Source of the DNA: Nocardioidaceae bacterium
GTDB lineage: Bacteria > Actinomycetota > Actinomycetes > Propionibacteriales > Nocardioidaceae
Length of the DNA stretch: 64,000 nucleotides
Direction of reading: 5' to 3'
Assembly (NCBI GenBank): GCA_013361955.1
Contig: JABFXA010000207.1
Span: 1,942-65,941, forward strand
In this document: piece by piece, positions 1 through 64,000 of the stretch
Layout of the letters: each line of letters opens with the position of its first letter
Position numbering within the stretch: the stretch's first letter is position 1
The notes under the pieces: generated by a model
Databases searched by the model: none
What the model was told of the DNA's origin: nothing
The model's input: the letters and a program-made list of their open reading frames with translations, nothing else
Made by a program: the position numbers and the translations under genes

Positions 1-147
1 GCTGGTGCAGCCGGGCTAGGGAACCCGGCCGGCCACTGCCGCGGTCAAGATATCCGGGCACGCGGCTGCACGGCAGCAAGAAACACTGTCGTTCACCTCC
101 GGGACCGGCAGATGTTCCCTGGTCGCGCCAGCTGGTCTAGGCGGGCG

Positions 148-591
148 TCAGCGCTCTTCCTCGATCAGCCGGTCGAGCGAGGCGTTGAACTCCTTGAGCA
201 GCCGGCCGAAGTCGGCCAGGTCGCCGCCGGGCCAGTCGGACAGCGCCTCGCGGAGCCGGCTCCGACGCCGGGACCGGGTGGAGTCCAGCACCTCGCGGCC
301 CTGGTCGGTGAGCGCCAGGATCGAGGCGCGCCGGTCGGAGGGGTCGGTGGAGCGCTCGGCCAGGCCGATCTCCTCGAGCGCCTGCACCTGCCGGGTGATC
401 GTCGACGGGTCCAGCCCGAAGGCGATGGCGAGCGCGCCGAGGCGCTGCGGCCCCTCGTCGGCGAGCTGGCACATGATGCCGTACGCCGACCGCTCGAGGT
501 TGACCTCGCCCGCCGTCGTGCTCAGGTGGATCTTGGTGTTGCGTCGCAGCAGCATGGTCAGCTGCTGCTCGATCTGGTGCGCCGTGTCCAT
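148..591 (-). CDS. MarR-family transcriptional regulator
   Basis: 147 aa; wHTH pattern LGALAIAFGLDPSTITRQVQALE...DPSDRRASILALT. Confidence 0.9.
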   Translation of the reverse strand: MDTAHQIEQQLTMLLRRNTKIHLSTTAGEVNLERSAYGIMCQLADEGPQRLGALAIAFGLDPSTITRQVQALEEIGLAERSTDPSDRRASILALTDQGREVLDSTRSRRRSRLREALSDWPGGDLADFGRLLKEFNASLDRLIEEER

Positions 592-752
592 GCCGCCGCC
601 TGCCCTTCGCCGGCCCCGGCCGGGCCTTTCGCAGGAGTGTACGGACGCGGCGACGCCGGGTCAGCCGACTCCGTCGAAGTCGCCCGACATCGGTCCGCGA
701 GGGCTCTTGACGGCCGTCGTCCGCGGGACGACCGTGAGGGGGGAGGTGCCGC

Positions 753-899
753 ATGTGGGTCTTCCTCATCGTGCTGGCCGTCGTCGCGCTCGTCGTGGTC
801 CTGGTCCTCCGGTGGCTGTCGCGCGACGGTCGGTCCTCCTCGCTCACCGACCCGCACCACCCGCGTCGGCCTGGCAGCGGTGCCGGCCTGTCGGGCTGA
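753..899 (+). CDS. small single-TM membrane peptide (48 aa)
   Basis: GGAGGT RBS before ATG 753; MWVFLIVLAVVALVVVLVLRWLSR... hydrophobic stretch then basic residues; below the ORF-track length cutoff. Confidence 0.55.
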   Translation: MWVFLIVLAVVALVVVLVLRWLSRDGRSSSLTDPHHPRRPGSGAGLSG

Positions 900-907
900 G
901 GAGACAG

Positions 908-1522
908 ATGGCGTTCTACGGCGACCAGGTGCTCCCGCGGCTCATCAACGTCGCCTGCGGCATGGGGCCGGAGGTCCGCGAGCTGCGTGAGCGGACCTGC
1001 GCCGAGCTGCACGGCGAGGTGGTGGAGATCGGGTTCGGGTCGGGGCTGAACGTGCCGCACTACCCCTCCGCCGTGGCGCGCGTCGCGGCCGTCGAGCCCG
1101 CCGATGTCGGCTGGCGGCTCGCGAAGGGCCGGGTGGCGGCCAGCCCGGTCCCGGTCGACCGTGCGGGCCTGGACGGACAGCGGCTGCCCTTCGCCGACGA
1201 CACCTTCGACTGCGCGCTGTCGACGTGGACGATGTGCACGATCCCGGACGTCGACCTGGCCCTGGCCGAGCTGCGCCGGGTACTGCGTCCCGGCGGCACC
1301 CTGCACTTCCTCGAGCACGGGCTGGCCCCGGACGAGTCGGTGGCCCGGTGGCAGCGCCGGCTGGAGCCGGTGCAGAGGCGGGTGGCCGGCGGCTGCCACC
1401 TCACCCGCCGGATCGTCGACCTGGTCGAAGGGGCCGGGTTCGTGGTACGGCAGGTCGACGTGTTCTACGAGAAGGGCGCACCGCGGTTCCTCGGCGCCGA
1501 CACCCTCGGCGTGGCCGGCTGA
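908..1522 (+). CDS. class I SAM-dependent methyltransferase
   Basis: VVEIGFGSG motif I, LPFADDTFD, STWTMCTIPD...RRVLRPGG; start at MAFYGDQV. Confidence 0.9.
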   Translation: MAFYGDQVLPRLINVACGMGPEVRELRERTCAELHGEVVEIGFGSGLNVPHYPSAVARVAAVEPADVGWRLAKGRVAASPVPVDRAGLDGQRLPFADDTFDCALSTWTMCTIPDVDLALAELRRVLRPGGTLHFLEHGLAPDESVARWQRRLEPVQRRVAGGCHLTRRIVDLVEGAGFVVRQVDVFYEKGAPRFLGADTLGVAG

Positions 1523-1626
1523 TCAGTTCCTGGTCAAGGCTCGTCGAGTCGTCCCCGCAAGGGCGGTCTCGGCGCTACGGTTTGGCGACGATCTGGGCGG
1601 TGACGGCTGCTGCACTGGGAGGAACG

Positions 1627-2859
1627 ATGACGCGCGACCGGGCTGCGCTCGTCGGCACCGGTGTCGCAGCCGGATGGCTGGTGGCGCTGATGGTCATCGA
1701 CGTCGCGCTGCCGCCGACCGTGGTCCCGGACGCCCTGCTGGGGCTCGCTCCGCTGATCGCGTGCGCGGTGCTCCCGGTGCGACCCACGGCGTTGTTCGCG
1801 GGCTGTGCCGCGCTGCTGGTGCTGTTCTCCGGCTGGTACAACCACACCTGGGGCACCGCCGAGCAGTGGATCCGGCTGGCCGACGTCCTGCTCACGGGCG
1901 GCGCCGCGATCGTGATCGCCGGTGTCCGGGTACGCCGGGAGCAGCACCTGGCGCGGGTCACCACGATCGCCGAGGTGGCCCAGCGGGCGATCCTCCCGAC
2001 GCTCCCTGGCTACACGGACGGCGTGGCCGTCGCCAGCCGGTACCTCTCCGCGTCGAGGGACGCCGTCGTGGGCGGCGACCTCTACGACTGCTGCCTCGAG
2101 GGCTACACCCGCTTCGTGGTCGGCGACGTGCGCGGCAAGGGCCTCGCCGGGGTCGAGCACGCGGCCCGGGTGATCCGCGCGTTCCGGCAGGCGGCGCCGA
2201 CCCGGGCCCGCCTCGGTGACGTGGCGGTCAGCATGCACGCCTACCTGCGACCGTTCCTGGGCCCCGAGGACTTCGTCACCGCCCTGCTGGTCGACGTGTC
2301 CGACCGGGACCTGGTCCGGCTGACGAGTTGCGGGCATCCGCCCGCGCTGCTGGTGCGTCGCGACGGCACCGCGACCCTCGTCGAGGTCCCGCACGGCCTG
2401 CCGCTGGGCCTCGGTGTCGAGGCCGGCGACATCGCGCTCCCGTGGTCGGCCGGCGACCGGCTGCTGCTGTACACCGACGGGCTCAGCGAGGCGCGCGACC
2501 CCCGGGGGCTCTTCCTCCCGGTGCGCGACGCCGCGCCGCTGATCGCCGGCGGCTCGCTCGACGAGGCGCTCGACGCACTGCTGGCCCGGGTCCGGGCGCA
2601 CGTCCCGGGCGGGCGGCTCGACGACGACCTTGCCGTGGTCCTGCTGGAGAACCGGCCCGTCGCCGAACCGGCCGGCCTACTGCGGGTCGCCGCGGAAGAA
2701 GCCGGAGCCCAGGTCGCCGATGACCGTGTCGAGGAGGTGCCCGCTGACGTGCAGTGGCCCTCGCCACGGCGCGCTGAGCGTGAAGAGCAGGGCCAGGCTC
2801 AGGCCGACCACGACGGCGATTCCCACCACGAGGATCGACGTCCGCAGGGTGCTGCGTGA
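1627..2859 (+). CDS. membrane-bound PP2C/SpoIIE-family Ser/Thr phosphatase
   Basis: N-terminal TM helices; VGGDLYD, VGDVRGKG, CGHPP, LYTDGLSEAR, DDDLAVV motifs; C-terminal tail runs antisense over the next fragment. Confidence 0.88.
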   Translation: MTRDRAALVGTGVAAGWLVALMVIDVALPPTVVPDALLGLAPLIACAVLPVRPTALFAGCAALLVLFSGWYNHTWGTAEQWIRLADVLLTGGAAIVIAGVRVRREQHLARVTTIAEVAQRAILPTLPGYTDGVAVASRYLSASRDAVVGGDLYDCCLEGYTRFVVGDVRGKGLAGVEHAARVIRAFRQAAPTRARLGDVAVSMHAYLRPFLGPEDFVTALLVDVSDRDLVRLTSCGHPPALLVRRDGTATLVEVPHGLPLGLGVEAGDIALPWSAGDRLLLYTDGLSEARDPRGLFLPVRDAAPLIAGGSLDEALDALLARVRAHVPGGRLDDDLAVVLLENRPVAEPAGLLRVAAEEAGAQVADDRVEEVPADVQWPSPRRAEREEQGQAQADHDGDSHHEDRRPQGAA

Positions 2860-3060
2860 CAACAGCGCGCCGGCGTTCACGATGAGTGCGACCCCGCTGA
2901 GCACCAGGGTGACGACATACAGCGTCGGTACGTCGCGCGAGGCGGCCACGATGCGGGCCCGGCGCGTGCTGGTGACGCTGTCCAGGGCGACCTGCAGCTC
3001 CGTGCTCGCCGTCGTGCCCACCTCGGGCCGGGCCGCCTCGGCGCGCACCAACCGCTCCAT
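2677..3060 (-). pseudogene. C-terminal fragment of a DUF4239 (bestrophin-like) membrane protein
   Basis: RRARIVAASRDVP...two TM helices...LLFTLSAPWRGPLHVS; in-frame TGA just upstream of the ATG; about half the expected length. Confidence 0.55.
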
Positions 3061-3265
3061 GTCTCACCCTCCGGGCACCAGCCGGGAGACGAGCCTCACG
3101 CCGGCTGTGGGGTGGTGTGGACCGACCTGGTGCCACCACTGCGGCGAGCTGGCCTTTCCGCTCGCCACCTCCTCCTGAGGCCCCGCGGGCCGGCCGCGCC
3201 AGGGTGAGGCTCGCCGGCAACACGACGACTATCGCCGGCTCGGGTCGGGGCTGCGGAGCACGCCG

Positions 3266-3562
3266 ATGGCTCACCCCGATACGCAGGCGGCCCTCGTCGG
3301 TCAGCGCCACGGGGCCGGGTACTTCACGTCGTTCTACGGCGACTCGCCCACCCACGGCATCCCGGACGCGTGGCGCCCGCACGCCTGGCCCAGGATCACC
3401 CGCTACGACGACCGCTGGCGTGGCTGGTCTGCAGCGTGGTGCCGGCGCTCCCGGAAGCTCGACGCGCAGACGTTCCTCCTCGACGCCAGCCTGCGCCGCA
3501 TCGCCGACGACGCCGGCGTGTACGGGTCGATGCCGTGCCTCCCGCCCCTCACACCCGGGTGA
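3266..3562 (+). CDS. hypothetical protein (98 aa)
   Basis: Fills the gap between genes, plausible composition, no recognisable motif. Confidence 0.35.
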   Translation: MAHPDTQAALVGQRHGAGYFTSFYGDSPTHGIPDAWRPHAWPRITRYDDRWRGWSAAWCRRSRKLDAQTFLLDASLRRIADDAGVYGSMPCLPPLTPG

Positions 3563-3574
3563 CGGCGGTCGGGG

Positions 3575-4459
3575 TCAGCTCTCCGGGAGGTCGACGACGG
3601 CGACCGGGCGGTCGGTGTCGTTGAGCACCTGCCGGCTCACCGACCCGAGCAGCACCCGTCGGACCAGCCCCTTGCCGTGCGTGCCCACGACGACCAGCTG
3701 AGCGTCGTCGGCGTTGCCGAGGAGGGCGTCGGCCGCCGGGCCCTCCACCAGGACCTGGTCGACGCTCACCGACGTACCGTCCCTGCCCTGGACCGCCTCG
3801 AGCGTCCGGGCCAGGACGTCGGCGGTCTCCGCCTCGACCTCTCTTCGGACCTGCGTGACGAGCTCGGGGTCGGCCCGGAACGCCTGGTGCATCACGTCGT
3901 ACGCGGCGACGGCGCGCACCGAGGTCGAGCGGACGGCAGCCTCGGCGAGGGCGTACCGGAGCGCGTTGGTGCCGAACGCCGAGTCGTCGACGCCCACGAC
4001 GACCGGGCCGCTCGTCGGGAACGCCCCGTCGCCGACGACGACCAGCGGGCACTTCGCCTGGGTCGTCAGCCGGTTGCTCACCGACCCCATCAGGGCGCTC
4101 GCGGCAGCGCCCAGGCCGCGTCGCCCGACGACGACGGCGTCGGCGCCCTCGGAGACCGCGGCCAGCACGTGCGCGGGATGACCCATCGTCGAGGTCAGCG
4201 TGCACGTCAGGTCGGGTGCCAGCTCCCCCACCCGTGCCGCAGCCGCGTCGAGCACGTGCTCGGAGAACTCGATCAACCAGTCCACCGGCTGGCTCGCTCC
4301 CAGGCTGTGGAAGCCGTAGAAGTCGAGGTCCGGGGTCAGGTGGTAGGCGTTGACCAGCTCGAGCCGCTCGCCGCCGAGGCGCGCCCTGGCCACCGCCCAC
4401 TCCAGTGCGCCCCCGCTCTGCTCCGAGCCGTCCACGCCGACGACGATCCGACCGGTCAT
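3575..4459 (-). CDS. universal stress protein (tandem USP domains)
   Basis: Two IVVGVDGS/VVVGVDDS starts and two VVG..G.G....L.GSVS motifs. Confidence 0.93.
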   Translation of the reverse strand: MTGRIVVGVDGSEQSGGALEWAVARARLGGERLELVNAYHLTPDLDFYGFHSLGASQPVDWLIEFSEHVLDAAAARVGELAPDLTCTLTSTMGHPAHVLAAVSEGADAVVVGRRGLGAAASALMGSVSNRLTTQAKCPLVVVGDGAFPTSGPVVVGVDDSAFGTNALRYALAEAAVRSTSVRAVAAYDVMHQAFRADPELVTQVRREVEAETADVLARTLEAVQGRDGTSVSVDQVLVEGPAADALLGNADDAQLVVVGTHGKGLVRRVLLGSVSRQVLNDTDRPVAVVDLPES

Positions 4460-4534
4460 CGGGTGACCTCCCCACGAGAGAACCGACGAGTCCGAACCTA
4501 GACCTCGTCGGCGCCTGCGCGCCTCGTCAGCCGC

Positions 4535-5719
4535 TCACAGCCCCCGCACGCGCAGCACCACGCCGGCGTGGTCCGACGGCCACAGCCCGGTCGCCGGGTC
4601 GCGCGGGTCGCCGTCCCGTCCGGTCACCCGGCCGCGGTCCGCGCTGAGCGCCCGCCCGTCCGCCGTACGCCCGAACACCATGTCGATGCGGTGCGTCCAC
4701 GACCCGGGAGTCGGCTCGTCGACGGTCTCGTCGAGCCCCGACGTGTCGCCCGCGTCGAAGCCCGGCAGGTCCGTGGGCCGGCCCGAGCCCCGCCACAGGT
4801 CGGTGTAGCCGCCGGCGCCGGTGATCAGCTCGTACGGCGCCTTGTGCGGCACGTGGTCGACGGGCTTGACCGAGTCGTTCGCGGGGTCGGAGTTGCAGTC
4901 GCAGACGAACACCGTGCTGCGGTCCGGCGACGTGGCCTCGTGGACCAGCTGGTTCGCCTGGGCCAGCGCGATGTCGGAGCTGAACGCCTCGAGGTGTGTG
5001 TTCACGAACCGGAAGCGCTGCGCGCCCGCCCGCACGTCCACCCACTGGTAGCCGCGGTCGAAGTCGAAGCTCACCCCGGCGACGCCGACCTGCAGGTTCA
5101 CGTCGTAGACGCCCTGGCCCTCGCCCTGCGTGGTCAGGCTCGCGGACGGGCGCATCAGCACCACGTCGCGCATGGTCAGCCGGACGTCGCGCGGGTCACC
5201 ACCGGGCGCGGCGATCGAGCCGGTGAAGCTCGGTGACTCGACGTCCGCCCGGTTCGCGACGCTCACCGCGACGTACGGCGTGCCGCGCTCGGCCAGGTCG
5301 TCGAGCAGGATCTGCAGGAAGTCGTAGTCGACCGTCGCGGCGTTCGGCACCCCGACCTGGTTCAGCTGCATCGGCCCGTGCCGCCACAGCGCGACCTCCT
5401 GCAGGCCGACCAGGTCGGGCTGCGCGTCGGCGATCTCCGCGGCCAGCAGCCGGCCGCGCACCCTGAAGTCCGTGCGGTCGACGACCGCGCGGGTCACGTG
5501 CGTCGCGTTGGCCAGCGCGGTGACGATGCTGGCCTGGTTGGCGCCCGGCTTCGCGGCGGCCTGCAGCGCCGCCTGGACCGGCCGGTTGATGTCCGCGCCG
5601 AGGTAGATGTTGCGGGTCATCACGGTCACGGGCTTGGCCGGTGGACCCTCCGCGTCCGCCGTACCCGTCATCGCCAGCGGTCCCAGCAGCATCCCGAGCG
5701 TGCACCCGAGTGCCACCAT
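4535..5719 (-). CDS. secreted endonuclease/exonuclease/phosphatase (EEP) family protein
   Basis: Signal-peptide-like N-terminus; VMTRN, LVGLQEV, VNTHLE, CDCN, RID, SDH motifs; start uncertain (5719-5815). Confidence 0.85.
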   Translation of the reverse strand: MVALGCTLGMLLGPLAMTGTADAEGPPAKPVTVMTRNIYLGADINRPVQAALQAAAKPGANQASIVTALANATHVTRAVVDRTDFRVRGRLLAAEIADAQPDLVGLQEVALWRHGPMQLNQVGVPNAATVDYDFLQILLDDLAERGTPYVAVSVANRADVESPSFTGSIAAPGGDPRDVRLTMRDVVLMRPSASLTTQGEGQGVYDVNLQVGVAGVSFDFDRGYQWVDVRAGAQRFRFVNTHLEAFSSDIALAQANQLVHEATSPDRSTVFVCDCNSDPANDSVKPVDHVPHKAPYELITGAGGYTDLWRGSGRPTDLPGFDAGDTSGLDETVDEPTPGSWTHRIDMVFGRTADGRALSADRGRVTGRDGDPRDPATGLWPSDHAGVVLRVRGL

Positions 5720-5838
5720 CCGTCGCCTCGACCTACCCACTGCGTCCCTCCCACAGGCTCGATGGTTCCTGAATCCTGGACTGAGCAGGGCCGGTTGTCC
5801 ACGGCCCACGCCCATGGGGATGCGGGTGGCGGAGCGGG

Positions 5839-6261
5839 TCAGAGCTCCTTGCGCATGTGGACGTCATCCCTGCCCGGGTTCGGCACCGACTCCCAGCGGA
5901 AGATCTCCCGGTAGCCGAGCCGCTGGTAGAAGCCGGGGGCCTGGAAGGTGAACGACGTGACGAACACGTGCGTGCAGCCTCGGCTCCGCGCCTCGTCCTC
6001 GAACGCCGTCATGGCGCTCGTGCCGACCCCGGTCCCCCGCTGGTCCTCACGGACCCAGGTCATCCCGATGCCGGCCGCCTGCCCCCAGGTCCATCCGGAG
6101 ACACCGGCGACCAGGCACCCGTCGTGCTCCACTCGAACGGTGAGCTCCTCGGCCGGCTCCACCCCGGACGTGGCCGCGGCGTTGTACGCGTCGAGCTCAT
6201 CGTTGAGCAGCTGGTCGAGGGCCGCATCAGCCTTTCCGATGGTCACGACCGTGTCCGTCAT
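5839..6261 (-). CDS. GNAT acetyltransferase
   Basis: WVREDQRGTGVG acetyl-CoA motif, SFTFQAPGFYQRLGY. Confidence 0.88.
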   Translation of the reverse strand: MTDTVVTIGKADAALDQLLNDELDAYNAAATSGVEPAEELTVRVEHDGCLVAGVSGWTWGQAAGIGMTWVREDQRGTGVGTSAMTAFEDEARSRGCTHVFVTSFTFQAPGFYQRLGYREIFRWESVPNPGRDDVHMRKEL

Positions 6262-6302
6262 GGGACGGATCGTGCCACAGCGAGCCAGGCGTCCGTGCTC
6301 CA

Positions 6303-6476
6303 ATGGCTCTGATGCTTGACGGCCCAGCTGTGCTCGGCGGTGTTGTCGGCTGGATGGCCTGGGGAGGCTGGCTCGGCGCCGGTCTCGGCGTTCTCGTGGG
6401 CGTGGCGGGAGAGCTGATCATCGGTCCTGCGGCGATTGCGCTGCGGGCCCTCGTCAAGCAGATGTCCGGCAGGTAG
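6303..6476 (+). CDS. small Gly-rich hydrophobic peptide (57 aa)
   Basis: MALMLDGPAVLGGVVGWMAWGGWLGAGLGVLVGVAGELIIGPAAIALRALVKQMSGR; GxxxG repeats; no clear RBS. Confidence 0.35.
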   Translation: MALMLDGPAVLGGVVGWMAWGGWLGAGLGVLVGVAGELIIGPAAIALRALVKQMSGR

Positions 6477-6627
6477 TGCGCGGCGTGCGCGATCCGTGTC
6501 TCCACCGTGTTCCGAGCGGACCGACACTCTCCACCGGGAAGCCGGCCTGATGAGGAACCGGTGGTCCACCACCTCTCTTCGTCCTCGAGCCCGCCTGAGC
6601 CCCAGCGCTCGCGAGGGCGACGCGGAG

Positions 6628-7191
6628 CTAGATCTCGCGGATGACCCTCGCCGGCGAGCCCACCGCCACGACTCCACCGGGAAGATCGCGAGTCACGACG
6701 GAACCGGCGCCGACCACCGTGTCGGATCCGATCGTCACTCCCGGACAGACGATGACTCCTCCGCCGAGCCACACGTTGTCGCCGATGACGATCGGCTCGG
6801 CAGCCTCCCACTTGTCCCTCCGTGGCTGGGGGTCCAGAGGATGCGTGGCCGTCAACAGCTGCACGTTCGGACCCATCTGCACGTCGTCGCCGATCGTCAC
6901 CCGCGCGACGTCGAGGAGGATCAGCCCCCAGTTGGCGAAGGTGCGCGCGCCCACGCTCGTCTGGTAGCCGTAGTCACAGTGCAGCGGCGGTCGGATCTCG
7001 CTCCCCTCGCCGAAGGCGCCGAGCAGATCGACGAGGAGCTTCCGGCGTTCGTCGCCGTCGTTCGGGTCCATGGTGTTGATCTGATGTGCCAGGCGTTGAG
7101 CACGCCGCGAGTCCTCGGCGAGCGCCGGGTCGTCGGCGATGTACAGCTCGCCGGCCAGCATCCGATCGCGCATGCTCCTGTGGTCGCTCAT
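6628..7191 (-). CDS. sugar (maltose/galactoside) O-acetyltransferase, hexapeptide repeat family
   Basis: MLAGELY, PPLHCDYG, IGDNVWLGGGVIVCPGVTIG, VAVGSPARVI. Confidence 0.93.
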   Translation of the reverse strand: MSDHRSMRDRMLAGELYIADDPALAEDSRRAQRLAHQINTMDPNDGDERRKLLVDLLGAFGEGSEIRPPLHCDYGYQTSVGARTFANWGLILLDVARVTIGDDVQMGPNVQLLTATHPLDPQPRRDKWEAAEPIVIGDNVWLGGGVIVCPGVTIGSDTVVGAGSVVTRDLPGGVVAVGSPARVIREI

Positions 7192-7219
7192 CCGGCCACG
7201 CTATCGACCACCGGCACGG

Positions 7220-8053
7220 TCACCCCGGCGGCGAGGTCGACCGGAGCTCGTCGAGCCCCTCGAGGCCGAGCCGGCGGCCGCTCGGGAGCTGGTCGCCTCG
7301 ATCCCAGCGCCAGGACGTGACCACCGCGAGCGCGAGCGTCCGGCACGCACGGAGCAGGTCCTCGTCGACCCCGGGGTAGTGCTCGCTGACGGCGTCCGGC
7401 GCATGGGCGAGGTCGAGCTCGACCGGACCGCGGCACACCGTCTCGAGGTCGACGAACAGCGGACCGGTGTCCGTGCGCAGCACGTTGCCCGGATGTGGTT
7501 CTCCGTGCAGCAGCTGCTCGGGGGCGCCACGCTCGCCGATCACTCGAACCAGGGTGTGCAACGTGGTGCCGAGGAACTCCCGGTCCCCGTCGGCGAGCCC
7601 CGGGGAGCGATGGCGGTCGCCCACCACGCGTTGGGCCTGCTCGACCCGGTCGGTGAAGTGCGGCGCACGGACCTCGAGCGCGCGCATGCCGGCATGCATC
7701 CGCGCGAGCGCATCCGCGTACTCGGCCGGCGGGATCTCCCCCGTCGTCACCGACTCGTAGAACGTCCACAGCGTGACGTCGAAGCCGTCATGCGCGTAGC
7801 AGCGCGGCTCCACCCGGGCCTCGAGCGCAGCGACCGGGCAGCCGGACTCGGCGAGCCGTTGGGCCAGGTCGATCTCGAACCGTGCGCCCTCGCGCCCGTC
7901 TCGCGCGACCCGTGCCAGCACGTCGCACGGCAGCAGCCGCAGGGTGAGCTTGTTCGAGTCGTGCAGGACGACCGCGTCGTCGGCCGCCAGACCGAGCGAC
8001 GAGGCGATGGAGCGAGCAGCGACCAACGCGCGTCGCGCCTCTGACGGCCGCAT
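7220..8053 (-). CDS. aminoglycoside-phosphotransferase-like (APH/ELK) kinase
   Basis: LLHGEPHPGN (Brenner-motif variant), FVDLET, DLA. Confidence 0.82.
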   Translation of the reverse strand: MRPSEARRALVAARSIASSLGLAADDAVVLHDSNKLTLRLLPCDVLARVARDGREGARFEIDLAQRLAESGCPVAALEARVEPRCYAHDGFDVTLWTFYESVTTGEIPPAEYADALARMHAGMRALEVRAPHFTDRVEQAQRVVGDRHRSPGLADGDREFLGTTLHTLVRVIGERGAPEQLLHGEPHPGNVLRTDTGPLFVDLETVCRGPVELDLAHAPDAVSEHYPGVDEDLLRACRTLALAVVTSWRWDRGDQLPSGRRLGLEGLDELRSTSPPG

Positions 8054-8142
8054 CGTCTCCTGGCCCCTCCCCCGCCGTGGTCCTCCACCTGGTGCAACCC
8101 GGGCACCGTAGCAAGGCGCGAGCGTCACTAGGGTCGACGGCC

Positions 8143-8694
8143 ATGAGCCGCCTCGTCCACCTCAACGGACCGCCCGGGATCGGCAAGTCGACGTTGGCGA
8201 GGTGGTACGTCGAGGACCATCCCGGTGTCCTCAACTGCGACGTGGACGTGCTCAGGACGCTGATCGGCGGTTGGCAGAGCGACTTCCCCCGCGCCGGCGC
8301 GCTCATCCGACCCGCGGCGCTGGCGATGATCCAGGCGTACCTCGGGGAGGGCCACGACGTGGTGTTCCCCCAGATGTTGATCGACCCTGCCGAGCTGGCC
8401 CGGTTCGAGGAGTCCGCCACGAACGTCGGTGCGCAGTACGTCGAACGCGTGCTCATGGACACCGCGGACGCGACGGTGGCGCGGTTCCACCGCCGGGGCC
8501 GATCCGGCCCCGACGATCCCTGGCACGACCAGGTGCGCCGGATCGTGGCCGACCAGGGTGGCGACGCGCTGCTGGCACAGAAGCACGCGGCACTCGAACG
8601 GCTTCTCGCGGAACGGCCGCACGCCGTCCTGATCACCAGCAGCGAGGGCGCGATCGAGGAGACGTACCGCTCACTCGTCGCGTCCTTGGGCTGA
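8143..8694 (+). CDS. P-loop NTPase / AAA_33 kinase-like protein
   Basis: N-terminal Walker A GPPGIGKST, 183 aa. Confidence 0.85.
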   Translation: MSRLVHLNGPPGIGKSTLARWYVEDHPGVLNCDVDVLRTLIGGWQSDFPRAGALIRPAALAMIQAYLGEGHDVVFPQMLIDPAELARFEESATNVGAQYVERVLMDTADATVARFHRRGRSGPDDPWHDQVRRIVADQGGDALLAQKHAALERLLAERPHAVLITSSEGAIEETYRSLVASLG

Positions 8695-8824
8695 CCGCGC
8701 TTCAGCTGGCGGGCGGGCGCGGCCCCGCAGTCCTGCCGGGACAGACGCGCCCGGACCGATGACTTCCACGGCGCCCGCCGGTCGGTACAGGCATCAGCGC
8801 AGTACCTGACGGGAGGTGGACAGC

Positions 8825-8956
8825 ATGGCCGCATCGATCGCCATCGAGGAGGACTCCGGCGTGTTCTCGGGCCACGTGCACTCCCACGACGGCTACTACG
8901 CAGGCGACTTCACCGAGACCTGGTCGGACGCCTCGACCACGTGGCGGCACGCCTGA
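8825..8956 (+). CDS. small ORF (43 aa), unknown function
   Basis: Strong GGAGGTGG RBS; MAASIAIEEDSGVFSGHVHSHDGYYAGDFTETWSDASTTWRHA; followed by a hairpin. Confidence 0.45.
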   Translation: MAASIAIEEDSGVFSGHVHSHDGYYAGDFTETWSDASTTWRHA

Positions 8957-8969
8957 CCGCACCCACGGG

Positions 8970-9002
8970 ACGAGCCCCACGCCCAGCGGGCGTGGGGCTC
9001 GT
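8970..9002. terminator. perfect 15-bp stem hairpin, probable bidirectional terminator
   Basis: acgagccccacgccc-agc-gggcgtggggctcgt between convergent genes. Confidence 0.75.
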
Positions 9003-9017
9003 TCGCGGTCGACCGGG

Positions 9018-12000
9018 TCAGCGCAGGCCGATGTTGACGTAGTAGGTCTGACCGTCGTCGAAGGCCACACCGATCCGGTAGTAGCTGCCGCCGGTGCTCG
9101 GCGTCTTCCAGTTGTAGACCCACTGACCGCTGTCGTAGCGGTAGTCAGACCCGCTGTCCGCGGACATGGTGTACGCCGACTCGTCGACCGGCGCCGACGT
9201 GGCGCTGCCCTTGACCGGGGTCAGCCAGGCCGGGGTGGAGGTCGACTGGACGACCGTGCCGTCCGCCTTCTTGAGCTGGATCTTCGCGGGCACGGTGCTG
9301 CCGGCCTTGAAGATGCTCGTCGACGCACCGACCTGGTGAGCGGTGTCGTTGATCGGCTGCAGGAACCCGTCGAAGCGGTAGATCACCTGGTAGCCGCCCT
9401 GGACCTTGGTGGTGTTCCCCGCCTGGTCGGTCGCCGTCGCGGTGTAGGCGAAGGCGCCCACCCCGTTGGCGTTGCCGCCGGTGACGGTGACCTTGCAGGA
9501 CGCCACCCCGGACACGTTGTCCGTCGCGGTGCAGGTGGCCGTGGGAACGGTGCCGAGGACGTAGGTGTTGCCCTGGACGTTCACTTTGGCGATCGTCGGG
9601 CCCTCCGCGTCGACGTTGATGCCGGACACCGACGTACCGGCGCGGTTGCCGGCCCGGTCGACGGCCTCGCCGCTCACCGACTGCCCGACGCCGTTGGCCG
9701 AGACCGTCTGGCCGGGGGTGCAGGCCGCGACGCCGGAGAGCGCGTCGGAGCAGTCGAAGTGGACGGTGACGGGACCGGTGTACCAACCGTTGTCGCCGAC
9801 CTTCCCGCTCCTCGAACCCGCGATCCCGGGGGCGGTGCGGTCCAGCTTGACCGTCACCGAGTCGCTGCCCTGGTTGCCGGCCTTGTCGTGGGCGACGCCG
9901 GTGACCTGGCGGCCGGCGGTCTCGTCGCTGACGGTCGAGTCCGTCGACACGTCGGCGACGCCGGATCCGCCGTGCTCGTCCGTCGCGTCGAAGTGCACGG
10001 TGACGTCGTCCCGGTTCCAGCCGTCGGCGTTCGGGCCGGGGCTCACCGTGTGCGTGACGACGGGGGCGACGTTGTCCCACTTCAGGCTCGCCTCGTGGGC
10101 CGGCTCCACGTTGCCCGCGTTGTCGACCGCCCAGTACCGCACGGTGGCCGCGCCGCTGCCGGTCAGCGGTACGGCGACCGAGGTCAGCGGACCCGCTGTC
10201 ACCGTCTCCTGGCCGTCGACGACCGCGTGGATCTCGCGGACGCCCGACAGCCCGGACTGGTCACCGGCGCTCAGCGTGACCGTCGCGGTGTCGCCGGTGC
10301 ACCAGTCGCTGACGATCGTGCAGACGACGGCGGCCGTCGACACCGGTGCGGTGCCGTCGATGTCGATGCCGCCGACCTCGTCGGTGGTCCCGACGTTGCC
10401 GGCGAGGTCCACCGGTGCGTCACTCGAGACGGACTGGTCGGCGCCGTCCTTCGAGAGCACCTTGTCGTCCGAGCAGGAGGCGACGCCGGAGCCCTCCGTG
10501 CGGTCGGCGAGCTGCGGGTCGGTGCAGTCCCAGTGCACGGTGACCGCGTCGCGGTACCACCCGGCGACGTTCGGCTTCGTCGTCGCCGCCCCGGAGGCGG
10601 TGGGGCCGTGCCGGTCGATGTCGATGCCGGTGACCGAGCCGTGGCCCACGTTGCCGGCCTTGTCGACGACGGACGCCCGGGCACCCAGGCCGCGCCCCTC
10701 CCCGGTCACGGTGCTGTCGGACGGCCGGGTGTCCGGGTCGATGCCCGAGAGGCCGTCGTCGCCCACCCACGCGACGGTGACGTCGCCGGCGTGCCAGCCG
10801 GCCGCGTTCGCCGCCTCGGGCCGCCCGGTCAGGGTCGGTGCGGTCTTGTCGATGTTGACCGGGCCGTACGCCGTCGAGCTGGTGTTGCCCGCGACGTCGA
10901 CGGCGTCGCCGTTCACCGTCTGGTCGGCGCCCTCGTTCGTGAGCGTGGTGTCGCCCGCGCACCCGGCCACGCCCGACTCGATTCCCGACAAGGTGTCGCT
11001 GCACTCGAAGCTCACCGCGACGTCGGTGTTGTTCCAGCCGAAGCCGTTGGCGGCCGGGGACTGCGACCCCGTGATCGACGGCGCGGTGGTGTCGACGTTG
11101 ATGTCGAACTCGCCGTGCCGCTCCTGGTTGCCGGCGAGGTCGACGCTCCAGTAGACGACCGTGTGCAGGCCGTCGGAGAGGTCGCGGGTGAACGGCTTGC
11201 CGTACGTCTGCCGGTCGCCACCGTCGATCGTGTAGTACGTCGCGGCGATGCCCGAGGTCGCGTCGGAGGCGTCGAACGCAAACGGGATGCCGCTCCGGAC
11301 GAACCAGCCGGTGGCCGTCGAGATCGGGTTCGTGACGCTCGTCTCCGGGGCGGTCGTGTCGACGGAGACGAGGACCGGGGCACCCGCGGTCTCGACGTTG
11401 CCGGCGTCGTCCTTGCTCCAGAAGCTGATGCTGTGCTCGCCGTCGTCGCCGATGCGCACCGGCCCGTCGTACACCTTGGTCGGCTGCCCGTCGACCGCGT
11501 AGTACGTCGTGTCGATGCCGGACAGGTTGTCGTTGGCGTCGAGCGTGACCGTCACCGCGTCGTGGTGCCAGCCGGCCTCGTTCGGGTCCGGGACGGACGC
11601 CGTCGTGGTGGGCGCCGTGCGGTCGATCTTGATGCCGGTCACGGTCCTGGCGACCGTGTTCCCCGCCCTGTCCGCGCAGGACGCGGTGGCAGCGAGGGTG
11701 CCGCCCTCGCCGGTGACCGTCGTGTCGGCCGGCTGACCCGCAGGGCCCGAGAGGGCGTCCGTGCAGGTCCAGCTCACCACGACGTCGTCGGTGTGCCAGC
11801 CGGCCGGGAACGAACCCTCGAGCGTCGGCGCCGTCTTGTCGACGTTGATGCCGGTGACCCCGGCGCTCGCGCTGTTGCCGGCCGCGTCGGTGACCGTGGC
11901 CCCCGCGCTCTGGTTCTCGCCCTCGCCGAGCACGTCGGCCTCGGGGCCGGAACTGATGCCGGACAGCGCGTCGCCGGCCACGTAGGTGACGGTGACGTCG

Positions 12001-13655
12001 TCGTCGTACCAGCCGTCCACGTTGGCGTCCCGGTCGGGCCGCGCCGTGATCGTGGGCTTCGTCTTGTCGATGCGGACGGTGGCGGTGTCGGTCGCCTGGT
12101 TGCCGGCGCCGTCCGTGGCGGTGCCCGTCACGGCGTCACCGTCGGTGCCGGTCTCCGCGCTCTTCGTGACCGGCGCGGTGCAGCTCGCGACGCCCGAGCC
12201 GCCCTGGTCGGCGCACGTGAACGTCACGGTGACGTCCTGGTTGGTCCACGCGCCGTCGGTGTACGTCGACGGGGCGAAGCCGTGGGAGATGGTCGGGGCC
12301 GTCTTGTCGATCCGCACGTGTGCCGTCCGGGTCTGCTCGACGTTGCCGGCCTTGTCGGTGCTGGCGTACGTGATGGTGTGCTCGCCCTCGTCCGCGAGCG
12401 TGAACGACGTACCCGCCTGGGCGGGCCCGCCGTCGACGCGGTACGTCGTGGACTCGACCGTGGACAGGTTGTCGGTCGCCGTCAGGGTGACCCGCACGTC
12501 GCCGCCGACCCAGTCGTTGGAGGTGCCGCTGATCGCGGTGGTGGGTGCGGTGCGGTCGATCTTCACGGCCGGGCTGCTCGTCGCGGTCGTGGCGAGGCCG
12601 GCGCCGTTGCGCACGGTCTGGGTGCTGGTGAGCCCGGTGCCCTCCCCGGTGATCGTGGTGTCGGCCGGGGCGGTCGGGATGCCGGACTGCGGGTCGGCCG
12701 CCACCCAGTGGACGGCCACGTCGCCGTGGTACCACCCGGCGCCGTTCGGCTGGGTGGCCGGCGCGCCGGCCAGGGTCGGCGGGGTCGCGTCACCGGGAGC
12801 CGTCGACGACGCGGTGGCGGTGTTGCCGGCCCGGTCGGTGGCGGTGCCGGTCACGGTGACGCCCGGCTGGACCGTCCTCGCGTTCGACGCGGAGCCGTCC
12901 GCCAGGCACGACGCGATCCCGGAGGAGTCGACGGAGCCCGAGCCCGAGTCGCTGCAGGAGAAGGTGATGGTGGTGGTGCCGTCGGGGTTCGGGGTCTGCG
13001 CGGCGACGATGCCCGGCGCCGCCTTGTCCACCCGCACCGTCACCGCCCCGGCGCTGCCGGTGTTGCCGACGCGGTCGGCCTGGGCGGCCGCGCTGAGGTT
13101 GGCGACGCCGTTCTTGGTCACGGACTCGGTGAGGAACGGCTGGGCGCCGGCCACGCCGGAGCCCGCGTCGGTCGCCGTCCAGGCGACGTCGACGTTGCTG
13201 TTGTTCCAGCCGTCGGGGTTCGCGGCCGGCGTCAGGGTCGCGGACACGAGCGGGCCCGTGTTGTCGCGCGTGTACGACGCCTGCGTCGAGCTCGAGGACC
13301 CGGTGCAGTTGTTGGCGTTGAACTTCTCCGACGCGACCACCGTGAAGGCCTGCGCGCCGTCGCCGCCGGCGGCGGTCGTCGTGAACGTCCAGCTCGACTT
13401 GCCGGAGCTCGACGTCTGGCGCGGCAGCGTCGCCGCCCCGGTGACCTGGACACACTGGGTGTCGCTGGACGTGACGACCGTCAGCGTGAGCCCGGCGCCC
13501 TGCTTGGCGTACAGCGTGCCTCCGACCGTCGCCGTCCCCGCCCCACCGCTGAACACGGCAGACGTCACCGACGACGCCTCGGCCACCACCGGCAGCATGT
13601 TGATCCCTGACACCACGAGCGCCGTCACCACGGCACGACGTCCCCATGCGGACAT
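9018..13655 (-). CDS. giant secreted Ig-like repeat protein with C-terminal PxKF-type domain (1545 aa)
   Basis: Signal peptide; about 16 repeats delimited by D[KRT]TAP and D.AGN; C-terminal YRFDGFLQPIN...FKAGSTVPAKIQL...QWVYNWKTP. Confidence 0.88.
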   Translation of the reverse strand: MSAWGRRAVVTALVVSGINMLPVVAEASSVTSAVFSGGAGTATVGGTLYAKQGAGLTLTVVTSSDTQCVQVTGAATLPRQTSSSGKSSWTFTTTAAGGDGAQAFTVVASEKFNANNCTGSSSSTQASYTRDNTGPLVSATLTPAANPDGWNNSNVDVAWTATDAGSGVAGAQPFLTESVTKNGVANLSAAAQADRVGNTGSAGAVTVRVDKAAPGIVAAQTPNPDGTTTITFSCSDSGSGSVDSSGIASCLADGSASNARTVQPGVTVTGTATDRAGNTATASSTAPGDATPPTLAGAPATQPNGAGWYHGDVAVHWVAADPQSGIPTAPADTTITGEGTGLTSTQTVRNGAGLATTATSSPAVKIDRTAPTTAISGTSNDWVGGDVRVTLTATDNLSTVESTTYRVDGGPAQAGTSFTLADEGEHTITYASTDKAGNVEQTRTAHVRIDKTAPTISHGFAPSTYTDGAWTNQDVTVTFTCADQGGSGVASCTAPVTKSAETGTDGDAVTGTATDGAGNQATDTATVRIDKTKPTITARPDRDANVDGWYDDDVTVTYVAGDALSGISSGPEADVLGEGENQSAGATVTDAAGNSASAGVTGINVDKTAPTLEGSFPAGWHTDDVVVSWTCTDALSGPAGQPADTTVTGEGGTLAATASCADRAGNTVARTVTGIKIDRTAPTTTASVPDPNEAGWHHDAVTVTLDANDNLSGIDTTYYAVDGQPTKVYDGPVRIGDDGEHSISFWSKDDAGNVETAGAPVLVSVDTTAPETSVTNPISTATGWFVRSGIPFAFDASDATSGIAATYYTIDGGDRQTYGKPFTRDLSDGLHTVVYWSVDLAGNQERHGEFDINVDTTAPSITGSQSPAANGFGWNNTDVAVSFECSDTLSGIESGVAGCAGDTTLTNEGADQTVNGDAVDVAGNTSSTAYGPVNIDKTAPTLTGRPEAANAAGWHAGDVTVAWVGDDGLSGIDPDTRPSDSTVTGEGRGLGARASVVDKAGNVGHGSVTGIDIDRHGPTASGAATTKPNVAGWYRDAVTVHWDCTDPQLADRTEGSGVASCSDDKVLSKDGADQSVSSDAPVDLAGNVGTTDEVGGIDIDGTAPVSTAAVVCTIVSDWCTGDTATVTLSAGDQSGLSGVREIHAVVDGQETVTAGPLTSVAVPLTGSGAATVRYWAVDNAGNVEPAHEASLKWDNVAPVVTHTVSPGPNADGWNRDDVTVHFDATDEHGGSGVADVSTDSTVSDETAGRQVTGVAHDKAGNQGSDSVTVKLDRTAPGIAGSRSGKVGDNGWYTGPVTVHFDCSDALSGVAACTPGQTVSANGVGQSVSGEAVDRAGNRAGTSVSGINVDAEGPTIAKVNVQGNTYVLGTVPTATCTATDNVSGVASCKVTVTGGNANGVGAFAYTATATDQAGNTTKVQGGYQVIYRFDGFLQPINDTAHQVGASTSIFKAGSTVPAKIQLKKADGTVVQSTSTPAWLTPVKGSATSAPVDESAYTMSADSGSDYRYDSGQWVYNWKTPSTGGSYYRIGVAFDDGQTYYVNIGLR

Positions 13656-13892
13656 GCGTGAGTCCCCCCAGTTGATCCCCCCGCGCGGGCTCCGGCTCCC
13701 CAGCCGGCACGAGCCACGCACAGACCCTCGCGATGCGAGGGCAAGCACATCTTGCGTGCCGCAAATCGGGACGAGCCACCCGAACCCGGGAGTCCCCGGC
13801 GAAATGACCCGTACGGACCATCAAGTCCCCACCCCATCAGTCCGACGGTGCAGCAACCTGCCCGCCCGGCCGGGCCAGGCCGATGACGTCGA

Positions 13893-14231
13893 TCAGACGG
13901 TCGGGTCGGGCAGGAGCTCCCGCACCTCCTGCGCACAGCGGCACGCGACCGCGATCTTGGCGGCCCACTCCAGCGCCTCCGCACGGGTGGGCACCTCGAC
14001 GACCGCGAACCCGCCCAGGACCTCCTTGGTCTCCGGGTACGGGCCGTCGGTGACGGTCCCGTCGGTGCCCACGATGCTCGCCTGCTGGCTCTCCAAGCCG
14101 CCTCCGAAGACCCACGCGCCCGCTGCCCGCGCCGCCTGGACCACCGCCTGGGCGGCCTTGGCCACGTCCGGGAGGTCCTCCTCGGGGAAGTCCATCGCGC
14201 CGTCGTCGAACGAGATCAGGTACTGCGTCAT
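13893..14231 (-). CDS. YciI/DGPF-family protein
   Basis: VTDGPYPETKEVLGGF...EVREL. Confidence 0.92.
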   Translation of the reverse strand: MTQYLISFDDGAMDFPEEDLPDVAKAAQAVVQAARAAGAWVFGGGLESQQASIVGTDGTVTDGPYPETKEVLGGFAVVEVPTRAEALEWAAKIAVACRCAQEVRELLPDPTV

Positions 14232-14283
14232 CCCACGACTCCTCTGTCCCGGCGGCCTCCGCCGACCGCCTCTCACCCCTATC

Positions 14284-14310
14284 TACGAACACCGCCCCCC
14301 GATTCGGACA
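14284..14310 (-). promoter_or_regulatory. candidate ECF42-type promoter for the YciI gene
   Basis: Minus strand TGTCCG-N17-CGTA, close to the reported ECF42 consensus TGTCGA...CG(A/T)C. Confidence 0.5.
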
Positions 14311-14328
14311 GCCCCTCCGCGGAGATTC

Positions 14329-15564
14329 TCATCGCGCCCCCAGCTGGTCCCGCCGGCGGCGCAGGTACGACGTCTCGGCGGTGTTTCCGGCCAGCTCGAT
14401 CGCGCGGTCGTACGCCGCCCTCGACTCCTCGCTGCGGCCCAGTCGGCGCAGCAGGTCGGCCCGGGCCACGAAGAACGCGTGGTAGCCGACCAGTCCGTCC
14501 TGCAGACGGTCGAGGATCGCCAGCGCGACGCCGGGGCCGTCGACCTCCGCGACCGCGACGGCGCGGTTGAGCGCGACGACCGGCGACGGGTCGAGGCTGA
14601 GCAGCTGGTCGTAGAGGGCCACGATCTGCGGCCAGTCGGTGTCGCGGACGTCGCGGGCCGAGGTGTGCACGGCGTTGATCGCGGCCAGCAGCTGGTACCG
14701 GCCCGGTGCCTCCCCGCTCGCCAGGCGGTCCCGCACCAGCCGATGGCCCTCGGCGACCAGGTCGACGTCCCAGACCCCACGGTCCTGCTCGGCGAGGGTG
14801 ACCAGCTCGCCGGTCGCCGACACGCGAGCGGTGCGGCGAGCCTCGGTGAGCAGCATCAGCGCCAGCAGGCCCGCCACCTCACCGTCGCCCGGCATCAGGT
14901 CGCGGAGCAGTCGGGTGAGGCGGATCGCCTCGGCAGTCAGGTCCCGGCGCACCGGGTCGGTGTCGGGACCACTGGCCAGGTAGCCCTCGTTGAAGACCAG
15001 GTAGAGGACGGCGAGCACACCGGACACGCGCTGCGGCAGGTCGTCCGCGGACGGGACCCGGTAGGGGATCCGGGCCGCCTTGATCTTCGCCTTCGCCCGG
15101 CTGATCCGTCGGCCCACGGTGCCTTCCTGCGCCAGGAACGCTCGGGCGATCTCGGGCACCGTCAGACCGCCGACCATGCGCAGCGTCAGCGCGACCCGGG
15201 CCTCCGCTGCGAGCGCCGGGTGGCAGCAGGTGAAGATCAGCCGGAGGCGCTCGTCGTCGACGGCGCCCAGGGCGCCGGGTGGCTCGTCGTACGTCGTCTG
15301 CGCCAGCGTCTCCTTCTCGTGGCGCTTGCTGTCGCGCCGGACCCGGTCCACGGCCTTGCGGCGGGCGGTGGTGGTCAGCCAGCCGCCCGGGTTCGGAGGC
15401 ACGCCGTCGGCCGGCCACCGCTCGACGGCGGTCGCGAACGCGTCCGCGGCGGCGTCCTCGGCGACGTCGAGGTCGCCGAAGTGCCTGGTCAGGGTGGCGA
15501 CCAGCCGTGCCCACTCCTCGTGGTGGGCGCGGGTGATCGCCGCCTCGACGTCGACCTGGTTCAC
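14329..15564 (-). CDS. ECF42-type RNA polymerase sigma factor with C-terminal TPR/DUF6596 extension
   Basis: AEDAAADAF..A...WP..G.P.NP..WL...ARR; LRLIFTCCHPAL; YLVFNEGY; TPR-like tail; adjacent DGPF gene; start uncertain. Confidence 0.9.
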   Translation of the reverse strand: MNQVDVEAAITRAHHEEWARLVATLTRHFGDLDVAEDAAADAFATAVERWPADGVPPNPGGWLTTTARRKAVDRVRRDSKRHEKETLAQTTYDEPPGALGAVDDERLRLIFTCCHPALAAEARVALTLRMVGGLTVPEIARAFLAQEGTVGRRISRAKAKIKAARIPYRVPSADDLPQRVSGVLAVLYLVFNEGYLASGPDTDPVRRDLTAEAIRLTRLLRDLMPGDGEVAGLLALMLLTEARRTARVSATGELVTLAEQDRGVWDVDLVAEGHRLVRDRLASGEAPGRYQLLAAINAVHTSARDVRDTDWPQIVALYDQLLSLDPSPVVALNRAVAVAEVDGPGVALAILDRLQDGLVGYHAFFVARADLLRRLGRSEESRAAYDRAIELAGNTAETSYLRRRRDQLGAR

Positions 15565-15634
15565 GCGGACGGACGCACCCCCTCGACCGGTCATCGGCCT
15601 GCCTGCACGCCCGGCCGCGACCACCGGCAGGCGG

Positions 15635-17185
15635 TCAGTGCACCACGACGGGCGGGACGCCCTCGTCGTCGAGCAGGTGGCTCTCCTCGTGCTTGCGCGG
15701 CAGGAACAGCGCCGGGACCACCGTCAGCAGCACCAGCGACCACGCCACCCAGTAGGTCTCGGCGAACGCGCTGGCGGCGTCCTCGAGTCCCTGCGCGATC
15801 GCGGCCGGCGGGAACTTCTCGGCCAGGGACGGCAGGTGCAGCGATGCCATCGCCGGTCCGGCGAGCTTCGAGGCCTGCAGGTGGTTGGTGAGCAGCACCG
15901 ACATGACCGCGACCCCGCACGAGCTGGCGATCTGCTGGGTGATGTTCAGCAGGGTCGAGCCGCGGGCGACCTCGTGGGCCTTGAGCGTCTTCAGCGCCGA
16001 CGTGAACAGCGGCATCATCGTGGCGCCCATGCCGAGCCCCATCACGAACAGCTCCGCGATGATCACCGGGTACGGCGTGGTGGCGGTCAGCTGGGTCAGC
16101 CCGAACATGCCGATCAGGATGAAGACCAGCCCGAACGGCACGATCCGTCCGATCGGGTGCTTGTCCACCTGGGACCCCGCGATCGGCATCGTGATCATCG
16201 CGCCGATGCCCTGGGGTGCGACCAGCAGGCCGGCCTGCAGCGTGGACTCGCCGCGGACCTCCTGGAAGTACGTCGGCACCAGCAGCAGCCCGCCGAAGAA
16301 CGCCGCGGCGAACAGGAACATGGTGATGATCGAGACCGTGAGGTTGCGGTTCTTGAACAGCCGCAGGTCGAGCAGCGGGTGCTCGGGCCGGAAGGAGTGG
16401 AACACGAAGAGCGTCATCAGGACCAGGCCGATGAGCATCGACACCCAGACCCGCGGCGCGCTCGCCGTGCCCTCGGACGGGATCGAGGAGACGCCGAAGA
16501 GGAACAGCGCCAGCCCCGGCGACATCAGCGCGACGCCCAGGAAGTCGAACGACTCCGACGGCTCGGGGGTGTCCCTCGGCAGCGCCCGCCACGCGTAGAC
16601 GATCGCGACCAGGCCGATCGGCGCGTTGATCAGGAAGATCCAGTGCCAGCTCGCCGTCTCGATCAGCCAGCCCCCGAGGATCGGCCCCAGGATCGGGCCG
16701 AGGAGCATCGGCACCCCGAGGATCGCCATCAGCCGGCCCATCCGGTGCGGGCCGGCCGCCCGGGTCATGATCGTCATGCCCAGCGGCATCAGCATCCCGC
16801 CACCGAGGCCCTGCAGGACCCGGAACCCGATGAGCGCGCCGATGCTCCAGGCGGCCGCGCAGAGCACCGAGCCGGTGACGAACAGCGCGATCGCCGTCAT
16901 GTACAGCCGCTTGGTGCCGAACCGGTCGGCGGCCCACCCGGTCATCGGGATCACGGTGGCCAGCGCGAGGGTGTACGCCGTCACGGACCAGGCCACGGTG
17001 GAGTAGGCGATCGGGTTGTCGACCGAGCCGAACTCGGTCTGGAACGTCGGCAGCGCGACGTTGACGACCGTGATGTCCAGGATCGACATGATCGCGCCCA
17101 GGACGACCACACCGGCGATCTTCAGGACTGCTGCATCGATGTGGTCGGGGAGGTCGACGGGCTCGACCTTGCTGTCAGAGGTCAT
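15635..17185 (-). CDS. DHA2 (EmrB/QacA) 14-TMS MFS efflux transporter
   Basis: MSILDITVVNVALP, GWAADRFGTKR, RVLQGLGGG, GPILGG, DLRLFKNRN. Confidence 0.93.
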   Translation of the reverse strand: MTSDSKVEPVDLPDHIDAAVLKIAGVVVLGAIMSILDITVVNVALPTFQTEFGSVDNPIAYSTVAWSVTAYTLALATVIPMTGWAADRFGTKRLYMTAIALFVTGSVLCAAAWSIGALIGFRVLQGLGGGMLMPLGMTIMTRAAGPHRMGRLMAILGVPMLLGPILGPILGGWLIETASWHWIFLINAPIGLVAIVYAWRALPRDTPEPSESFDFLGVALMSPGLALFLFGVSSIPSEGTASAPRVWVSMLIGLVLMTLFVFHSFRPEHPLLDLRLFKNRNLTVSIITMFLFAAAFFGGLLLVPTYFQEVRGESTLQAGLLVAPQGIGAMITMPIAGSQVDKHPIGRIVPFGLVFILIGMFGLTQLTATTPYPVIIAELFVMGLGMGATMMPLFTSALKTLKAHEVARGSTLLNITQQIASSCGVAVMSVLLTNHLQASKLAGPAMASLHLPSLAEKFPPAAIAQGLEDAASAFAETYWVAWSLVLLTVVPALFLPRKHEESHLLDDEGVPPVVVH

Positions 17186-17441
17186 GGGCGGCGCTCCTTC
17201 GCACGGAACCGCTGGCCAGTCTAGGACCGGGCACCGACGGCGAGGGTGCGCTTCGTCATGCCTTCGGAGGCGGGCTTCGGGACGGGAGGGTGGTGGTGAA
17301 CCGCCGGGCAGGTCAGCGGCGGTCGTCGCCACGACGGTACGCACGAAACGGGCACTAGGGCCGGGCCCGGGCGAAGACATCCGGAAACGTGGGACACGAG
17401 GGCCATGGTGGACGCGCGTCCGGAAGGGAATGCTGGGACCG

Positions 17442-19049
17442 ATGAACGACGACGACCTCACCGGCTGGCTGCTCAGCCAGCACGAACGCGGCAACGCCTG
17501 GACCCGGCTCGACGAGGCGCACCCGGGTCAGCAGGCCTGGTCGGAGGGGAACCTGGTGCGCCCGCTCATCCACGGGGCGACGTACTTCCAGGAGCTGCTC
17601 GAGCGCATCGAGGCCACCGGCCCGGGCGACCTGCTGCTGTTCACCGACTGGCAGGGGGACGCCGACGAGCGCCTCACCGACAAGCCCGGCACCGAGGTGG
17701 TGGACGTGCTCGCCCGCGCCGACGAGCGGGGGGTCGACGTCCGCGGCCTGGTCTGGCGCTCGCACTGGGAGAAGCTCGGCTTCACGGCCGGGGAGAACCG
17801 CCGGCTCGGCCGCCAGCTGCAGAAGCGCGGCGCCGAGGCGCTGCTCGACATGCGGGTGCGCACCGGCGGCTCGCACCACCAGAAGTTCGTGGTGATCCGG
17901 CACGGCGACGACCCCAGCCGCGACATCGCGTACGTCGGTGGCATCGACCTCGCGCACTCCCGTCGCGACGACGCCGAGCACGAGGGAGACCCACAGGCCC
18001 TCGACAACATGGCACCCGAGTACGGCGACCGGCCGCCCTGGCACGACATCCAGGCGGCGATCCAGGGCCCGGCGGTGTACGACGTGGAGACGGTGTTCCG
18101 CGAGCGGTGGGAGGATCCGACCCCGCTGAGCCGCAACCCGGTCTACGTCACGCAGGACAAGCTGCTGCGGATGGACCTGAGCCCGGACCCGTTGCCGCAG
18201 CAGCAGCCGCCGCCACCACCGGCCGGGACCCAGCTGGTGCAGGTCCTGCGCACCTACCCCGACCTCCGCCTCGGCCGTGACTACGCGTTCGCCCGCGGCG
18301 GCGAGCGCAGCGTCGCGCGCGGCTACACCAAGGCGCTGCGTCGCGCCCGCCGGCTGGTGTACGTCGAGGACCAGTACATGTGGGGGCACCACGTCGGCGA
18401 CGTCTTCACCGAGGCGCTCAGCGCGCACCCCGACCTGCACGTCGTCGCCGTCGTCCCGCTGCACCCCGACCTCAGCGGCGTCTCCCGCCCGCCGCAGCTG
18501 CTGGGCCGCTACCGGGCGATGCTCGAGATGACCCGCGCCGCGCCCGGCCGGGTGGCGATCTACGGCATCGAGAACCACGCCGGCACCCCCGTGTACGTGC
18601 ACGCCAAGACCTGCAACGTCGACGACACCTGGGTGACGGTCGGCTCGGACAACTTCAACCGCCGGTCGTGGACGCACGACTCCGAGCTCTCCATCGCGGT
18701 CGTGGACCCGAGCCCCGACGGGCTCGCTCTGGCCACCCGGCTCCGGCTCACCCTCGCCGCCGAGCACCTCGACCGCGAGGTCGACCCCTCCGACGACGAT
18801 GCGCTGACCACCGTGATGGCCGACTGCCTCGAACCGGACGGCATGTGCGACGTGTTCGCGCGCAGCGCCGCCGCCCTCGACGCGTGGCACGACGCGGGTC
18901 GGGTCGGCCCCCGACCGCCGGGACGGCTACGCCGGCTGCAGCCTCCCGTGCTCGGCCGGTTGGCGCGCACGCTGGCCCTGCCGCAGTACCTGATCCTGCA
19001 CGACCCGGACGGCCGACCGCGCTCGGTGCGCCGGCACGGCGGCTTCTGA
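17442..19049 (+). CDS. phospholipase D superfamily protein
   Basis: Two HKD-type motifs: HHQKFVVIR...GGIDL and HAKTCNVDD...GSDNFN. Confidence 0.9.
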   Translation: MNDDDLTGWLLSQHERGNAWTRLDEAHPGQQAWSEGNLVRPLIHGATYFQELLERIEATGPGDLLLFTDWQGDADERLTDKPGTEVVDVLARADERGVDVRGLVWRSHWEKLGFTAGENRRLGRQLQKRGAEALLDMRVRTGGSHHQKFVVIRHGDDPSRDIAYVGGIDLAHSRRDDAEHEGDPQALDNMAPEYGDRPPWHDIQAAIQGPAVYDVETVFRERWEDPTPLSRNPVYVTQDKLLRMDLSPDPLPQQQPPPPPAGTQLVQVLRTYPDLRLGRDYAFARGGERSVARGYTKALRRARRLVYVEDQYMWGHHVGDVFTEALSAHPDLHVVAVVPLHPDLSGVSRPPQLLGRYRAMLEMTRAAPGRVAIYGIENHAGTPVYVHAKTCNVDDTWVTVGSDNFNRRSWTHDSELSIAVVDPSPDGLALATRLRLTLAAEHLDREVDPSDDDALTTVMADCLEPDGMCDVFARSAAALDAWHDAGRVGPRPPGRLRRLQPPVLGRLARTLALPQYLILHDPDGRPRSVRRHGGF

Positions 19050-19071
19050 CCGGTCGACCTCGCCGCGGGTA

Positions 19072-19608
19072 CTACCTCGTCCAAGCGCCGGTGCGGTCGA
19101 GCTCGGCGAGCTGCTCGACGAGCCAGGGGCTGAGTGCCCAGGGCGCGCTCGCCACGGCGGCCCGCAGCTCCGCGGCGGTCACCCAGCGGTGCTCGGCCAC
19201 CTCGTCGGGGCAGGGGTCGAGGGTGCCGGTGGAGGTGCCGACGTGCACCGGGCAGAGCTCGTTCTCGACCACGCCGGACGCGTCGACGGCGCGGTACCGG
19301 AACGCCGGCAGCACGCAACGCAGGTCGGTGACGACCGTGCCGAGCTCGTGCGCGGCGTACCGGTGGACCGCCGCCACCGGGTCCTCCCCCGGCCGCGGGT
19401 GACCGCAGAAGGAGTTGGTCCACACCCCGGGCCAGGTGCGCTTGCTGAGCGCCCGCCGGGTCAGCAGGATGCGCCGGTCCGCATCGAGCACGTAGCAGGA
19501 GAACGCGAGGTGCAACGGCGTCCGGTCGGTGTGCACCTCTGCGCGGGGAGCGGTGCCCACCGGGCTGCCGTCGTCGTCGAGCAGCACCACCAGGTCGGCA
19601 TCGGCCAT
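19072..19608 (-). CDS. idi: isopentenyl-diphosphate delta-isomerase, type 1
   Basis: HTDRTPLHLAFS, RRALSKRTWPGVWTNSFCGHP, ENELCPV, EVAEHRW. Confidence 0.95.
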   Translation of the reverse strand: MADADLVVLLDDDGSPVGTAPRAEVHTDRTPLHLAFSCYVLDADRRILLTRRALSKRTWPGVWTNSFCGHPRPGEDPVAAVHRYAAHELGTVVTDLRCVLPAFRYRAVDASGVVENELCPVHVGTSTGTLDPCPDEVAEHRWVTAAELRAAVASAPWALSPWLVEQLAELDRTGAWTR

Positions 19609-19649
19609 CCGTCACCCCTCCGCACTCGGGTGCCAATCTAGCGATGGCA

Positions 19650-19684
19650 AGGGCCCCGCCGGCGGGGCGTGCCGGCGGGGCCCT
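19650..19684. other. 14-bp GC-rich inverted repeat in the idi/FN3 divergent intergenic region
   Basis: agggccccgccggc-ggggcgt-gccggcggggccct. Confidence 0.6.
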
Positions 19685-20010
19685 GTGCGTGCATGTCGGG
19701 GGCTTGGGGGCTCCCCCGCTGCTGGGGTCCCGGCTGGGGGACGGGACTGCCCGCAACGGTATCCGCGCCGCCCCCGCGGTGACACTCCCCCGGTGGTCGT
19801 AGCACCACCGGTGCATGTCGTCCTGAGCGATGCCGGCGCTAGCGTTCAACCGCTCTCGCGCCGTCCGACCCGGCGCGGAACATGAGGGCTTTCTCATCTT
19901 GCCTGCGAAGTGCAAGGAATGCTCAAGGTCGGCCGTCGACCTTCGGGAGCGCTCGAAGAAGGACGGGCACCTGGCCCGTTCCTCGTCTGGCTCTCGAGGA
20001 GGTTTCGAGC

Positions 20011-22020
20011 ATGCACTTCTCAACTCTGTTCACTGCGCCACCCGGGGATGCTGCCCGTAGGCGGCGGATCCGCGCGGCCGTGGGTGCGACCGCGGTCGCG
20101 GGACTGGTACTCACCCCGCTCGCCGTCGTGCAGGGCACGGCCTCGGCGGCGGTACCGGTGTTCCCGAACAACGTGGTGGTCTTTCCCGACCGCGACTTCG
20201 TCTCCGTCGAGGGGTACGCCGAGCACGCCGGCGAGACCGCGACCGTGGAGGTCACCCGGCCCGGCGTCGGCGTGATCGGCTCCGCGAAGGGCGACGTCTC
20301 CGGCACCGATGTGGCGTTCGAGATCAACCACCCCGGCGGCGTCTGCTGGGGCAACGGCACGAACCTGAACGTGACCCCGGACATCCAGGCCGGCGACGTC
20401 GTGTCGATCACCTTCCCGGACGGCTCCCACGACGAGACCACCACGTCCTCGGCGACGGTCATCCACGACATGGTCCAGGACGGCACCACGATCACCGTGG
20501 ACGGCACCTTCAACGTCGACCCGGCCAGCCCGCTGCCGGTGGTGAACCCGGACTTCCTGGAGCAGCGGATCATCCAGCCGGACCTGGTGCCGATCATCGG
20601 CAAGCGCGACGTGCGCGCTCTGCCCGGCCCGATCGTGCCGGCTCCGAGGGGCGGCTACAGCTCGGGCATGTCGTTCCCGTCGCCCGGCCACTTCGTCGCG
20701 ACGTACCAGTTCGACACCCTGGAGGCCGCCGACGTGACGGCCGCCGCGGACCTGGGCGAGCGGGCGATGAACTGGCAGGTCCAGGACGCCGACGGCAACC
20801 GGCAGGGACTGACCATCGCCGAGTTCGGCGAGGTCGGCGGCCCCGGCTTCGGTGGCTGCCCGGCAGGACCCGCGGGCCAGCCCGCTCCGGCCGGCACCGC
20901 CTCGGTGGTCCGCACCGGCGCGACCGCGCTGGTCAAGTGGAACCCCGTGGCCTCCGTCCCGACCGCGGACCCGGTCACCGGGTACAGCGTCGAGGCGGTC
21001 GGCGCCCCCGACGCGAACGCCGTGATGGCCACCACCGGGCAGCGGCTCGGCGTGAACGCCACCCAGGCGACGCTGACCGGGCTGGACCCGGCCGCGTCCT
21101 ACACCTTCGAGGTGCGGTCGATGACCGGCACCAAGCTGAGCGTGCCCTTCAGCATGGGCGCCGCCAGCGACACCACGGTGCCGACGCTGAACCTGTCGCC
21201 GGCGCCGCCACCGCTCGGTAGCCCCCCGGTCGAGGCGAACTCGGTGAGCGTGACCAGCAACGGTCAGGTGTTCTTCACCACCGACGGCTCGCCGGTGATC
21301 ACCGGCGGCCTGCCCTCGGACAACGCCAAGCTGCTCAGCGGGACCAGCATCCCGATCACCGCACCGACCACGCTGAAGGTCGCGGCCTTCGACCAGGTCG
21401 GCAACTTCGCCCTCGCCGAGGGTGACTACAAGCCGGTCAGCGTCGCCCTCCCGGCGAAGGTGACCGGACTGGCCGGCACCGGAGCGGAGACCTCGGTCGC
21501 GCTGACCTGGGACGCCTCCACCGACACCTCGGTGACCGGCTACCAGGTGACCGTCTCCGACAACGCCGGGGTCAAGCTGGCCAACCAGCCGCCGGTCACC
21601 TCGGTGCCGCGGCAGACGATCACCGGGCTGACGCCGGGGACCACCTACCAGTTCACGGTCGCGGCGAAGAACCCGGCCGGCCTCGGCCCCGAGTCCGACT
21701 CGATCAGCAAGGCCACCACGCCGGCCACCGACCACATCACCATCAGCACGGCGAAGTGGAAGTCGGGCGACTTCAAGGTCGTCGGCACCGGTGACCGGGT
21801 CGGCGCGATCATCCAGCTGTACCGGGTGAACACCGATGGCAGCCGTGGTGCGGCCATCACCGGCGCGACCGCCCAGGTCGTCGCCGCCGCCCCGCCGGGC
21901 ATCGGCGACTGGACGATCCGGCTGCGCAACACAGCAGCAGGCACCGCCAACCCGGGCCGCATCATCGCCGTCTCCGGCGGCGGCGGGATCGCGGGACCGT
22001 TCACGGTCTCGAACGGCTGA
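20011..22020 (+). CDS. secreted fibronectin type III domain protein (669 aa)
   Basis: GAGGAGG RBS; RRRR-containing signal region; two FN3 modules (W...Y.V...GL.P..SY.F.V) and a FN3-associated VFFTTDGS module. Confidence 0.85.
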   Translation: MHFSTLFTAPPGDAARRRRIRAAVGATAVAGLVLTPLAVVQGTASAAVPVFPNNVVVFPDRDFVSVEGYAEHAGETATVEVTRPGVGVIGSAKGDVSGTDVAFEINHPGGVCWGNGTNLNVTPDIQAGDVVSITFPDGSHDETTTSSATVIHDMVQDGTTITVDGTFNVDPASPLPVVNPDFLEQRIIQPDLVPIIGKRDVRALPGPIVPAPRGGYSSGMSFPSPGHFVATYQFDTLEAADVTAAADLGERAMNWQVQDADGNRQGLTIAEFGEVGGPGFGGCPAGPAGQPAPAGTASVVRTGATALVKWNPVASVPTADPVTGYSVEAVGAPDANAVMATTGQRLGVNATQATLTGLDPAASYTFEVRSMTGTKLSVPFSMGAASDTTVPTLNLSPAPPPLGSPPVEANSVSVTSNGQVFFTTDGSPVITGGLPSDNAKLLSGTSIPITAPTTLKVAAFDQVGNFALAEGDYKPVSVALPAKVTGLAGTGAETSVALTWDASTDTSVTGYQVTVSDNAGVKLANQPPVTSVPRQTITGLTPGTTYQFTVAAKNPAGLGPESDSISKATTPATDHITISTAKWKSGDFKVVGTGDRVGAIIQLYRVNTDGSRGAAITGATAQVVAAAPPGIGDWTIRLRNTAAGTANPGRIIAVSGGGGIAGPFTVSNG

Positions 22021-22047
22021 GCTCTCCTCTCACGCCGTTCCGAGAAA

Positions 22048-22079
22048 GGCGGGCCCCCACCTCCGGGTGGGGGCCCGCC
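22048..22079 (+). terminator. intrinsic terminator-like hairpin
   Basis: ggcgggcccccacc-tccg-ggtgggggcccgcc, perfect 14-bp stem just after the stop codon. Confidence 0.78.
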
Positions 22080-22121
22080 GCATTCGAAGCCGTCCGGCTG
22101 ACCTCGTCGACGGGAGCGCCC

Positions 22122-22553
22122 ATGCGCATCGACTTCCAGCTCACGTACGACCCTCCGCACGCACGGCTCCAGATCGCCGGTGCGCTCGACTTCAGCGCGA
22201 CGGAGCAGCTGTGCGACCTGTTCAGCGACCTGGCGCACCGCGGCTGCACCCGGATCGAGCTCGACCTGGCCGGTGCCACGTGCCTCGACGTCGTCGCGGA
22301 GCGCGTCCTCCAGCAGGAGCGACGCCGGCTCGGCAGGTCCGGTGGGAGCCTCGTCGTCGTCGCGATGTCGGCGGCCTGCCTGCTGGTCGGCGACCCGGTT
22401 CCCGCGTTCGGTTCCCCGTGGTTCCCCACGGAGCGAAGTGGGCATGGTCCCCGTCGCGCAGCATGCACGAACCCAGAGCCGCCCCCGGGCTCGAGAACCC
22501 CGGGGGCGGCGCGGGAGCCGGTCTCCGCTCCGGACAGCCCTGCCAGGCGATAG
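22122..22553 (+). CDS. STAS-domain (anti-sigma-factor antagonist-like) protein
   Basis: LQIAGALDFSA...IELDLAGATCLD pattern; the canonical phospho-Ser (DS) appears replaced (DV); C-terminal tail may be a frameshift artefact. Confidence 0.65.
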   Translation: MRIDFQLTYDPPHARLQIAGALDFSATEQLCDLFSDLAHRGCTRIELDLAGATCLDVVAERVLQQERRRLGRSGGSLVVVAMSAACLLVGDPVPAFGSPWFPTERSGHGPRRAACTNPEPPPGSRTPGAAREPVSAPDSPARR

Positions 22554-22620
22554 GCAACCAGGCTGCCGGCGCGACCGCAGGGTCCGGAACCAGCTCGACG
22601 CGGGGTGACTCGTCGGTGGT

Positions 22621-23799
22621 GTGGACGCCGCCGCGGCCCGCACGGCCCTCGCCCCGACACTGAGTCGGCTGCCGACCTCACCGTCGGCGGCCACCTGGGT
22701 GCTGACCGTGGTGGTCGTGCAGCTCGCCTTCTCGCTGCGCTTCTTCTCGAAGTACGCCGGTGCGCTCGCGCCGACCGTCTACGTCGCCTACGTCGCCCTG
22801 GGAATGGCGCTGTGCGTCGTCGTCCTGCGGAGTCCCCGGCTGCTCCGGCTGCTCAGCCGGGAGGCTCTTCTCGTGACCGCGGTCGTGTGCCTCGTCGCGC
22901 TCGTCGCCGTCATGTACCCGGTGGCGGACGCGCTCCGTGACGTCGGGGCCGGGTCCGACCAGGACGACTGCGTGCGCGAGCTCGTGGACAACGTGATCGC
23001 GCACCGTGCGCCGTTCGGCCGCGGCTACTTCGGCGACCCGTGCTCGACCGGCCCCGGTGAGCTGTTCGTGTACTGGCCGGTCGCGCTGTCCCGGGCCTGG
23101 TTCGTGGTCGTTCCCGGGCTCTGCGTCGGTCTCGGGTAGGTCGTGCTCCGGGTCGTCGCGGACCGCGGTGGCGGTGCTGCTCAGCCTGACCCAGCTGTGC
23201 TCCTGGCTGTTCCTCGAGCTCGCCACGACTGGGTCCGACCTGCTCCTGATCGGCTGGCTGTACGCCGCGGCCGTGACCTTCTCGTGGGTGGGGGTGCGCC
23301 AGCGGCGTGGCGAGCTGCTGGTGGCCGGCGCAGCGGCGTACTGGATCTTCGCGACCAGCCGGGTGCCGCTGGCCCTGGTCGCCGCCGCGTCGGCCGGCCT
23401 GCTGCTGCTCGCCCTCGGCGCCCGGGTGTGGCCGGTCGTCGCCCCGGCCGCTGCGCTGACCCTGCTCCTGTACGCGGGGAGCTATGCGATCGCGCCCTCG
23501 CAGTTCGAGCCCGGGCATCTCGTCGCCAAGTCCGGACGCGTGGTGCGCGACCTCCTCGCGGGTCCCGGGCTCGCGGCGCTCGTCGCGGTCGGGCTGGTCG
23601 TCCTCGCCGGTGCCGCACTCGCCCTGCGCTCGGGCGCGGTGGGCCTGGTGCAGACCCGGCGGCCTGGGAGGGCCTGCACTACCTCTACGTCGCGACGCCG
23701 ATGCTCCTGGTGACCGCGGCCGACCGGATCAGGCGCGAGGCCGTCGGGACGTGCACGCCCCCCTCCCAGAACCTTCCCAACCCGCGCCGCCGGGCCTAG
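22621..23799 (+). pseudogene. polytopic membrane protein (GT-C-like), disrupted
   Basis: GSDQDD loop after TMs; TAG at 23137-23139, then hydrophobic coding continues in other frames (shifts near 23165 and 23650). Confidence 0.6.
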
Positions 23800-23850
23800 T
23801 GTCGTCTCGTCCTCATCTCGGGGGGCACGGGAGAGCCCGGAGGCGCGCAC

Positions 23851-25731
23851 ATGTTCGCTCGGTCAGCATCCACCACCCATGTCCGGACGCGGCTACGGCT
23901 GCTGGTCGTCGGCCTGTCCCTGGCGCTGGCCGCGGCGCTCGGTCCGCCCGTCGCCACGGCCGACGACCCGGGAGCAGCCGGCGACGCGCCGTACCGCGGC
24001 CGGGTGATCGCCCTGATGCAGCACATGACGCTGGAGCAGAAGGTCGGCCAGCTGTTCGTCATCGAGGTCGCCGGTCGAGACGCCACCGACGTCAGCGCCG
24101 CGGCCAAGGCCGTCAACCAGAAGCTGTACGGCGTCGACACGCCCGCGCAGGCGATCGCGAAGTACCAGCCCGGCGGCGTCATCTACTACACGACGCGTCA
24201 GGCCTGCTCCACCTGCACGAGCGACGACAACATCGGCGACCCCGCGCAGGTCGCCACCCTGTCCAACGGGCTCCAGACCGCAGCCCTCGCGCAACCGACG
24301 CACATCCCGCTGCAGATCTCGGTCGACCAGGAGGGCGGCGCGCTCGTCGCCCGGTTCCTCGCTCCGGCGACCCAGATGCCCGGCAACATGGCGCTCGGCG
24401 CCGGACGGTCCGCCGACGACGCCTACGACTCGGCCAAGGTGATCGGCGAGGAGCTCGCCTCGGTCGGGGTCACCCAGGACTACGCGCCGGTCTCCGACGT
24501 CAACATCAACCCGAACAACCCCGTGATCGGCATCCGCTCCATCGGCGGCGACCCGGACCTGGTCTCCGACCTCGCGTCGGCGCAGGTCAAGGGCTACCAC
24601 GCGGGCGGGATCTCCTCGGTCGCCAAGCACTTCCCCGGGCACGGTGACACCGGCGTCGACAGCCACTTCGGCCTGCCGCAGGTCACGCACGACCTGGCAC
24701 AGTTCGAGGCGACCGACCTGCCGCCGTTCAAGGCGGACATCGCCGCCGGAGTCGACACGATCATGACCGCCCACGTGGTCTTCCCCGCGGTCGACCCGTC
24801 CGGCGCGCCGGCGACCATGAGCCACAAGATCCTCACCGGCGTGCTGCGTGACGAGCTCGGCTTCAAGGGCCTGATCGTGACCGACGCCCTCGACATGGGC
24901 GGCGCGACGGCCACGTACCCGCCGGACGTAGCCCCCGTGCAGGCGATCCTCGCCGGCGCGGACCAGCTGCTCATCCCGCCGAAGATGGACACGGCGTACG
25001 GCGCCGTGCTGGCCGCGGTCCGCAGCGGCAAGATCAGCCGGCAGCGGCTCGACGACTCGGTCTACCGCGTGCTGCTGCACAAGTACCAGCACGGGATCTT
25101 CGCCGACCCGTTCGTCGACCCGGCGGCGGCGCCGACCGTGATGGGCGCGCCCGACCACCTCGCGGAGGCACGGGCGATCACCGACCGCACCACGACGCTG
25201 GTCAAGAACGACGCCGGGCTGCTGCCGCTGGCGGCCGGTCCGCGCCGCGTGCTCGTCGCCGGCTGGGGCGTGAGCACCACGCAGACGATCGCGAGTGCGA
25301 TGGCCGTCCGCGGCGCGACGACCCGGGTCCTCGAGTCGGGCACCACGCCCTCGTCGACCGCGATCGACAACGCGGTGGCGGCCGCGCAGGACGCCGACCT
25401 CGTGGTGGTGCCGACCAACAACGCCTACGCCGTGAACGCGGCCACGGGGCAGCCGACCGCTGCCGCGGCGGCGCAGACCCGGCTGGTGCAATCGCTCCTC
25501 GCCACCGGGAAGCCGGTGGTGGTGACCGCGATGCGCAACCCGTACGACGTCGCGTCGTTCCCCGACGCGCCGACGGTGCTCGACACCTACGGCTACACGA
25601 CCGACCAGGTCGAGTCCCTGGTGCGGGTGTTGTTCGGTGAGGTGAACCCGGCCGGCACGCTGCCGGTCTCGATACCCCGCGCCGACGGCACCGGCGAGCT
25701 GTACCCGTTCGGCCACGGCCTGCACTACTGA
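23851..25731 (+). CDS. secreted GH3 beta-N-acetylhexosaminidase-like glycoside hydrolase
   Basis: LEQKVGQL, SVDQEGG, KHFPGHGDTGVDSH, IMTAH, VTDALDM; GH3 C-terminal domain RNPYD. Confidence 0.92.
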   Translation: MFARSASTTHVRTRLRLLVVGLSLALAAALGPPVATADDPGAAGDAPYRGRVIALMQHMTLEQKVGQLFVIEVAGRDATDVSAAAKAVNQKLYGVDTPAQAIAKYQPGGVIYYTTRQACSTCTSDDNIGDPAQVATLSNGLQTAALAQPTHIPLQISVDQEGGALVARFLAPATQMPGNMALGAGRSADDAYDSAKVIGEELASVGVTQDYAPVSDVNINPNNPVIGIRSIGGDPDLVSDLASAQVKGYHAGGISSVAKHFPGHGDTGVDSHFGLPQVTHDLAQFEATDLPPFKADIAAGVDTIMTAHVVFPAVDPSGAPATMSHKILTGVLRDELGFKGLIVTDALDMGGATATYPPDVAPVQAILAGADQLLIPPKMDTAYGAVLAAVRSGKISRQRLDDSVYRVLLHKYQHGIFADPFVDPAAAPTVMGAPDHLAEARAITDRTTTLVKNDAGLLPLAAGPRRVLVAGWGVSTTQTIASAMAVRGATTRVLESGTTPSSTAIDNAVAAAQDADLVVVPTNNAYAVNAATGQPTAAAAAQTRLVQSLLATGKPVVVTAMRNPYDVASFPDAPTVLDTYGYTTDQVESLVRVLFGEVNPAGTLPVSIPRADGTGELYPFGHGLHY

Positions 25732-25749
25732 CCACGACGAGTCCGCCCG

Positions 25750-25837
25750 CCGGTCCCGCCGAGGCGTCACTCCGGTCCCGCCGAAGCGTCACTCCGGTCC
25801 CGCCGAAGCGTCACTCCGGTCCCGCCGAAGCGTCACT
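25750..25837 (+). repeat. 4 x 22-bp tandem repeat CCGGTCCCGCCGAAGCGTCACT
   Basis: Four contiguous units, one with A>G; no spacers. Confidence 0.95.
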
Positions 25838-25877
25838 CGGGCGCCTGCACATGGACGGGTCGACGTGGCTGGCGGCG

Positions 25878-25980
25878 CGCCGGAACACGAGTGACCTCCC
25901 GCCGGAACACGAGTGACCTCCCGCGGGGGCACGGGTGACCTCTCGCGGGGGCACGGGTGACCTCTCGCGGGGGCGCGCGC
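25878..25980 (+). repeat. 4+ x 22-bp tandem repeat (2 x CGCCGGAACACGAGTGACCTCC, 2 x CGCGGGGGCACGGGTGACCTCT, plus a partial unit)
   Basis: Read directly; related to the reverse complement of the left array (shared AGTGAC core, 14/22 by manual alignment). Confidence 0.9.
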
Positions 25981-26025
25981 CAAAAGCCGTTGGGACATCG
26001 GGGACCGTCCGCAACACTGACCGGC

Positions 26026-26763
26026 GTGGACGAGGTCGAGGTCGTCGTGGCCCACAACGAGCGGGCGACCCTCCGCGTCGGCGAGGTGTTCCTGAAGGTC
26101 GACGCCGACCAGAGACGCACCGACGTCGAGGTCGAGGCGATGACGATGGCGCCGGTCCCGACCCCGCGGGTGCTGTGGCGGAAGCCCCCCGTGCTGGCGC
26201 TCGCTGCCCTCCCGGGATCGGCGCTCGGCCGCCTCGGCGAGCCGTCGACCGCCTCGTCGGCGGCGTGGACGGCGGCCGGCGCCGCCGTACGCCTGCTGCA
26301 CGACGCGACGCCGCCGCCCCGGTCCGGACCGAGCCTCGAGGAGAAGGCAGCCGGCCTCGAGCGCGAGTGCACGTGGCTCCTCGACAACGACGTCCTTCCT
26401 GCCGATCTGGTCAGGCGCAACCGTCGGGTCGCCGAGGCTGCGCTCCGACCCTGGACGCCGATGTTCGCGCACGGCGACCTGCAGGTCGCGCACGTGTTCG
26501 TCGACGGTGACGAGGTCACCGGCGTGGTCGACTGGTCCGAGGCGGGTCGGGGCGATGGGCTGTACGACATCGCCAGCCTGACCCTCGGGCACCCGGAGCA
26601 CCTCGGCGACGTCCTCATCGGATACGGCGCGGACGTCGACCACGACGTGATCCGCGCCTGGTGGTCGCTGCGGAGCCTGACGGCGATCCGGTGGCTGGTC
26701 GAGCACGGCTTCGACCCGTCCGCTCCGGGGTGCGAGATCGACGTGCTGAGGTCCCAGCGGTGA
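26026..26763 (+). CDS. aminoglycoside-phosphotransferase-like kinase
   Basis: FLKVD, FAHGDLQVAHV, GVVDWSEA, YDIA. Confidence 0.87.
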   Translation: MDEVEVVVAHNERATLRVGEVFLKVDADQRRTDVEVEAMTMAPVPTPRVLWRKPPVLALAALPGSALGRLGEPSTASSAAWTAAGAAVRLLHDATPPPRSGPSLEEKAAGLERECTWLLDNDVLPADLVRRNRRVAEAALRPWTPMFAHGDLQVAHVFVDGDEVTGVVDWSEAGRGDGLYDIASLTLGHPEHLGDVLIGYGADVDHDVIRAWWSLRSLTAIRWLVEHGFDPSAPGCEIDVLRSQR

Positions 26764-26789
26764 GGTGCGCCGACGAGGAGAGGGGTCGG

Positions 26790-28253
26790 ATGGCTGACGT
26801 GATCGTGGTCGGGGCGGGCCCCACCGGACTGATGCTGGCCGGTGAGCTGGCGCTGGCCGGCGTCGACGTCCACGTCGTGGAGCGGCGCTCCAGCTCGGAG
26901 CTGGTGGGCATGCGCGCCCGCGGTTTCCACTCCCGGACCATCGAGATCCTCGACCAGCGGGGCATCGCCGACCGCTTCCTCGCCGCGGGGCGGACCGTCG
27001 CCGCGGCGTCCTTCGCGCGCACGCCGGTGGACATCAGCGACCTCCCCACCCGGCACCCGTACACGCTGGCGCTGGTGCAGAGCGACATCGAGAGGATCCT
27101 GGGCGGCTGGGTCGCCGAGCTGGGGGTGCCGATCCACCGGGAGCGCGAGGTCGCCGGGTTCGCCCAGGACGCCGAGAGTGTCGACCTCGAGCTGACCGAC
27201 GCGGCCCCGATGCGCGCCCGGTACGTCGTGGCGGCCGACGGCGGAAGGAGCACGATCCGCAAGGCGGCCGGCATCGGGTTCCCGGGGTGGGAGGCGACCA
27301 GGAGCACGCTGATCGCCGAGGTGGAGGTGACCGAGGAGACGCCGCAGGGCGCCCGGGTCGACAAGACCGGGATCCACGGGCTCACCCCGATGCCCGGCGG
27401 CCGCACCGTGCAGGTGCTGGTCACCGAGCAGCGGCTCGGGCCGGCGACCGACCCCACGCTGGCCGACCTCAGCAGCGCCCTGGTCGCGGTGTACGGCACC
27501 GACTTCGGGGTGCACAGCCCGAGGACGATCTCGCGGTTCAGCGACGCGACCCGACAGGCGGCGGCGTACCGTGCGGGGCGGGTGCTGCTGGCCGGCGACG
27601 CGGCCCACGTCCACAGTCCCACCGGCGGGCAGGGGGTCGGCCTCGGTGTCGAGGACGCGGTGAACCTGGGCTGGAAGCTCGCGCAGGTGGTCCAGGGCGT
27701 CGCCCCCGACCGCCTGCTGGACACCTACCAGGCGGAGCGTCACCCGGCCACCGCCCGCGTGCTGGAGTACACGATGGCGATGGCGGTGACCCAGCTGGCC
27801 GACGACCGGGTCAGTGCCCTGGCCGGTGTGCTGTCCGACCTGCTCACGGTCGACGCGGCCCGGGTCAGGCTCGCCGGCCTGCACCTCGGCCTCGACGTCC
27901 GCTACCAGGCCGCCGACGGCGCACACCCGCTGCTGGGTCGCCGGATGCCGGACCTCGACCTGACGAGCGCGGGCGGTCCCGTGCGGGTGTACTCGCTCCT
28001 GCACGACGCGCACCCCGTGCTTCTCGACCTGGGTACGCCGGGCGGCATCACGCCGGGGGCCTGGGGCGAACGCGTGCGGTTCCTCCAGGCGTCGTACGAC
28101 GGCACGTGGGAGCTGCCCGTGATCGGTGCCGTCGACACTGCCGCGGCCGTGCTGGTCCGACCCGACGGGCACGTGGCGTGGGTGGGAGACGGGACCGACG
28201 CGGGGCTCGAGGAGGCGCTCACCCGCTGGTTCGGGCCGGCCGCGGCGCGGTAG
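26790..28253 (+). CDS. FAD-dependent monooxygenase (FAD_binding_3 / PheA-TfdB type)
   Basis: GAGPTG, ADGGRSTIR, LAGDAAHVHSPTGGQG, C-terminal LVRPDGHVAW. Confidence 0.92.
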   Translation: MADVIVVGAGPTGLMLAGELALAGVDVHVVERRSSSELVGMRARGFHSRTIEILDQRGIADRFLAAGRTVAAASFARTPVDISDLPTRHPYTLALVQSDIERILGGWVAELGVPIHREREVAGFAQDAESVDLELTDAAPMRARYVVAADGGRSTIRKAAGIGFPGWEATRSTLIAEVEVTEETPQGARVDKTGIHGLTPMPGGRTVQVLVTEQRLGPATDPTLADLSSALVAVYGTDFGVHSPRTISRFSDATRQAAAYRAGRVLLAGDAAHVHSPTGGQGVGLGVEDAVNLGWKLAQVVQGVAPDRLLDTYQAERHPATARVLEYTMAMAVTQLADDRVSALAGVLSDLLTVDAARVRLAGLHLGLDVRYQAADGAHPLLGRRMPDLDLTSAGGPVRVYSLLHDAHPVLLDLGTPGGITPGAWGERVRFLQASYDGTWELPVIGAVDTAAAVLVRPDGHVAWVGDGTDAGLEEALTRWFGPAAAR

Positions 28254-28261
28254 CGCCGGTC

Positions 28262-28640
28262 CGGCCGCCGGCCCAGGCGCGCCAGGACGGCCGCGACCGG
28301 GCGACTGACCTCCGGGTCCTCGGCGAGCTCCAGCTTCTGCAAGACCCCGTTGATGTGCTTCTCCACGCCCCGATCGCTCATGAACAGGCGTGGTCGCGGC
28401 GTTGTTGCGGCCGGCCGCCATCTCGGTAGGCACCTCGTGCTCACGGTCGGTGAGGCCGGGCAGCGGCGAGCGGCCCTCGCGGGCGTGGCGGCGCAGCAGG
28501 CTTCCACGATCCGCGGGTCGAGCGCGGCGCCACCTCGCGCCCCTCGTGGATGGCGCGGACCAGCTCACCGAGACCCGCTCCTTGAGCAGGTACCCGAGCC
28601 CGGCGACCCCGTCCTCGAGGAGCTGTCGGCAGGCCCACGT
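28262..28640 (-). pseudogene. degraded NarL/LuxR-type response regulator
   Basis: Fragments in shifting frames: LEDGVAGLGYLLKERV, ALDPRIVE, LFMSDRGVEKHINGVLQKLEL...SRPVAAVL. Confidence 0.7.
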
Positions 28641-28766
28641 GACGCCGGTCCGACCGCTCGTGTCCGGAGATGTCGGCACATCGGTGGTCGGGGTCGGGTC
28701 GTGACGGCGTTTCCCGGGCTCCCGGGGCCGGGCCTCCTGTCCCCGGATCGGACGTACGGTTCGAAC

Positions 28767-29657
28767 ATGCTGCGCGACGTCCGTGAGTACATCGACCGTC
28801 TCAACATCGACGGGCACCACATCGGCGAGGACTACGACGACGACCCGGTGCTGCTGAACCCCGACGGGCGAGCGGTCGACACCTGGCGCGAGAACTACCC
28901 CTACGACGAGCGGATGCCCCGCGAGGAGTACGACGAGACGAAGTACCTGCTCCAGGTGGAGCTGCTGAAGTTCCAGAACTGGGCGGCCAACACCCGCAGC
29001 AAGCACGTGCTGCTGTTCGAGGGCCGGGACGCGGCCGGCAAGGGCGGCACCATCAAGCGGTTCATGGAGCACCTCAACCCGCGCTACGCCCGCACCGTCG
29101 CGCTCAGCAAGCCCAGCGACCGCGAGACGACGCAGTGGTACTTCCAGCGCTACGTGCAGTACCTGCCGACGGCCGGCGAGATGGTGCTGTTCGACCGGTC
29201 CTGGTACAACCGCGCGGGCGTCGAGCGGGTGATGGGCTTCGCGTCGCCGCCGGAGTACGAACGGTTCATGTCGCAGGCGCCGCAGTTCGAGCAGATGCTG
29301 GTGGACAGCGGGATCTCGCTGACCAAGTTCTGGTTCTCCGTGACGCAGTCCGAGCAGCGCACCCGGTTCATCATCCGCCAGGTCGACCCGGTGCGGCAGT
29401 GGAAGCTCTCCCCGATCGACCTGGAGTCCCTGGACAAGTGGGACGACTACACGGTGGCCAAGGAGGCGATGATCCGCCGTACCGACACCGAGTGGGCACC
29501 CTGGACGACCATCAAGAGCAACGACAAGAAGCGTGCCCGGATCAACGCGATGCGGGCCTTCCTCACCCGGTTCGACTACGAGGGCAAGGACGCCGAGGTC
29601 GTGGGCGAGCCCGACCCCCGGATCGTGCAGCGCGGCGTGGACGCCGTCGGGGACTGA
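28767..29657 (+). CDS. ppk2: polyphosphate kinase 2
   Basis: FEGRDAAGKGGTIKR, QWYFQRY, FDRSWYNRAGVERVMGF, WKLSPID. Confidence 0.96.
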   Translation: MLRDVREYIDRLNIDGHHIGEDYDDDPVLLNPDGRAVDTWRENYPYDERMPREEYDETKYLLQVELLKFQNWAANTRSKHVLLFEGRDAAGKGGTIKRFMEHLNPRYARTVALSKPSDRETTQWYFQRYVQYLPTAGEMVLFDRSWYNRAGVERVMGFASPPEYERFMSQAPQFEQMLVDSGISLTKFWFSVTQSEQRTRFIIRQVDPVRQWKLSPIDLESLDKWDDYTVAKEAMIRRTDTEWAPWTTIKSNDKKRARINAMRAFLTRFDYEGKDAEVVGEPDPRIVQRGVDAVGD

Positions 29658-30031
29658 TGGCCGCGGGGTGACGTGCCGGTGAACGGCAGGTTCACGAGCG
29701 GCCCCGCTCAGGCGGCGGCCTGACGATGGTCGGGATCCCCGCGAACCCGGTGATCGACCTCGGCCGGATCGTCGAGTACCGGCAGTCGTTCCGCGCCGCC
29801 CGGCGCATCCTGGTGCCGGCCCTTGCCGATCGCGGCCGACCCGAGGTCGGCCCGTTCACCGCCGGCCGGCGCGACCGGGTCAGCGTCTCCGGCCCCCGCG
29901 CCCTGGTGGCCGAGCTGCTCGAGACCCTCGCCGGCGTCCGACAGGCACCCGCTGAGTGCATCCGCCTGGGTGACGCGGACCGGTGGCGCGGTAGGCCTGG
30001 ATGGTCGGCCCCTCCCCCGCGCCGGCTCCCG

Positions 30032-31069
30032 TCAGAGCTCGGCGCGCAGGATCGACGCGGCACCGGCCATCGCGCGCATCTTTCCCTCGGCACTCGCGCG
30101 CGGGAGGTACTTCATCCCGCAGTCGGTGGCGATGGTGATCCGGTCGGGAGACGTGTACGCGAAGGCGCGGCGGACCCGGTCGGCGACCAGCTCGGCGGAC
30201 TCGACCTCGTGGTCGGACAGGTCGATGACCCCCAGGATGATGCTCTTCTCGCTGAGGTCCTTCAGGACGCCGAGGTCGAGACCCGACTGCGCGGTCTCGA
30301 TCGAGATCTGGTCGGCCGGGCAGCCGGCCAGCTCGGGAAGGAACGAGTACCCCTCGGGCCGCTCGTGGATGATCGCGGCGTACCCGAAGCAGATGTGTAC
30401 GGCCGTTGTGCCGGTGACGCCGTCGAGCGCCGCGTTGAGCGCCGCGAGGCCGTACTCGCGGGCCGCCTCCGGCCGCGCCTGCATGTACGGTTCGTCGATC
30501 TGGACCAGGTCGGCGCCGGCGGCGTGCAGGTCCTTGATCTCGGCGTTGACCGCGGCGGCGTACGCCAGCGCGGCGGACGCGAGGTCCGGGTAGTGGTCGT
30601 TCTGCGCCTGCTGCGACATCGTGAACGGGCCGGGCACCGTCATCTTGACGGTGTGGTCGGTGTTCGCCTTCAGGAACTCCACGTCGCGGACCCCGACCGG
30701 CTCCGGCCGCACGATCGGTCCGGCGATCCGCGGCACCGGGTTCGGGTGCCCGCTGCGGTCGAGGGCCGTCCCCGGGTTGTCGATGTCGACGCCCTCGAGG
30801 GCGGTGGCGAAGTGGTTGCTGTACGACTCCCGGCGCATCTCACCGTCGGTGATGACGTCGAGCCCCGCCTGCTCCTGGGCGCGGACGGCCAGCACCGTGG
30901 CGTCGTCCTGCGCCTGGGCGAGGTACTCCGGCGTGACCCGCCACAGCTCCCTCGCCCGTACCCGCGGCGGGAAGCGGCCGGCCAGCTTGGCCCGGTCGAT
31001 CAGCCAGTCCGGCTGGGCGTAGCTGCCCACCAGCGAGGTCGGGAGGATCGGCAGCGAGGTCGTGGTCAC
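30032..31069 (-). CDS. single-barrel (core) cobalamin-independent methionine synthase-like protein
   Basis: VGSY, ITDGE.RR, QIDEP, Zn ligands HICFG and TDCG; 345 aa, lacks the N-terminal MetE barrel. Confidence 0.88.
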   Translation of the reverse strand: MTTTSLPILPTSLVGSYAQPDWLIDRAKLAGRFPPRVRARELWRVTPEYLAQAQDDATVLAVRAQEQAGLDVITDGEMRRESYSNHFATALEGVDIDNPGTALDRSGHPNPVPRIAGPIVRPEPVGVRDVEFLKANTDHTVKMTVPGPFTMSQQAQNDHYPDLASAALAYAAAVNAEIKDLHAAGADLVQIDEPYMQARPEAAREYGLAALNAALDGVTGTTAVHICFGYAAIIHERPEGYSFLPELAGCPADQISIETAQSGLDLGVLKDLSEKSIILGVIDLSDHEVESAELVADRVRRAFAYTSPDRITIATDCGMKYLPRASAEGKMRAMAGAASILRAEL

Positions 31070-31136
31070 ACCGGTGACTCTAGAACCGCCGGTTCCGGAA
31101 GAGGAAGCGTGCGCGGCCGACTGAGCCGCGTGCTCG

Positions 31137-31340
31137 TCAGTGGAACACGACGGCGGCGACCAGCAGGAGGCCGAGGAACCCGACGACCAGGTACCGCGCG
31201 ATCCGCATCGGCTCCGACCGCCCGCGACGTCGCCACCGTCCGGCGACGAGCAGCATGACGACCAGCACGCCGAGGATGACGACCGTCAGGAGGCGTGGGT
31301 CCCACTCCTCGGTCCCCGGCAACGGAACCACGCGTGCCAC
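31137..31340 (-). CDS. small two-TM membrane protein (67 aa)
   Basis: Two hydrophobic segments separated by a basic loop. Confidence 0.5.
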   Translation of the reverse strand: MARVVPLPGTEEWDPRLLTVVILGVLVVMLLVAGRWRRRGRSEPMRIARYLVVGFLGLLLVAAVVFH

Positions 31341-31432
31341 AGATCCTCACCCCCACCCAGGAAGGCCCGGGTGATGGCTGTTCCCGAGCATGGCCAGGGC
31401 ATGCACGGGAGACCCACCCGGCGTCACGTCGA

Positions 31433-31652
31433 GCTGTGCAGGAGGTCCAGCTCGCGGTCGCCGCCACGCCCGACGCGATCGACGTCGGCTTCTGGCGTGC
31501 GGTGCTCGGGTTCGCAGCGCTGGCCGACGACAACGCCGTCGACCCGCTCGGCCGCGGCTCGACGGTCTGGATGCAGGAGCTCGTGCGCCGTGGCGGCAGC
31601 CCTGGCCGCGGGCGGTCGCATCGTGGAGGACGCCGACGTTCCGGCCTGGTGA
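31433..31652 (+). pseudogene. remnant of a VOC/glyoxalase-like (PCD-fused type) gene
   Basis: FWRAVLG...DPLGRGSTVWMQEL, then in another frame ALAAGGRIVEDADVPAW; internal deletion and no start. Confidence 0.6.
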
Positions 31653-31716
31653 TCAGCGCTAGCACGTCGCAGTACGGATGGTGCGCAAGGTGGTCCCGAG
31701 CGCGCGACTCCCGCGG

Positions 31717-31884
31717 CTAGTCAGCCGGGTTGTGCCTCTCGATCCGGGCCAGGACATGTTCGCGTGGCGGCGCGTGGCCGTGTTCCTGCTCCACATGGCT
31801 GAGCAGCGCATCCGCGAGCTGGTCGCCGTCGTCGCCAGAGAACGTTCGCTTGCAGCGAGGGCAGCGCAGCGTGAGGCCCGTCAT
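31717..31884 (-). CDS. small putative metal-binding protein (DUF1059-like, 55 aa)
   Basis: GGAGG RBS; CPRC...F.G.D...L...H...EHG. Confidence 0.6.
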   Translation of the reverse strand: MTGLTLRCPRCKRTFSGDDGDQLADALLSHVEQEHGHAPPREHVLARIERHNPAD

Positions 31885-31963
31885 GCCTCCCAGTGTCGCC
31901 CCGCCCGGCAACCACTGCACCCGGCGCCCGAGCAAGGCGGAGGCGGGACGTCGACGAACGCAG

Positions 31964-32908
31964 CTAACCGGGTAGCTCGGTCGGGAACGCGACTGCGTCG
32001 ACCAACGCGCCGTTGCGCAGCACCGTGATCTCCAACCGCTGCCCGATCGCGTCGGCGAACAGGCGCTTCTGGAGCGACTGCGCATCGCCCAGGGTGACGC
32101 CGTCGACCGCCAGCACCAGGTCCCCGGCGCGCAGGCCGCTCATCGCCGCGGGGCTGGTCTCGACGACCTCGACCACACGCAGGGCGGTACGCCGCCCGAA
32201 GCGCTCGACCTGGGCCGGCGTCAGGTGCGCCGGGGTGCTCACGAGGCCGAGGTAGGCCCGTCGTACCCGTCCGTCATGCATCAGCGCGTGGATGATCTGG
32301 TGGGTCGTCGCGTTGATCGGCACGGCGAGACCGAGCCCCACCCCCGCGACCGCGGTGTTGATCCCCACCACACGACCGCGGCCGTCGGCCAGCGCGCCGC
32401 CGGAGCTGCCCGGGTTGAGCGCCGCGTCGGTCTGGATGACGTCCTCGATCAGCCGGGCTGCGGTCGCGGTCCGGACGGGCATGCTGCGTCCCAGGGCGCT
32501 CACCACCCCGGCCGTCACCGTACCGGAGAGGCCGAGCGGGTTGCCGACCGCGACCACCAGTGAGCCGACGAGGAGCGAGTCGGCGTCGCCGTAGTCCGGC
32601 GGGGTCGGCACCTCGCGATCAGCACGGATGACCGCGATGTCCGAGAGGCGGTCACGCCCGACGACGTCGAAGCGGGCGATGGTCCCGTCGGCGAACTCGG
32701 CCACACCACCGTCCGCCCTGCCGACGACATGGGCATTCGTGAGCAGGTGCGACTCCGCGGTGAGGACCACGGCAGAACCCACCGACTCGTGGCCCTCCGA
32801 GCGCGGCCGAAGAGCAGCCACCCGCGGAGTCAGCTGCGCCGCGACCGAGGTGACGATCGCCGAGTAGGCGTCCATGCCGTCTCGGTCGGCCGGCGGATCG
32901 GTGGCCAT
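31964..32908 (-). CDS. HtrA/DegP-like S1C serine protease with PDZ domain
   Basis: LTNAHVV, DIAV, TDAALNPGSSGG, GINTAV; PDZ SPAAMSGLRAGDLV. Confidence 0.93.
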   Translation of the reverse strand: MATDPPADRDGMDAYSAIVTSVAAQLTPRVAALRPRSEGHESVGSAVVLTAESHLLTNAHVVGRADGGVAEFADGTIARFDVVGRDRLSDIAVIRADREVPTPPDYGDADSLLVGSLVVAVGNPLGLSGTVTAGVVSALGRSMPVRTATAARLIEDVIQTDAALNPGSSGGALADGRGRVVGINTAVAGVGLGLAVPINATTHQIIHALMHDGRVRRAYLGLVSTPAHLTPAQVERFGRRTALRVVEVVETSPAAMSGLRAGDLVLAVDGVTLGDAQSLQKRLFADAIGQRLEITVLRNGALVDAVAFPTELPG

Positions 32909-32993
32909 GCAGCGGCAACGGGTCGCGGCCACGCCGGATTCCGCAGTTCGCGCAGAGCGAACCCCTGGCCCCGATCCGACTACGGTGTGACAC

Positions 32994-33629
32994 GTGGCCT
33001 GGCTGTCCGACACCCGTTCGTCGTACGACACGGACGCGTCTGGTTACGCCGAGAAGGTGCGCGGACTGCTCGACGAGAGGCCCTACCTCCGCGCCAGCCT
33101 GGCGCTGTTCGCCCAGCTGGTGCGCGACGCCGGGGGCGGGCCGGTCGCCGATGTCGGCTGCGGGCCGGGGCACGTCACCGGCCACCTCCACGACGCCGGC
33201 GTGGACGCCTTCGGCATCGACCTGTCGTCCGAGATGGTCGCCATCGCGAGGCGCGACCACCCGCACCTACGTTTCGAGGTCGGGACGATGACCGACCTCG
33301 ACCTGGCGGACGACGCGGTCGCCGGCATCGTCGCGTTCTGGTCCGTGATCCACGTTCCTGACGACGCCGTACCCGGTGTGTTCCTGGAGTTCGGCCGAGT
33401 GTTGCGACCACAGGGTCTGCTGTTGATCGGCTTCCACGTCGGTGACCAGACGCGACACACGTCAACGGGCTACACGGGGCGTCCGATCAGTGTCGACAGC
33501 CACCGTCGTACGCCGGGCAAGGTTAGGGGCTGGCTGCGTGACGCGGGGTTCACGACGGAGGCCGAGCTGGTGGTCGGACCGGACGACGACGTCCCGGGAG
33601 CACTCGTCTTCGCGCGCAGCAACGCCTGA
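32994..33629 (+). CDS. class I SAM-dependent methyltransferase
   Basis: VADVGCGPG, GIDLSSEMV, RVLRPQG. Confidence 0.9.
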   Translation: MAWLSDTRSSYDTDASGYAEKVRGLLDERPYLRASLALFAQLVRDAGGGPVADVGCGPGHVTGHLHDAGVDAFGIDLSSEMVAIARRDHPHLRFEVGTMTDLDLADDAVAGIVAFWSVIHVPDDAVPGVFLEFGRVLRPQGLLLIGFHVGDQTRHTSTGYTGRPISVDSHRRTPGKVRGWLRDAGFTTEAELVVGPDDDVPGALVFARSNA

Positions 33630-33681
33630 TCGCGACTCGACGCCGCCCGGAACCGAGCACTGCGTCGGTAACCTGCGTCCC

Positions 33682-34119
33682 ATGCCCATCAAGCTCGAAA
33701 ACGTCGGGATAGCCGTCCGCGACCTCGAAGCGACGATCGCCTTCTTCACCGACCTGGGGCTCACGGTCCTCGGCCGAGACACGGTCAGCGGAGAGTGGAC
33801 CGACACCGCAGTCGGCCTCGACGGCAACCACGCCAAGATCGCCATGCTCCAGACACCGGACGGCAACGGCCGCCTGGAGCTCTTCGAGTACATCCACCCC
33901 GACGCGATCGAGACCGACCCAACCCTGCCCAACGAGATCGGCATGCACCGCGTGGCCTTCTCGGTCGACGACATCGACGAGGCCCTCCGGATCGCCGCGA
34001 GCCACGGTTGTCACCCGCTGCGCGGCGTGGCGACGTACGAGGACGTCTACAAGCTCACCTATCTCCGCGGCCCCAGCGGCATCCTCGTGATGCTCGCCGA
34101 GGAGCTGATCAAGAAGTAA
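33682..34119 (+). CDS. VOC/glyoxalase family protein
   Basis: NVGIAVRDLE, RLELFEY, HRVAFSVDDID, YLRGPSGILVMLAE. Confidence 0.9.
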   Translation: MPIKLENVGIAVRDLEATIAFFTDLGLTVLGRDTVSGEWTDTAVGLDGNHAKIAMLQTPDGNGRLELFEYIHPDAIETDPTLPNEIGMHRVAFSVDDIDEALRIAASHGCHPLRGVATYEDVYKLTYLRGPSGILVMLAEELIKK

Positions 34120-34229
34120 CCGGCCCCTCCGGGCCAGGGCCGGCGCTCGGCGCTCTCGCCTCACCCGTCACCTGCCGGGCCGCCGACCCGGCTAGGAGGT
34201 GGCCGGCCGAGACCGGGAGTCACGTGTGA

Positions 34230-34316
34230 GGTGCCGACGAGTCGTGGGTTGTGCTCGCCGAACCGGAGGGCAACGAGTTCTGCGTCGTACGCCCGAAGAC
34301 CACGCTGACGACCTGA
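34230..34316 (+). pseudogene. C-terminal scrap of a VOC family gene
   Basis: SWVVLAEPEGNEFCVV-stop, with no upstream body. Confidence 0.65.
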
Positions 34317-34420
34317 GGCCATCGGCACCGTCGCCGCCATGGCGGGTCGGGGGGCTCGACTGCCGCGGCATCAGCATCGGGACGGCGGTGGGTGAGCGCC
34401 GTCCAGCTACCCTGCGACGC

Positions 34421-34888
34421 ATGCCGATCCCCGACTTCGTCGTCGAGCTCAGGAAGCACGTGGGCCGCGCCGAGCTGTGGATGCCGGGGGTGACAGCCGT
34501 GATCTGTCGAGGCGACGAGGTGCTGCTGGTGCGCCGTTCGGACAACGGCGAGTGGGGACCGGTCACGGGAATCGTCGATCCCGGTGAGGAGCCTGCCCAC
34601 TGCGCGGCTCGTGAGGCCCGCGAGGAGGCCGGGGTGGAGATCCGAGTCGACCGGCTTGCCTCGACGTCGGTGATGCGAGGCGTGGTCCACGCGAACGGAG
34701 ATCGAGCCTCGTACCTCGACCTGGCCTTCCGCTGCACCTGGTTGTCCGGCGACGCACGGCCCCATGACGACGAGTGCGTCGAGGTCGAATGGTTCCGGCC
34801 GGAGCACTTTCCGGCGATGAAGCAGAGCCTCCTCGACCGCATCGACTCCGCGCTGTCCGATGAGGTGGCGGCTCGCTTTCAGCGTTGA
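34421..34888 (+). CDS. NUDIX hydrolase
   Basis: G....GE....CAAREAREEAG NUDIX box. Confidence 0.9.
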   Translation: MPIPDFVVELRKHVGRAELWMPGVTAVICRGDEVLLVRRSDNGEWGPVTGIVDPGEEPAHCAAREAREEAGVEIRVDRLASTSVMRGVVHANGDRASYLDLAFRCTWLSGDARPHDDECVEVEWFRPEHFPAMKQSLLDRIDSALSDEVAARFQR

Positions 34889-34997
34889 CGGCGTGGCGAT
34901 TCCTCCTCGCGTGTGAAGCCGTCACCGACGATTCACGTCGGGACAGCCCGCGCTCCGCGCGGCCGGGTCGGCGACACCCATCGCTACGTTGGGCGTC

Positions 34998-35327
34998 ATG
35001 GAGTGCGACGAGTACCAGCGCGCCGCCTTGCGCACGGCCCGCGACCCAGAAGCCCGAGACGAGTTCATGCACCTGGTCCTGGGCTTGGTGGGCGAGGCGG
35101 GCGAGATCGCCGAGAAGGTCAAGAAGCCGGTCCGCGACAAGGGCAGTGACGTCACCCAGCTCGACCGCGACGACATGGCGGCCGAGCTCGGCGACGTCCT
35201 CTGGTACACGGCGGTGCTGGCGAGCTTCCTGGGACTCTCGTTCGACGACGTCGCCCAGCGGAACGTCGACAAGCTGGCGGACGGGCAACGTCGCGCCGTC
35301 CTCGGGGGCAGGAACACGGCGCTCTGA
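34998..35327 (+). CDS. MazG-like nucleoside triphosphate pyrophosphohydrolase
   Basis: GLVGEAGEIAEKVKK...ELGDVLWY...N..KL. Confidence 0.88.
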   Translation: MECDEYQRAALRTARDPEARDEFMHLVLGLVGEAGEIAEKVKKPVRDKGSDVTQLDRDDMAAELGDVLWYTAVLASFLGLSFDDVAQRNVDKLADGQRRAVLGGRNTAL

Positions 35328-35563
35328 CACGTGGTCGGGCCGCCCTCCTCCGACATGCACACGGTGGGCCAGAGGCCGCGTGGGCGAAGCGGAAGTACTC
35401 CTCCACGTCGACGTTGAACCGCGCGGGCACGACGCACGTCCAGCCGACCCGTTCACCCCTGCTCCCTCCGTGGTCCCGGGGCTGTGACGCGGCAGCGGCG
35501 TGGCGGCGTCCCGTGGATGTGTCGCCTCTGCCGCCGCAGCGCCGCTGTCGCGACAATGACGGC

Positions 35564-36034
35564 ATGGCGCAGGGTTCCGAGGACACCGTCGCGTTCCGGC
35601 TGTGGCCGCCGGTCGCGATCGGTGCGCCGCTGGTCGTCGGGTGGGTGGCCACGCTGACGTGGGGTGACCCGGTCGACCTGGGCGGGTGGCGGGTACCGCT
35701 CGGCGTGGTGCTGGTGCTGGTGTTCGTCGCGTGGAACGGCTGGTCGCTGTGGCTGTTCGGCCGGCACGAGACCGGGCTGCTGCCGGGACAGGCGACGGAG
35801 GCGATGATCGAGGAGGGCCCGTACCGGCTCTCCCGCAACCCGTTGTACGTCGGCCTGCTCGCGCTGTACGTCGGGCTGGCGTTGCTGGCGCCCACGTTCT
35901 GGGGGCTGGTGCTGTTCCCGGTCGCGGTGCTGCTCGTGCTCTGCGGCGCGATCCGGCCCGAGGAGCGGTTCCTGCACGAGCGGTTCGGGGCGTCGTACGA
36001 CGACTACACCCGGCGGGTGCGCCGCTGGTTGTGA
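35564..36034 (+). CDS. isoprenylcysteine/phospholipid methyltransferase family membrane protein
   Basis: GPYRLSRNPLY...EERFL...FG..YDDY...VRRW. Confidence 0.9.
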   Translation: MAQGSEDTVAFRLWPPVAIGAPLVVGWVATLTWGDPVDLGGWRVPLGVVLVLVFVAWNGWSLWLFGRHETGLLPGQATEAMIEEGPYRLSRNPLYVGLLALYVGLALLAPTFWGLVLFPVAVLLVLCGAIRPEERFLHERFGASYDDYTRRVRRWL

Positions 36035-36073
36035 GCAGGGCGTGAAGTCCGCCGGAAAGAGTTCGCGTCGGGA

Positions 36074-36100
36074 TGTCGAGAACCCGCACGCGTCTCCGTC
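36074..36100 (+). promoter_or_regulatory. candidate ECF42 autoregulatory promoter
   Basis: TGTCGA-N17-CGTC, 50 bp upstream of the DGPF gene. Confidence 0.65.
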
Positions 36101-36150
36101 CCAGCAGCGAACACGGCCACAATGGGCCGTACCTCACCAAGGAGAACACG

Positions 36151-36554
36151 ATGGCCAAGTACCTGCTGCTCAAGCACTACCGGGGCGCGCCGGCAGCGGT
36201 GAACGACGTGCCGATGGACCAGTGGGAGCCGGACGAGGTGTCGGCCCACCTCCAGTACATGCGTGACTTCGCCACCCGCCTCGAGGGCACCGGCGAGTTC
36301 GTGGACAGCCAGGCGCTCTCCCCCGACGGCACGTTCGTCCGCTACGACGGCGAGGGGCGGCCGCCGGTCACCGACGGCCCGTTCGCGGAGACCAAGGACC
36401 TGATCGCCGGCTGGATGGTGATCGACGTCGAGACCTACGAGCGCGCGCTCGAGCTGGCCGGCGAGCTGTCCGCGGCGCCCGGTGCGGGCGGCAAGCCGAT
36501 CCACGAGTGGCTCGAGGTGCGCCCGTTCTACGGCGAGCAGTCCACGGCCACCGG

Positions 36555-36558
<4 letters not shown>
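36151..36558 (+). CDS. YciI/DGPF-family protein
   Basis: AAGGAG RBS; VTDGPFAETKDLIAGW...EVRP. Confidence 0.93.
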
Positions 36559-37739
<1,181 letters not shown>

Positions 37740-38426
37740 GGTCCAGCCGCACGGCCACGCGCGCGACCAGCTGCTGGCTGGGCCGGCGGGCGGCGACGAG
37801 CACCGCGGTCGTCACCACGGCGCCGACCGCGAGTCCGGCGACCACGTCGGGCGGGAAGTGCGCACCGACGTACACCCGGGCCGCGGCCATCAGCAGTGCC
37901 GCGACGACGGTGAGGGTGGACAACCAGGTCGGGCGCCGCCTGCCTCGCGCGAGGTGTCGCTGCGTCACAGCACGCCGGCAGCGACGGCGCCGGCCATCAC
38001 CCCGTGGTCGCTGGGGAAGGAGTAGTCGGTGCTGTGCGCGACGAGGGTGAACGCGTGCGGGAACACCGTGTACGGGCGTGCCTCGGCGAACGAGCCGACC
38101 AGCGGCTGGTTGACCGCGAGCGCCAGCAGGGTGGCGAGCGGCGCCCACAGCGCCGCGGTGAGTGCGGCGTCCGCCGACGGGTCCGGGGCTCCCCCGGCAC
38201 TGCTCGGCCGGGTGGTCCGTCGTGCCCACCACCAGTTGGCGAGCAGGATCAGCGCGAACAGCGCCACCCCGTCGTCCGCGAACAGCCGCACGGGTGCGTG
38301 CAGCGACGGGGTCGTCGCGGCCAGGTGGTTGACCGCGAGGAACCAGGCGTCCTGGAGAGCACCGAGCACGACGTGAGGTGCGGCCGAAGGAACGATGAGC
38401 ACGACGCCGACGCTAGGGTTCCGCTA

Positions 38427-39824
38427 TTACCGCAACCTGACCGCGCACCGTGCCGCGTCGACGGCTCCGACCGGCAGCCGCAGGGAGATGCTCGAACCGT
38501 CGATGCGCGCGTCGCCCCGGTGGGCCTCGGCGACGGCCTTGACGAGGGCCAGGCCCAGCCCGGTGCCGGGCGAGCTCCGGCTCTCGTCTCCTCGGGTGAA
38601 CCGGTCGAACGCGACCCGAGCGAGCCTCGGCGGGAAGCCGTGCCCCTCGTCGCTCACGGTGACCTGTACGTCGGACGTGCCCGGTGCGTGCCGCCCGGTC
38701 AGGGTGATCGTGCCCTCGCCGTGCCGGAGCGCGTTCGCGGCCAGGTTGGTGATCGCCAGGTCGAGCCACCGCGCGTTGCCGGTCACGAGCACCTGCTCGT
38801 CGACGGCCACCCGCACCCGCCTGCCCTGACGGTCCGCTTCGGGGCGCAGCCGGTCCGCCGCGTCCGTGACCAGCTCCGAGACGTCGACGACGTCGGCGGT
38901 GGCCCGTGTCCGCCCGGGCTCGTCGAGCCCGCGCAGCTCCTCGAGCTCGAGCAGCGCGTTCGAGAGACCGATCAGCCGCTCGACCTGCGTGCCGAGCGAG
39001 GCGTAGGTGTCGGTCTGCTCGGCGGCGGTCTGCGGATGCAGTGCGGCCACCTCGAGCTCGGTGCGCATCAGCGCCAGCGGCGACCTGAGCTCGTGCGACG
39101 CGTCGGCCAGGAACTGGCGCTCACGGGCGTGTGCCTCGTCCAGGTGCTGCAGCAGTGCGTTGAAGGTGTGCCCGAGCCGGGTGATCTCGTCGTCCTTGTT
39201 CCGGTCGACCGGAAGCACCAGCGCGGAGTCCGCTCCGGCGGCGGCGCGGCGGTAGCTCTCGACCGGGTTGAGGGCGGCGCGCGCGGTGCAGTAGCCGACG
39301 ATGCTGGCCGCGGCCAGGGTGACCAGGTCGGCGAGGGCGAGCTGCAGCAGCAGCTCCCGCAGGGCCTCGTCGTGCTTGTGCCGACTGATGCTGGCCGCGA
39401 CCACCACCGTCCCGCTCGGGGTCCGCACCCGCGACGTCACGAAGCGGTAGGCCACCTCGGCGGGCGGCAGGAACGAGCCGATGTCGTCGCGGTGCGTCCG
39501 CCCGGCGAGCGTGTCGTGCACCTCTTGGCGGTCGGCCAGCCGCTTGTGCATGTTCCCGGCCACGACGTCCCCGGCGGCGTCGTACACCTGGTACCGCTGC
39601 CCCGGCGTGTCCGAGGGTGGTTGGGCTCCGTGGGCGACCGCCCGGTCCACCACCCGCTGGTAGGCGTCGAGGTCCTGGTCGAGCTGCCGGCTGAGGGCGT
39701 ACGCGACCCGCCAGACCACGAAGGCACCGGCCGCGAGGAGCACCACCGCCATCGCGCCGGTGACCACGAGCACCAGCCTGGTGACGATCGGCCGGTCCCC
39801 GATGAGGCGGCGCCACAGCCTCAT
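38427..39824 (-). CDS. HAMP-domain sensor histidine kinase
   Basis: Two TMs; DEITRLG..FN; H-box ADASHELRSPL; N, G1, F and G2 boxes (NLAANA, DEGHG, FDRF, GTGLGL). Confidence 0.93.
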   Translation of the reverse strand: MRLWRRLIGDRPIVTRLVLVVTGAMAVVLLAAGAFVVWRVAYALSRQLDQDLDAYQRVVDRAVAHGAQPPSDTPGQRYQVYDAAGDVVAGNMHKRLADRQEVHDTLAGRTHRDDIGSFLPPAEVAYRFVTSRVRTPSGTVVVAASISRHKHDEALRELLLQLALADLVTLAAASIVGYCTARAALNPVESYRRAAAGADSALVLPVDRNKDDEITRLGHTFNALLQHLDEAHARERQFLADASHELRSPLALMRTELEVAALHPQTAAEQTDTYASLGTQVERLIGLSNALLELEELRGLDEPGRTRATADVVDVSELVTDAADRLRPEADRQGRRVRVAVDEQVLVTGNARWLDLAITNLAANALRHGEGTITLTGRHAPGTSDVQVTVSDEGHGFPPRLARVAFDRFTRGDESRSSPGTGLGLALVKAVAEAHRGDARIDGSSISLRLPVGAVDAARCAVRLR

Positions 39825-40046
39825 GCGGCACCCCGCGTCGATGGCGGCAGGTCCGCCGCGAGGAGGTTCGGTGACGCCACGGCCCGGACGCTAGGCGGAC
39901 GGGGTTACCGGAGACTGACGCGGGGAGGGAGCGGCCCTGGTGCCCGACACGAGGTGGGCAAGCGCCGGGCACCACGGGGACCTCGTCACCGGCGAACGTA
40001 GACCCCGAACCTGTCGGCGGGGTGAAGGCCCGTCCTGGCGATCCGG

Positions 40047-40214
40047 ATGCTGCTCCAGGTCGCCAGGATCGCCACCGACGCCGCCGCCTCGGAGACGTTC
40101 GACGACGCCATCGGCGACCTCGCCGAGGCCTACGCCGACCTGAACGAGCAGGACCACCGTGCGTTCGTCCGAGCCGTCATGGACGCGCGGGCCGCGGGCC
40201 GGCACGACCTCTGA
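40047..40214 (+). pseudogene. C-terminal remnant of a DUF2252-like gene
   Basis: ETFDDAIGDLAEAYADLNEQDHRAFVRAV resembles the DUF2252 C-terminus as recalled. Confidence 0.55.
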
Positions 40215-40335
40215 GAACGCGGCTCGGGGCAGGCCCAGGGAGCCTGCGGGCCCGTCTGGGGGGTCATCCCGATGTGTGGGGCTCGCTGCCGGCGGAGGCT
40301 GGACGCAGGCAAGGGCGAGCGCGAGAGGGAAGACG

Positions 40336-40440
40336 ATGATCGACTGGGACTCGGACGACTGGGGCAACGGCGTCACCTACGCGGCCAACGGGTCCTGGGT
40401 CACCGACCGGCACGGTGACGACGACATCGCACTGGACTGA
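40336..40440 (+). CDS. small acidic ORF (34 aa) or gene scrap
   Basis: GAGAGGGA RBS; MIDWDSDDWGNGVTYAANGSWVTDRHGDDDIALD. Confidence 0.3.
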   Translation: MIDWDSDDWGNGVTYAANGSWVTDRHGDDDIALD

Positions 40441-40537
40441 GCGGTCTGCCGGCGCAGCCCTGGGCCCACGTTCGTGGGACCCAGGGCCGCCCCGATCCGT
40501 CGACCTCAGCAGCCGCTCGGGGTCACCGGGTACGGCG

Positions 40538-40715
40538 TCACGACGTCAGCCACTGGTTCATCTGCTCGACCTCGGCCTGCTGCGACGAGGCGATGCTCTT
40601 CGCCAGCGCGACCGCGTCCGGGTTCTTCCCCCGCGCCTGCTCGGCCTTCGCCATCGTGATGGCACCGTCGTGGTGCTCGACCATCATCTGCAGCCACAGC
40701 TCGTCGAAGTGACCG
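40538..40715 (-). pseudogene. C-terminal remnant of a DUF305 (ferritin-like) protein
   Basis: FDELWLQMMVEHHDGAITMA...LAKSI...Q..EVEQM..WL. Confidence 0.8.
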
Positions 40716-40894
40716 ATGCTCCACCACGTCATCGCCTGCGAGGTCGCGCTGCGCGAGCCGGCCCGACGTGGCCGCTGGCCGGATTACCATGGCAGCAGGT
40801 TTCGCAAACGGTCCTCGTGGGGCAGGGCCACGGTGGGACCTTCTCCTGAAGCCGGGCTCGGGGACGGCGCCGCGGCGAACCCGAGGAGGCGGAT

Positions 40895-42142
40895 GTGTCC
40901 TCGCCATCCGGTCCCAGCGACCCACCTACTCCTCCTCCCCGTCCCCGAGTGCACATCGTCGGCGCGGGACCGGTCGGTCTCCTCCTCACGGCGCTGCTCC
41001 AGCCGATGGAGGGCGTGTCGGTGCGGCTGTACGAGAAGAGGAGCGACTACACCCGCACACGCATGGTCACGCTCGCGCCGTACCTGGTGGCCGAGTCGGT
41101 CGAGAGCTACTGCACCGACTCCATCGACGAGGACAGCATCGGGGCCATCTTCGACCCCGACGAGCTGGTCGAGGGGCTCGCGTTCCGGCAGTCCATCCCT
41201 GACGACCTGATGGCGCTGCTGCGCGGATGGACGTTGGGCTTCTGCCCGCTCAACACCATCGAACGCTCCATCAGCGATCTGATCGACGCGCGCGGCTCGA
41301 GCTCGGTGCAGCGCACCCCCAGCGTCGTGACCGCGGACGAAGCGATCGGCATGGTCGACCCCGGCAGCATCCTGATCGACTGCACCGGAAGCAACTCGCT
41401 GCTGCGGGACCACCTGACCCTCGACGGCCACGACGGGGCCGCGGCCGCCACCAACACGCTGAAGGTCCGGCTCGAGTACGCGCTCGTCATCACCTTCCTG
41501 TACGGCCAGCCCTACGACTGCAACGAGTACTGCAAGTACTTCAAGAACGTCGAGAACCCGCACTACAAGTTCATCCCCATGGTTCACCGCACGCACTACG
41601 ACGGCAGCGTCAGCCATGTGACCGGCATCGTCAGCATCACCGCCGAGGAGTTCGAGGCGATGCCGCCCCGGTTCGACGGGGGGTGGCTGCGTCGTCATCA
41701 TCCGGACGTCGCCCGGTCGATGGACCGGTTCATCGACAAGGTCAAGGAGGAGACCCACGGAGAGGTACTCGGCGACCTCGACATCGTCCGGATACCGCTC
41801 GACCTGTACCGGGCACGTCACGCGACGAACCGGCAGTGGCTCACCTCGGGGCGTAGCGACCACCCGTTCGGCCGCTCACCGGTGATCCTCGCGGGCGACT
41901 CGGCCATCGGCTCGCCGTACTTCCAGTCGATCTCGCTCGGGTTCGAGTGCGCGAGCTACCTCGCCGGCCTGATCGCCCGGCGCGACCTGGCACCCGAGGA
42001 CATGCTCGACCGCTACGAGCGCTTCATGTACAAGCAGTGGCTGCGCGTGTACATGCGCAGCAAGATGATCAAGCACAACAAGGATCTCTTCGAGTCCATC
42101 GACCACCCGCTCGAGCTCCTGCAGAAGCTGCACATCTACTAG
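40895..42142 (+). CDS. atypical FAD-dependent oxidoreductase/monooxygenase
   Basis: IVGAGPVG, YEKR, IDCTG, LAGDS motifs; the remainder is unlike typical PheA/TfdB enzymes. Confidence 0.8.
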   Translation: MSSPSGPSDPPTPPPRPRVHIVGAGPVGLLLTALLQPMEGVSVRLYEKRSDYTRTRMVTLAPYLVAESVESYCTDSIDEDSIGAIFDPDELVEGLAFRQSIPDDLMALLRGWTLGFCPLNTIERSISDLIDARGSSSVQRTPSVVTADEAIGMVDPGSILIDCTGSNSLLRDHLTLDGHDGAAAATNTLKVRLEYALVITFLYGQPYDCNEYCKYFKNVENPHYKFIPMVHRTHYDGSVSHVTGIVSITAEEFEAMPPRFDGGWLRRHHPDVARSMDRFIDKVKEETHGEVLGDLDIVRIPLDLYRARHATNRQWLTSGRSDHPFGRSPVILAGDSAIGSPYFQSISLGFECASYLAGLIARRDLAPEDMLDRYERFMYKQWLRVYMRSKMIKHNKDLFESIDHPLELLQKLHIY

Positions 42143-42187
42143 CCGTCGTCGAAATCGGCTGGCCGCGCGGACCCGGGCTCCGCGAGC

Positions 42188-42991
42188 ATGGCGCGCATGG
42201 ATGATCGCGGCCGGTTTCTCGCGGCGTACGACGAACAGCTGAGGACCGCTGCGGAGACGCCGAGCGCGGTCGCGGTGAGGCTCCTGGGTCCGCTGCGGCT
42301 GGTGACGTTCGCAGGTGGCCGCGGCTTCGTCACGTACCAGGACCTCGGCGGTGCCGACGCCGATGAGATCGGTCGACTGGTCGCGGCAGCGCTCGCCCAC
42401 TACGAAGCGGACCCCGACGTCACGCGGGTGGAGTGGAAGACCCGGGGGCACGACCACGCACCGGGGCTGCACGAGAGCCTCGTCGGTCACGGGTTCGTCG
42501 CCGAGGAACCGGAGTCGATCATGATCGGCGCCGCGCAGCGACTGGCGGTCGACGTCCCCTTGCCGGACGGCGTCACGCTGCGTCAGGTCACGGAGGAGGG
42601 CGATGTCCGCGCCATGGCTGCGATGAGCGCGCAGGTGTTCGGTGACTCCGTCGCCGACGGGGCGGCCGTGGCCGATGCCTTGCTGCGTCGGCTCACGCGC
42701 GATGACGGCATGGAGCTGTGGGTCGCCGAGGCCGACCGGCGCGTCGTCTCCGCGGGCCGGCTCGAACCGGTTCCCGGCACCGACTTCGCGGGCATCTGGG
42801 GAGGCTCGACGCTCGAGGAGTGGCGTGGCCGCGGCATCTACCGCGCTCTGACCGCGGCGCGAGCGCGCTCGGCGCTGCGGATGGGCAAGACCCTCGTCAA
42901 CAGCGACTCCACCGAGTACTCCCGGCCGATCCTGGAACGGTACGGGTTCCTCAAGGTGTCCACCACGACGCCGTACCTCTGGCATCGCTGA
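42188..42991 (+). CDS. GNAT acetyltransferase
   Basis: C-terminal GGSTLEEWRGRGIYRAL...S.PILERYGF. Confidence 0.88.
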   Translation: MARMDDRGRFLAAYDEQLRTAAETPSAVAVRLLGPLRLVTFAGGRGFVTYQDLGGADADEIGRLVAAALAHYEADPDVTRVEWKTRGHDHAPGLHESLVGHGFVAEEPESIMIGAAQRLAVDVPLPDGVTLRQVTEEGDVRAMAAMSAQVFGDSVADGAAVADALLRRLTRDDGMELWVAEADRRVVSAGRLEPVPGTDFAGIWGGSTLEEWRGRGIYRALTAARARSALRMGKTLVNSDSTEYSRPILERYGFLKVSTTTPYLWHR

Positions 42992-43056
42992 GCGCGGCTG
43001 CGATCCGCGCGCCCGGACGACCGATGAGTCCGCGGTCGCGTGGTGGTCGACACAGC

Positions 43057-43554
43057 ATGACCACAGGACAGATCGACAACCGCTTCAGCGCCCCCGCGGC
43101 GACGGCACCCTCATGGGAGTCCGTGGAGGCATTGCTCGACCACGCCGAGCTCTACTGGCTGACCACCGTGCGGTCCGACGGACGCCCGCACGTGACTCCG
43201 CTGGTAGGTGTCTGGAGCGACGGGCACTTCGCGTTCTGCACCGGCGTCGGTGAGCAGAAGCACGTCAACCTGCAACACTCCCCGCTCGTGGCCGTGACGA
43301 CCGGCAGCAACGGCTGGAAGTCCGGCACCGACGTCGTCGTCGAGGGGACCGCGCAGCGGGTCACCGGACGCGAGCGCCTCCGGCCGCTCGCCGGGGCGTG
43401 GCGAGGCAAGTACGGCGGGGACTGGGCCTGGGACGCCGACGACGAGGGCTTCACCGACGGCGACGGCAGCCGGCCGTGGGTCTACGTCGTGGCGCCGGCG
43501 AAGGTGATCGCCTTCGGCAAGGACCCGCACTCGCAGACGGCTTATCGACCCTGA
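43057..43554 (+). CDS. pyridoxamine 5'-phosphate oxidase-like flavin-binding protein
   Basis: WLTTVRSDGRPHVTP...QKHVNL...P.V...VVVEG. Confidence 0.88.
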   Translation: MTTGQIDNRFSAPAATAPSWESVEALLDHAELYWLTTVRSDGRPHVTPLVGVWSDGHFAFCTGVGEQKHVNLQHSPLVAVTTGSNGWKSGTDVVVEGTAQRVTGRERLRPLAGAWRGKYGGDWAWDADDEGFTDGDGSRPWVYVVAPAKVIAFGKDPHSQTAYRP

Positions 43555-43578
43555 GGCAGCGGCCCCCCGCGCCCACGA

Positions 43579-44235
43579 TCAGGGGTCTTCGTCGACCTGC
43601 GGCCGCCACGGCTCGTGCTCGTGCGAGAGCCAGACCTCCGACGGGTCGAGCTCGCGGACCCGTCGCTGACCTTCGGTGCGCGGCTCGTCGAGCTCGGCGA
43701 AGAACACCGCCGTGTCGCCCGCGATGACCACCGGACGCCCGCCCGCCTCCACGACGACCACCTGTGAGCCTGGCGTGTGGCCCGGCGCCGGGACGAGCCG
43801 GACCCCCGGCAGCAGCTCGTGCGCGCCGTCGACGGGTACGTACTGCACACCGGGCGGGTCGACCCATTCGGGAATGGTGTAGTCGTCCTGGCTACGCGCG
43901 TCGTCGAGCTCCCGGCGCTGCACGTAGATGGGCCTGCCGGCGAAGAGGTGGTTGCCGCCGCAGTGGTCGAAGTGCAGGTGGGTGTTGACGACGACGTCGA
44001 TGCCGGCCACGTCGAGGTCGGGCTGCTCACTCAGCGGGTACAGGCGCGGGTCCATGTCGGCCACCGCCGGGTGCAGCTGTGTCATGCCGGTGTCGACCAG
44101 CACCCGCGCATCGGGATGGTCGACGACGTGCACGTAGACCGGCATCCGCCCGCCTTCGACGAGCAGCTCGGCCACCAGGACCGGCGTGACGGCGGGCGCC
44201 GACGCCGCGTCCCCGAAGGTCATGAACCTGGACAT
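43579..44235 (-). CDS. N-acyl-homoserine-lactonase-like metallo-beta-lactamase fold hydrolase
   Basis: LVDTG, THLHFDHCGG, PGHTPG, GD, SH. Confidence 0.85.
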   Translation of the reverse strand: MSRFMTFGDAASAPAVTPVLVAELLVEGGRMPVYVHVVDHPDARVLVDTGMTQLHPAVADMDPRLYPLSEQPDLDVAGIDVVVNTHLHFDHCGGNHLFAGRPIYVQRRELDDARSQDDYTIPEWVDPPGVQYVPVDGAHELLPGVRLVPAPGHTPGSQVVVVEAGGRPVVIAGDTAVFFAELDEPRTEGQRRVRELDPSEVWLSHEHEPWRPQVDEDP

Positions 44236-44454
44236 ACCCGCTCGCTTCCCTCGACGTTCTCGCTGCTCGTTCGCCGCTGAAGCGGCCCCTAGCACTATGA
44301 CTGCCGAGAGTCACAAAGATCATCGAGCCGCAGCTGCCTGCTCTGGTTCCTCGGTGGTTGTGCGTATGTCGCGGCATCGGCGCTGTCTCCGACCATCGGG
44401 TCATGGCGACGGGGGACGTGGACCTGGCCGCGCGCACGGGGGGCGCGTGATGGT

Positions 44455-46249
44455 GTGCCAGGTCCACGCGCCGTCGTGTCCCACCAGCGGGTCTTCGCCG
44501 TGGGCACCGGTCGGGTGCCGGCGCTCGACGGGGTGCGCGGGCTCGCGGTACTCGCGGTGCTCGCCTTCCACGGAGGGCTGCCGTGGGCACGCGGCGGGTT
44601 CCTCGGTGTCGACGCGTTCTTCGTGCTGTCCGGCTACCTGATCACCTCGCTGTTGCTGGCCGAGTGGGGCCGGACCCGGGGCATCGCGCTGCTCGCGTTC
44701 TGGGGTCGGCGGCTGCGACGGCTGCTGCCTGCGCTGTTGCTGATGGTGACCACGGTCGCGGTGACCGCGCGCTCCTTCATTCCCGCCGAGCAACGCCTCC
44801 AGCTGCGCGACGACTCGTTCGCCGCGCTCTTCTACGTCGCGAACTGGCGGATGGCGCTGCGCGGCGGGGACTACTTCTCGGACACCGCAGGCCCGTCACC
44901 GCTCGAGCACACCTGGTCGGTCGGGGTGGAGGAGCAGTTCTACCTGCTGGCACCGCTCCTGCTCGGCGGCGCGGCGTTCCTGGGCTGGGCCTGGACACAC
45001 GCGTCCGGCACCGACTCGTGGCTGTACCACCGCGGGCCGCTCGTCGCCGCGGCCTCCGTGGCCGCCGCTCGCCCACGTCGCGGTCGCACCGCACGGGTTC
45101 AGCGCCCGCGCGTTGGCCGTCCCGCCCTTGACGGCCCTCGGGCTGGTCTCCTACGGCGTCTACCTGTGGCACTGGCCGGTGTTCCTCGCCGTCGACGGGC
45201 ACCGCACGGGCCTCGCCGGCACCGCGCTGTGGCTGCTGCGCTGCGGGGTCACCCTCACCATCGCGACCGCCTCGTACCTGCTCGTCGAGCGGCCGGTCCG
45301 ACGCTCCCGGGCACTTCGAACCGCACCCGTGACCTTCGCCGCGGCCGCCGCCGCCGTCGTCGCGGCCGCGCTGGTGGTGACCTCGACACCGCGACCGACC
45401 ACGGTCGCCGGCCCCGCCGACGTACCACCGGTCGGAGGTCTCGAACGCCTCCCCGCCGACGGAGCTCCACGCATCGACGTCCCGCGGGCAGCCCCGACGC
45501 CTGCAGTCCACCGGTGGCGCCCCGGGACCCGGCTGGTCGTCGACGTGTTCGGGGACTCGCTGCCGTGGAGCCTGGTCCGGGCCCTGCCGGCACACCCTCG
45601 GGTCGAGCGAGGTGCGGGACCGCACCATCCTCGGCTGCGGCATCGTGCTCAGCGCGCCCTACCGGTACTTCGGCCACACCTACCCACGCGTCTACCGGGT
45701 CTGCCGCGGCTGGAGCGACAAGTGGCGCCGGGCCCTCGCCGCCGACCAGCCACACGTCGCACTGGTGATGGTCGGTCGATGGGAGACCATGACCCGCACC
45801 CTGCACGGACGATGGCGCGCGCCCTCGGCGACCCGACGTACGACGCCTACCTGCGGCGACGCCTCCACCACGCGATCGAGGTCGCGGGCAGCACCGGCGC
45901 GCGTGTCGTGCTGGCGACCCTCCCCTACAACCGGCACGGCGAACGGCCCGACGGCGGGCTCCTCCCCGAGGACGAGCCCACGCGCGTCACCGCCTGGAAC
46001 CGGCTGCTCCGCGAGGTCGCCGCCCACCACGCCGGCGTGGCGGTCCTCGACCTCGGCCACCGCATCACGCCCGAGAACAGGTACACCGACCTTGCCGGCG
46101 GCTACCTGATGCGCACCGACGGCCTCCACCTGGCCCCGACGGCGTGCGCCGTGGGTCGCGCCCCGGCTCTACCCGCGGCTGACCGAGCTGGCCCGGCGGT
46201 GACCGACCCCGTCCGTGCGTCGTTGGTATTAGCACCTTCGGTGGTATAG
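44455..46249 (+). pseudogene. OafA/OatA-type acyltransferase_3 + SGNH gene, multiply disrupted
   Basis: LDGVRGLAV, GGFLGVDAFFVLSGYLIT, HTWSVGVEEQFY; then SYGVYLWHWP, GDS and DGLH in other frames; middle TMs deleted. Confidence 0.82.
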
Positions 46250-46459
46250 GCCTCGCGGCCGGTTGGGAGGAGGCTTGAGGGGTCGGGCGGCACTCCCCCC
46301 ACACGCCGCTCGGCACTCACCGGGGGCGTCACCCCCCAGGCGCGCCCGGTGTGCCGGTTGCGACCGGCGGCAACAGGCAGTCCCGGGTCCTGGCGTACCC
46401 GGGGCTGCTGCCCGGTCGGCCCGCCCGCACCGCTGGCAGGCGGCCGGAGCCGGGAGGGC

Positions 46460-47854
46460 TCACGGCCGCCCCGGCCCGGCCTGGAGCGCGAGCACCGTCA
46501 CGTCGTCGTCGAGCCGAGAGTCGTCGACCAGCAGCGCCTCCAGGACGTGGTCGAGAAGCCCGTCCGGACCGATGTGCGGGCCACGCACCGCCTCCAAGCG
46601 CGCCAGCCCCTCGCTGATGGACCCGGTACGGCGCTCGACCAGTCCGTCCGAGTACAGCATCAGCGATCCGTTCGGCTGGATCCGGCAGGCTCGATCGACG
46701 TACGTCGCGCGCTCGGTGACCCCGAGCGGCGGGCCGGGATCGCCGTCGAGCAGCCGGCCGTCCCCCTCGGGCCCGACCACGAGCGGGTTGAGGTGCCCGG
46801 CGCTCGACCAGCGCACCACTCGGGTGGCCGGGTTCACGATCGCGTACAGGCAGGTGGTCAGGTCGGTCACCTCGAGCAGGTCCGCGACCCTGTTCACGCG
46901 AGCCAGGACCGCGGCGGGCGACGGTTCGTCGACAGCGAAGGCACGCAGGGCACTTCGCAGCTCCCCCATCGCGGTGGCGGCCCGCAGGTCGTGCCCGACC
47001 ACGTCTCCTACGACCAGCCCTACCTCGCCCGACGGCAGCGAGATGACGTCGTACCAGTCGCCGCCGATCCGCATCGAGGAGTTGCCCGGCTTGGAGCGCA
47101 CCGCGAACCGCAGGCCGGGCACCGCCGGCAGTCGATCCGGGAGCAGGCTGCGCTGCAGGTGATCGGCGACCGCCCGCTGCTCCGCCTCCCGGCCCAGAGC
47201 GTCGAGCAGGTTGCGACCCGCCCGCCGCAGCACCCAGAGCAGGAACAGCCAGCCGGCCAGCGCAGCGACCGCGGTGCCCACCAGCATCCACGCCACCATC
47301 ACCTGCTGGTCCCGCCGCTCGGTGGCGACCCGGTTCGCCGTGGCGGCCAGCCTGGCCGTCAACCGGGCCTGGCCCCCGACCAGGTCCTCGTAGGTGCGGT
47401 CGAACCGCTCCAGCCGCTGCTCACCGACCTGCCCCGTCGTCAGGCCGGCACGCACCAGCCGGAGCGCCTCGGTGACGTACGACCGTCGGGCGGACTGCAG
47501 ACCGGCCACCGCACCATCGAGACCCCCGGGCAGGTCGACCTCGCGCAGCTGGTCGAGGTCTCGCCGGAGCTGCCGGGCATGGCCCTGGGTCATCAGCAGC
47601 GTTCGGCTCAGTCGCGCCTCGGAACGAGTCCCCGCGGGCGCGGTCGCCTCGGCGACATCACCGCGAAGCGCGTCGTGCATCATGTCCGCGTCCTGGTTCA
47701 GCCGCTGCGCCGTGGCCAGCCCCTCCAGCACCCTCCCGGTGCGGGCGGTGCCGACCAGGGTGAAGATCACGGCACCCGCGACCACCGTGGTCCACACGGC
47801 TCCGAGGACCCCGAGAACCACCAGCCGGCGCGGCCATGCACGGCCAGTCCCCAC
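46460..47854 (-). CDS. PP2C/SpoIIE phosphatase with an extracytoplasmic helical sensor domain
   Basis: TM-sensor(DMMHDALRGDV)-TM; GGDWYD, VGDVVGH, SAGH, YSDGLVE, DDDVTVL. Confidence 0.9.
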   Translation of the reverse strand: MGTGRAWPRRLVVLGVLGAVWTTVVAGAVIFTLVGTARTGRVLEGLATAQRLNQDADMMHDALRGDVAEATAPAGTRSEARLSRTLLMTQGHARQLRRDLDQLREVDLPGGLDGAVAGLQSARRSYVTEALRLVRAGLTTGQVGEQRLERFDRTYEDLVGGQARLTARLAATANRVATERRDQQVMVAWMLVGTAVAALAGWLFLLWVLRRAGRNLLDALGREAEQRAVADHLQRSLLPDRLPAVPGLRFAVRSKPGNSSMRIGGDWYDVISLPSGEVGLVVGDVVGHDLRAATAMGELRSALRAFAVDEPSPAAVLARVNRVADLLEVTDLTTCLYAIVNPATRVVRWSSAGHLNPLVVGPEGDGRLLDGDPGPPLGVTERATYVDRACRIQPNGSLMLYSDGLVERRTGSISEGLARLEAVRGPHIGPDGLLDHVLEALLVDDSRLDDDVTVLALQAGPGRP

Positions 47855-48202
47855 CTGTCACCCCCCGGACGAGCGGCCTCGCACTCCCCCGCCCCGTCGG
47901 CCGCCTCTCCTCACGGCCGGATCGCACGAAGGTACCTCGCCGGCTCGGGTCTCCACGGTCGAGCACCGCAAATGACCCGAACGGGTGGGCAGCAGACAAC
48001 CCCTCGTGACCATGGGCAGACGTGCTCAGACCGCGACGATCACCCACATATCCGTACGTCGAGGAATGACCGCATCTGACCCGAGGTGCCCCGCCGCTGC
48101 ATCGGGCGATCTTCGAGTCGCTCGCGGCCGACCTCCGCAGGCGTCTCCCTCACGACTTCGACGTGATGGCCGAGACCGACACGACTGCTGCGCGCCAGCG
48201 GA

Positions 48203-48640
48203 CTAGCGGGTGAGCACGAAGTGGAAGCAGGGCGTCGTTTGCTTGGGGTGGCACGAGGACACCACCTGCCAGTACGCGTACGTCCACGCTTCGGCGACGA
48301 CGCCTGCTCCCAGGAAACCGTCGGCCGCACCGTCCCTTTCGCCGGCCGGATCACCGCTCTGAAGCCGCCCGGCCGAGGCGATGGTCGTGTTCTCGACGGG
48401 GCCGCTCGCGGCGAGAGCGACGGTCGCGACCGCACCACCAGCCAGCAACGCGAGGCCGGCCAACAGAGCCAGTCTCGGCGTCCATCCCGGCGCCGCGCTC
48501 TCGGCGTGACCCACCCGTCCAGCACCGCCAGGTCGACCCGCAATCGGCTTCCTTCGCCAAGTGCGCTCGGACCCGCACGACAACGTCTCGGCCGGCCAGA
48601 CCATCACCGGATCCCTCGAACGGTCCCCCACGGCCCCCAT
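48203..48640 (-). CDS. doubtful hypothetical protein in a degenerate region
   Basis: One hydrophobic segment (LALLAGLALLAGGAVA); no family motif. Confidence 0.2.
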   Translation of the reverse strand: MGAVGDRSRDPVMVWPAETLSCGSERTWRRKPIAGRPGGAGRVGHAESAAPGWTPRLALLAGLALLAGGAVATVALAASGPVENTTIASAGRLQSGDPAGERDGAADGFLGAGVVAEAWTYAYWQVVSSCHPKQTTPCFHFVLTR

Positions 48641-49713
48641 CGCGCGGCTCGTCAGTGCCGAGATGTGCGAACCGAGAGGTGTCGCCGCGAACCGAGTGCG
48701 TCGGCACAGTGGCTGCTGTGGCGCCGGCGGCTGACCTCGACATGCACGCTAGCCCTGACCCGGCGAGCCCGGTAGGGACGTCTAGCACGCCCGCAACCGC
48801 CTGGGCAGGTGGACTCACCACGAACCTCGGCAGGGGCGCGAAGCAGCCGACGACCAGGCAGCCATGCCCCCGCATCTGGCGAACAGCTCGAACATCCCGC
48901 TCCAGCGCCCGTCGACTGCTGACGCCCGGACTCGGCGGAGGGCCCGGCGAGCGGGTTCGTGCTCGCCCAGCGCGTGAACCGTGAACGCGATGCCGGTGAG
49001 CGCCGAAGTAGAGCGACCGTCCTCGACGGGGTCGACGTCGCCTGCGAGCCCGGTGGTAGAGGCGCAGCTCGGCCCAGTCTCGGCTGTCGACGTTCCGCAT
49101 CCAGTGGACGGTCGCACGGGCAAGGTCCTCGGCCGCGGCGACCCGCGGTGGACGACCACCAGGGTGCATGAGCGCGACGCTATTCACGCATCCGCGTCGC
49201 CGGCGCGCGACGACAAGCGCGTCGGCCATCGAGACAGACGTGACCGTGAGCAACGCGCCGGGCGCCCTGCTCGCGGTCGCGATCACCAGCCTCACCGCGT
49301 TCTGGGTCGTGACGTCGACGGCCCGGCTGTACCTCGACAACCTGTACGGCCCGTTCGGTGAGCACGGGGCGCTCGGGGCTCTGGCCGGCCTGGGCTGCGG
49401 CATCGGGGCAGGTGCCGTGAGCTTTGTCCTGACTCGAGGAGCCGCTCGACGGTCCCGGGCGCTGCTGGTCCTTCCAAGCACTACCCACCCGGAGTACAGG
49501 ACGGCTCAGCGGCTCGCTACTGCGTCGGCGTGGAGCACCGGATCCCGAACGGCTGACCCCACCGTCGTCGAGCAGGGGCGGCGAGGCGGGAAATCGCTCG
49601 ATCGAGGTGATGTCCGCGGCACGCTGTGGGCCGATGCTGTCGTACGCAACCGGCTGTTGCACGCCAGCACCCACGGGGTGCGGGCGCTCGGGGACGACGA
49701 GAGGTGGTGTCAG

Positions 49714-50610
49714 ATGTCCGATCCGTCACGTGAGCAGGTGCCTTCGACGGAGAACGTCTCGGGGGCAGCGGTCAGTCATGCCGCCGTCGCGCTGAGGTCC
49801 ATGGGGCAGCCGAACTCGGTGACGGGTGCCTTCGACTTCTGGAACGACCACTACGAAGGGCGACGGCTGTTCTCCGAGCTGCTCGGGACGTTCATGTTGG
49901 TGCTCGTGGCGGTGGGCGGTGGCATGGTCAGCGCGCACTTCGGGGGCGATGCGATTCCGTACGGCGCGAAGGTGGTCTCCCCGGCCCTGATGGTGGCGGC
50001 GGTCATCCTGTTCATGGGGACGGTCTCGGGTGCGCACCTGAATCCGGCGGTGAGCGTGGCGTTCGCGGCGCGCGGCGACTTCCCGTGGAAGCGCGTCCCG
50101 GCGTACATCGTCGCTCAGTTCCTCGGCGCCATCTTGGCCACGTTGTTGCTGTGGGCGTTCCTGGGCAAGGAGGGCAGCGCGGGGTTGACGCTGCCCGGCA
50201 GTGGGATCTCGACGTTCAGCGCGATGCTGTGGGAGGTGGTCCTCACCACGGGGCTGGTGAGCGTGATCCTGGGCACGGCATCGGGCGCCCAGCAGATCGG
50301 ACCGCTGGCGGCGGCCGCAGTGGGCAGCTACATCGCGTTGGCGGGGCTCTGGGGATCTCCGGTCAGCGGCGCGTCGATGAATCCGGCCCGGTCGTTGGGT
50401 CCGGTCCTGGTGAAGGGCGACTGGACCGCGTGGTGGGCCGACCTGGTGGGACCGTTGGTCGGTGCGTTCATCGCGGTGGCCTTCGCCTACGTGCTGCGCG
50501 GCGCGGGTGGCGGCAGGAGCGGGGTCGCGGCCGCGCAGGGCACGCTCGGGGTGGAATGGCACCCTGGCCCCGATCCTCGGCAGCAGAACCCACCCGCCAG
50601 CGCTGAGTGA
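49714..50610 (+). CDS. aquaporin / MIP channel
   Basis: SELLGTF, GAHLNPAVS and SMNPARSLGP (two NPA motifs). Confidence 0.95.
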   Translation: MSDPSREQVPSTENVSGAAVSHAAVALRSMGQPNSVTGAFDFWNDHYEGRRLFSELLGTFMLVLVAVGGGMVSAHFGGDAIPYGAKVVSPALMVAAVILFMGTVSGAHLNPAVSVAFAARGDFPWKRVPAYIVAQFLGAILATLLLWAFLGKEGSAGLTLPGSGISTFSAMLWEVVLTTGLVSVILGTASGAQQIGPLAAAAVGSYIALAGLWGSPVSGASMNPARSLGPVLVKGDWTAWWADLVGPLVGAFIAVAFAYVLRGAGGGRSGVAAAQGTLGVEWHPGPDPRQQNPPASAE

Positions 50611-50648
50611 GGAAGCACGACTGGTAGCAGCACCTGACAGGTCCCCGG

Positions 50649-51599
50649 TCACAGGACGGCGATCGGGTTCACCGGAGATCCCGTGGCGCCCGACAGCCGG
50701 AGCGGCGCGATCACGCACAGGAACGACCATCGCCCGGCCTGCTGGCAGAGCGCGAGGAGGTCCTCGAGCTGCAAGTAGTCCATCAGCATCAGGCCGAGTG
50801 CGTGGATGGCCAGCACGTGCACCGGGAAGTCCACCCCGTCCGTGAGAGCCGGAGCCGTGTCGCCGTTGCCGTCGTTGCCCAGGACCGCGACCTGACGCTC
50901 CGAAAAGAACGGGACCACCTCCGGGTGCAACCCCGTCCGGGCCTTGGCCACGTCCCACGGCCCCTGCTCGTTGCGACGTTGCCGATGACCGACCCGCACC
51001 AGCAGGATGTCGCCGGATCCGACCTCGACGCCCTGGCTGCGCTCGGCCGCGAGCAGGTCGGCCACCGTCACGTGGTCGCCTGGCTCGAGCCATGGCCGTC
51101 CGCGAGACCGCGACACGTCCAGCAGCACGCCCCGCCCGACGAGGCCGTCGGCAGCCGTTCTCACGGACAGCTCGGTTGCGCCGTCCTCGGTCAGGGTCGT
51201 GGTGGGTACGCCGTTGTACAGCTCGCCGTCGAAGATCACGTGGCAGAGGGCGTCGAGATGGCTGTCGGCGTCGCCGTGGATGTTCATCTCGATCCGGTCC
51301 ACGCCGAACGCCAGTCCTGTTCCGGACACCGCTGGTGGGCCCAACATGACGTGTCGGGCGGGCTCGGGGTTGTCCGGTGTCCGCCGGCCCGCCACGGGTG
51401 AGGCAAGCGAGACGGCGCGGCCCCACCTGACCTCGCCGGCGGCGGCGAGGGTCTCGGCCTCAGTGAGGTAGTTCAGTGCCCCGCGTCTGTCGTCAGGCCC
51501 CCACGGCACGCTTTCGCGCAACCGGCGGTACAGCGAGCGGAACTCGTCCTCAGACATCCGACCCGGCGAGCCGGAGCCGGTGCCTGCCGTCCGGGTCAT
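50649..51599 (-). CDS. cyclase/kynurenine-formamidase-like metal hydrolase
   Basis: GALNYL, H...SHLDALCH, GRGVLLD, H..AI...G....DY..LE.L, GATGSPVNPIA. Confidence 0.88.
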   Translation of the reverse strand: MTRTAGTGSGSPGRMSEDEFRSLYRRLRESVPWGPDDRRGALNYLTEAETLAAAGEVRWGRAVSLASPVAGRRTPDNPEPARHVMLGPPAVSGTGLAFGVDRIEMNIHGDADSHLDALCHVIFDGELYNGVPTTTLTEDGATELSVRTAADGLVGRGVLLDVSRSRGRPWLEPGDHVTVADLLAAERSQGVEVGSGDILLVRVGHRQRRNEQGPWDVAKARTGLHPEVVPFFSERQVAVLGNDGNGDTAPALTDGVDFPVHVLAIHALGLMLMDYLQLEDLLALCQQAGRWSFLCVIAPLRLSGATGSPVNPIAVL

Positions 51600-51733
51600 C
51601 CGCTCAGCCTCCCCGCCGCCGCTTGCACCCAGCATTCTGGGGGCTGCCACGCCGAGCAACCTCATTCGGCCGGGGTGAGGCGCCGGTGTCCGGGAGGCGT
51701 AGACGATCGCAGCTACCCGTCGGAAGGAGCATC

Positions 51734-52561
51734 ATGAGCGAGCAGAGGACCGACAAGCGACCGATCGTGCTCATCCATGGCTTGTGGATGACGCCCCGCA
51801 GCTGGGACCGCTGGGCGGAGTACTACCGCTCGAAAGGACACCAGGTCGTCACGCCTGCGTATCCCGGCTTCGAGATCGAGGTGGAGGCGCTGCGGGAGAA
51901 GCCCGAGGTGATCGCCGACGCAACCGTCCCCGACACGCTCGATCACCTCGTCGAGGTGGTCGAGGGCCTCGACGAACCGCCCATCCTGATGGGCCACTCC
52001 TTCGGCGGGACCTTCACGCAGCTCCTCGTCAACCGCGGCCTGGGTGCCGCGGCGGTGACGATCGACTCCGCGCCACCCGAGGGGGTGCGGGTCAACCCGC
52101 CGGCCCAGATCAAGTCGCTGCTCCCCATCCTGTCCAACCCCGCCAACCGGCACCGCGCCGTGGGCTTCACCAAGGAGCAGTTCCACTACGCGTTCGCCAA
52201 CACCTGCACTCGTGAGGAGTCCGACGCGGCCTACGACCGCCTGCACATCCCCGCACCCGGCAGCTGGGTGTGGGCGTACGGCCTGATCGCCAACTGGAAG
52301 CCCGGTCACCAGGACACCTGGGTGGACTACGACCTCGACGACCGCGCTCCCTTGCTGTTCATCATGGGCGGCAAGGACCACCTGATGCCCCCGTCGGTGA
52401 TCCGCTCGAACGCCAAGAAGTACCGCAACTCCGAGGCATTGACGGAGACCTACGAGTTCCCGGACCGCTCCCACTTCACCGGCGTCGAGCCCGGATGGGA
52501 ACAGGTGGCCGACTACGCGCTGGCCTGGGCCACCAGCCACGCGGGCATGCCCCGGCCCTGA
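51734..52561 (+). CDS. alpha/beta hydrolase
   Basis: LIHGLW, GHSFGG nucleophile elbow, GKDH, RSHF. Confidence 0.92.
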   Translation: MSEQRTDKRPIVLIHGLWMTPRSWDRWAEYYRSKGHQVVTPAYPGFEIEVEALREKPEVIADATVPDTLDHLVEVVEGLDEPPILMGHSFGGTFTQLLVNRGLGAAAVTIDSAPPEGVRVNPPAQIKSLLPILSNPANRHRAVGFTKEQFHYAFANTCTREESDAAYDRLHIPAPGSWVWAYGLIANWKPGHQDTWVDYDLDDRAPLLFIMGGKDHLMPPSVIRSNAKKYRNSEALTETYEFPDRSHFTGVEPGWEQVADYALAWATSHAGMPRP

Positions 52562-52883
52562 CCTGGATGGCGGACGCCGGCGCCGGGGCCCCACTCTCGT
52601 CCTTCGTCGAGGGCCCTAGGACGGCGCGTCAGCACCAAGAGCGCGGATCGCGGCGTGTGAGTGCGTTCCACGGCCTAAGGCGTGCCCGCCGCGCTCGCAC
52701 CCACGGGCGTGAGCGTGTCTCACCCGGAGGCAAGACTCGACGGGCACGCGCTGGCTGAGTACCCAGTAGGGAGCGAAGAACGCGTGCGATCCGCGACATG
52801 TGCGGACACTGGCCCTCGTGCCCAGTGCGGGATAGCGTGCACGGCCAACGGGCACCGTCGTCAGGCTTGGTGACAATACGAGC

Positions 52884-53972
52884 ATGCCGGCGACCTTGGA
52901 TGCTCAGTTCAGTCTCGACCTTCTCGTCAATGCTCAGTGCGCAAATGGAGCGCTACCGGCGAGCACGGTGCACGAGGTTTATCAGTTCGGGTGGTTGCGC
53001 GACGGATCCTGGTGCGCCTACGCCATGGATCGTGGTGGCCGGCCTGACGCTGCTGCCCGGTGGCACGACTGGGTGGCCGACACCCTGCTGCGTCATGAGC
53101 ACCGGGTGGACGAGGCGTTGAACGCTGTCGGCGCAGGAAAGGTCGATGGGCGGGTGATGATGCCGGCACGCTTCACGCTTGCTGGTGAGGAGGAGCCGGT
53201 CGCCCCCGCAGAGGAGTGGCCGAACTTCCAGACCGACTGTTACGGCTTCTGGCTCTGGGCCGCAACCGACCACGTCGTCCGCGCCGGAGGTCGCCCCGAT
53301 CCCACCGTTGAGCGTGCCATGCGTCTGGTCGTGCGGTACCTGCTGGGCGCCGGTGAGACACCCTGCTACGACTGCTGGGAGGAGTATCCGGGCCTGCTGC
53401 ACACATCGTCGCTGGCGGCGGTCTCGGCCGGGCTGCGTGATGCGGGCGAACTGCTTGGCGATGCTGCCGCACGTAGCTATGCCGAGACCATCCGACAACG
53501 GCTGCTGGGCGGCGAGTTCACCCTCGCGGAAGGATTCGTCAGGTCCGCCGGCGGGGACACCCGCGTGGACGGATCCCTGCTCTGGTTGAGCGTGCCGTTC
53601 GACCTTGTGCCAGTAGACAGCGACATCTTCCGGACCACCGTGAAAAGGATTCGAGAAGAGCTGCGCGCGCCCGGTGCCGGCGTCCGCCGCTACGTGGGCG
53701 ACTCCTTCTACGGCGGGAGTCAGTGGATCCTGTTGGCCGCGTCGTTGGGTCGGGTGGCCTTGGCCGAGGGGCAGGTCGATGAAGCCAGGGAGCTGCTGGC
53801 CTGGATTGAAGGAACGGCCACGAGCGACGGGTTTCTGCCTGAGCAGGTCGCCGTTGATGTGTACTCCCCGCACATGCTGGCGTTCTGGCGGGAGCGCTGG
53901 GGTGCAACCGCTACGCCGCTGCTCTGGTCGCATGCGATGCACCTCACCTTGTTGACGGAGCTCCGGTCATGA
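52884..53972 (+). CDS. GH15 (glucoamylase-like) glycoside hydrolase
   Basis: WLRDG, QTDCYG, DCWEE, LPEQ, PLLWSHA. Confidence 0.88.
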   Translation: MPATLDAQFSLDLLVNAQCANGALPASTVHEVYQFGWLRDGSWCAYAMDRGGRPDAAARWHDWVADTLLRHEHRVDEALNAVGAGKVDGRVMMPARFTLAGEEEPVAPAEEWPNFQTDCYGFWLWAATDHVVRAGGRPDPTVERAMRLVVRYLLGAGETPCYDCWEEYPGLLHTSSLAAVSAGLRDAGELLGDAAARSYAETIRQRLLGGEFTLAEGFVRSAGGDTRVDGSLLWLSVPFDLVPVDSDIFRTTVKRIREELRAPGAGVRRYVGDSFYGGSQWILLAASLGRVALAEGQVDEARELLAWIEGTATSDGFLPEQVAVDVYSPHMLAFWRERWGATATPLLWSHAMHLTLLTELRS

Positions 53973-54076
53973 CCTCGGGGTCCAGAACAGTCGGAGCCAT
54001 CCGCTCATCGGCAGCTCCGCCCGGCCGCAGCGCGCGGTATCCCCGGCATTCGAGACAACTGCTGGGCTCGTCGGCT

Positions 54077-54962
54077 TCAAGCAGTGAGTGGAAGCGTCCG
54101 TGAGACGGTGATGCTGTTCCGGGTGGTCACATAGCCGAGGTGTTCGTTGAGGCGACGCATCGGCGCGTTGCCGACTTGTGTCCACGTGTAGATCTCTTGC
54201 ACTCCGTGGTGAGCCGCCCAATGGAGGGTTCGGCGCTTGAGATGTGACGCGATGCCGTGGCCGCGCCAGCTGCGGCGGACTGCGGTCAACGCGTTCTCGG
54301 CGCGTTCGGGTCGGTCTGCATCGCGGTTGAGACCGGCACAGCCGATCACCTCGTCGTCGCTCAAGGCCAGGAACATCGGGTCGCCGTACCACGATGTCCT
54401 CCACTGCTCGGCGCTGATCTGCAGCGGCGTGTACAGCGCGAAGTCGGCAAGCACCTCCTGGCCGAACGTCTCGAAAGAGGCAGCCCACAGGTCAGGGCGT
54501 TCGCTTGCCTCGATCACGTCTACGCCGGCCGGCAGAGTGCCCGGGGCCGGCTCGTCGCCCACCACGCGTACCTGTTCGACCTCGCGGTCGACCTCGACGA
54601 ACCCGTACCGCTCTGCGAATGCCAGGGATCCGTCGTCGTCCACACCGGCCACGACCTTGGACAGGCCCAGGTCGCTGCAGTGCTCGGCCAGGACACGCAG
54701 GAGCGCTGACCCCATGCCCCTGCGGCGATGCTCGGGTCGGACGCGTGGGGCGACGAATCCCGCCCCGGTGGTGTCAGACCGGTCCGCGATGCCGGAACCC
54801 ACCACGTCACCGTCCGTGACTGCGAGCAGCAGCAGTCGATCCCCCGAGTCCTGCTCACGCATCTCCGCGACGGTGAGGCAGCGCTCCTCTGGCAAGACGG
54901 GCGAGCCGGACGGCTCGCCACGCTTCGTACTCCTCGTCGCTGCGGCAGACCACCAGCTGCAT
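54077..54962 (-). pseudogene. tandem GNAT acetyltransferase with a +1 frameshift near 54900
   Basis: MQLVVCRSDEEYEAWRAVRLA (from ATG 54962) continues as VLPEERCLTVAE in another frame; two GNAT motifs (RRRGMG, RGHGIA). Confidence 0.75.
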
Positions 54963-55371
54963 AGACGGCAATGTAGTCGGCCGACCAGCCCTTCCAGGGT
55001 CAGCACGACGCGCGCGCTCGGCTTGTTGATGTCGTCACCTCGTTCGCACCTGCACGATCGACCCCTGGGCTGTGCCCGAGCGGCCTCGGCACACGGGGGC
55101 GAGCCGGCGTGCGGGGCGCGGCGAGCGATCAGGCGAAGGTCTCAATCTGAGCTAGCTGTGGGAACCGCCCCGATCGACACCGACCACTACACCAACCTGC
55201 TCGCAGCCTCCGTCATCGAGACCGTCCGCTGGCGACGCGAGTACGAAGCCGCCAAGCACCAACATGCCGACCGACTCGGCGACGCCGGCGCCGCGTTCTC
55301 GGCCCGGTGGTCCCCGTCTGGTCCCCACCGTCCGAGCCTCGCGGTGGTACGACCGGCCCGTGGAGACGACA

Positions 55372-55406
55372 GAGGGGCCTGACCTGGACGTCCAGGTCGG
55401 ACCCTC
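55372..55406. terminator. hairpin directly downstream of the tRNA fragment
   Basis: Perfect palindrome gacctggacgtccaggtc (55381-55398) flanked by gaggg/ccctc. Confidence 0.6.
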
Positions 55407-55408
55407 GC

Positions 55409-55452
55409 GGTCGGGCTGACAGGATTTGAACCTGCGACCCCTTGACCCCCAG
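55409..55452 (-). other. 3' fragment of tRNA-Pro(GGG), probable att site (not an intact tRNA)
   Basis: Minus strand ctggggg-tcaag-gggtc-gcagg-ttcaaat-cctgt-cagcccg-acc: anticodon loop, T-arm and acceptor 3' strand; D-arm and 5' half absent. Confidence 0.9.
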
Positions 55453-55549
55453 AGACCCCATGAGCGTGATCTTGGGTGTGCACCAGTGTGTCTGGGTGGG
55501 CCCTGGCACGCTCAGCGGGCCGCTAGGGTCGGGGTCAGGCTGGGGCCGT

Positions 55550-55571
55550 TTGTGACACGTCTTGTGACACG
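55550..55571 (+). repeat. direct repeat TTGTGACACG x2, candidate integrase arm-type sites
   Basis: ttgtgacacg-tc-ttgtgacacg about 100 bp inside the att core. Confidence 0.55.
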
Positions 55572-55767
55572 CCGGCAGCACGTGACCATCCGACTGGCGG
55601 TCAGACCATGTCTGCGGATGACGAAGCTCAGGTTGTGGTTCTCGGCCGAGGCGCGTCGATGGCGGTGCGTCGGAGCTTGCGTCCGCAGCGTGTGCATCGG
55701 CGATGCCGGGGGTTGCAAGTCACGCCGTTTCGAACTGGGCTGGACGCCGCCTCCAGCAGCACGAGCC

Positions 55768-57420
55768 TCAGATCCCAAGCCTCTTGGCGACCTCGGCGCC
55801 CCCGCCTCTGCGCACCACCTCGGGGTCGCCCACGACGACGAGCTCATCGGTGGCCCGCGACATCCCGACGTACAGCCGCTCGCGCGACCGGTCACGGCTG
55901 CCGTCCTCGTTAACGCAGAGCACCACGGCGGGGGGCTCCAAGCCCTTGCACCCAAGGACATGTCCGTAGAAGACGTCGGCGTCGTCGAAGAACGTCACCC
56001 AGTACCCGTCTTGGTCATGGAAGTCGGTCCGCTCGACCTGCACGGGGTGGCCGCGGCCCGTGGTCAGGAGGCAGACGCTCCCGGCTTTCCATCCGGCGTC
56101 GAGCAGTCCGTCGACCTCATCGTCCGCCGTCGCGATGGCGTCCTCGGTAGTGCAGGGCACGAAGCGCACCGCGGGCCCATCGCCGCCCCGCGCGTACATC
56201 CGGCTCGGCGCGAGCGGGCCGAAGGTCTGGTGGATCTGACGGGTGTTGCGCAGATTGTGGTCCAGCACCAGCGGCACCAGCTGCACCGGCGGGCGTCCAA
56301 AGCGGGCGAAGATCCGCTGGTTCTCGTCGGAGAAGACGTAGAGCCCTCCGGCAGTCTCATCCTTCAACGCCCGCAGCACCGGCCGCCACCAGGACTCCGC
56401 GAAGTCCTGCGCCTCGTCGACCACCACCGAGTCGTAGCGCTTGCCCTCCGGCAAGTCCTCGGCCAAGCGCGCCATGATGTCGGGAAGCTCAGACTCCCAA
56501 AACTCGCTGTTGGTGCGGTCCCCGTCTGGCGCGCCCCACTGACGACCGAACTCGTGGAAGGTGCCCACGAACGCAGGGCGGTCCTTGCGGTGCCAGGTCG
56601 CCACCTGACGCTTCAGATGCTCCGCGAGCCCGATCGAGTAGCAAAGCAGCGCGACGCGCTCCGACCTCCGGTCCGCACGTCCCCGAGTCAGCTCCTTGGC
56701 CTGCTGCAGGGCTAGGACGGTCTTGCCGCTCCCCGCACCGCCGCGGACCTCGACTCGGTTCAGCAACCGCGTGACCTTGAGGATCATCGCCTGCTCCTGG
56801 GTGAGCCGGTCTGCCGTCGACGCCCGCTCGGCCGCCTCGGCGTTGACGTCGTACGCCGTGGGCAGGCGCCCGGTCAGGATGTCGCCGATCGTCTCTACGT
56901 CCTCGTGCGTCGGGGCCTGCTTCCCCTGTCGCGCCCTGGCGGCGTTCTCGCGGATCCGCGCCGGCAGGTCGCCCTGGTCGTGCCGGTCGTGCAGCGACCA
57001 TCGCGGGCAGTCTGGTCCCGCGTCCTGGTCCGGGAACTCCGAGAAGGGGATGACCACGGCATGGCCCCACGCAATGTGGTTCCGATTGTTCCACCGGGGA
57101 TCGTGCGCCACGTAGTCGCGGAGCGCGTACTTCGTGGTGCGCACCTGCTGGACCGGGTCGATCTGCCTGGAGCGACCTCGGTGCTGCTGCCACCACCCCT
57201 GCTCGTCGCGCCAGACGCTGCCGCCCTTGACCTCCACCACGACCGCACCTACCTCCGGCATCAACACGACGAGGTCCGCTTCGTGGTCCTTGACCTCGTC
57301 GGTCAGCCGCAGGTTCGCGATGAGCACGTCGTCTGGACCGAGTCCGTCGCGCATCCGCTCCCACACCTCGCGCTCCGACGCGGTGGTAAACACGGGGTCG
57401 TCGGGAATCAGCCGCACCAT
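55768..57420 (-). CDS. NERD nuclease fused to SF1 (UvrD-like) helicase/ATPase (550 aa)
   Basis: HEADLVVL...VEVKGG; GGAGSGKT; VVDEAQD; NLRN; KGLE; LYVGMSRA. Confidence 0.9.
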   Translation of the reverse strand: MVRLIPDDPVFTTASEREVWERMRDGLGPDDVLIANLRLTDEVKDHEADLVVLMPEVGAVVVEVKGGSVWRDEQGWWQQHRGRSRQIDPVQQVRTTKYALRDYVAHDPRWNNRNHIAWGHAVVIPFSEFPDQDAGPDCPRWSLHDRHDQGDLPARIRENAARARQGKQAPTHEDVETIGDILTGRLPTAYDVNAEAAERASTADRLTQEQAMILKVTRLLNRVEVRGGAGSGKTVLALQQAKELTRGRADRRSERVALLCYSIGLAEHLKRQVATWHRKDRPAFVGTFHEFGRQWGAPDGDRTNSEFWESELPDIMARLAEDLPEGKRYDSVVVDEAQDFAESWWRPVLRALKDETAGGLYVFSDENQRIFARFGRPPVQLVPLVLDHNLRNTRQIHQTFGPLAPSRMYARGGDGPAVRFVPCTTEDAIATADDEVDGLLDAGWKAGSVCLLTTGRGHPVQVERTDFHDQDGYWVTFFDDADVFYGHVLGCKGLEPPAVVLCVNEDGSRDRSRERLYVGMSRATDELVVVGDPEVVRRGGGAEVAKRLGI

Positions 57421-57606
57421 GCCCAGCACCCTGCCACGCGGCGCCGGCCGCGACAGCCGAACTCCAGCGTTGCCCCGGCACACCACGGGTCGAACCGGGC
57501 CGGTGTGTGCGAGGAATCCGACCGTTCGCTCCGGAGGGCCGCGCCGCGGGTGCGCTGCTGGTTCCCCACGATTCGAGGCAGGAGCGCGGCAAGCAGCGAC
57601 CACGAC

Positions 57607-58671
57607 CTAGCCGGCGGCACCGCCCGGCAGCCGGATCTCGGAGTTCCACCGCATCCTCATCGTGTCCGGGCCGGCCGGGACGAGGTCGAGGACGGCCACC
57701 TCATCCCCCGGCGTCGGTGTTGAGCATCCCTGAACGGTTACGATTCTGATCAGCTCCGGCCCACCGGCCTCGATCTTGAAGGACCGGCTGTCAGGCTGCT
57801 CCGCGACGATGCCCCGCAAGTCGCGCTCTGACGTCGCATCCGAGGCCCAGTACGGCCAGCACACCGTCCGGAACGCGCATGTCCGGCACGCCGTCTGTGC
57901 GGGATTCGCGGGGACGTTTCCAGCAGCGACGGCGTCGTTGAACCCAGCGATCGCCTGCTGGGCCTCCTGCACCGCGCTGCTCACGGCCACGCTGTCGATC
58001 TGGAACGACGTCTCGTTTCCGGTGGCGGACTCGATGACGCCGACGGCGGGCAGTTGGCCGCAGGCGGCATCCACCAGGTGCGCGTACAGCAGGAGCTGGC
58101 GGCGCTGACCAGGCTGGACGCCTGCCTGGTGGACCCCGGACTTGAGGTCGATGACGCGCAATTGGCCGTCCCGCACCTCAACCCGGTCGGGGGTGCCGAA
58201 CACGCCGGCGTCTGGGTCCTTCAACTTCCGTTCGATCCAGGGGAAACCGGGTGCGTGCTCCGGAGCGGCCGCCGAAGCCGGAGCAAGGTCCGGCCAGGTC
58301 GCCGACAGCTTCCGGAGCGTGCGGACCCGAGTTGCCACCAGACCGTCCCACTGAGCGACCGGGGGCACCGGCCGACCGGGCCAGGCCTTGGCGACCTTCC
58401 GCACCTGCTCGGCGAGGAGGCCCTCCCACTCCGCTTCGAGCCAGGATCGTCGGTCCTGACCGACTGGTGGGTGCTTTGTCGCGGCGATCTCGTGCAGGCC
58501 GTGGGCCACGACGCCCAAGGCGGTCCGCGGGCTCGGCTTGCTGAGGCCCCGGGTCGAGGGGTCACGCTGGTAGGCGAGCTTGCGGGGACAGCGCTCGTAT
58601 GCGTTCAGCGCGCTCGGCGAGACCATCTCAAGCGGGTCCGCCGCCGGGGGAACCCAGGCCAGAAGGGTCAT
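57607..58671 (-). CDS. PD-(D/E)XK RecB/Cas4-like nuclease with four conserved Cys (354 aa)
   Basis: SPSAL..YERCPR, G...H, GTPDRV...VIDLKSG, QLLLYA, CRTCAFRTVC; ATGA overlap with the helicase stop. Confidence 0.88.
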   Translation of the reverse strand: MTLLAWVPPAADPLEMVSPSALNAYERCPRKLAYQRDPSTRGLSKPSPRTALGVVAHGLHEIAATKHPPVGQDRRSWLEAEWEGLLAEQVRKVAKAWPGRPVPPVAQWDGLVATRVRTLRKLSATWPDLAPASAAAPEHAPGFPWIERKLKDPDAGVFGTPDRVEVRDGQLRVIDLKSGVHQAGVQPGQRRQLLLYAHLVDAACGQLPAVGVIESATGNETSFQIDSVAVSSAVQEAQQAIAGFNDAVAAGNVPANPAQTACRTCAFRTVCWPYWASDATSERDLRGIVAEQPDSRSFKIEAGGPELIRIVTVQGCSTPTPGDEVAVLDLVPAGPDTMRMRWNSEIRLPGGAAG

Positions 58672-61600
58672 GCCAGCCGCCGGATCAGGCCGATCGGGCG
58701 CCGCAGCGCCTCGAACACGTCGCTCTGGGCAACCGAGGAGGACATTCCCGCAAGCTCGTCTAGCGCGGTGATCTGCTCCTCGACGGCGCGGTCCTCCGAC
58801 CGCCACCACAGCGGGTGTCCCACCAAGACGGATTTGCCGGTCCCGGTGTTGTGGAGGTAGGAGATGCCGTCGGTGGTGGCGCCGGCCTTCAGGCTGATCA
58901 GGCCGGTCGCGGCAATCCCTTCGGCGGCGCGCTGGCCGAGTTCCATCCACCGGGCCAGTGCGAGCGGCTCGTCGGCAAGCAGGTCGAGCATGTCGAGGGC
59001 AAGGCGCCAGTCCAGCAGTCCGTGCAGCCGGCTGTTGTCGTAGGACCGCAGACAGTCCAGGCAGGAGGAATTGCAGTCCGCGTGCGCCTTCTCGGACCAC
59101 CGGTCGCGCAGCGACAGCCGAGTGTCGGAGAGCATCCGCTCGAAGTTGTGCTCGGCCCCGATCTCCGCGGCATAGCCGGCGCCGTTGTCCAGCGCATCGG
59201 CGAGGAAGACCTGCATCGAGCCGTCACCTTGCGGGTGCAGGCCGAAGACCAGCTCTTGCGGATCGATATCGAGCAGCTGTTTCGCCCCGCGACGCAGCAC
59301 CTCGGCCAGGGAGCGGTAGGCGGCCAGCCCTGCCGGCACCTTCTCCGGCGAGTAGGGGACCAGACCACCGGGCGCGTGCGCGCCGTTGAGCCCGACCGTC
59401 AGCGCGTCGGTGGTGCGCAGTTCGCCGATCGCGATCTGCCTGGAGCCGACAAGGCTGTTAGGGGGCCAGGCCTTGAGGTCCGCGAAGAGCTCGGGGTCTG
59501 CCGCCAGCCACGACCCGTAGTCCTGGCCGATGTCGAAGAGCCTCCCGTTGTTGTCGTTGACCTGGACCAGCCGTGCCTGACCGTAGCTGCTGAGTCGGGC
59601 TCCGCGAACCGTCGCGTCCGTGTCCGGGTCGCCGTCAACTGAGATCGTCTGCGAGCCCGCGTTGGCGGACTGGTCCTCGTCGCCGTCGTAGTCAACCTCC
59701 TGGTAGGTGGTCCTGAACCCGCGAGGCTGGTGCATCGGGACGATCCGAAGGCCGGAGAGACAGATCGAGCACACTGGCTCGACGGCGTCCACGATGCAGG
59801 CGCCACACTCGTCGCACAGCCCGATGAGGATCTCGGGGCCGAGCGGGTCGACCGGCTTCATCCCCTTGTAGTCGGGCGTCCAGTCCGCGAAGCCCGCCAC
59901 GGTGTGCACGGCACCGTCCCGGACGATCTTGGCGCCGGGCGCGCACCTCGACCCCGCCTGGCTCAGGGGCCGGTCCGAGACCGTCACCCCGTCGAGGTCC
60001 TCCAACTTGGACGGACGCTTCCGAACCAGCCGGCGTACGCGGGTCGGGAAGCCGAACATGGGCAGGACGCCGTAGGTCGCCAGCAGCTCGCTGAGCTCGT
60101 CGGTCAGCCCGGAGTCGCGGGCCACCGCCGCATCGATGTCGGCAACGAGGCCGCCGGTGGCTAGCCAGTCACGGATCGCTGTGACCGCAGCCGGTTCGAG
60201 CCCGGTGAAGGCGCAGAACCGCTCGACCACCTGACCCAGCGCGGGCGAGGCAAGTGCGGTGGCGATCTCCGCGCGTCGGTCAGGCCATCCAGAGCTGGGC
60301 CCGAAGACGCCGTGGATGCTGTTGGCGGTCCACTCCGGCGGCTCACCGAGCGACTGGAACGCCAGCCGGAGCGCTTCGGCTGCGACCACCCGGCGCACGA
60401 TGCTAACTCGATTGAGGTCGAGGAACGGCTGCGGCGGGTCGTCGCCGGTCATCCTGCGGGGCGCACGGAAGTAGTCGTCGTCGTGCGATCGGTCCCGGCA
60501 GACCGTCACCGCGTAGGAGAAGATCTGTCCAGACCGGCCGGCGCGGCCCACGCGTTGCTGGTAGTTGAACCGTTGCGGAGGCATGTTGGCCATGACCGTG
60601 GAGCGGAGCGAGCCGATGTCGACTCCGACCTCCATCGTGGTGGTCACGCTCAGCACGTCGAGCGGCACCGTCAGTGCGTTCTCGGCGGGGGCCGGCAGCA
60701 GCACCTCCTTGAACACCCGCGCTCGGCGGCGCTGTTCGCTCAATGGCTTGGTCTGACCGGTGAGCTCGGCAGCGGCGAGGCGCCGCGGCTGCTGGCGTGA
60801 TAGCCAGCCGTAGTAGTCGCCCTCGTCGTCGGTCGCGTCGGCGTCCACCTTGACCAGCGCTGGGCGGTTGCAGCCGACGTTGGCGCAGACGCCCGCCGCG
60901 GCGTGCCCGTGCATGAACCCGCAGACGTCGCAGCGCCAGCGTTCGGTGCCGAGCGGGACCAGTGTCAGTGGCGATGAGAGGGAGGCGAGGTCCAGGAGCC
61001 AGTCGCTGGCGATCCCAGTCGACTTCAGGAGGCGTTTGACGTCGTCGGTGACGTCGCCGAGGTCCAGGCCGTGCACCTCGGCGATCGTCTTGAGGTAGCC
61101 GGCCACGCTCCGCGGGACGTTGGTGGATGGCTTGGCGTCGGTGCCGGCCCACCGGTTGCGGATGCCCAGTATCCGGATCACTGCCGCCAGAATCTGGTCC
61201 CGGACGGTGGGGTCGTGGACGATCCCCGAGGATGCCGGCGGCGCCGCGAAGTACGCGATGCCGACGGACTCCAGATCCCGTCCCGCCCTGCCGAAGAGGC
61301 CGCCGGCAAGTGCCTGCACCAGCTTCTCGGCCTGCATCGCTGCCTGCGTCTCCCGAGGGCCGCCGAGCGGAAGCGGCATCCATAGGTCGGGAGCCGGAGG
61401 CGCGAACGCCTTCCACCAGGGACTGGCGTCCTGGTTGACGGCCGCTGACGGCCCGGTGCCACCGGGCGGGATCCCGAGCCGGACCAGCCGGTCGCAGATC
61501 TCGTGCCGCAGCTCGGGCCAGCCGATCCGGACCTCCTCGTCGGCGACGAACGCAGCCTCGACCGCCTCCTGCTCTGTGTCGTCGAGTGGCACATACGCCT

Positions 61601-64000
61601 GCTTCCTCAACAGTTCGAGGGCGTCGGGGTGTGCCTCCTTGAACGTGGTGAACGCCGCTTGCTCGGCCAGCGTGAGCGTCTCCAGCGCAACTCCGCGGTC
61701 GACGATGTCGCGCAGTGAGGGGCGCTGGGCGGTCAGCACCTGCTGGGTCATCTGCCTGATCACGTCGCGGTAGTGGTTCAGCGCGATCCCAGCAGCCGTC
61801 CGGGCGGCGTCGTCTCGGCTGTCGGTGAAGACGATGGTGCGCGACTCGCTGGCCTTGTCGCCGAGGCTCCGCACCAGTTGCGAGAGGTAGAGCTGGGTGG
61901 ACTGTGCGGCGCCGGAGGTGTGCGCTCGGATGGGGCTGCGGACCGTGCCGGCGAAGAACTTCTCGCCCGGGTTGTACCCGCGTGAGTCGCACCGGGGGCA
62001 CCGGTCGGGCAGCGCCGGTATCCGCTGCCGCTCCCCCAGGTCGGCCTCGACCTTCATGACCCAGCCGTCGAGGGTGTCCCCGGCGGCAGTGACCAGGCCG
62101 GTGCCGTGGTCCAGGCTGGCTGGGGCGAAGGCGAAGGAGGCCTCCTTCTTGCTGCCCGGGACCTTCTTCGCCCAGGAGGGGTCCGGCTGGACGGGCTTCT
62201 GTCCGGGCCAGAACCAGACGAACTCGTCGTGGGAGCGTCGGAAGATCGGGGCGATGTCCGAGGCGACCTCGCCGACGTTCGCCGATGCGATGACGACGCC
62301 GTCGGGCTCGCCGTGCTCGACCGAGGTCCGCTCGACGACGTGACCCCCGAGGCTGATGTCGCCGCAGGAGAAGCAGTAGAGGAGCTCGAGGACCCTGGCG
62401 CCGCAGTCCGAGCAGCTGAGGGTCGGGATCCCGTAGAGCTTGCCGACCCGGCGGCCTTCGCGTGCGTCTTCGGCGACACCTGAGCACTGCGGATCGCAGC
62501 AGGCCCACATCCCGCGCATGGTCCGGACGAACTGGTGTGCCCGCAGGGGGATGGTGCCGCTGAGGTCTGACGCTCCCGCCAGCGAGGTGAGCGCAGCCGC
62601 CAGGCCCTGCAGGCCGTCATCGGGGGCTCCGAACAGCCGTTCTGCGATCAGCGAGGACTCGGTGGCCCGGACGCGACCGGACTCGGGATCGACGCAGGCA
62701 GCGGCGATCTGCTCGGAGACGATGCTCGCCGCGGGCGCGGTCCCTACGAGCAGGGCGGCCCGGTCGAGCCCGGAGAGCGGCGTAATCGCCCGCGGGGCTC
62801 CCGCAGTGACGTGGAAGGACGAGCCGTCCAGCCCGAAGAACTGCTCGAGGAAGTCCCGGCCGCCGCTCTCACCGGACAGCGATGCACTAGTGGCGATGCA
62901 CCGCAGCTGCGGGGAGTCCGGGGCCAGCCCGAGCCGGTTGAGCAGGTTCCGGACGACCATCGCCACCTCGCTGCCCTGGGTTCCCCGGTACAGGTGCAGC
63001 TCATCGACGATGAGGGTGAAGACGTGGTCCGCCGAGGCGTCCAGCCACGCCCGGGTCTGGCTGAACAGCGGGTCCTCGAACGCGCGCATCAGCATCGCGT
63101 TCAGCATCGAGTAGTTCGTCACCAGGACGTCCGGCGGCGTCTCCACCATGTCCCAGCGGACCAGCATCTCGTGGGCTCGCGGGTCGGGGAACTGCGCCAG
63201 GTCGCCCTCGCTGACGCTCGCGTCGACGAGGCGCCGGAACTCGGATGTCTGCTCCTCCAGGTTCGCCACCAGCTCGGCGAAGCCGTTGCCGCGGCCGTCG
63301 GCGGGGCGCCGCGAGGTTCCGAGGGTGACGCCGGTGTAGCGACCGAACCAGAGTGGCTGACCCGGCAGCGCCGCGCCGATCCGCCGGGCCGCCCGACGGA
63401 GCCTGGTCATCTGGTCCTCGACGAGCGCGTTGGTCGGGTAGAGGATCATCGACCGAACGGCCGGCATCCGCGTCTCCGGCTTGCGGATCGGGCGCCATCG
63501 ACGCGGGTGGGGCTTGTCGTTCCACCACAGGTCGGGCGGCGGTTGGGCGGACCAGGTCCTGGCCTCTTCGACCAGCCGGAGCAGCATCGGCAGCAGGAAG
63601 CTCTCGGTCTTGCCGGAGCCGGTTCCGGAGGTGACCACAACGTTGCGCCCGGCTTGTGTGCCGCCGCGGAAGTGGCAAGCGACCGCCTCGGCCTGGTGGG
63701 CACGGAGCCTCACGGGGTGGTCTGGGTCGGTGAAGTCCCCGAAGAGCGCGCGGCCGACGATCTCGGCCGACTCCGCTGAGACTCCCGCGGCAGCGGCCGT
63801 GGCCAGCAGGTCGACGGTCGCGTCATAGGGCAGCACCGGCTCGAGCAGGCACTCGCTGCGCAGGTTGCCGTCGGCTCGCAGCAGTCCGCGCCGTTCGTCC
63901 GACAGCCTGGTGTCCCGCAGCCAGTACTGGGTGTCGATGTAGCGGAGATAGGCCGAGGCGAGGTCGTCGCGCAGCGTCAGGGGCGTCAGGGGCGTGGTCT
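58668..64000 (-). CDS. very large SF2 DEAD/DEAH helicase with DUF1998-type C-terminus (DruE/YprA-like); start lies beyond the window
   Basis: RAHQ, SGTGSGKTESF, YPTNAL, TNYSML, DELH, SAS, VFTDSR, TTTMEVGVDIG, QQRVGRAGR, CNSSCLDCLRSYDN; frame stays open to 64000 (LRDDLASAYLRYIDTQYWLRD). Confidence 0.92.
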   Translation of the reverse strand, partial: TTPLTPLTLRDDLASAYLRYIDTQYWLRDTRLSDERRGLLRADGNLRSECLLEPVLPYDATVDLLATAAAAGVSAESAEIVGRALFGDFTDPDHPVRLRAHQAEAVACHFRGGTQAGRNVVVTSGTGSGKTESFLLPMLLRLVEEARTWSAQPPPDLWWNDKPHPRRWRPIRKPETRMPAVRSMILYPTNALVEDQMTRLRRAARRIGAALPGQPLWFGRYTGVTLGTSRRPADGRGNGFAELVANLEEQTSEFRRLVDASVSEGDLAQFPDPRAHEMLVRWDMVETPPDVLVTNYSMLNAMLMRAFEDPLFSQTRAWLDASADHVFTLIVDELHLYRGTQGSEVAMVVRNLLNRLGLAPDSPQLRCIATSASLSGESGGRDFLEQFFGLDGSSFHVTAGAPRAITPLSGLDRAALLVGTAPAASIVSEQIAAACVDPESGRVRATESSLIAERLFGAPDDGLQGLAAALTSLAGASDLSGTIPLRAHQFVRTMRGMWACCDPQCSGVAEDAREGRRVGKLYGIPTLSCSDCGARVLELLYCFSCGDISLGGHVVERTSVEHGEPDGVVIASANVGEVASDIAPIFRRSHDEFVWFWPGQKPVQPDPSWAKKVPGSKKEASFAFAPASLDHGTGLVTAAGDTLDGWVMKVEADLGERQRIPALPDRCPRCDSRGYNPGEKFFAGTVRSPIRAHTSGAAQSTQLYLSQLVRSLGDKASESRTIVFTDSRDDAARTAAGIALNHYRDVIRQMTQQVLTAQRPSLRDIVDRGVALETLTLAEQAAFTTFKEAHPDALELLRKQAYVPLDDTEQEAVEAAFVADEEVRIGWPELRHEICDRLVRLGIPPGGTGPSAAVNQDASPWWKAFAPPAPDLWMPLPLGGPRETQAAMQAEKLVQALAGGLFGRAGRDLESVGIAYFAAPPASSGIVHDPTVRDQILAAVIRILGIRNRWAGTDAKPSTNVPRSVAGYLKTIAEVHGLDLGDVTDDVKRLLKSTGIASDWLLDLASLSSPLTLVPLGTERWRCDVCGFMHGHAAAGVCANVGCNRPALVKVDADATDDEGDYYGWLSRQQPRRLAAAELTGQTKPLSEQRRRARVFKEVLLPAPAENALTVPLDVLSVTTTMEVGVDIGSLRSTVMANMPPQRFNYQQRVGRAGRSGQIFSYAVTVCRDRSHDDDYFRAPRRMTGDDPPQPFLDLNRVSIVRRVVAAEALRLAFQSLGEPPEWTANSIHGVFGPSSGWPDRRAEIATALASPALGQVVERFCAFTGLEPAAVTAIRDWLATGGLVADIDAAVARDSGLTDELSELLATYGVLPMFGFPTRVRRLVRKRPSKLEDLDGVTVSDRPLSQAGSRCAPGAKIVRDGAVHTVAGFADWTPDYKGMKPVDPLGPEILIGLCDECGACIVDAVEPVCSICLSGLRIVPMHQPRGFRTTYQEVDYDGDEDQSANAGSQTISVDGDPDTDATVRGARLSSYGQARLVQVNDNNGRLFDIGQDYGSWLAADPELFADLKAWPPNSLVGSRQIAIGELRTTDALTVGLNGAHAPGGLVPYSPEKVPAGLAAYRSLAEVLRRGAKQLLDIDPQELVFGLHPQGDGSMQVFLADALDNGAGYAAEIGAEHNFERMLSDTRLSLRDRWSEKAHADCNSSCLDCLRSYDNSRLHGLLDWRLALDMLDLLADEPLALARWMELGQRAAEGIAATGLISLKAGATTDGISYLHNTGTGKSVLVGHPLWWRSEDRAVEEQITALDELAGMSSSVAQSDVFEALRRPIGLIRRLA

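Follow-up and report, generated by a model that had tools for sequence, protein, structure and literature searches.

A short piece of a proline tRNA gene lies in the right-hand part of the window (the whole stretch of 64,000 nucleotides of Nocardioidaceae DNA analysed here), and it raises the question of what kind of junction it marks. On the minus strand it reads CTGGGGGTCAAGGGGTCGCAGGTTCAAATCCTGTCAGCCCGACC and covers tRNA-Pro(GGG) from the start of the anticodon loop through the encoded ...ACC end, comprising the 7-nt anticodon loop (GGG), the 3′ side of the anticodon stem, the variable loop, the T arm, the 3′ acceptor strand, the discriminator base and CC. These 44 nt agree with the tRNA-Pro(GGG) 3′ end of the genus without a mismatch (blastn-short against the contig, E 1.8e-20) and is 100% identical to the corresponding part of the gene in at least seven relatives from the genus, where ARAGORN confirmed that the gene is intact. 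In an alignment with eleven loci the base just 5′ of the loop (window position 55,453) is already unlike the tRNA. ARAGORN calls no tRNA in the window, and thus the stub is a fragment and not a gene. A sequence-only reading had described exactly this, a tRNA 3′ part that begins at the anticodon loop and loses its resemblance at once on the 5′ side, and that description is confirmed.

No second remnant of the tRNA-Pro(GGG) 3′ end was found by blastn-short across the 69 kb contig, and the stub copy is unique in the assembly. Its break point, the first anticodon-loop base, is also the break point of displaced tRNA fragments in two other genomes (G029 and G045) and approximately so in two more (G001 and G031). 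Since the same break recurs in several genomes, the boundary is reproducible and is not a chance truncation. The segment from the anticodon loop to the 3′ end is one recognised class of tRNA integration site, and these observations support the view that integration into that segment of tRNA-Pro(GGG) left the stub behind as an att-type scar. The features discussed below are collected in Table 1.

Table 1. Features at and around the tRNA-Pro(GGG) stub, in window coordinates
Feature	Position	Strand	Description
Left block of five cargo-like genes	49168–55006		MIP channel, cyclase, alpha/beta hydrolase, GH15, double GNAT (Pfam)
Tyrosine integrase 3′ relic	55257–55382	+	Last ~35–40 codons, past the catalytic Tyr motif; converges on the stub
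GC-rich hairpin directly 3′ of the tRNA end	55366–55408	−	Fold −25.4 kcal/mol, z −3.1; kind found beside integrase-bearing elements of relatives
tRNA-Pro(GGG) stub	55409–55452	−	Displaced tRNA 3′ part; probable att core common to two flanking elements; 44/44 identity
Conserved arm of right-hand island (distal, P-type)	55453–55571		93/119 identical to G045 beside its tRNA-Pro fragment
NERD nuclease-UvrD/SF1 helicase	55768–57603	−	First gene of right island; Pfam NERD + UvrD; PADLOC NERD+UvrD / RTasNERD-Hel models
DruK-like PD-(D/E)XK / Cas4-like nuclease	57607–59100	−	PADLOC DruK 190.9 bits; Pfam PDDEXK_1
DruE giant helicase, Druantia type II-like operon	58668–63836	−	PADLOC DruE2 1604 bits

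The same tRNA gene is also occupied in related genomes. Among 40 relatives searched, at least nine carry the tRNA segment in two to four copies, 4–55 kb apart. In every genome checked, only one copy is intact by ARAGORN and always lies at the end required by integration into the tRNA 3′ part, and the remaining copies are fragments downstream of the intact tRNA and on its strand. The fragments start exactly as in the window in G029 and with few changes in G001 and G031, and in others a few bases later, in the anticodon stem. These varied copies and starts indicate that tRNA-Pro(GGG) is an integration site that has been used repeatedly in the lineage, probably by more than one integrase class. 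Relatives also differ in the occupancy of the site: two (G012 and G024) have a single tRNA-Pro(GGG) and no detected second fragment, other relatives hold one to three islands of differing content, and the DNA of the window's DruK and DruE genes has no match in any of the 40.

Immediately to the left of the stub lies what is left of an integrase gene. About 130 nt to the left of the stub, and likewise the stretch from 55280 through the stub, show 75–80% DNA identity to the sequence directly after the intact tRNA-Pro in G019, G020, G029 and G031, and in G019, G029 and G031 the matching sequence is the 3′ end of an ORF that converges on the tRNA and encodes a PF00589 tyrosine integrase. The corresponding ORF of the window (55158–55382, 74 aa) keeps no Pfam domain; only its tail, the part of an integrase that follows the catalytic-tyrosine motif, matches the C-terminus of the G029 integrase (46% over 35 aa, E 9e-8) and the G019 tail (24/28 residues identical). 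The direct repeat TGGTCCCC occurs inside the relic at 55308 and 55319, and a left arm repeat, GGGGACCA, is present twice, 83 nt from the core and in the window only left of the stub. This homology to integrases that adjoin intact tRNA-Pro genes indicates that the stub with its hairpin derives from a restored tRNA whose 3′ half an element had brought in, beside the integrase of this pSAM2-like element, and nearly the whole integrase of the left element appears to have been deleted since. Mapping of PF00589 matches against the att copies of relatives revealed the intermediates of such a loss: intact integrases converge on displaced fragments in G001 (398588–398980, beside the fragment at 399233) and G035 (800877–801251, beside 801404), an integrase with an internal stop (233894–234274) lies beside the fragment at 233640 in G019, and shorter integrase-tail scars follow the intact tRNAs of G017 and G020. 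The window is the far-decayed end of this series, which runs from intact integrase through pseudogene to tail scar.

The hairpin between relic and stub belongs to the same arrangement. The fold in Table 1 is that of the minus-strand segment 55366–55410, and 2 of 200 shuffles fold equally well. It had been called terminator-like, and this holds for its stability and fails otherwise, as there is no U-tract in the segment and a simple terminator scan makes no call; nor does the junction match a known RNA family, a canonical terminator or a promoter. G019 has a comparable hairpin that separates its intact tRNA from the integrase, and the hairpin that natively follows the tRNA in the genus (GAAGAACCGGCTCTGACCTGCGGAAACGC...) is a different sequence from that of the window.

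G029 bears on the parent of the left relic: there the integrase lies directly downstream of the intact tRNA-Pro, the next gene is RepSA (pSAM2-type initiator, PF20199, 494 bits) and a stub is 4 kb away. No xis, repSA, tra or spd gene was found in the window, and of the modules that lie between the att sites of an AICE, namely int with or without xis, a rep gene (RepSA, RepAM or Prim-Pol) and an FtsK-like tra gene, it keeps the integrase tail only. Thus, the left flank of the stub is a relic of a pSAM2-like element and not itself an AICE member; by analogy with this one relative, the parent element may have carried RepSA. A tblastn search with the G029 Int and RepSA proteins located a full copy in the assembly (G000) only on contig C102, beside a tRNA-Thr gene. 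There, at about 6478–9412, RepSA (55% identical to that of G029) is followed by an integrase that converges on tRNA-Thr(CGT), a pSAM2-like module whose tyrosine integrase is the only PF00589 match in the assembly.

Composition sets both flanks of the stub apart from the rest of the genome. The genome has a GC content of 72.5% and the left block 68.8%, and the 6.4 kb left of the stub and the 11.9 kb right of it each lie farther from the genome's tetranucleotide profile than all of 300 random 10-kb segments. Tetranucleotide and GC profiles together outline one unbroken atypical zone that begins near 49000, takes in the stub and lasts until the contig ends. Neither flank is syntenic with any of the 40 relatives, and in the nearest relative (G017) the genes of the left block do not lie together but on separate contigs. 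Given the foreign composition and this scattering, both sides of the stub look acquired, and the left block is probably the remains of the older element or island.

These results bear directly on the proposal that the stub is a border between island and native chromosome, with the DNA downstream of the original tRNA on its left and one element on its right. The geometry is correct for such a simple boundary, the right side is island-like, and the left genes are metabolic and have no mobility function. However, the sequence immediately left of the stub is the 3′ relic of another element's integrase together with a hairpin of the element type, distinct from the native downstream hairpin of the genus, and the 6 kb beyond it, as far as about 49000, are compositionally foreign and syntenic with no relative. 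We therefore consider a simple boundary unlikely, and the claim of a chromosomal left side is not sustained.

No outer stub lies in the 57 kb to the left of the window stub, even with up to 9 mismatches allowed in 44, and so the array is truncated or decayed on that side and its older element has no visible outer boundary. The composition turns atypical in 1.3 kb without a convincing gene (47860–49170) that follow a SpoIIE-family phosphatase gene (46460–47854); this stretch is possibly the decayed outer edge of the acquired region, and no att-like remnant was found in it. Two further observations concern the left part of the window. A 1600-aa ORF (9018–13820) coincides with another stretch of outlying composition, where the tetranucleotide distance exceeds the 99th percentile. 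Inside the left block, between the end of the hydrolase gene (52561) and the start of the GH15 gene (52884), positions 52655–52775 hold a core of about 95 nt, GGCGTGCCCGCCGCGCTCGCACCCACGGGC.TGAGCGTGTCT.ACCCG.AGG.AAGAC.CGACGGGCACGCGC, which is conserved at 85–92% at six sites in five relatives from the genus and has no Rfam or Pfam match. A compensatory change is visible in the G004 copy (GTGCTCG...CGAGCAC), and the tRNA-Pro island of G002 contains a multi-copy tyrosine recombinase (316 aa) whose gene is preceded, at a distance of about 430 nt, by the copy in that genome. This core is a candidate structured RNA or mobile-element end.

The right flank of the stub is conserved in one other genome. 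A family search with the right-arm repeat (below) found G045, a member of another genus, in which 119 nt with 78% identity to window 55453–55571 (E 8.4e-22) lie beside a tRNA-Pro stub that is itself 43/44 identical. Identity falls to background (37–42%) in the outer flanks of this match. Further right in G045, 27.3 kb from its stub and on the same strand, comes an intact tRNA-Pro(GGG) on the minus strand, which is the arrangement that the sequence-only reading had predicted for the far end of the window island. A sharply bounded flank that is common to two genera at an att core, and gives way to unrelated cargo, is the signature of a mobile element arm. This arm is known from two genomes: no family member besides that of G045 was found among 401 family genomes, all GTDB species genomes, JGI metagenomes, IMG/VR and PLSDB. 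Matches to the tandem repeat in G065 and G177 were set aside as arm relatives, their contexts being unrelated.

The arm contains an inverted repeat, GAGCGTG/CACGCTC, at about 55461–55468 and 55508–55515, and is closed by the tandem repeat TTGTGACACG at 55550–55559 and 55562–55571, the only two copies of this 10-mer in the window. In the window genome it folds no better than its shuffles (z −0.9). The TTGTGACACG repeats lie 98 nt from the core, and in G029 and G031 the repeats common to both arms lie at 97 and 86 nt; the TTGTGACACG repeats are putative arm sites, and probably bind the recombinase or a directionality factor of the right island. In G029 and G031 a single element carries one short repeat on both arms, 86–97 nt from the core (TTGGACCA, present twice, in G029 and GGGG(A)CCA/CGGGACCA in G031). 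In the window the two arms differ, with two copies of GGGGACCA on the left and two of TTGTGACACG on the right.

The island of G045 is complete and gives a second view of the right-hand family. It spans 27.3 kb (C1:693208–720511; L055 10209–20000 and L056 1–17512) between the tRNA-Pro stub and the intact tRNA, and encodes a BTAD-nSTAND1-WD40 protein, an AAA_16/NACHT-like NTPase, two MMPL transporters and IS110 copies, with an HTH gene of the phage family phrog_645 adjoining the tRNA. No tyrosine or serine recombinase was found in the complete island, only IS110. Neither its tRNA-proximal arm nor the HTH gene has a match in the window genome. With the proximal side of G045 unmatched here, and the left-arm type of the window joined to the tRNA 5′ half in relatives, the arms are modules independent of each other, which makes the window junction a hybrid of two elements and not the attP of one.

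In sum, the att copy in the window is internal and is flanked by the arms of two elements, on the left the integrase-side arm of G019, G029 and G031 and on the right the distal arm of G045, two types that occur together nowhere else in the genomes searched. We conclude that the stub is probably the internal att core of a tandem (accreted) array of integrated elements at tRNA-Pro(GGG). One could instead suppose that both flanks belong to a single element, so that the locus is the relic attP of an element that either never recombined here or was formerly a plasmid, its integrase having been deleted later. The order of integrase 3′ end, hairpin, convergent tRNA 3′ half and other arm is indeed that of a pSAM2-type attP, as in the architecture of G029, and the two flanks are alike in their foreign composition. 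Against this stand the partners of each arm elsewhere (in G045 the right arm has different ones on both sides, and the tRNA 5′ half is the partner of the left arm in G019, G029 and G031), the different arm repeats here as opposed to the same repeat on both arms of the single G029 and G031 elements, and the absence of replication or transfer genes on either side. A relic attP therefore seems quite improbable to us.

The genes beyond the right arm are, as the evidence supports, defence cargo with foreign composition. Of the Druantia type II genes DruM, DruF, DruG and DruE, the seen part consists of DruE2 and of DruF2 spread over two frames; a DruK-like nuclease, whose true start is probably near 58.6 kb, accompanies them. 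DruF lies just beyond the window (window-equivalent 64011–67162 on contig C292) and is split into two overlapping frames, 64011–66497 and 66308–67162, which match DruF2 profile positions 271–1010 and 4–228 with 838 and 302 bits, respectively; this split is either a frameshifted pseudogene or an assembly error. The contig ends about 200 bp past DruF. DruG was not found among the Druantia II-like genes up to the contig end, and the position of DruM lies past that end. The visible 12 kb of the right island contain no integrase, replication or transfer gene. The claim that everything from 55453 rightward is an integrated element is supported by the arm common to G045, the foreign composition and the defence cargo.

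The NERD helicase requires separate comment. It is single-copy in the assembly, and 16 of 41 relatives have chromosomal homologues with 67–75% DNA identity at unrelated loci, for example beside recD in G020; a supposed pairing of the helicase with a DruE-like gene in G020 was rejected, the neighbour being RecD. With such chromosomal homologues, this gene alone is no proof of foreign origin. It lends some credit to the idea that only the left side was ever an element, that an ordinary deletion or rearrangement removed the tRNA 5′ half and that the right side is resident DNA, an idea with which the lack of a visible recombinase on the right also agrees. Against it, the tRNA is broken at the same nucleotide as in G029 and G045, the right flank is a conserved arm of the kind that borders the tRNA-bounded island of G045, and the Druantia genes are missing from the 40 relatives and are foreign in composition. 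We regard this explanation as highly improbable.

What can be said of the ends of the array depends on the assembly. Contig C292 is 69.3 kb long, comes from a MAG of 478 contigs that is 90% complete, and ends at window-equivalent position 67361, 12 kb to the right of the stub. Neither an intact tRNA-Pro(GGG), nor its 5′ half, nor any further stub was found in the whole MAG. Past the right contig end, no overlapping MAG contig and no match in JGI metagenome contigs extends the sequence. All three tRNA-Pro isoacceptors, der and cmk are missing from this MAG in spite of its rated completeness; a match on contig C362, considered as the der/cmk backbone that precedes the tRNA in G017, proved to be a paralogue in another context. 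The region of the tRNA-Pro(GGG) locus seems to be missing from the assembly or the bin, perhaps owing to its repeated att copies and its foreign composition. A MAG so fragmented, and an occupied site that will always hold two or more copies of the repeat, make it necessary to ask whether two true loci that share the 44-nt repeat were misjoined in the metagenome assembly. We think that a chimera of this kind is very improbable indeed: typical reads and large k-mers are longer than 44 nt, the composition is continuous over the junction, and both half-joins are seen independently in other assemblies, stub with arm in G045 and 3′ half with integrase tail in G019, G029 and G031.

Returning to the tandem array, its history was probably as follows. 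A pSAM2-like integrative element, its integrase gene converging on the tRNA 3′ end, would have brought its own tRNA 3′ half and hairpin. Decay of this element would have left the hairpin and the last ~35 integrase codons (55257–55408), and the genes at 49–55 kb may belong to it too. A second, unrelated island would have recombined with the same core at the anticodon loop, so that its arm (55453–55571) now abuts the stub, and its cargo (NERD helicase, DruK, DruE and DruF) would run rightward past the contig end towards the intact tRNA. By this geometry, this genome's own intact tRNA-Pro(GGG) should lie further right. Geometry allows either order of arrival for the two elements, as a newcomer can use either the restored tRNA or the displaced stub (PMC5704250, PMC3218068).

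A more specific possibility is that the right-arm family consists of integrase-less islands with defence cargo (Druantia and the NERD helicase here, STAND NTPases in G045), moved in trans by pSAM2-like integrases that share the tRNA-Pro(GGG) core. Such borrowing fits the complete G045 island, which has no recombinase, and the integrase-bearing neighbours seen in arrays, and at present we give it a small chance of being right.

Comparison with well-studied systems is informative in understanding this junction. Integration systems of the pSAM2 type insert into a Pro-tRNA gene (PMC2440964). In pSAM2 of Streptomyces ambofaciens and the pSAM2-like AICEs the integrase reads towards an att site that overlaps the Pro-tRNA 3′ part and RepSA lies upstream (PMC2440964), a layout like that of G029, whereas the window keeps about 35 integrase codons and lacks xis, repSA, tra and spd. 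Tandem AICEs can leave a 44-bp att site between them, as in S. avermitilis (PMC2440964); they can carry integrases of different subfamilies, and tRNA remnants can serve as integration sites (PMC3218068). The pairs AICESav3728/AICESav3708 (Streptomyces avermitilis tRNA-Arg) and Fean5518/Fean5534 (Frankia tRNA-Lys) resemble the window in having two elements at one tRNA 3′ end with a short att copy between them. In the window, however, the first partner is an integrase tail, the second has no AICE genes in its visible 12 kb, and neither end of the array is seen.

In Streptomyces coelicolor, direct repeats of 43 bp that copy the Pro-tRNA 3′ end enclose an island (PMC2440964), and it is like the window in its large cargo, which includes defence-type genes, and in its repeat of about 43–44 bp. 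That island keeps its integrase (SCO6806) beside the tRNA, whereas the tRNA end of the window island is not seen on the contig. Decay followed by accretion at att sites gives rise to composite islands (reviewed in PMC5704250). In the CIME/accretion model, from the ICESt1 family (Pavlovic 2004 and Bellanger 2011, as reviewed in PMC5704250), an element integrates, decays so that att is kept and the integrase and transfer genes are lost, and a new element then enters the att site. The G045 island, with att ends and no recombinase, and the window junction both fit this scheme, although the model was developed for elements of Firmicutes that use protein-gene or tRNA-Lys sites, and the site here is an actinobacterial tRNA-Pro. 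The window junction is thus a further, partly decayed example of a process known in actinobacteria, and what it adds is modest: the defence cargo and the newly recognised conserved arm.

For annotation, the lesson is that a tRNA stub alone is no proof of an edge between island and core genome, since an older, degraded element can pass for a chromosomal flank. With the conserved arm as a sequence tag, more islands of its family may be found. The locus shows a route by which a Druantia-type defence operon has entered an uncultured actinobacterium, and in this lineage tRNA-Pro(GGG) has served time and again as a landing pad at which elements pile up and decay. If the right-hand islands do borrow integrases in trans, this hot spot would be an exchange platform for defence cassettes.

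What the first reader, a model, noticed from the sequence alone, without database searches (positions are those of the whole stretch)
57607..64000. DruE/YprA-like giant helicase translationally coupled to a 4-Cys Cas4/RecB-like nuclease: candidate new defence module
Seen: a >1776-aa SF2 helicase with several CxxC clusters, a long insertion between motif IV (VFTDSR) and motifs V/VI, and a DUF1998-type CxxxCxxCL..Y.N tail. Its TGA overlaps (ATGA) the start of a PD-(D/E)XK nuclease with C...CxxCxxxxxC ligands. Known: DUF1998 (YprA/MrfA-type) helicases are core to Druantia (DruE), DISARM (DrmA/B) and Dpd, and Bacillus MrfA works with an exonuclease in crosslink repair. I do not recall a PD-(D/E)XK partner directly downstream among the standard Druantia components. 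Inference: a Druantia-like variant with a dedicated unwind-and-cut nuclease, carried as island cargo.
Basis: partly seen in the sequence, partly recalled or inferred. Interest (0 to 1): 0.85.

Follow-up and report, generated by a model that had tools for sequence, protein, structure and literature searches.

The report
Druantia type II operon with DruK nuclease
The giant helicase and its coupled Cas4-like nuclease are real, but they are the DruE and DruK genes of an already catalogued anti-phage system (Druantia type II) on a tRNA-inserted island, so this is a further example of a known system and not a new defence module.

Summary
On the minus strand a 1778-aa SF2/DUF1998 helicase (window 58668 to 64004, starting 4 nt past the window) ends in an ATGA overlap with a 354-aa PD-(D/E)XK nuclease (57607-58671) that has four invariant cysteines.

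The "new module" reading does not hold. PADLOC-DB v2 matches the helicase end to end as DruE2 (1668 bits) and the nuclease as DruK (192 bits, E 4e-57). The gene directly upstream, outside the window, is DruF2.

In every related locus examined (about 20), DruK follows DruE directly and DruF precedes it. A DruM-type cytosine methylase lies within about 10 kb in 16 of 18 evaluable loci. Here the contig ends 200 nt upstream of DruF, so DruM cannot be seen.

The system is rare: 2 of 201 genomes of the family and 6 of 401 of the phylum. It sits on an island bounded by a tRNA-Pro(GGG) 3' fragment.

Structure prediction shows DruK as a Cas4/Dna2-type Fe-S nuclease with a C-terminal OB fold. It is probably the effector nuclease that this DruE lacks.

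No paper searched discusses DruK, so its role is untested, but the architecture is catalogued. DruF carries a 1-nt frameshift that I could not check against reads.

The parts
58668..64000 (-). druE: giant YprA/MrfA-type SF2 helicase, 1778 aa. Its true start is at window-equivalent 64004, 4 nt past the window end.
   Evidence: PADLOC DruE2 PDLC00015 scores 1668 bits over residues 5-1775. Pfam finds DEAD, Helicase_C and MZB. Motifs and Cys clusters were located. The start was read in contig locus L005. The nearest solved chains are 9wae_A (481 bits), the type III-A DruE 9tu7_Y (145 bits) and MrfA 6znp (28 bits).
57607..58671 (-). druK: Cas4/Dna2-type PD-(D/E)XK nuclease, 354 aa, with four Fe-S-type cysteines and a C-terminal OB fold. 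Its ATG overlaps the druE TGA (ATGA).
   Evidence: PADLOC DruK PDLC00060 scores 192 bits, E 3.7e-57. Pfam PDDEXK_1 scores 76.8 bits. Invariant residues are C28/C262/C265/C271, D162, D175-x-K177 and Q192-x3-Y196. The AF2 model has pLDDT 92.5. Foldseek hits ACE1 (9iac), Dna2 (5ean), Cas4 (7mi5, 8d3l), MGME1, RecE and AddAB; IF1-type OB folds appear among the weaker matches and most plausibly correspond to the beta-rich C-terminal residues 285-340 of the model.
55768..57420 (-). NERD nuclease domain fused to a UvrD-like SF1 helicase. It is co-oriented with and directly downstream of druK. The first possible start is GTG 57603; the likely start is ATG 57420 or GTG 57429. It is a frequent neighbour rather than a fixed operon member.
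   Evidence: Pfam finds NERD, UvrD-helicase and UvrD_C_2. PADLOC gives RTasNERD-Hel at 110 bits and C3a187 'NERD+UvrD' at 87 bits. A homologue lies near the cassette in 5 related loci, in varying positions.
55409..55452 (-). 3' 44 nt of a tRNA-Pro(GGG), from the anticodon loop to the acceptor end. It marks the island boundary. The native downstream flank continues to about 55280.
   Evidence: It is identical to the 3' part of the intact tRNA-Pro(GGG) of a congener (L043 7840-7915), and about 130 nt of flank is conserved. ARAGORN finds no tRNA in the window.

Best explanation
The finding is the 3' two-thirds of a Druantia type II-family anti-phage operon. The order on the minus strand is druF (fused DruF-DruG/DruL form, outside the window), then druE, then druK.

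The operon lies on an island inserted into a tRNA-Pro(GGG) gene of a Nocardioides-like actinobacterium (MAG). The island also carries a NERD-UvrD gene.

What is shown:
- family membership of all three proteins;
- strict DruF-DruE-DruK order in all relatives examined;
- tight coupling (6-nt gap between druF and druE, ATGA overlap between druE and druK);
- an intact catalytic set and Fe-S cysteine set in DruK;
- a rare, patchy distribution.

Inferred mechanism:
1. A linked C5 cytosine methylase (DruM) marks host DNA. It is present in 16 of 18 relatives and not visible here.
2. DruF acts as sensor or adaptor.
3. DruE loads on free ends or ssDNA-dsDNA junctions of unmarked phage DNA and unwinds it. 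This is by analogy with type III DruE and MrfA.
4. DruK is made in step with DruE. It threads the displaced single strand through its Dna2/Cas4-like Fe-S nuclease domain, helped by its OB fold, and degrades it.

On this reading DruK supplies in trans the nuclease that type III DruE carries in cis as a PLD domain. The terminal Vsr-like domain of type I/II DruE is predicted to have lost that activity.
For: Family membership:
- PADLOC gives DruE2 1668 bits, DruK 192 bits and DruF2 838 + 303 bits.
- In relatives, the five L010 genes match DruM2, DruF2 (two genes, the second also DruL4), DruE2 and DruK.
- The N. dokdonensis methylase matches DruM2 PDLC00034 at 721 bits.

Gene context:
- DruK is directly after DruE, with DruF before it wherever the contig reaches that far upstream, in L007-L011, L013-L028, L044 and L045.
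- All 4 of 4 DruE-bearing genomes in a 401-genome phylum sample have DruK directly adjacent.
- A C5 methylase lies within about 10 kb in 16 of 18 evaluable loci.

DruK:
- Active-site and Cys residues are invariant.
- The fold is Cas4/Dna2 plus OB.

DruE:
- The C-terminal alignment shows no conserved D...(D/E)xK.
- Bell et al. 2025 predict an inactive Vsr domain in type I/II DruE.
- Type III DruE is a helicase-nuclease acting on ssDNA-dsDNA junctions (abstracts).

Mobility:
- Prevalence is 2/201 (family) and 6/401 (phylum).
- The island has a tRNA boundary, and an integrase follows DruK in N. mesophilus.
Against: - No DruM is visible here. The contig ends 200 nt upstream of druF, and no C5 methylase was found anywhere in the 90%-complete assembly.
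- druF is split by a 1-nt deletion, so this copy may be inactive, or the assembly may be wrong.
- I found no report in the searched papers that type II Druantia has been tested experimentally.
- No experiment or paper addresses DruK, so the unwind-and-cut step is inference.
- The inactive-Vsr status of this DruE's terminal domain could not be confirmed by fold search. Only MrfA matched.
- Two relatives (L009, L025) have no methylase within 10 kb.
Confidence: 0.88

Rival explanations
1. A MrfAB-like DNA-repair pair: a housekeeping YprA/MrfA helicase working with a nuclease on crosslinks, with no role in defence.
For: The helicase shares the DUF1998/MZB domain, and its C-terminal part folds like MrfA (6znp).
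Against: - MrfA matches at only 28 bits, against 1668 bits for DruE2.
- TIGR03817 scores 72 bits against a cut-off of 874.
- The partner is PD-(D/E)XK, not the MrfB-type 3'-5' exonuclease that Bell et al. describe.
- The pair is present in only 2 of 201 genomes of the family and sits on a tRNA-inserted island.
- A methylase is linked in relatives.
Confidence: 0.03
2. The nuclease is an independent gene that only happens to abut the helicase: a CRISPR Cas4 or a stand-alone recombination nuclease of the AddB/AdnA type.
For: There are Cas4 profile hits (TIGR00372 at 46 bits; PADLOC Cas4 at 51 bits) and weak AdnAB and Cas4 sequence matches in the PDB.
Against: - TIGR00372 is below its cut-off of 65.
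- No cas1, cas2 or other cas gene was among the neighbours scanned.
- The DruK model scores far higher, at 192 bits.
- Every one of about 20 homologues whose context was read lies directly after DruE, often with a 4-nt overlap.
Confidence: 0.03
3. This copy is a decaying remnant: a Druantia operon that has lost its methylase and carries a broken druF, and so no longer works.
For: - A 1-nt deletion in a Pro codon splits druF into 241-aa and 730-aa frames.
- No C5 methylase is found in the assembly.
Against: - Apart from that one base, druF is intact and 82-86% identical to N. dokdonensis across both reading-frame segments.
- druE and druK are intact.
- The genome is a fragmented MAG (478 contigs, 90% complete), so a consensus error and an unassembled methylase are both plausible.
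- This rival concerns only the state of this copy, not what the locus is.
Confidence: 0.3

Closest known systems
Druantia type II (DruM-DruF-DruG-DruE; Doron et al. 2018 as summarised in PMC8565338 and PMC10273834; PADLOC-DB v2 models DruM2, DruF2, DruE2, DruK)
   Same: - DruE2, DruF2 and DruK give full-length profile matches.
- Close relatives carry DruM2.
- A relative (L010) has the split DruF/DruG layout with Dcm and Vsr upstream.
   Different: - DruF and DruG are fused into one protein of about 1016 aa.
- A DruK nuclease is always present, although the published four-gene definition does not list it.
- DruM is not visible in this contig.
- The PADLOC paper found canonical type II only in Proteobacteria, whereas this clade is actinobacterial.
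Druantia type IV (DruF-DruL-DruE; Payne et al. 2021, PMC8565338)
   Same: - DruE4 scores 1312 bits.
- The C-terminal third of the fused DruF matches DruL4 (55 bits, residues 493-724 of the C-terminal frame).
   Different: - The DruE2 and DruF2 models score higher than DruE4 and DruF4.
- DruL is not a separate gene here.
- Relatives have DruM, which type IV is defined as lacking.
Druantia type III (DruH-DruE; 2026 preprints 10.64898/2026.05.13.724313, 10.64898/2026.05.12.724681, 10.64898/2026.05.13.724758)
   Same: It has a homologous giant helicase (9tu7_Y at 145 bits), and its logic is likewise helicase plus nuclease acting on ssDNA-containing phage DNA.
   Different: - Type III DruE carries its own PLD nuclease domain and pairs with the exonuclease DruH.
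- Here the nuclease is a separate Cas4/Dna2-type protein, the partner is DruF, and a methylase is linked.
Cas4 family nucleases, including Argonaute-associated ACE1 (9iac), and the Dna2 nuclease domain (5ean)
   Same: - The fold matches.
- The four-Cys Fe-S site is present.
- The D...DxK...QxxxY catalytic set is present.
   Different: - DruK has an extra C-terminal OB domain.
- There is no CRISPR context.
- It scores below the TIGR00372 cut-off.

Membership tests
Druantia type II (PADLOC / Doron) | Giant DruE helicase of the type II clade (SF2 core plus DUF1998/MZB) | tested here: met
   PDLC00015 DruE2 scores 1668 bits over residues 5-1775. It outscores DruE4 (1312 bits), DruE1 (528 bits) and DruE3 (333 bits). 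Pfam finds MZB.
Druantia type II (PADLOC / Doron) | DruF (and DruG) proteins of unknown function encoded directly upstream of DruE | tested here: met
   Two frames in L005 match DruF2 PDLC00023 at positions 2-228 and 271-1010 of 1011 (303 and 838 bits). The gap to druE is 6 nt. This is the fused form and it is split by a 1-nt frameshift.
Druantia type II (PADLOC / Doron) | DruM C5 cytosine methyltransferase in the locus | tested here: inconclusive
   The contig ends 200 nt upstream of druF. No C5 methylase is found in the assembly. One is present within about 10 kb in 16 of 18 relatives, and the N. dokdonensis one matches DruM2 at 721 bits.
Druantia type II (PADLOC / Doron) | Protection against phage | not testable with these tools
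   This needs an experiment. I found no type II test in the papers searched.
DruK (PADLOC-DB v2 accessory model) | PD-(D/E)XK nuclease encoded directly after DruE | tested here: met
   PDLC00060 scores 192 bits, E 3.7e-57. There is an ATGA overlap with druE. The same position is seen in all relatives examined.
Druantia type IV (PADLOC) | Separate DruL gene; no DruM or DruG | tested here: not met
   The DruL4-like region is the C-terminal part of the fused DruF (55 bits). Relatives carry DruM2.
CRISPR Cas4 | Passes the TIGR00372 cut-off and lies beside cas1/cas2 | tested here: not met
   It scores 46.4 bits against a cut-off of 65. The neighbours are druE and a NERD-UvrD gene, and no cas genes were found.
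MrfAB repair system | MrfA-equivalent helicase paired with an MrfB 3'-5' exonuclease | tested here: not met
   6znp matches at 28 bits. TIGR03817 scores 72 bits against a cut-off of 874. The partner has a Cas4/Dna2 fold.
DISARM / Dpd | DrmA/DrmB or DpdJ helicase with a PLD nuclease | tested here: not met
   DrmA scores 31 bits and DpdJ 51 bits, both over short local stretches only. No PLD protein was found.

The most novel reading that the evidence does not exclude
In the actinobacterial branch of Druantia type II, DruK is not an optional accessory. It is the obligate effector nuclease and forms a stoichiometric unwind-and-cut machine with DruE, taking the place of a decayed Vsr-like domain in DruE. 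No paper in the searched library describes this.

In the Nocardioides clade a NERD-UvrD helicase-nuclease may be a further functional partner.
Probability: 0.5. Interest if true: 0.45.

Novelty: new member of a known kind. Interest (0 to 1): 0.25.

Why it matters
It matters little as a discovery, because the gene set is already modelled in a public defence-gene database.

The useful residue is this. Type II Druantia appears experimentally untouched, and the published definitions omit DruK. Yet in this clade DruK accompanied DruE in every locus examined, is translationally coupled to it, and keeps a complete Cas4/Dna2-type active site and Fe-S site.

That makes DruK the obvious candidate for the missing effector of type I/II-like Druantia. 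The complete loci in cultured Nocardioides dokdonensis and N. mesophilus are ready-made material for testing this.

Tried and rejected
- **DruM in this genome:** PF00145 found only a weak partial hit on contig C20. A home-built C5-methylase HMM run over all six-frame ORFs of the assembly found none.
- **Other island end:** no second copy of the 44-nt tRNA fragment exists, and no tRNA-Pro gene is in the assembly at all. A T-arm match at the start of contig C376 belongs to a different tRNA.
- **Upstream region:** the last 400 nt of the contig match relatives only across the druF start.
- **Empty site in congeners:** only the GNAT gene (54077-55006) is syntenic. The flanks differ, so no clean empty site was found.
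- **Vsr-like domain of DruE:** a fold search of the C-terminal 470 aa returned only MrfA.
- **Plasmids:** no DruK homologue at E <= 1e-10.
- **Promoter and terminator scan between druK and the NERD-UvrD gene:** nothing found.
- **Literature:** no paper mentions DruK. The PADLOC paper and its supplements do not mention it either.
- **Other families:** MrfAB, CRISPR Cas4, DISARM and Dpd membership were considered and rejected (see the membership table).


Full report
**1. The observation**

The window has about 71% G+C. It is contig C292:1942-65941 of a 478-contig genome that is 90% complete.

On the minus strand an open frame runs from the window end down to a TGA at 58668-58670. In the contig it starts at ATG (MKTTPL...), four bases beyond the window, which gives 1778 aa.

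The helicase features are all there:
- SF2 motifs GSGKT (129), DELH (334), TSAS (372), VFTDSR (725), TMEVGVD (1123) and QRVGRAGR (1150);
- about 390 residues between motifs IV and V;
- seven CxxC pairs;
- the tail C1644-x3-C-x2-C-LRSYDN, which Pfam calls MZB/DUF1998.

The TGA overlaps the ATG of a 354-aa gene (57607-58671) as ATGA. That protein matches PDDEXK_1 (76.8 bits) and Cas_Cas4.

**2. What it is**

PADLOC-DB v2.0.0 matches both proteins:
- the helicase end to end as DruE2 (PDLC00015, 1668 bits, residues 5-1775);
- the nuclease as DruK, 'PD-(D/E)XK nuclease superfamily' (PDLC00060, 192 bits, E 3.7e-57).

The 3.3 kb of contig beyond the window (L005) carries two further minus-strand frames. 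They end six bases before the druE start. Both match one model, DruF2 PDLC00023, at positions 2-228 and 271-1010 of 1011.

These two frames are one gene split by a single missing base in a Pro codon. The sequence here is AGC CC- TGC where relatives have AAC CCG TGC. Apart from that base the gene is intact and 82-86% identical to the Nocardioides dokdonensis orthologue across both reading-frame segments.

The contig stops about 200 nt upstream of druF.

**3. Relatives**

The DruK protein has 81 word-level homologues, mostly from Nocardioides and other Actinomycetota. A profile search finds 481 clusters (at 50% identity) with E <= 1e-30.

I read the gene context of about 20 distinct loci. In every one DruK lies directly after a DruE-sized helicase, often with the same 4-nt overlap. 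Wherever the contig reaches that far upstream, DruF comes before the helicase. DruF is fused (about 1016 aa) in most loci and split (475 + 555 aa) in L010.

PADLOC labels the five L010 genes DruM2, DruF2 (N-terminal half), DruF2 (C-terminal half, also DruL4), DruE2 and DruK.

A C5 cytosine methylase lies within about 10 kb in 16 of 18 evaluable loci. Its position varies:
- divergent upstream in N. mesophilus;
- 1.4-4.4 kb upstream and co-directional in N. dokdonensis, a Nocardioides MAG and L015;
- downstream in others.

The N. dokdonensis enzyme matches DruM2 PDLC00034 at 721 bits.

In a 401-genome sample of the phylum, four genomes have a DruE homologue at E <= 1e-60, and all four have DruK immediately downstream.

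The locus is therefore a Druantia type II-family system whose nuclease gene is already modelled in the database. In this window's genome no methylase is assembled. With the contig ending where it does, presence or absence of DruM cannot be decided.

**4. Literature**

- The PADLOC paper (PMC8565338) defines type IV as DruF + DruL + DruE without DruM and DruG. It does not mention DruK in the text or in the held supplements.
- PMC10273834 describes type II as four genes.
- No paper in the library holds the word DruK together with Druantia.
- Bell et al. 2025 (10.1101/2025.09.15.676423) group Druantia I and II as 'Type IV CoCoNuT'. They predict that the C-terminal Vsr-type nuclease domain of these DruE proteins is inactive. 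They note an inactivated CnuB (McrB-like GTPase) homologue in these operons, and for type II a CnuB homologue with an extended coiled-coil region.
- The 2026 preprints on type III show DruE as a helicase-nuclease acting on ssDNA-dsDNA junctions, with DruH as exonuclease or sensor.
- A 2024 preprint reports host m6A methylation linked to type I.

**5. The nuclease**

In a 33-sequence alignment these residues are invariant:
- C28, C262, C265 and C271;
- D162;
- D175-x-K177;
- Q192-x3-Y196;
- W342.

The AlphaFold2 model is confident (pLDDT 92.5, pTM 0.88). Foldseek against the PDB returns, in order:
- the Argonaute-associated Cas4-family protein ACE1 (9iac);
- the Dna2 nuclease domain (5ean);
- Cas4 in Cas4-Cas1-Cas2 complexes (7mi5, 8d3l);
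- RecE, MGME1 and, further down the list, AddAB.

IF1-type OB folds are among the weaker hits; the tool does not report which query residues they cover, and I assign them to the beta-rich C-terminal domain (residues 285-340).

DruK is thus an apparently active Cas4/Dna2-class Fe-S nuclease with an added ssDNA-binding-type OB domain.

**6. The helicase C-terminus**

An alignment of the last 470 residues from 12 loci shows the invariant DUF1998 cysteines. After them comes a terminal domain of roughly 95 residues (about the last 95 residues of the 470, secondary structure) with an alpha-beta-beta-beta-alpha-beta pattern.

This domain has no conserved D...(D/E)xK. From my own recollection of the Vsr motif, the position that would hold the catalytic Asp is Gly, Cys or Ala ('VLVGHPLW').

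A fold search of the fragment (pLDDT 77) returned only MrfA, for the OB-DUF1998 part. The 'inactive Vsr' claim is therefore consistent with what I see, but it is not confirmed here.

**7. Most likely mechanism (inferred)**

1. DruM marks host cytosines.
2. DruF acts as sensor or adaptor.
3. DruE loads on ends or junctions of unmarked phage DNA and unwinds it.
4. DruK, made in step with DruE through the overlapping stop and start, degrades the displaced strand.

On this reading DruK supplies in trans the nuclease that type III DruE carries in cis. The sequence-level facts are shown. Every functional step is inference.

**8. Island context**

At 55409-55452 (minus strand) lie the last 44 nt of a tRNA-Pro(GGG), from the anticodon loop to the acceptor end. 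About 130 nt of its native downstream flank follow.

Both align to the intact tRNA-Pro(GGG) and flank of a congener. The tRNA 5' half is replaced by the island.

ARAGORN finds no tRNA in the window and no tRNA-Pro anywhere in the assembly. The other island end could not be located.

Other evidence for mobility:
- N. mesophilus has an integrase directly after DruK.
- DruK occurs in 2 of 201 genomes of the family and in 6 of 401 of the phylum. Those six are in six different genera.
- The flanking genes differ between loci.

'Island cargo' is supported.

**9. The neighbour**

Directly downstream of druK is a NERD + UvrD-like SF1 helicase gene (55768 to about 57420). Homologues are found:
- adjacent downstream in N. 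dokdonensis and a Nocardioides MAG;
- just upstream of druF, on the methylase side, in L015;
- 5 kb downstream in Arthrobacter sp. NEB 688;
- divergent upstream in L023.

It is absent in most other loci. It is a recurrent neighbour, not a fixed component.

**10. Rivals**

- **MrfAB-type repair** is rejected. MrfA matches at 28 bits, TIGR03817 scores 72 bits against a cut-off of 874, the partner has the wrong nuclease fold, and the locus is rare and island-borne.
- **CRISPR Cas4** is rejected. It is below the TIGR00372 cut-off, there are no cas neighbours, and it is always next to DruE.
- **Decaying copy.** Whether this copy is functional is open, because of the frameshift and the missing methylase.

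**11. Earlier notes of this scan**

Earlier AI notes of this scan reached the same 'Druantia II/IV with DruK' reading in other genomes, including Bacteroidota. I treat them as agreement, not as evidence.

**12. Verdict**

This is a new member of a known, catalogued kind. Interest is low to moderate. The untested role of DruK is the one point worth an experiment.

Noticed in passing
outside the window: contig C292 about 68,267-68,276 (L005 4267-4276, minus strand): druF is split by a 1-nt deletion in a Pro codon: AGC CC- TGC here against AAC CCG TGC in N. dokdonensis. The rest of the gene is intact. It may be a real recent inactivation or a MAG consensus error.
   Followed up: partly
window 55768-57603 (minus): A NERD + UvrD-like SF1 helicase gene lies directly after druK. 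A homologue lies near the Druantia cassette in five relatives, in different positions: adjacent downstream, just upstream of druF (on the methylase side), 5 kb away, or divergent upstream. This suggests a recurrent partner or a co-travelling defence gene.
   Followed up: partly
window 55280-55452 (minus): A tRNA-Pro(GGG) 3' 44-nt fragment and its native flank mark one island boundary. The whole assembly contains no tRNA-Pro gene of any anticodon, so the reconstituted tRNA and the other island end are probably in unassembled sequence.
   Followed up: yes
window 57607-57820 (C-terminal third of druK): DruK carries a conserved C-terminal OB-fold domain (residues about 285-340, invariant W342). 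The weaker Foldseek matches include IF1-type OB folds. It is not part of canonical Cas4 and probably binds ssDNA.
   Followed up: partly
L010 1-1415; L045 1-1141: In relatives the Druantia methylase often travels with a T:G-mismatch repair gene: Vsr in L010 and an HhH-GPD glycosylase in L045. This would be expected if the system makes 5-methylcytosine.
   Followed up: no
window 54077-55006 (minus) and flanks: The GNAT acetyltransferase gene is the only gene of this neighbourhood that is conserved (83-85% DNA identity) in congeners. Both of its flanks differ, so the chromosomal region next to the island is itself variable.
   Followed up: partly
L009 11200-18911 (Arthrobacter sp. NEB 688): Downstream of that genome's DruF-DruE-DruK lie WYL proteins, a SIR2_2 gene, NERD-UvrD and DUF6308. 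This looks like a dense defence island and has no C5 methylase within 10 kb.
   Followed up: no
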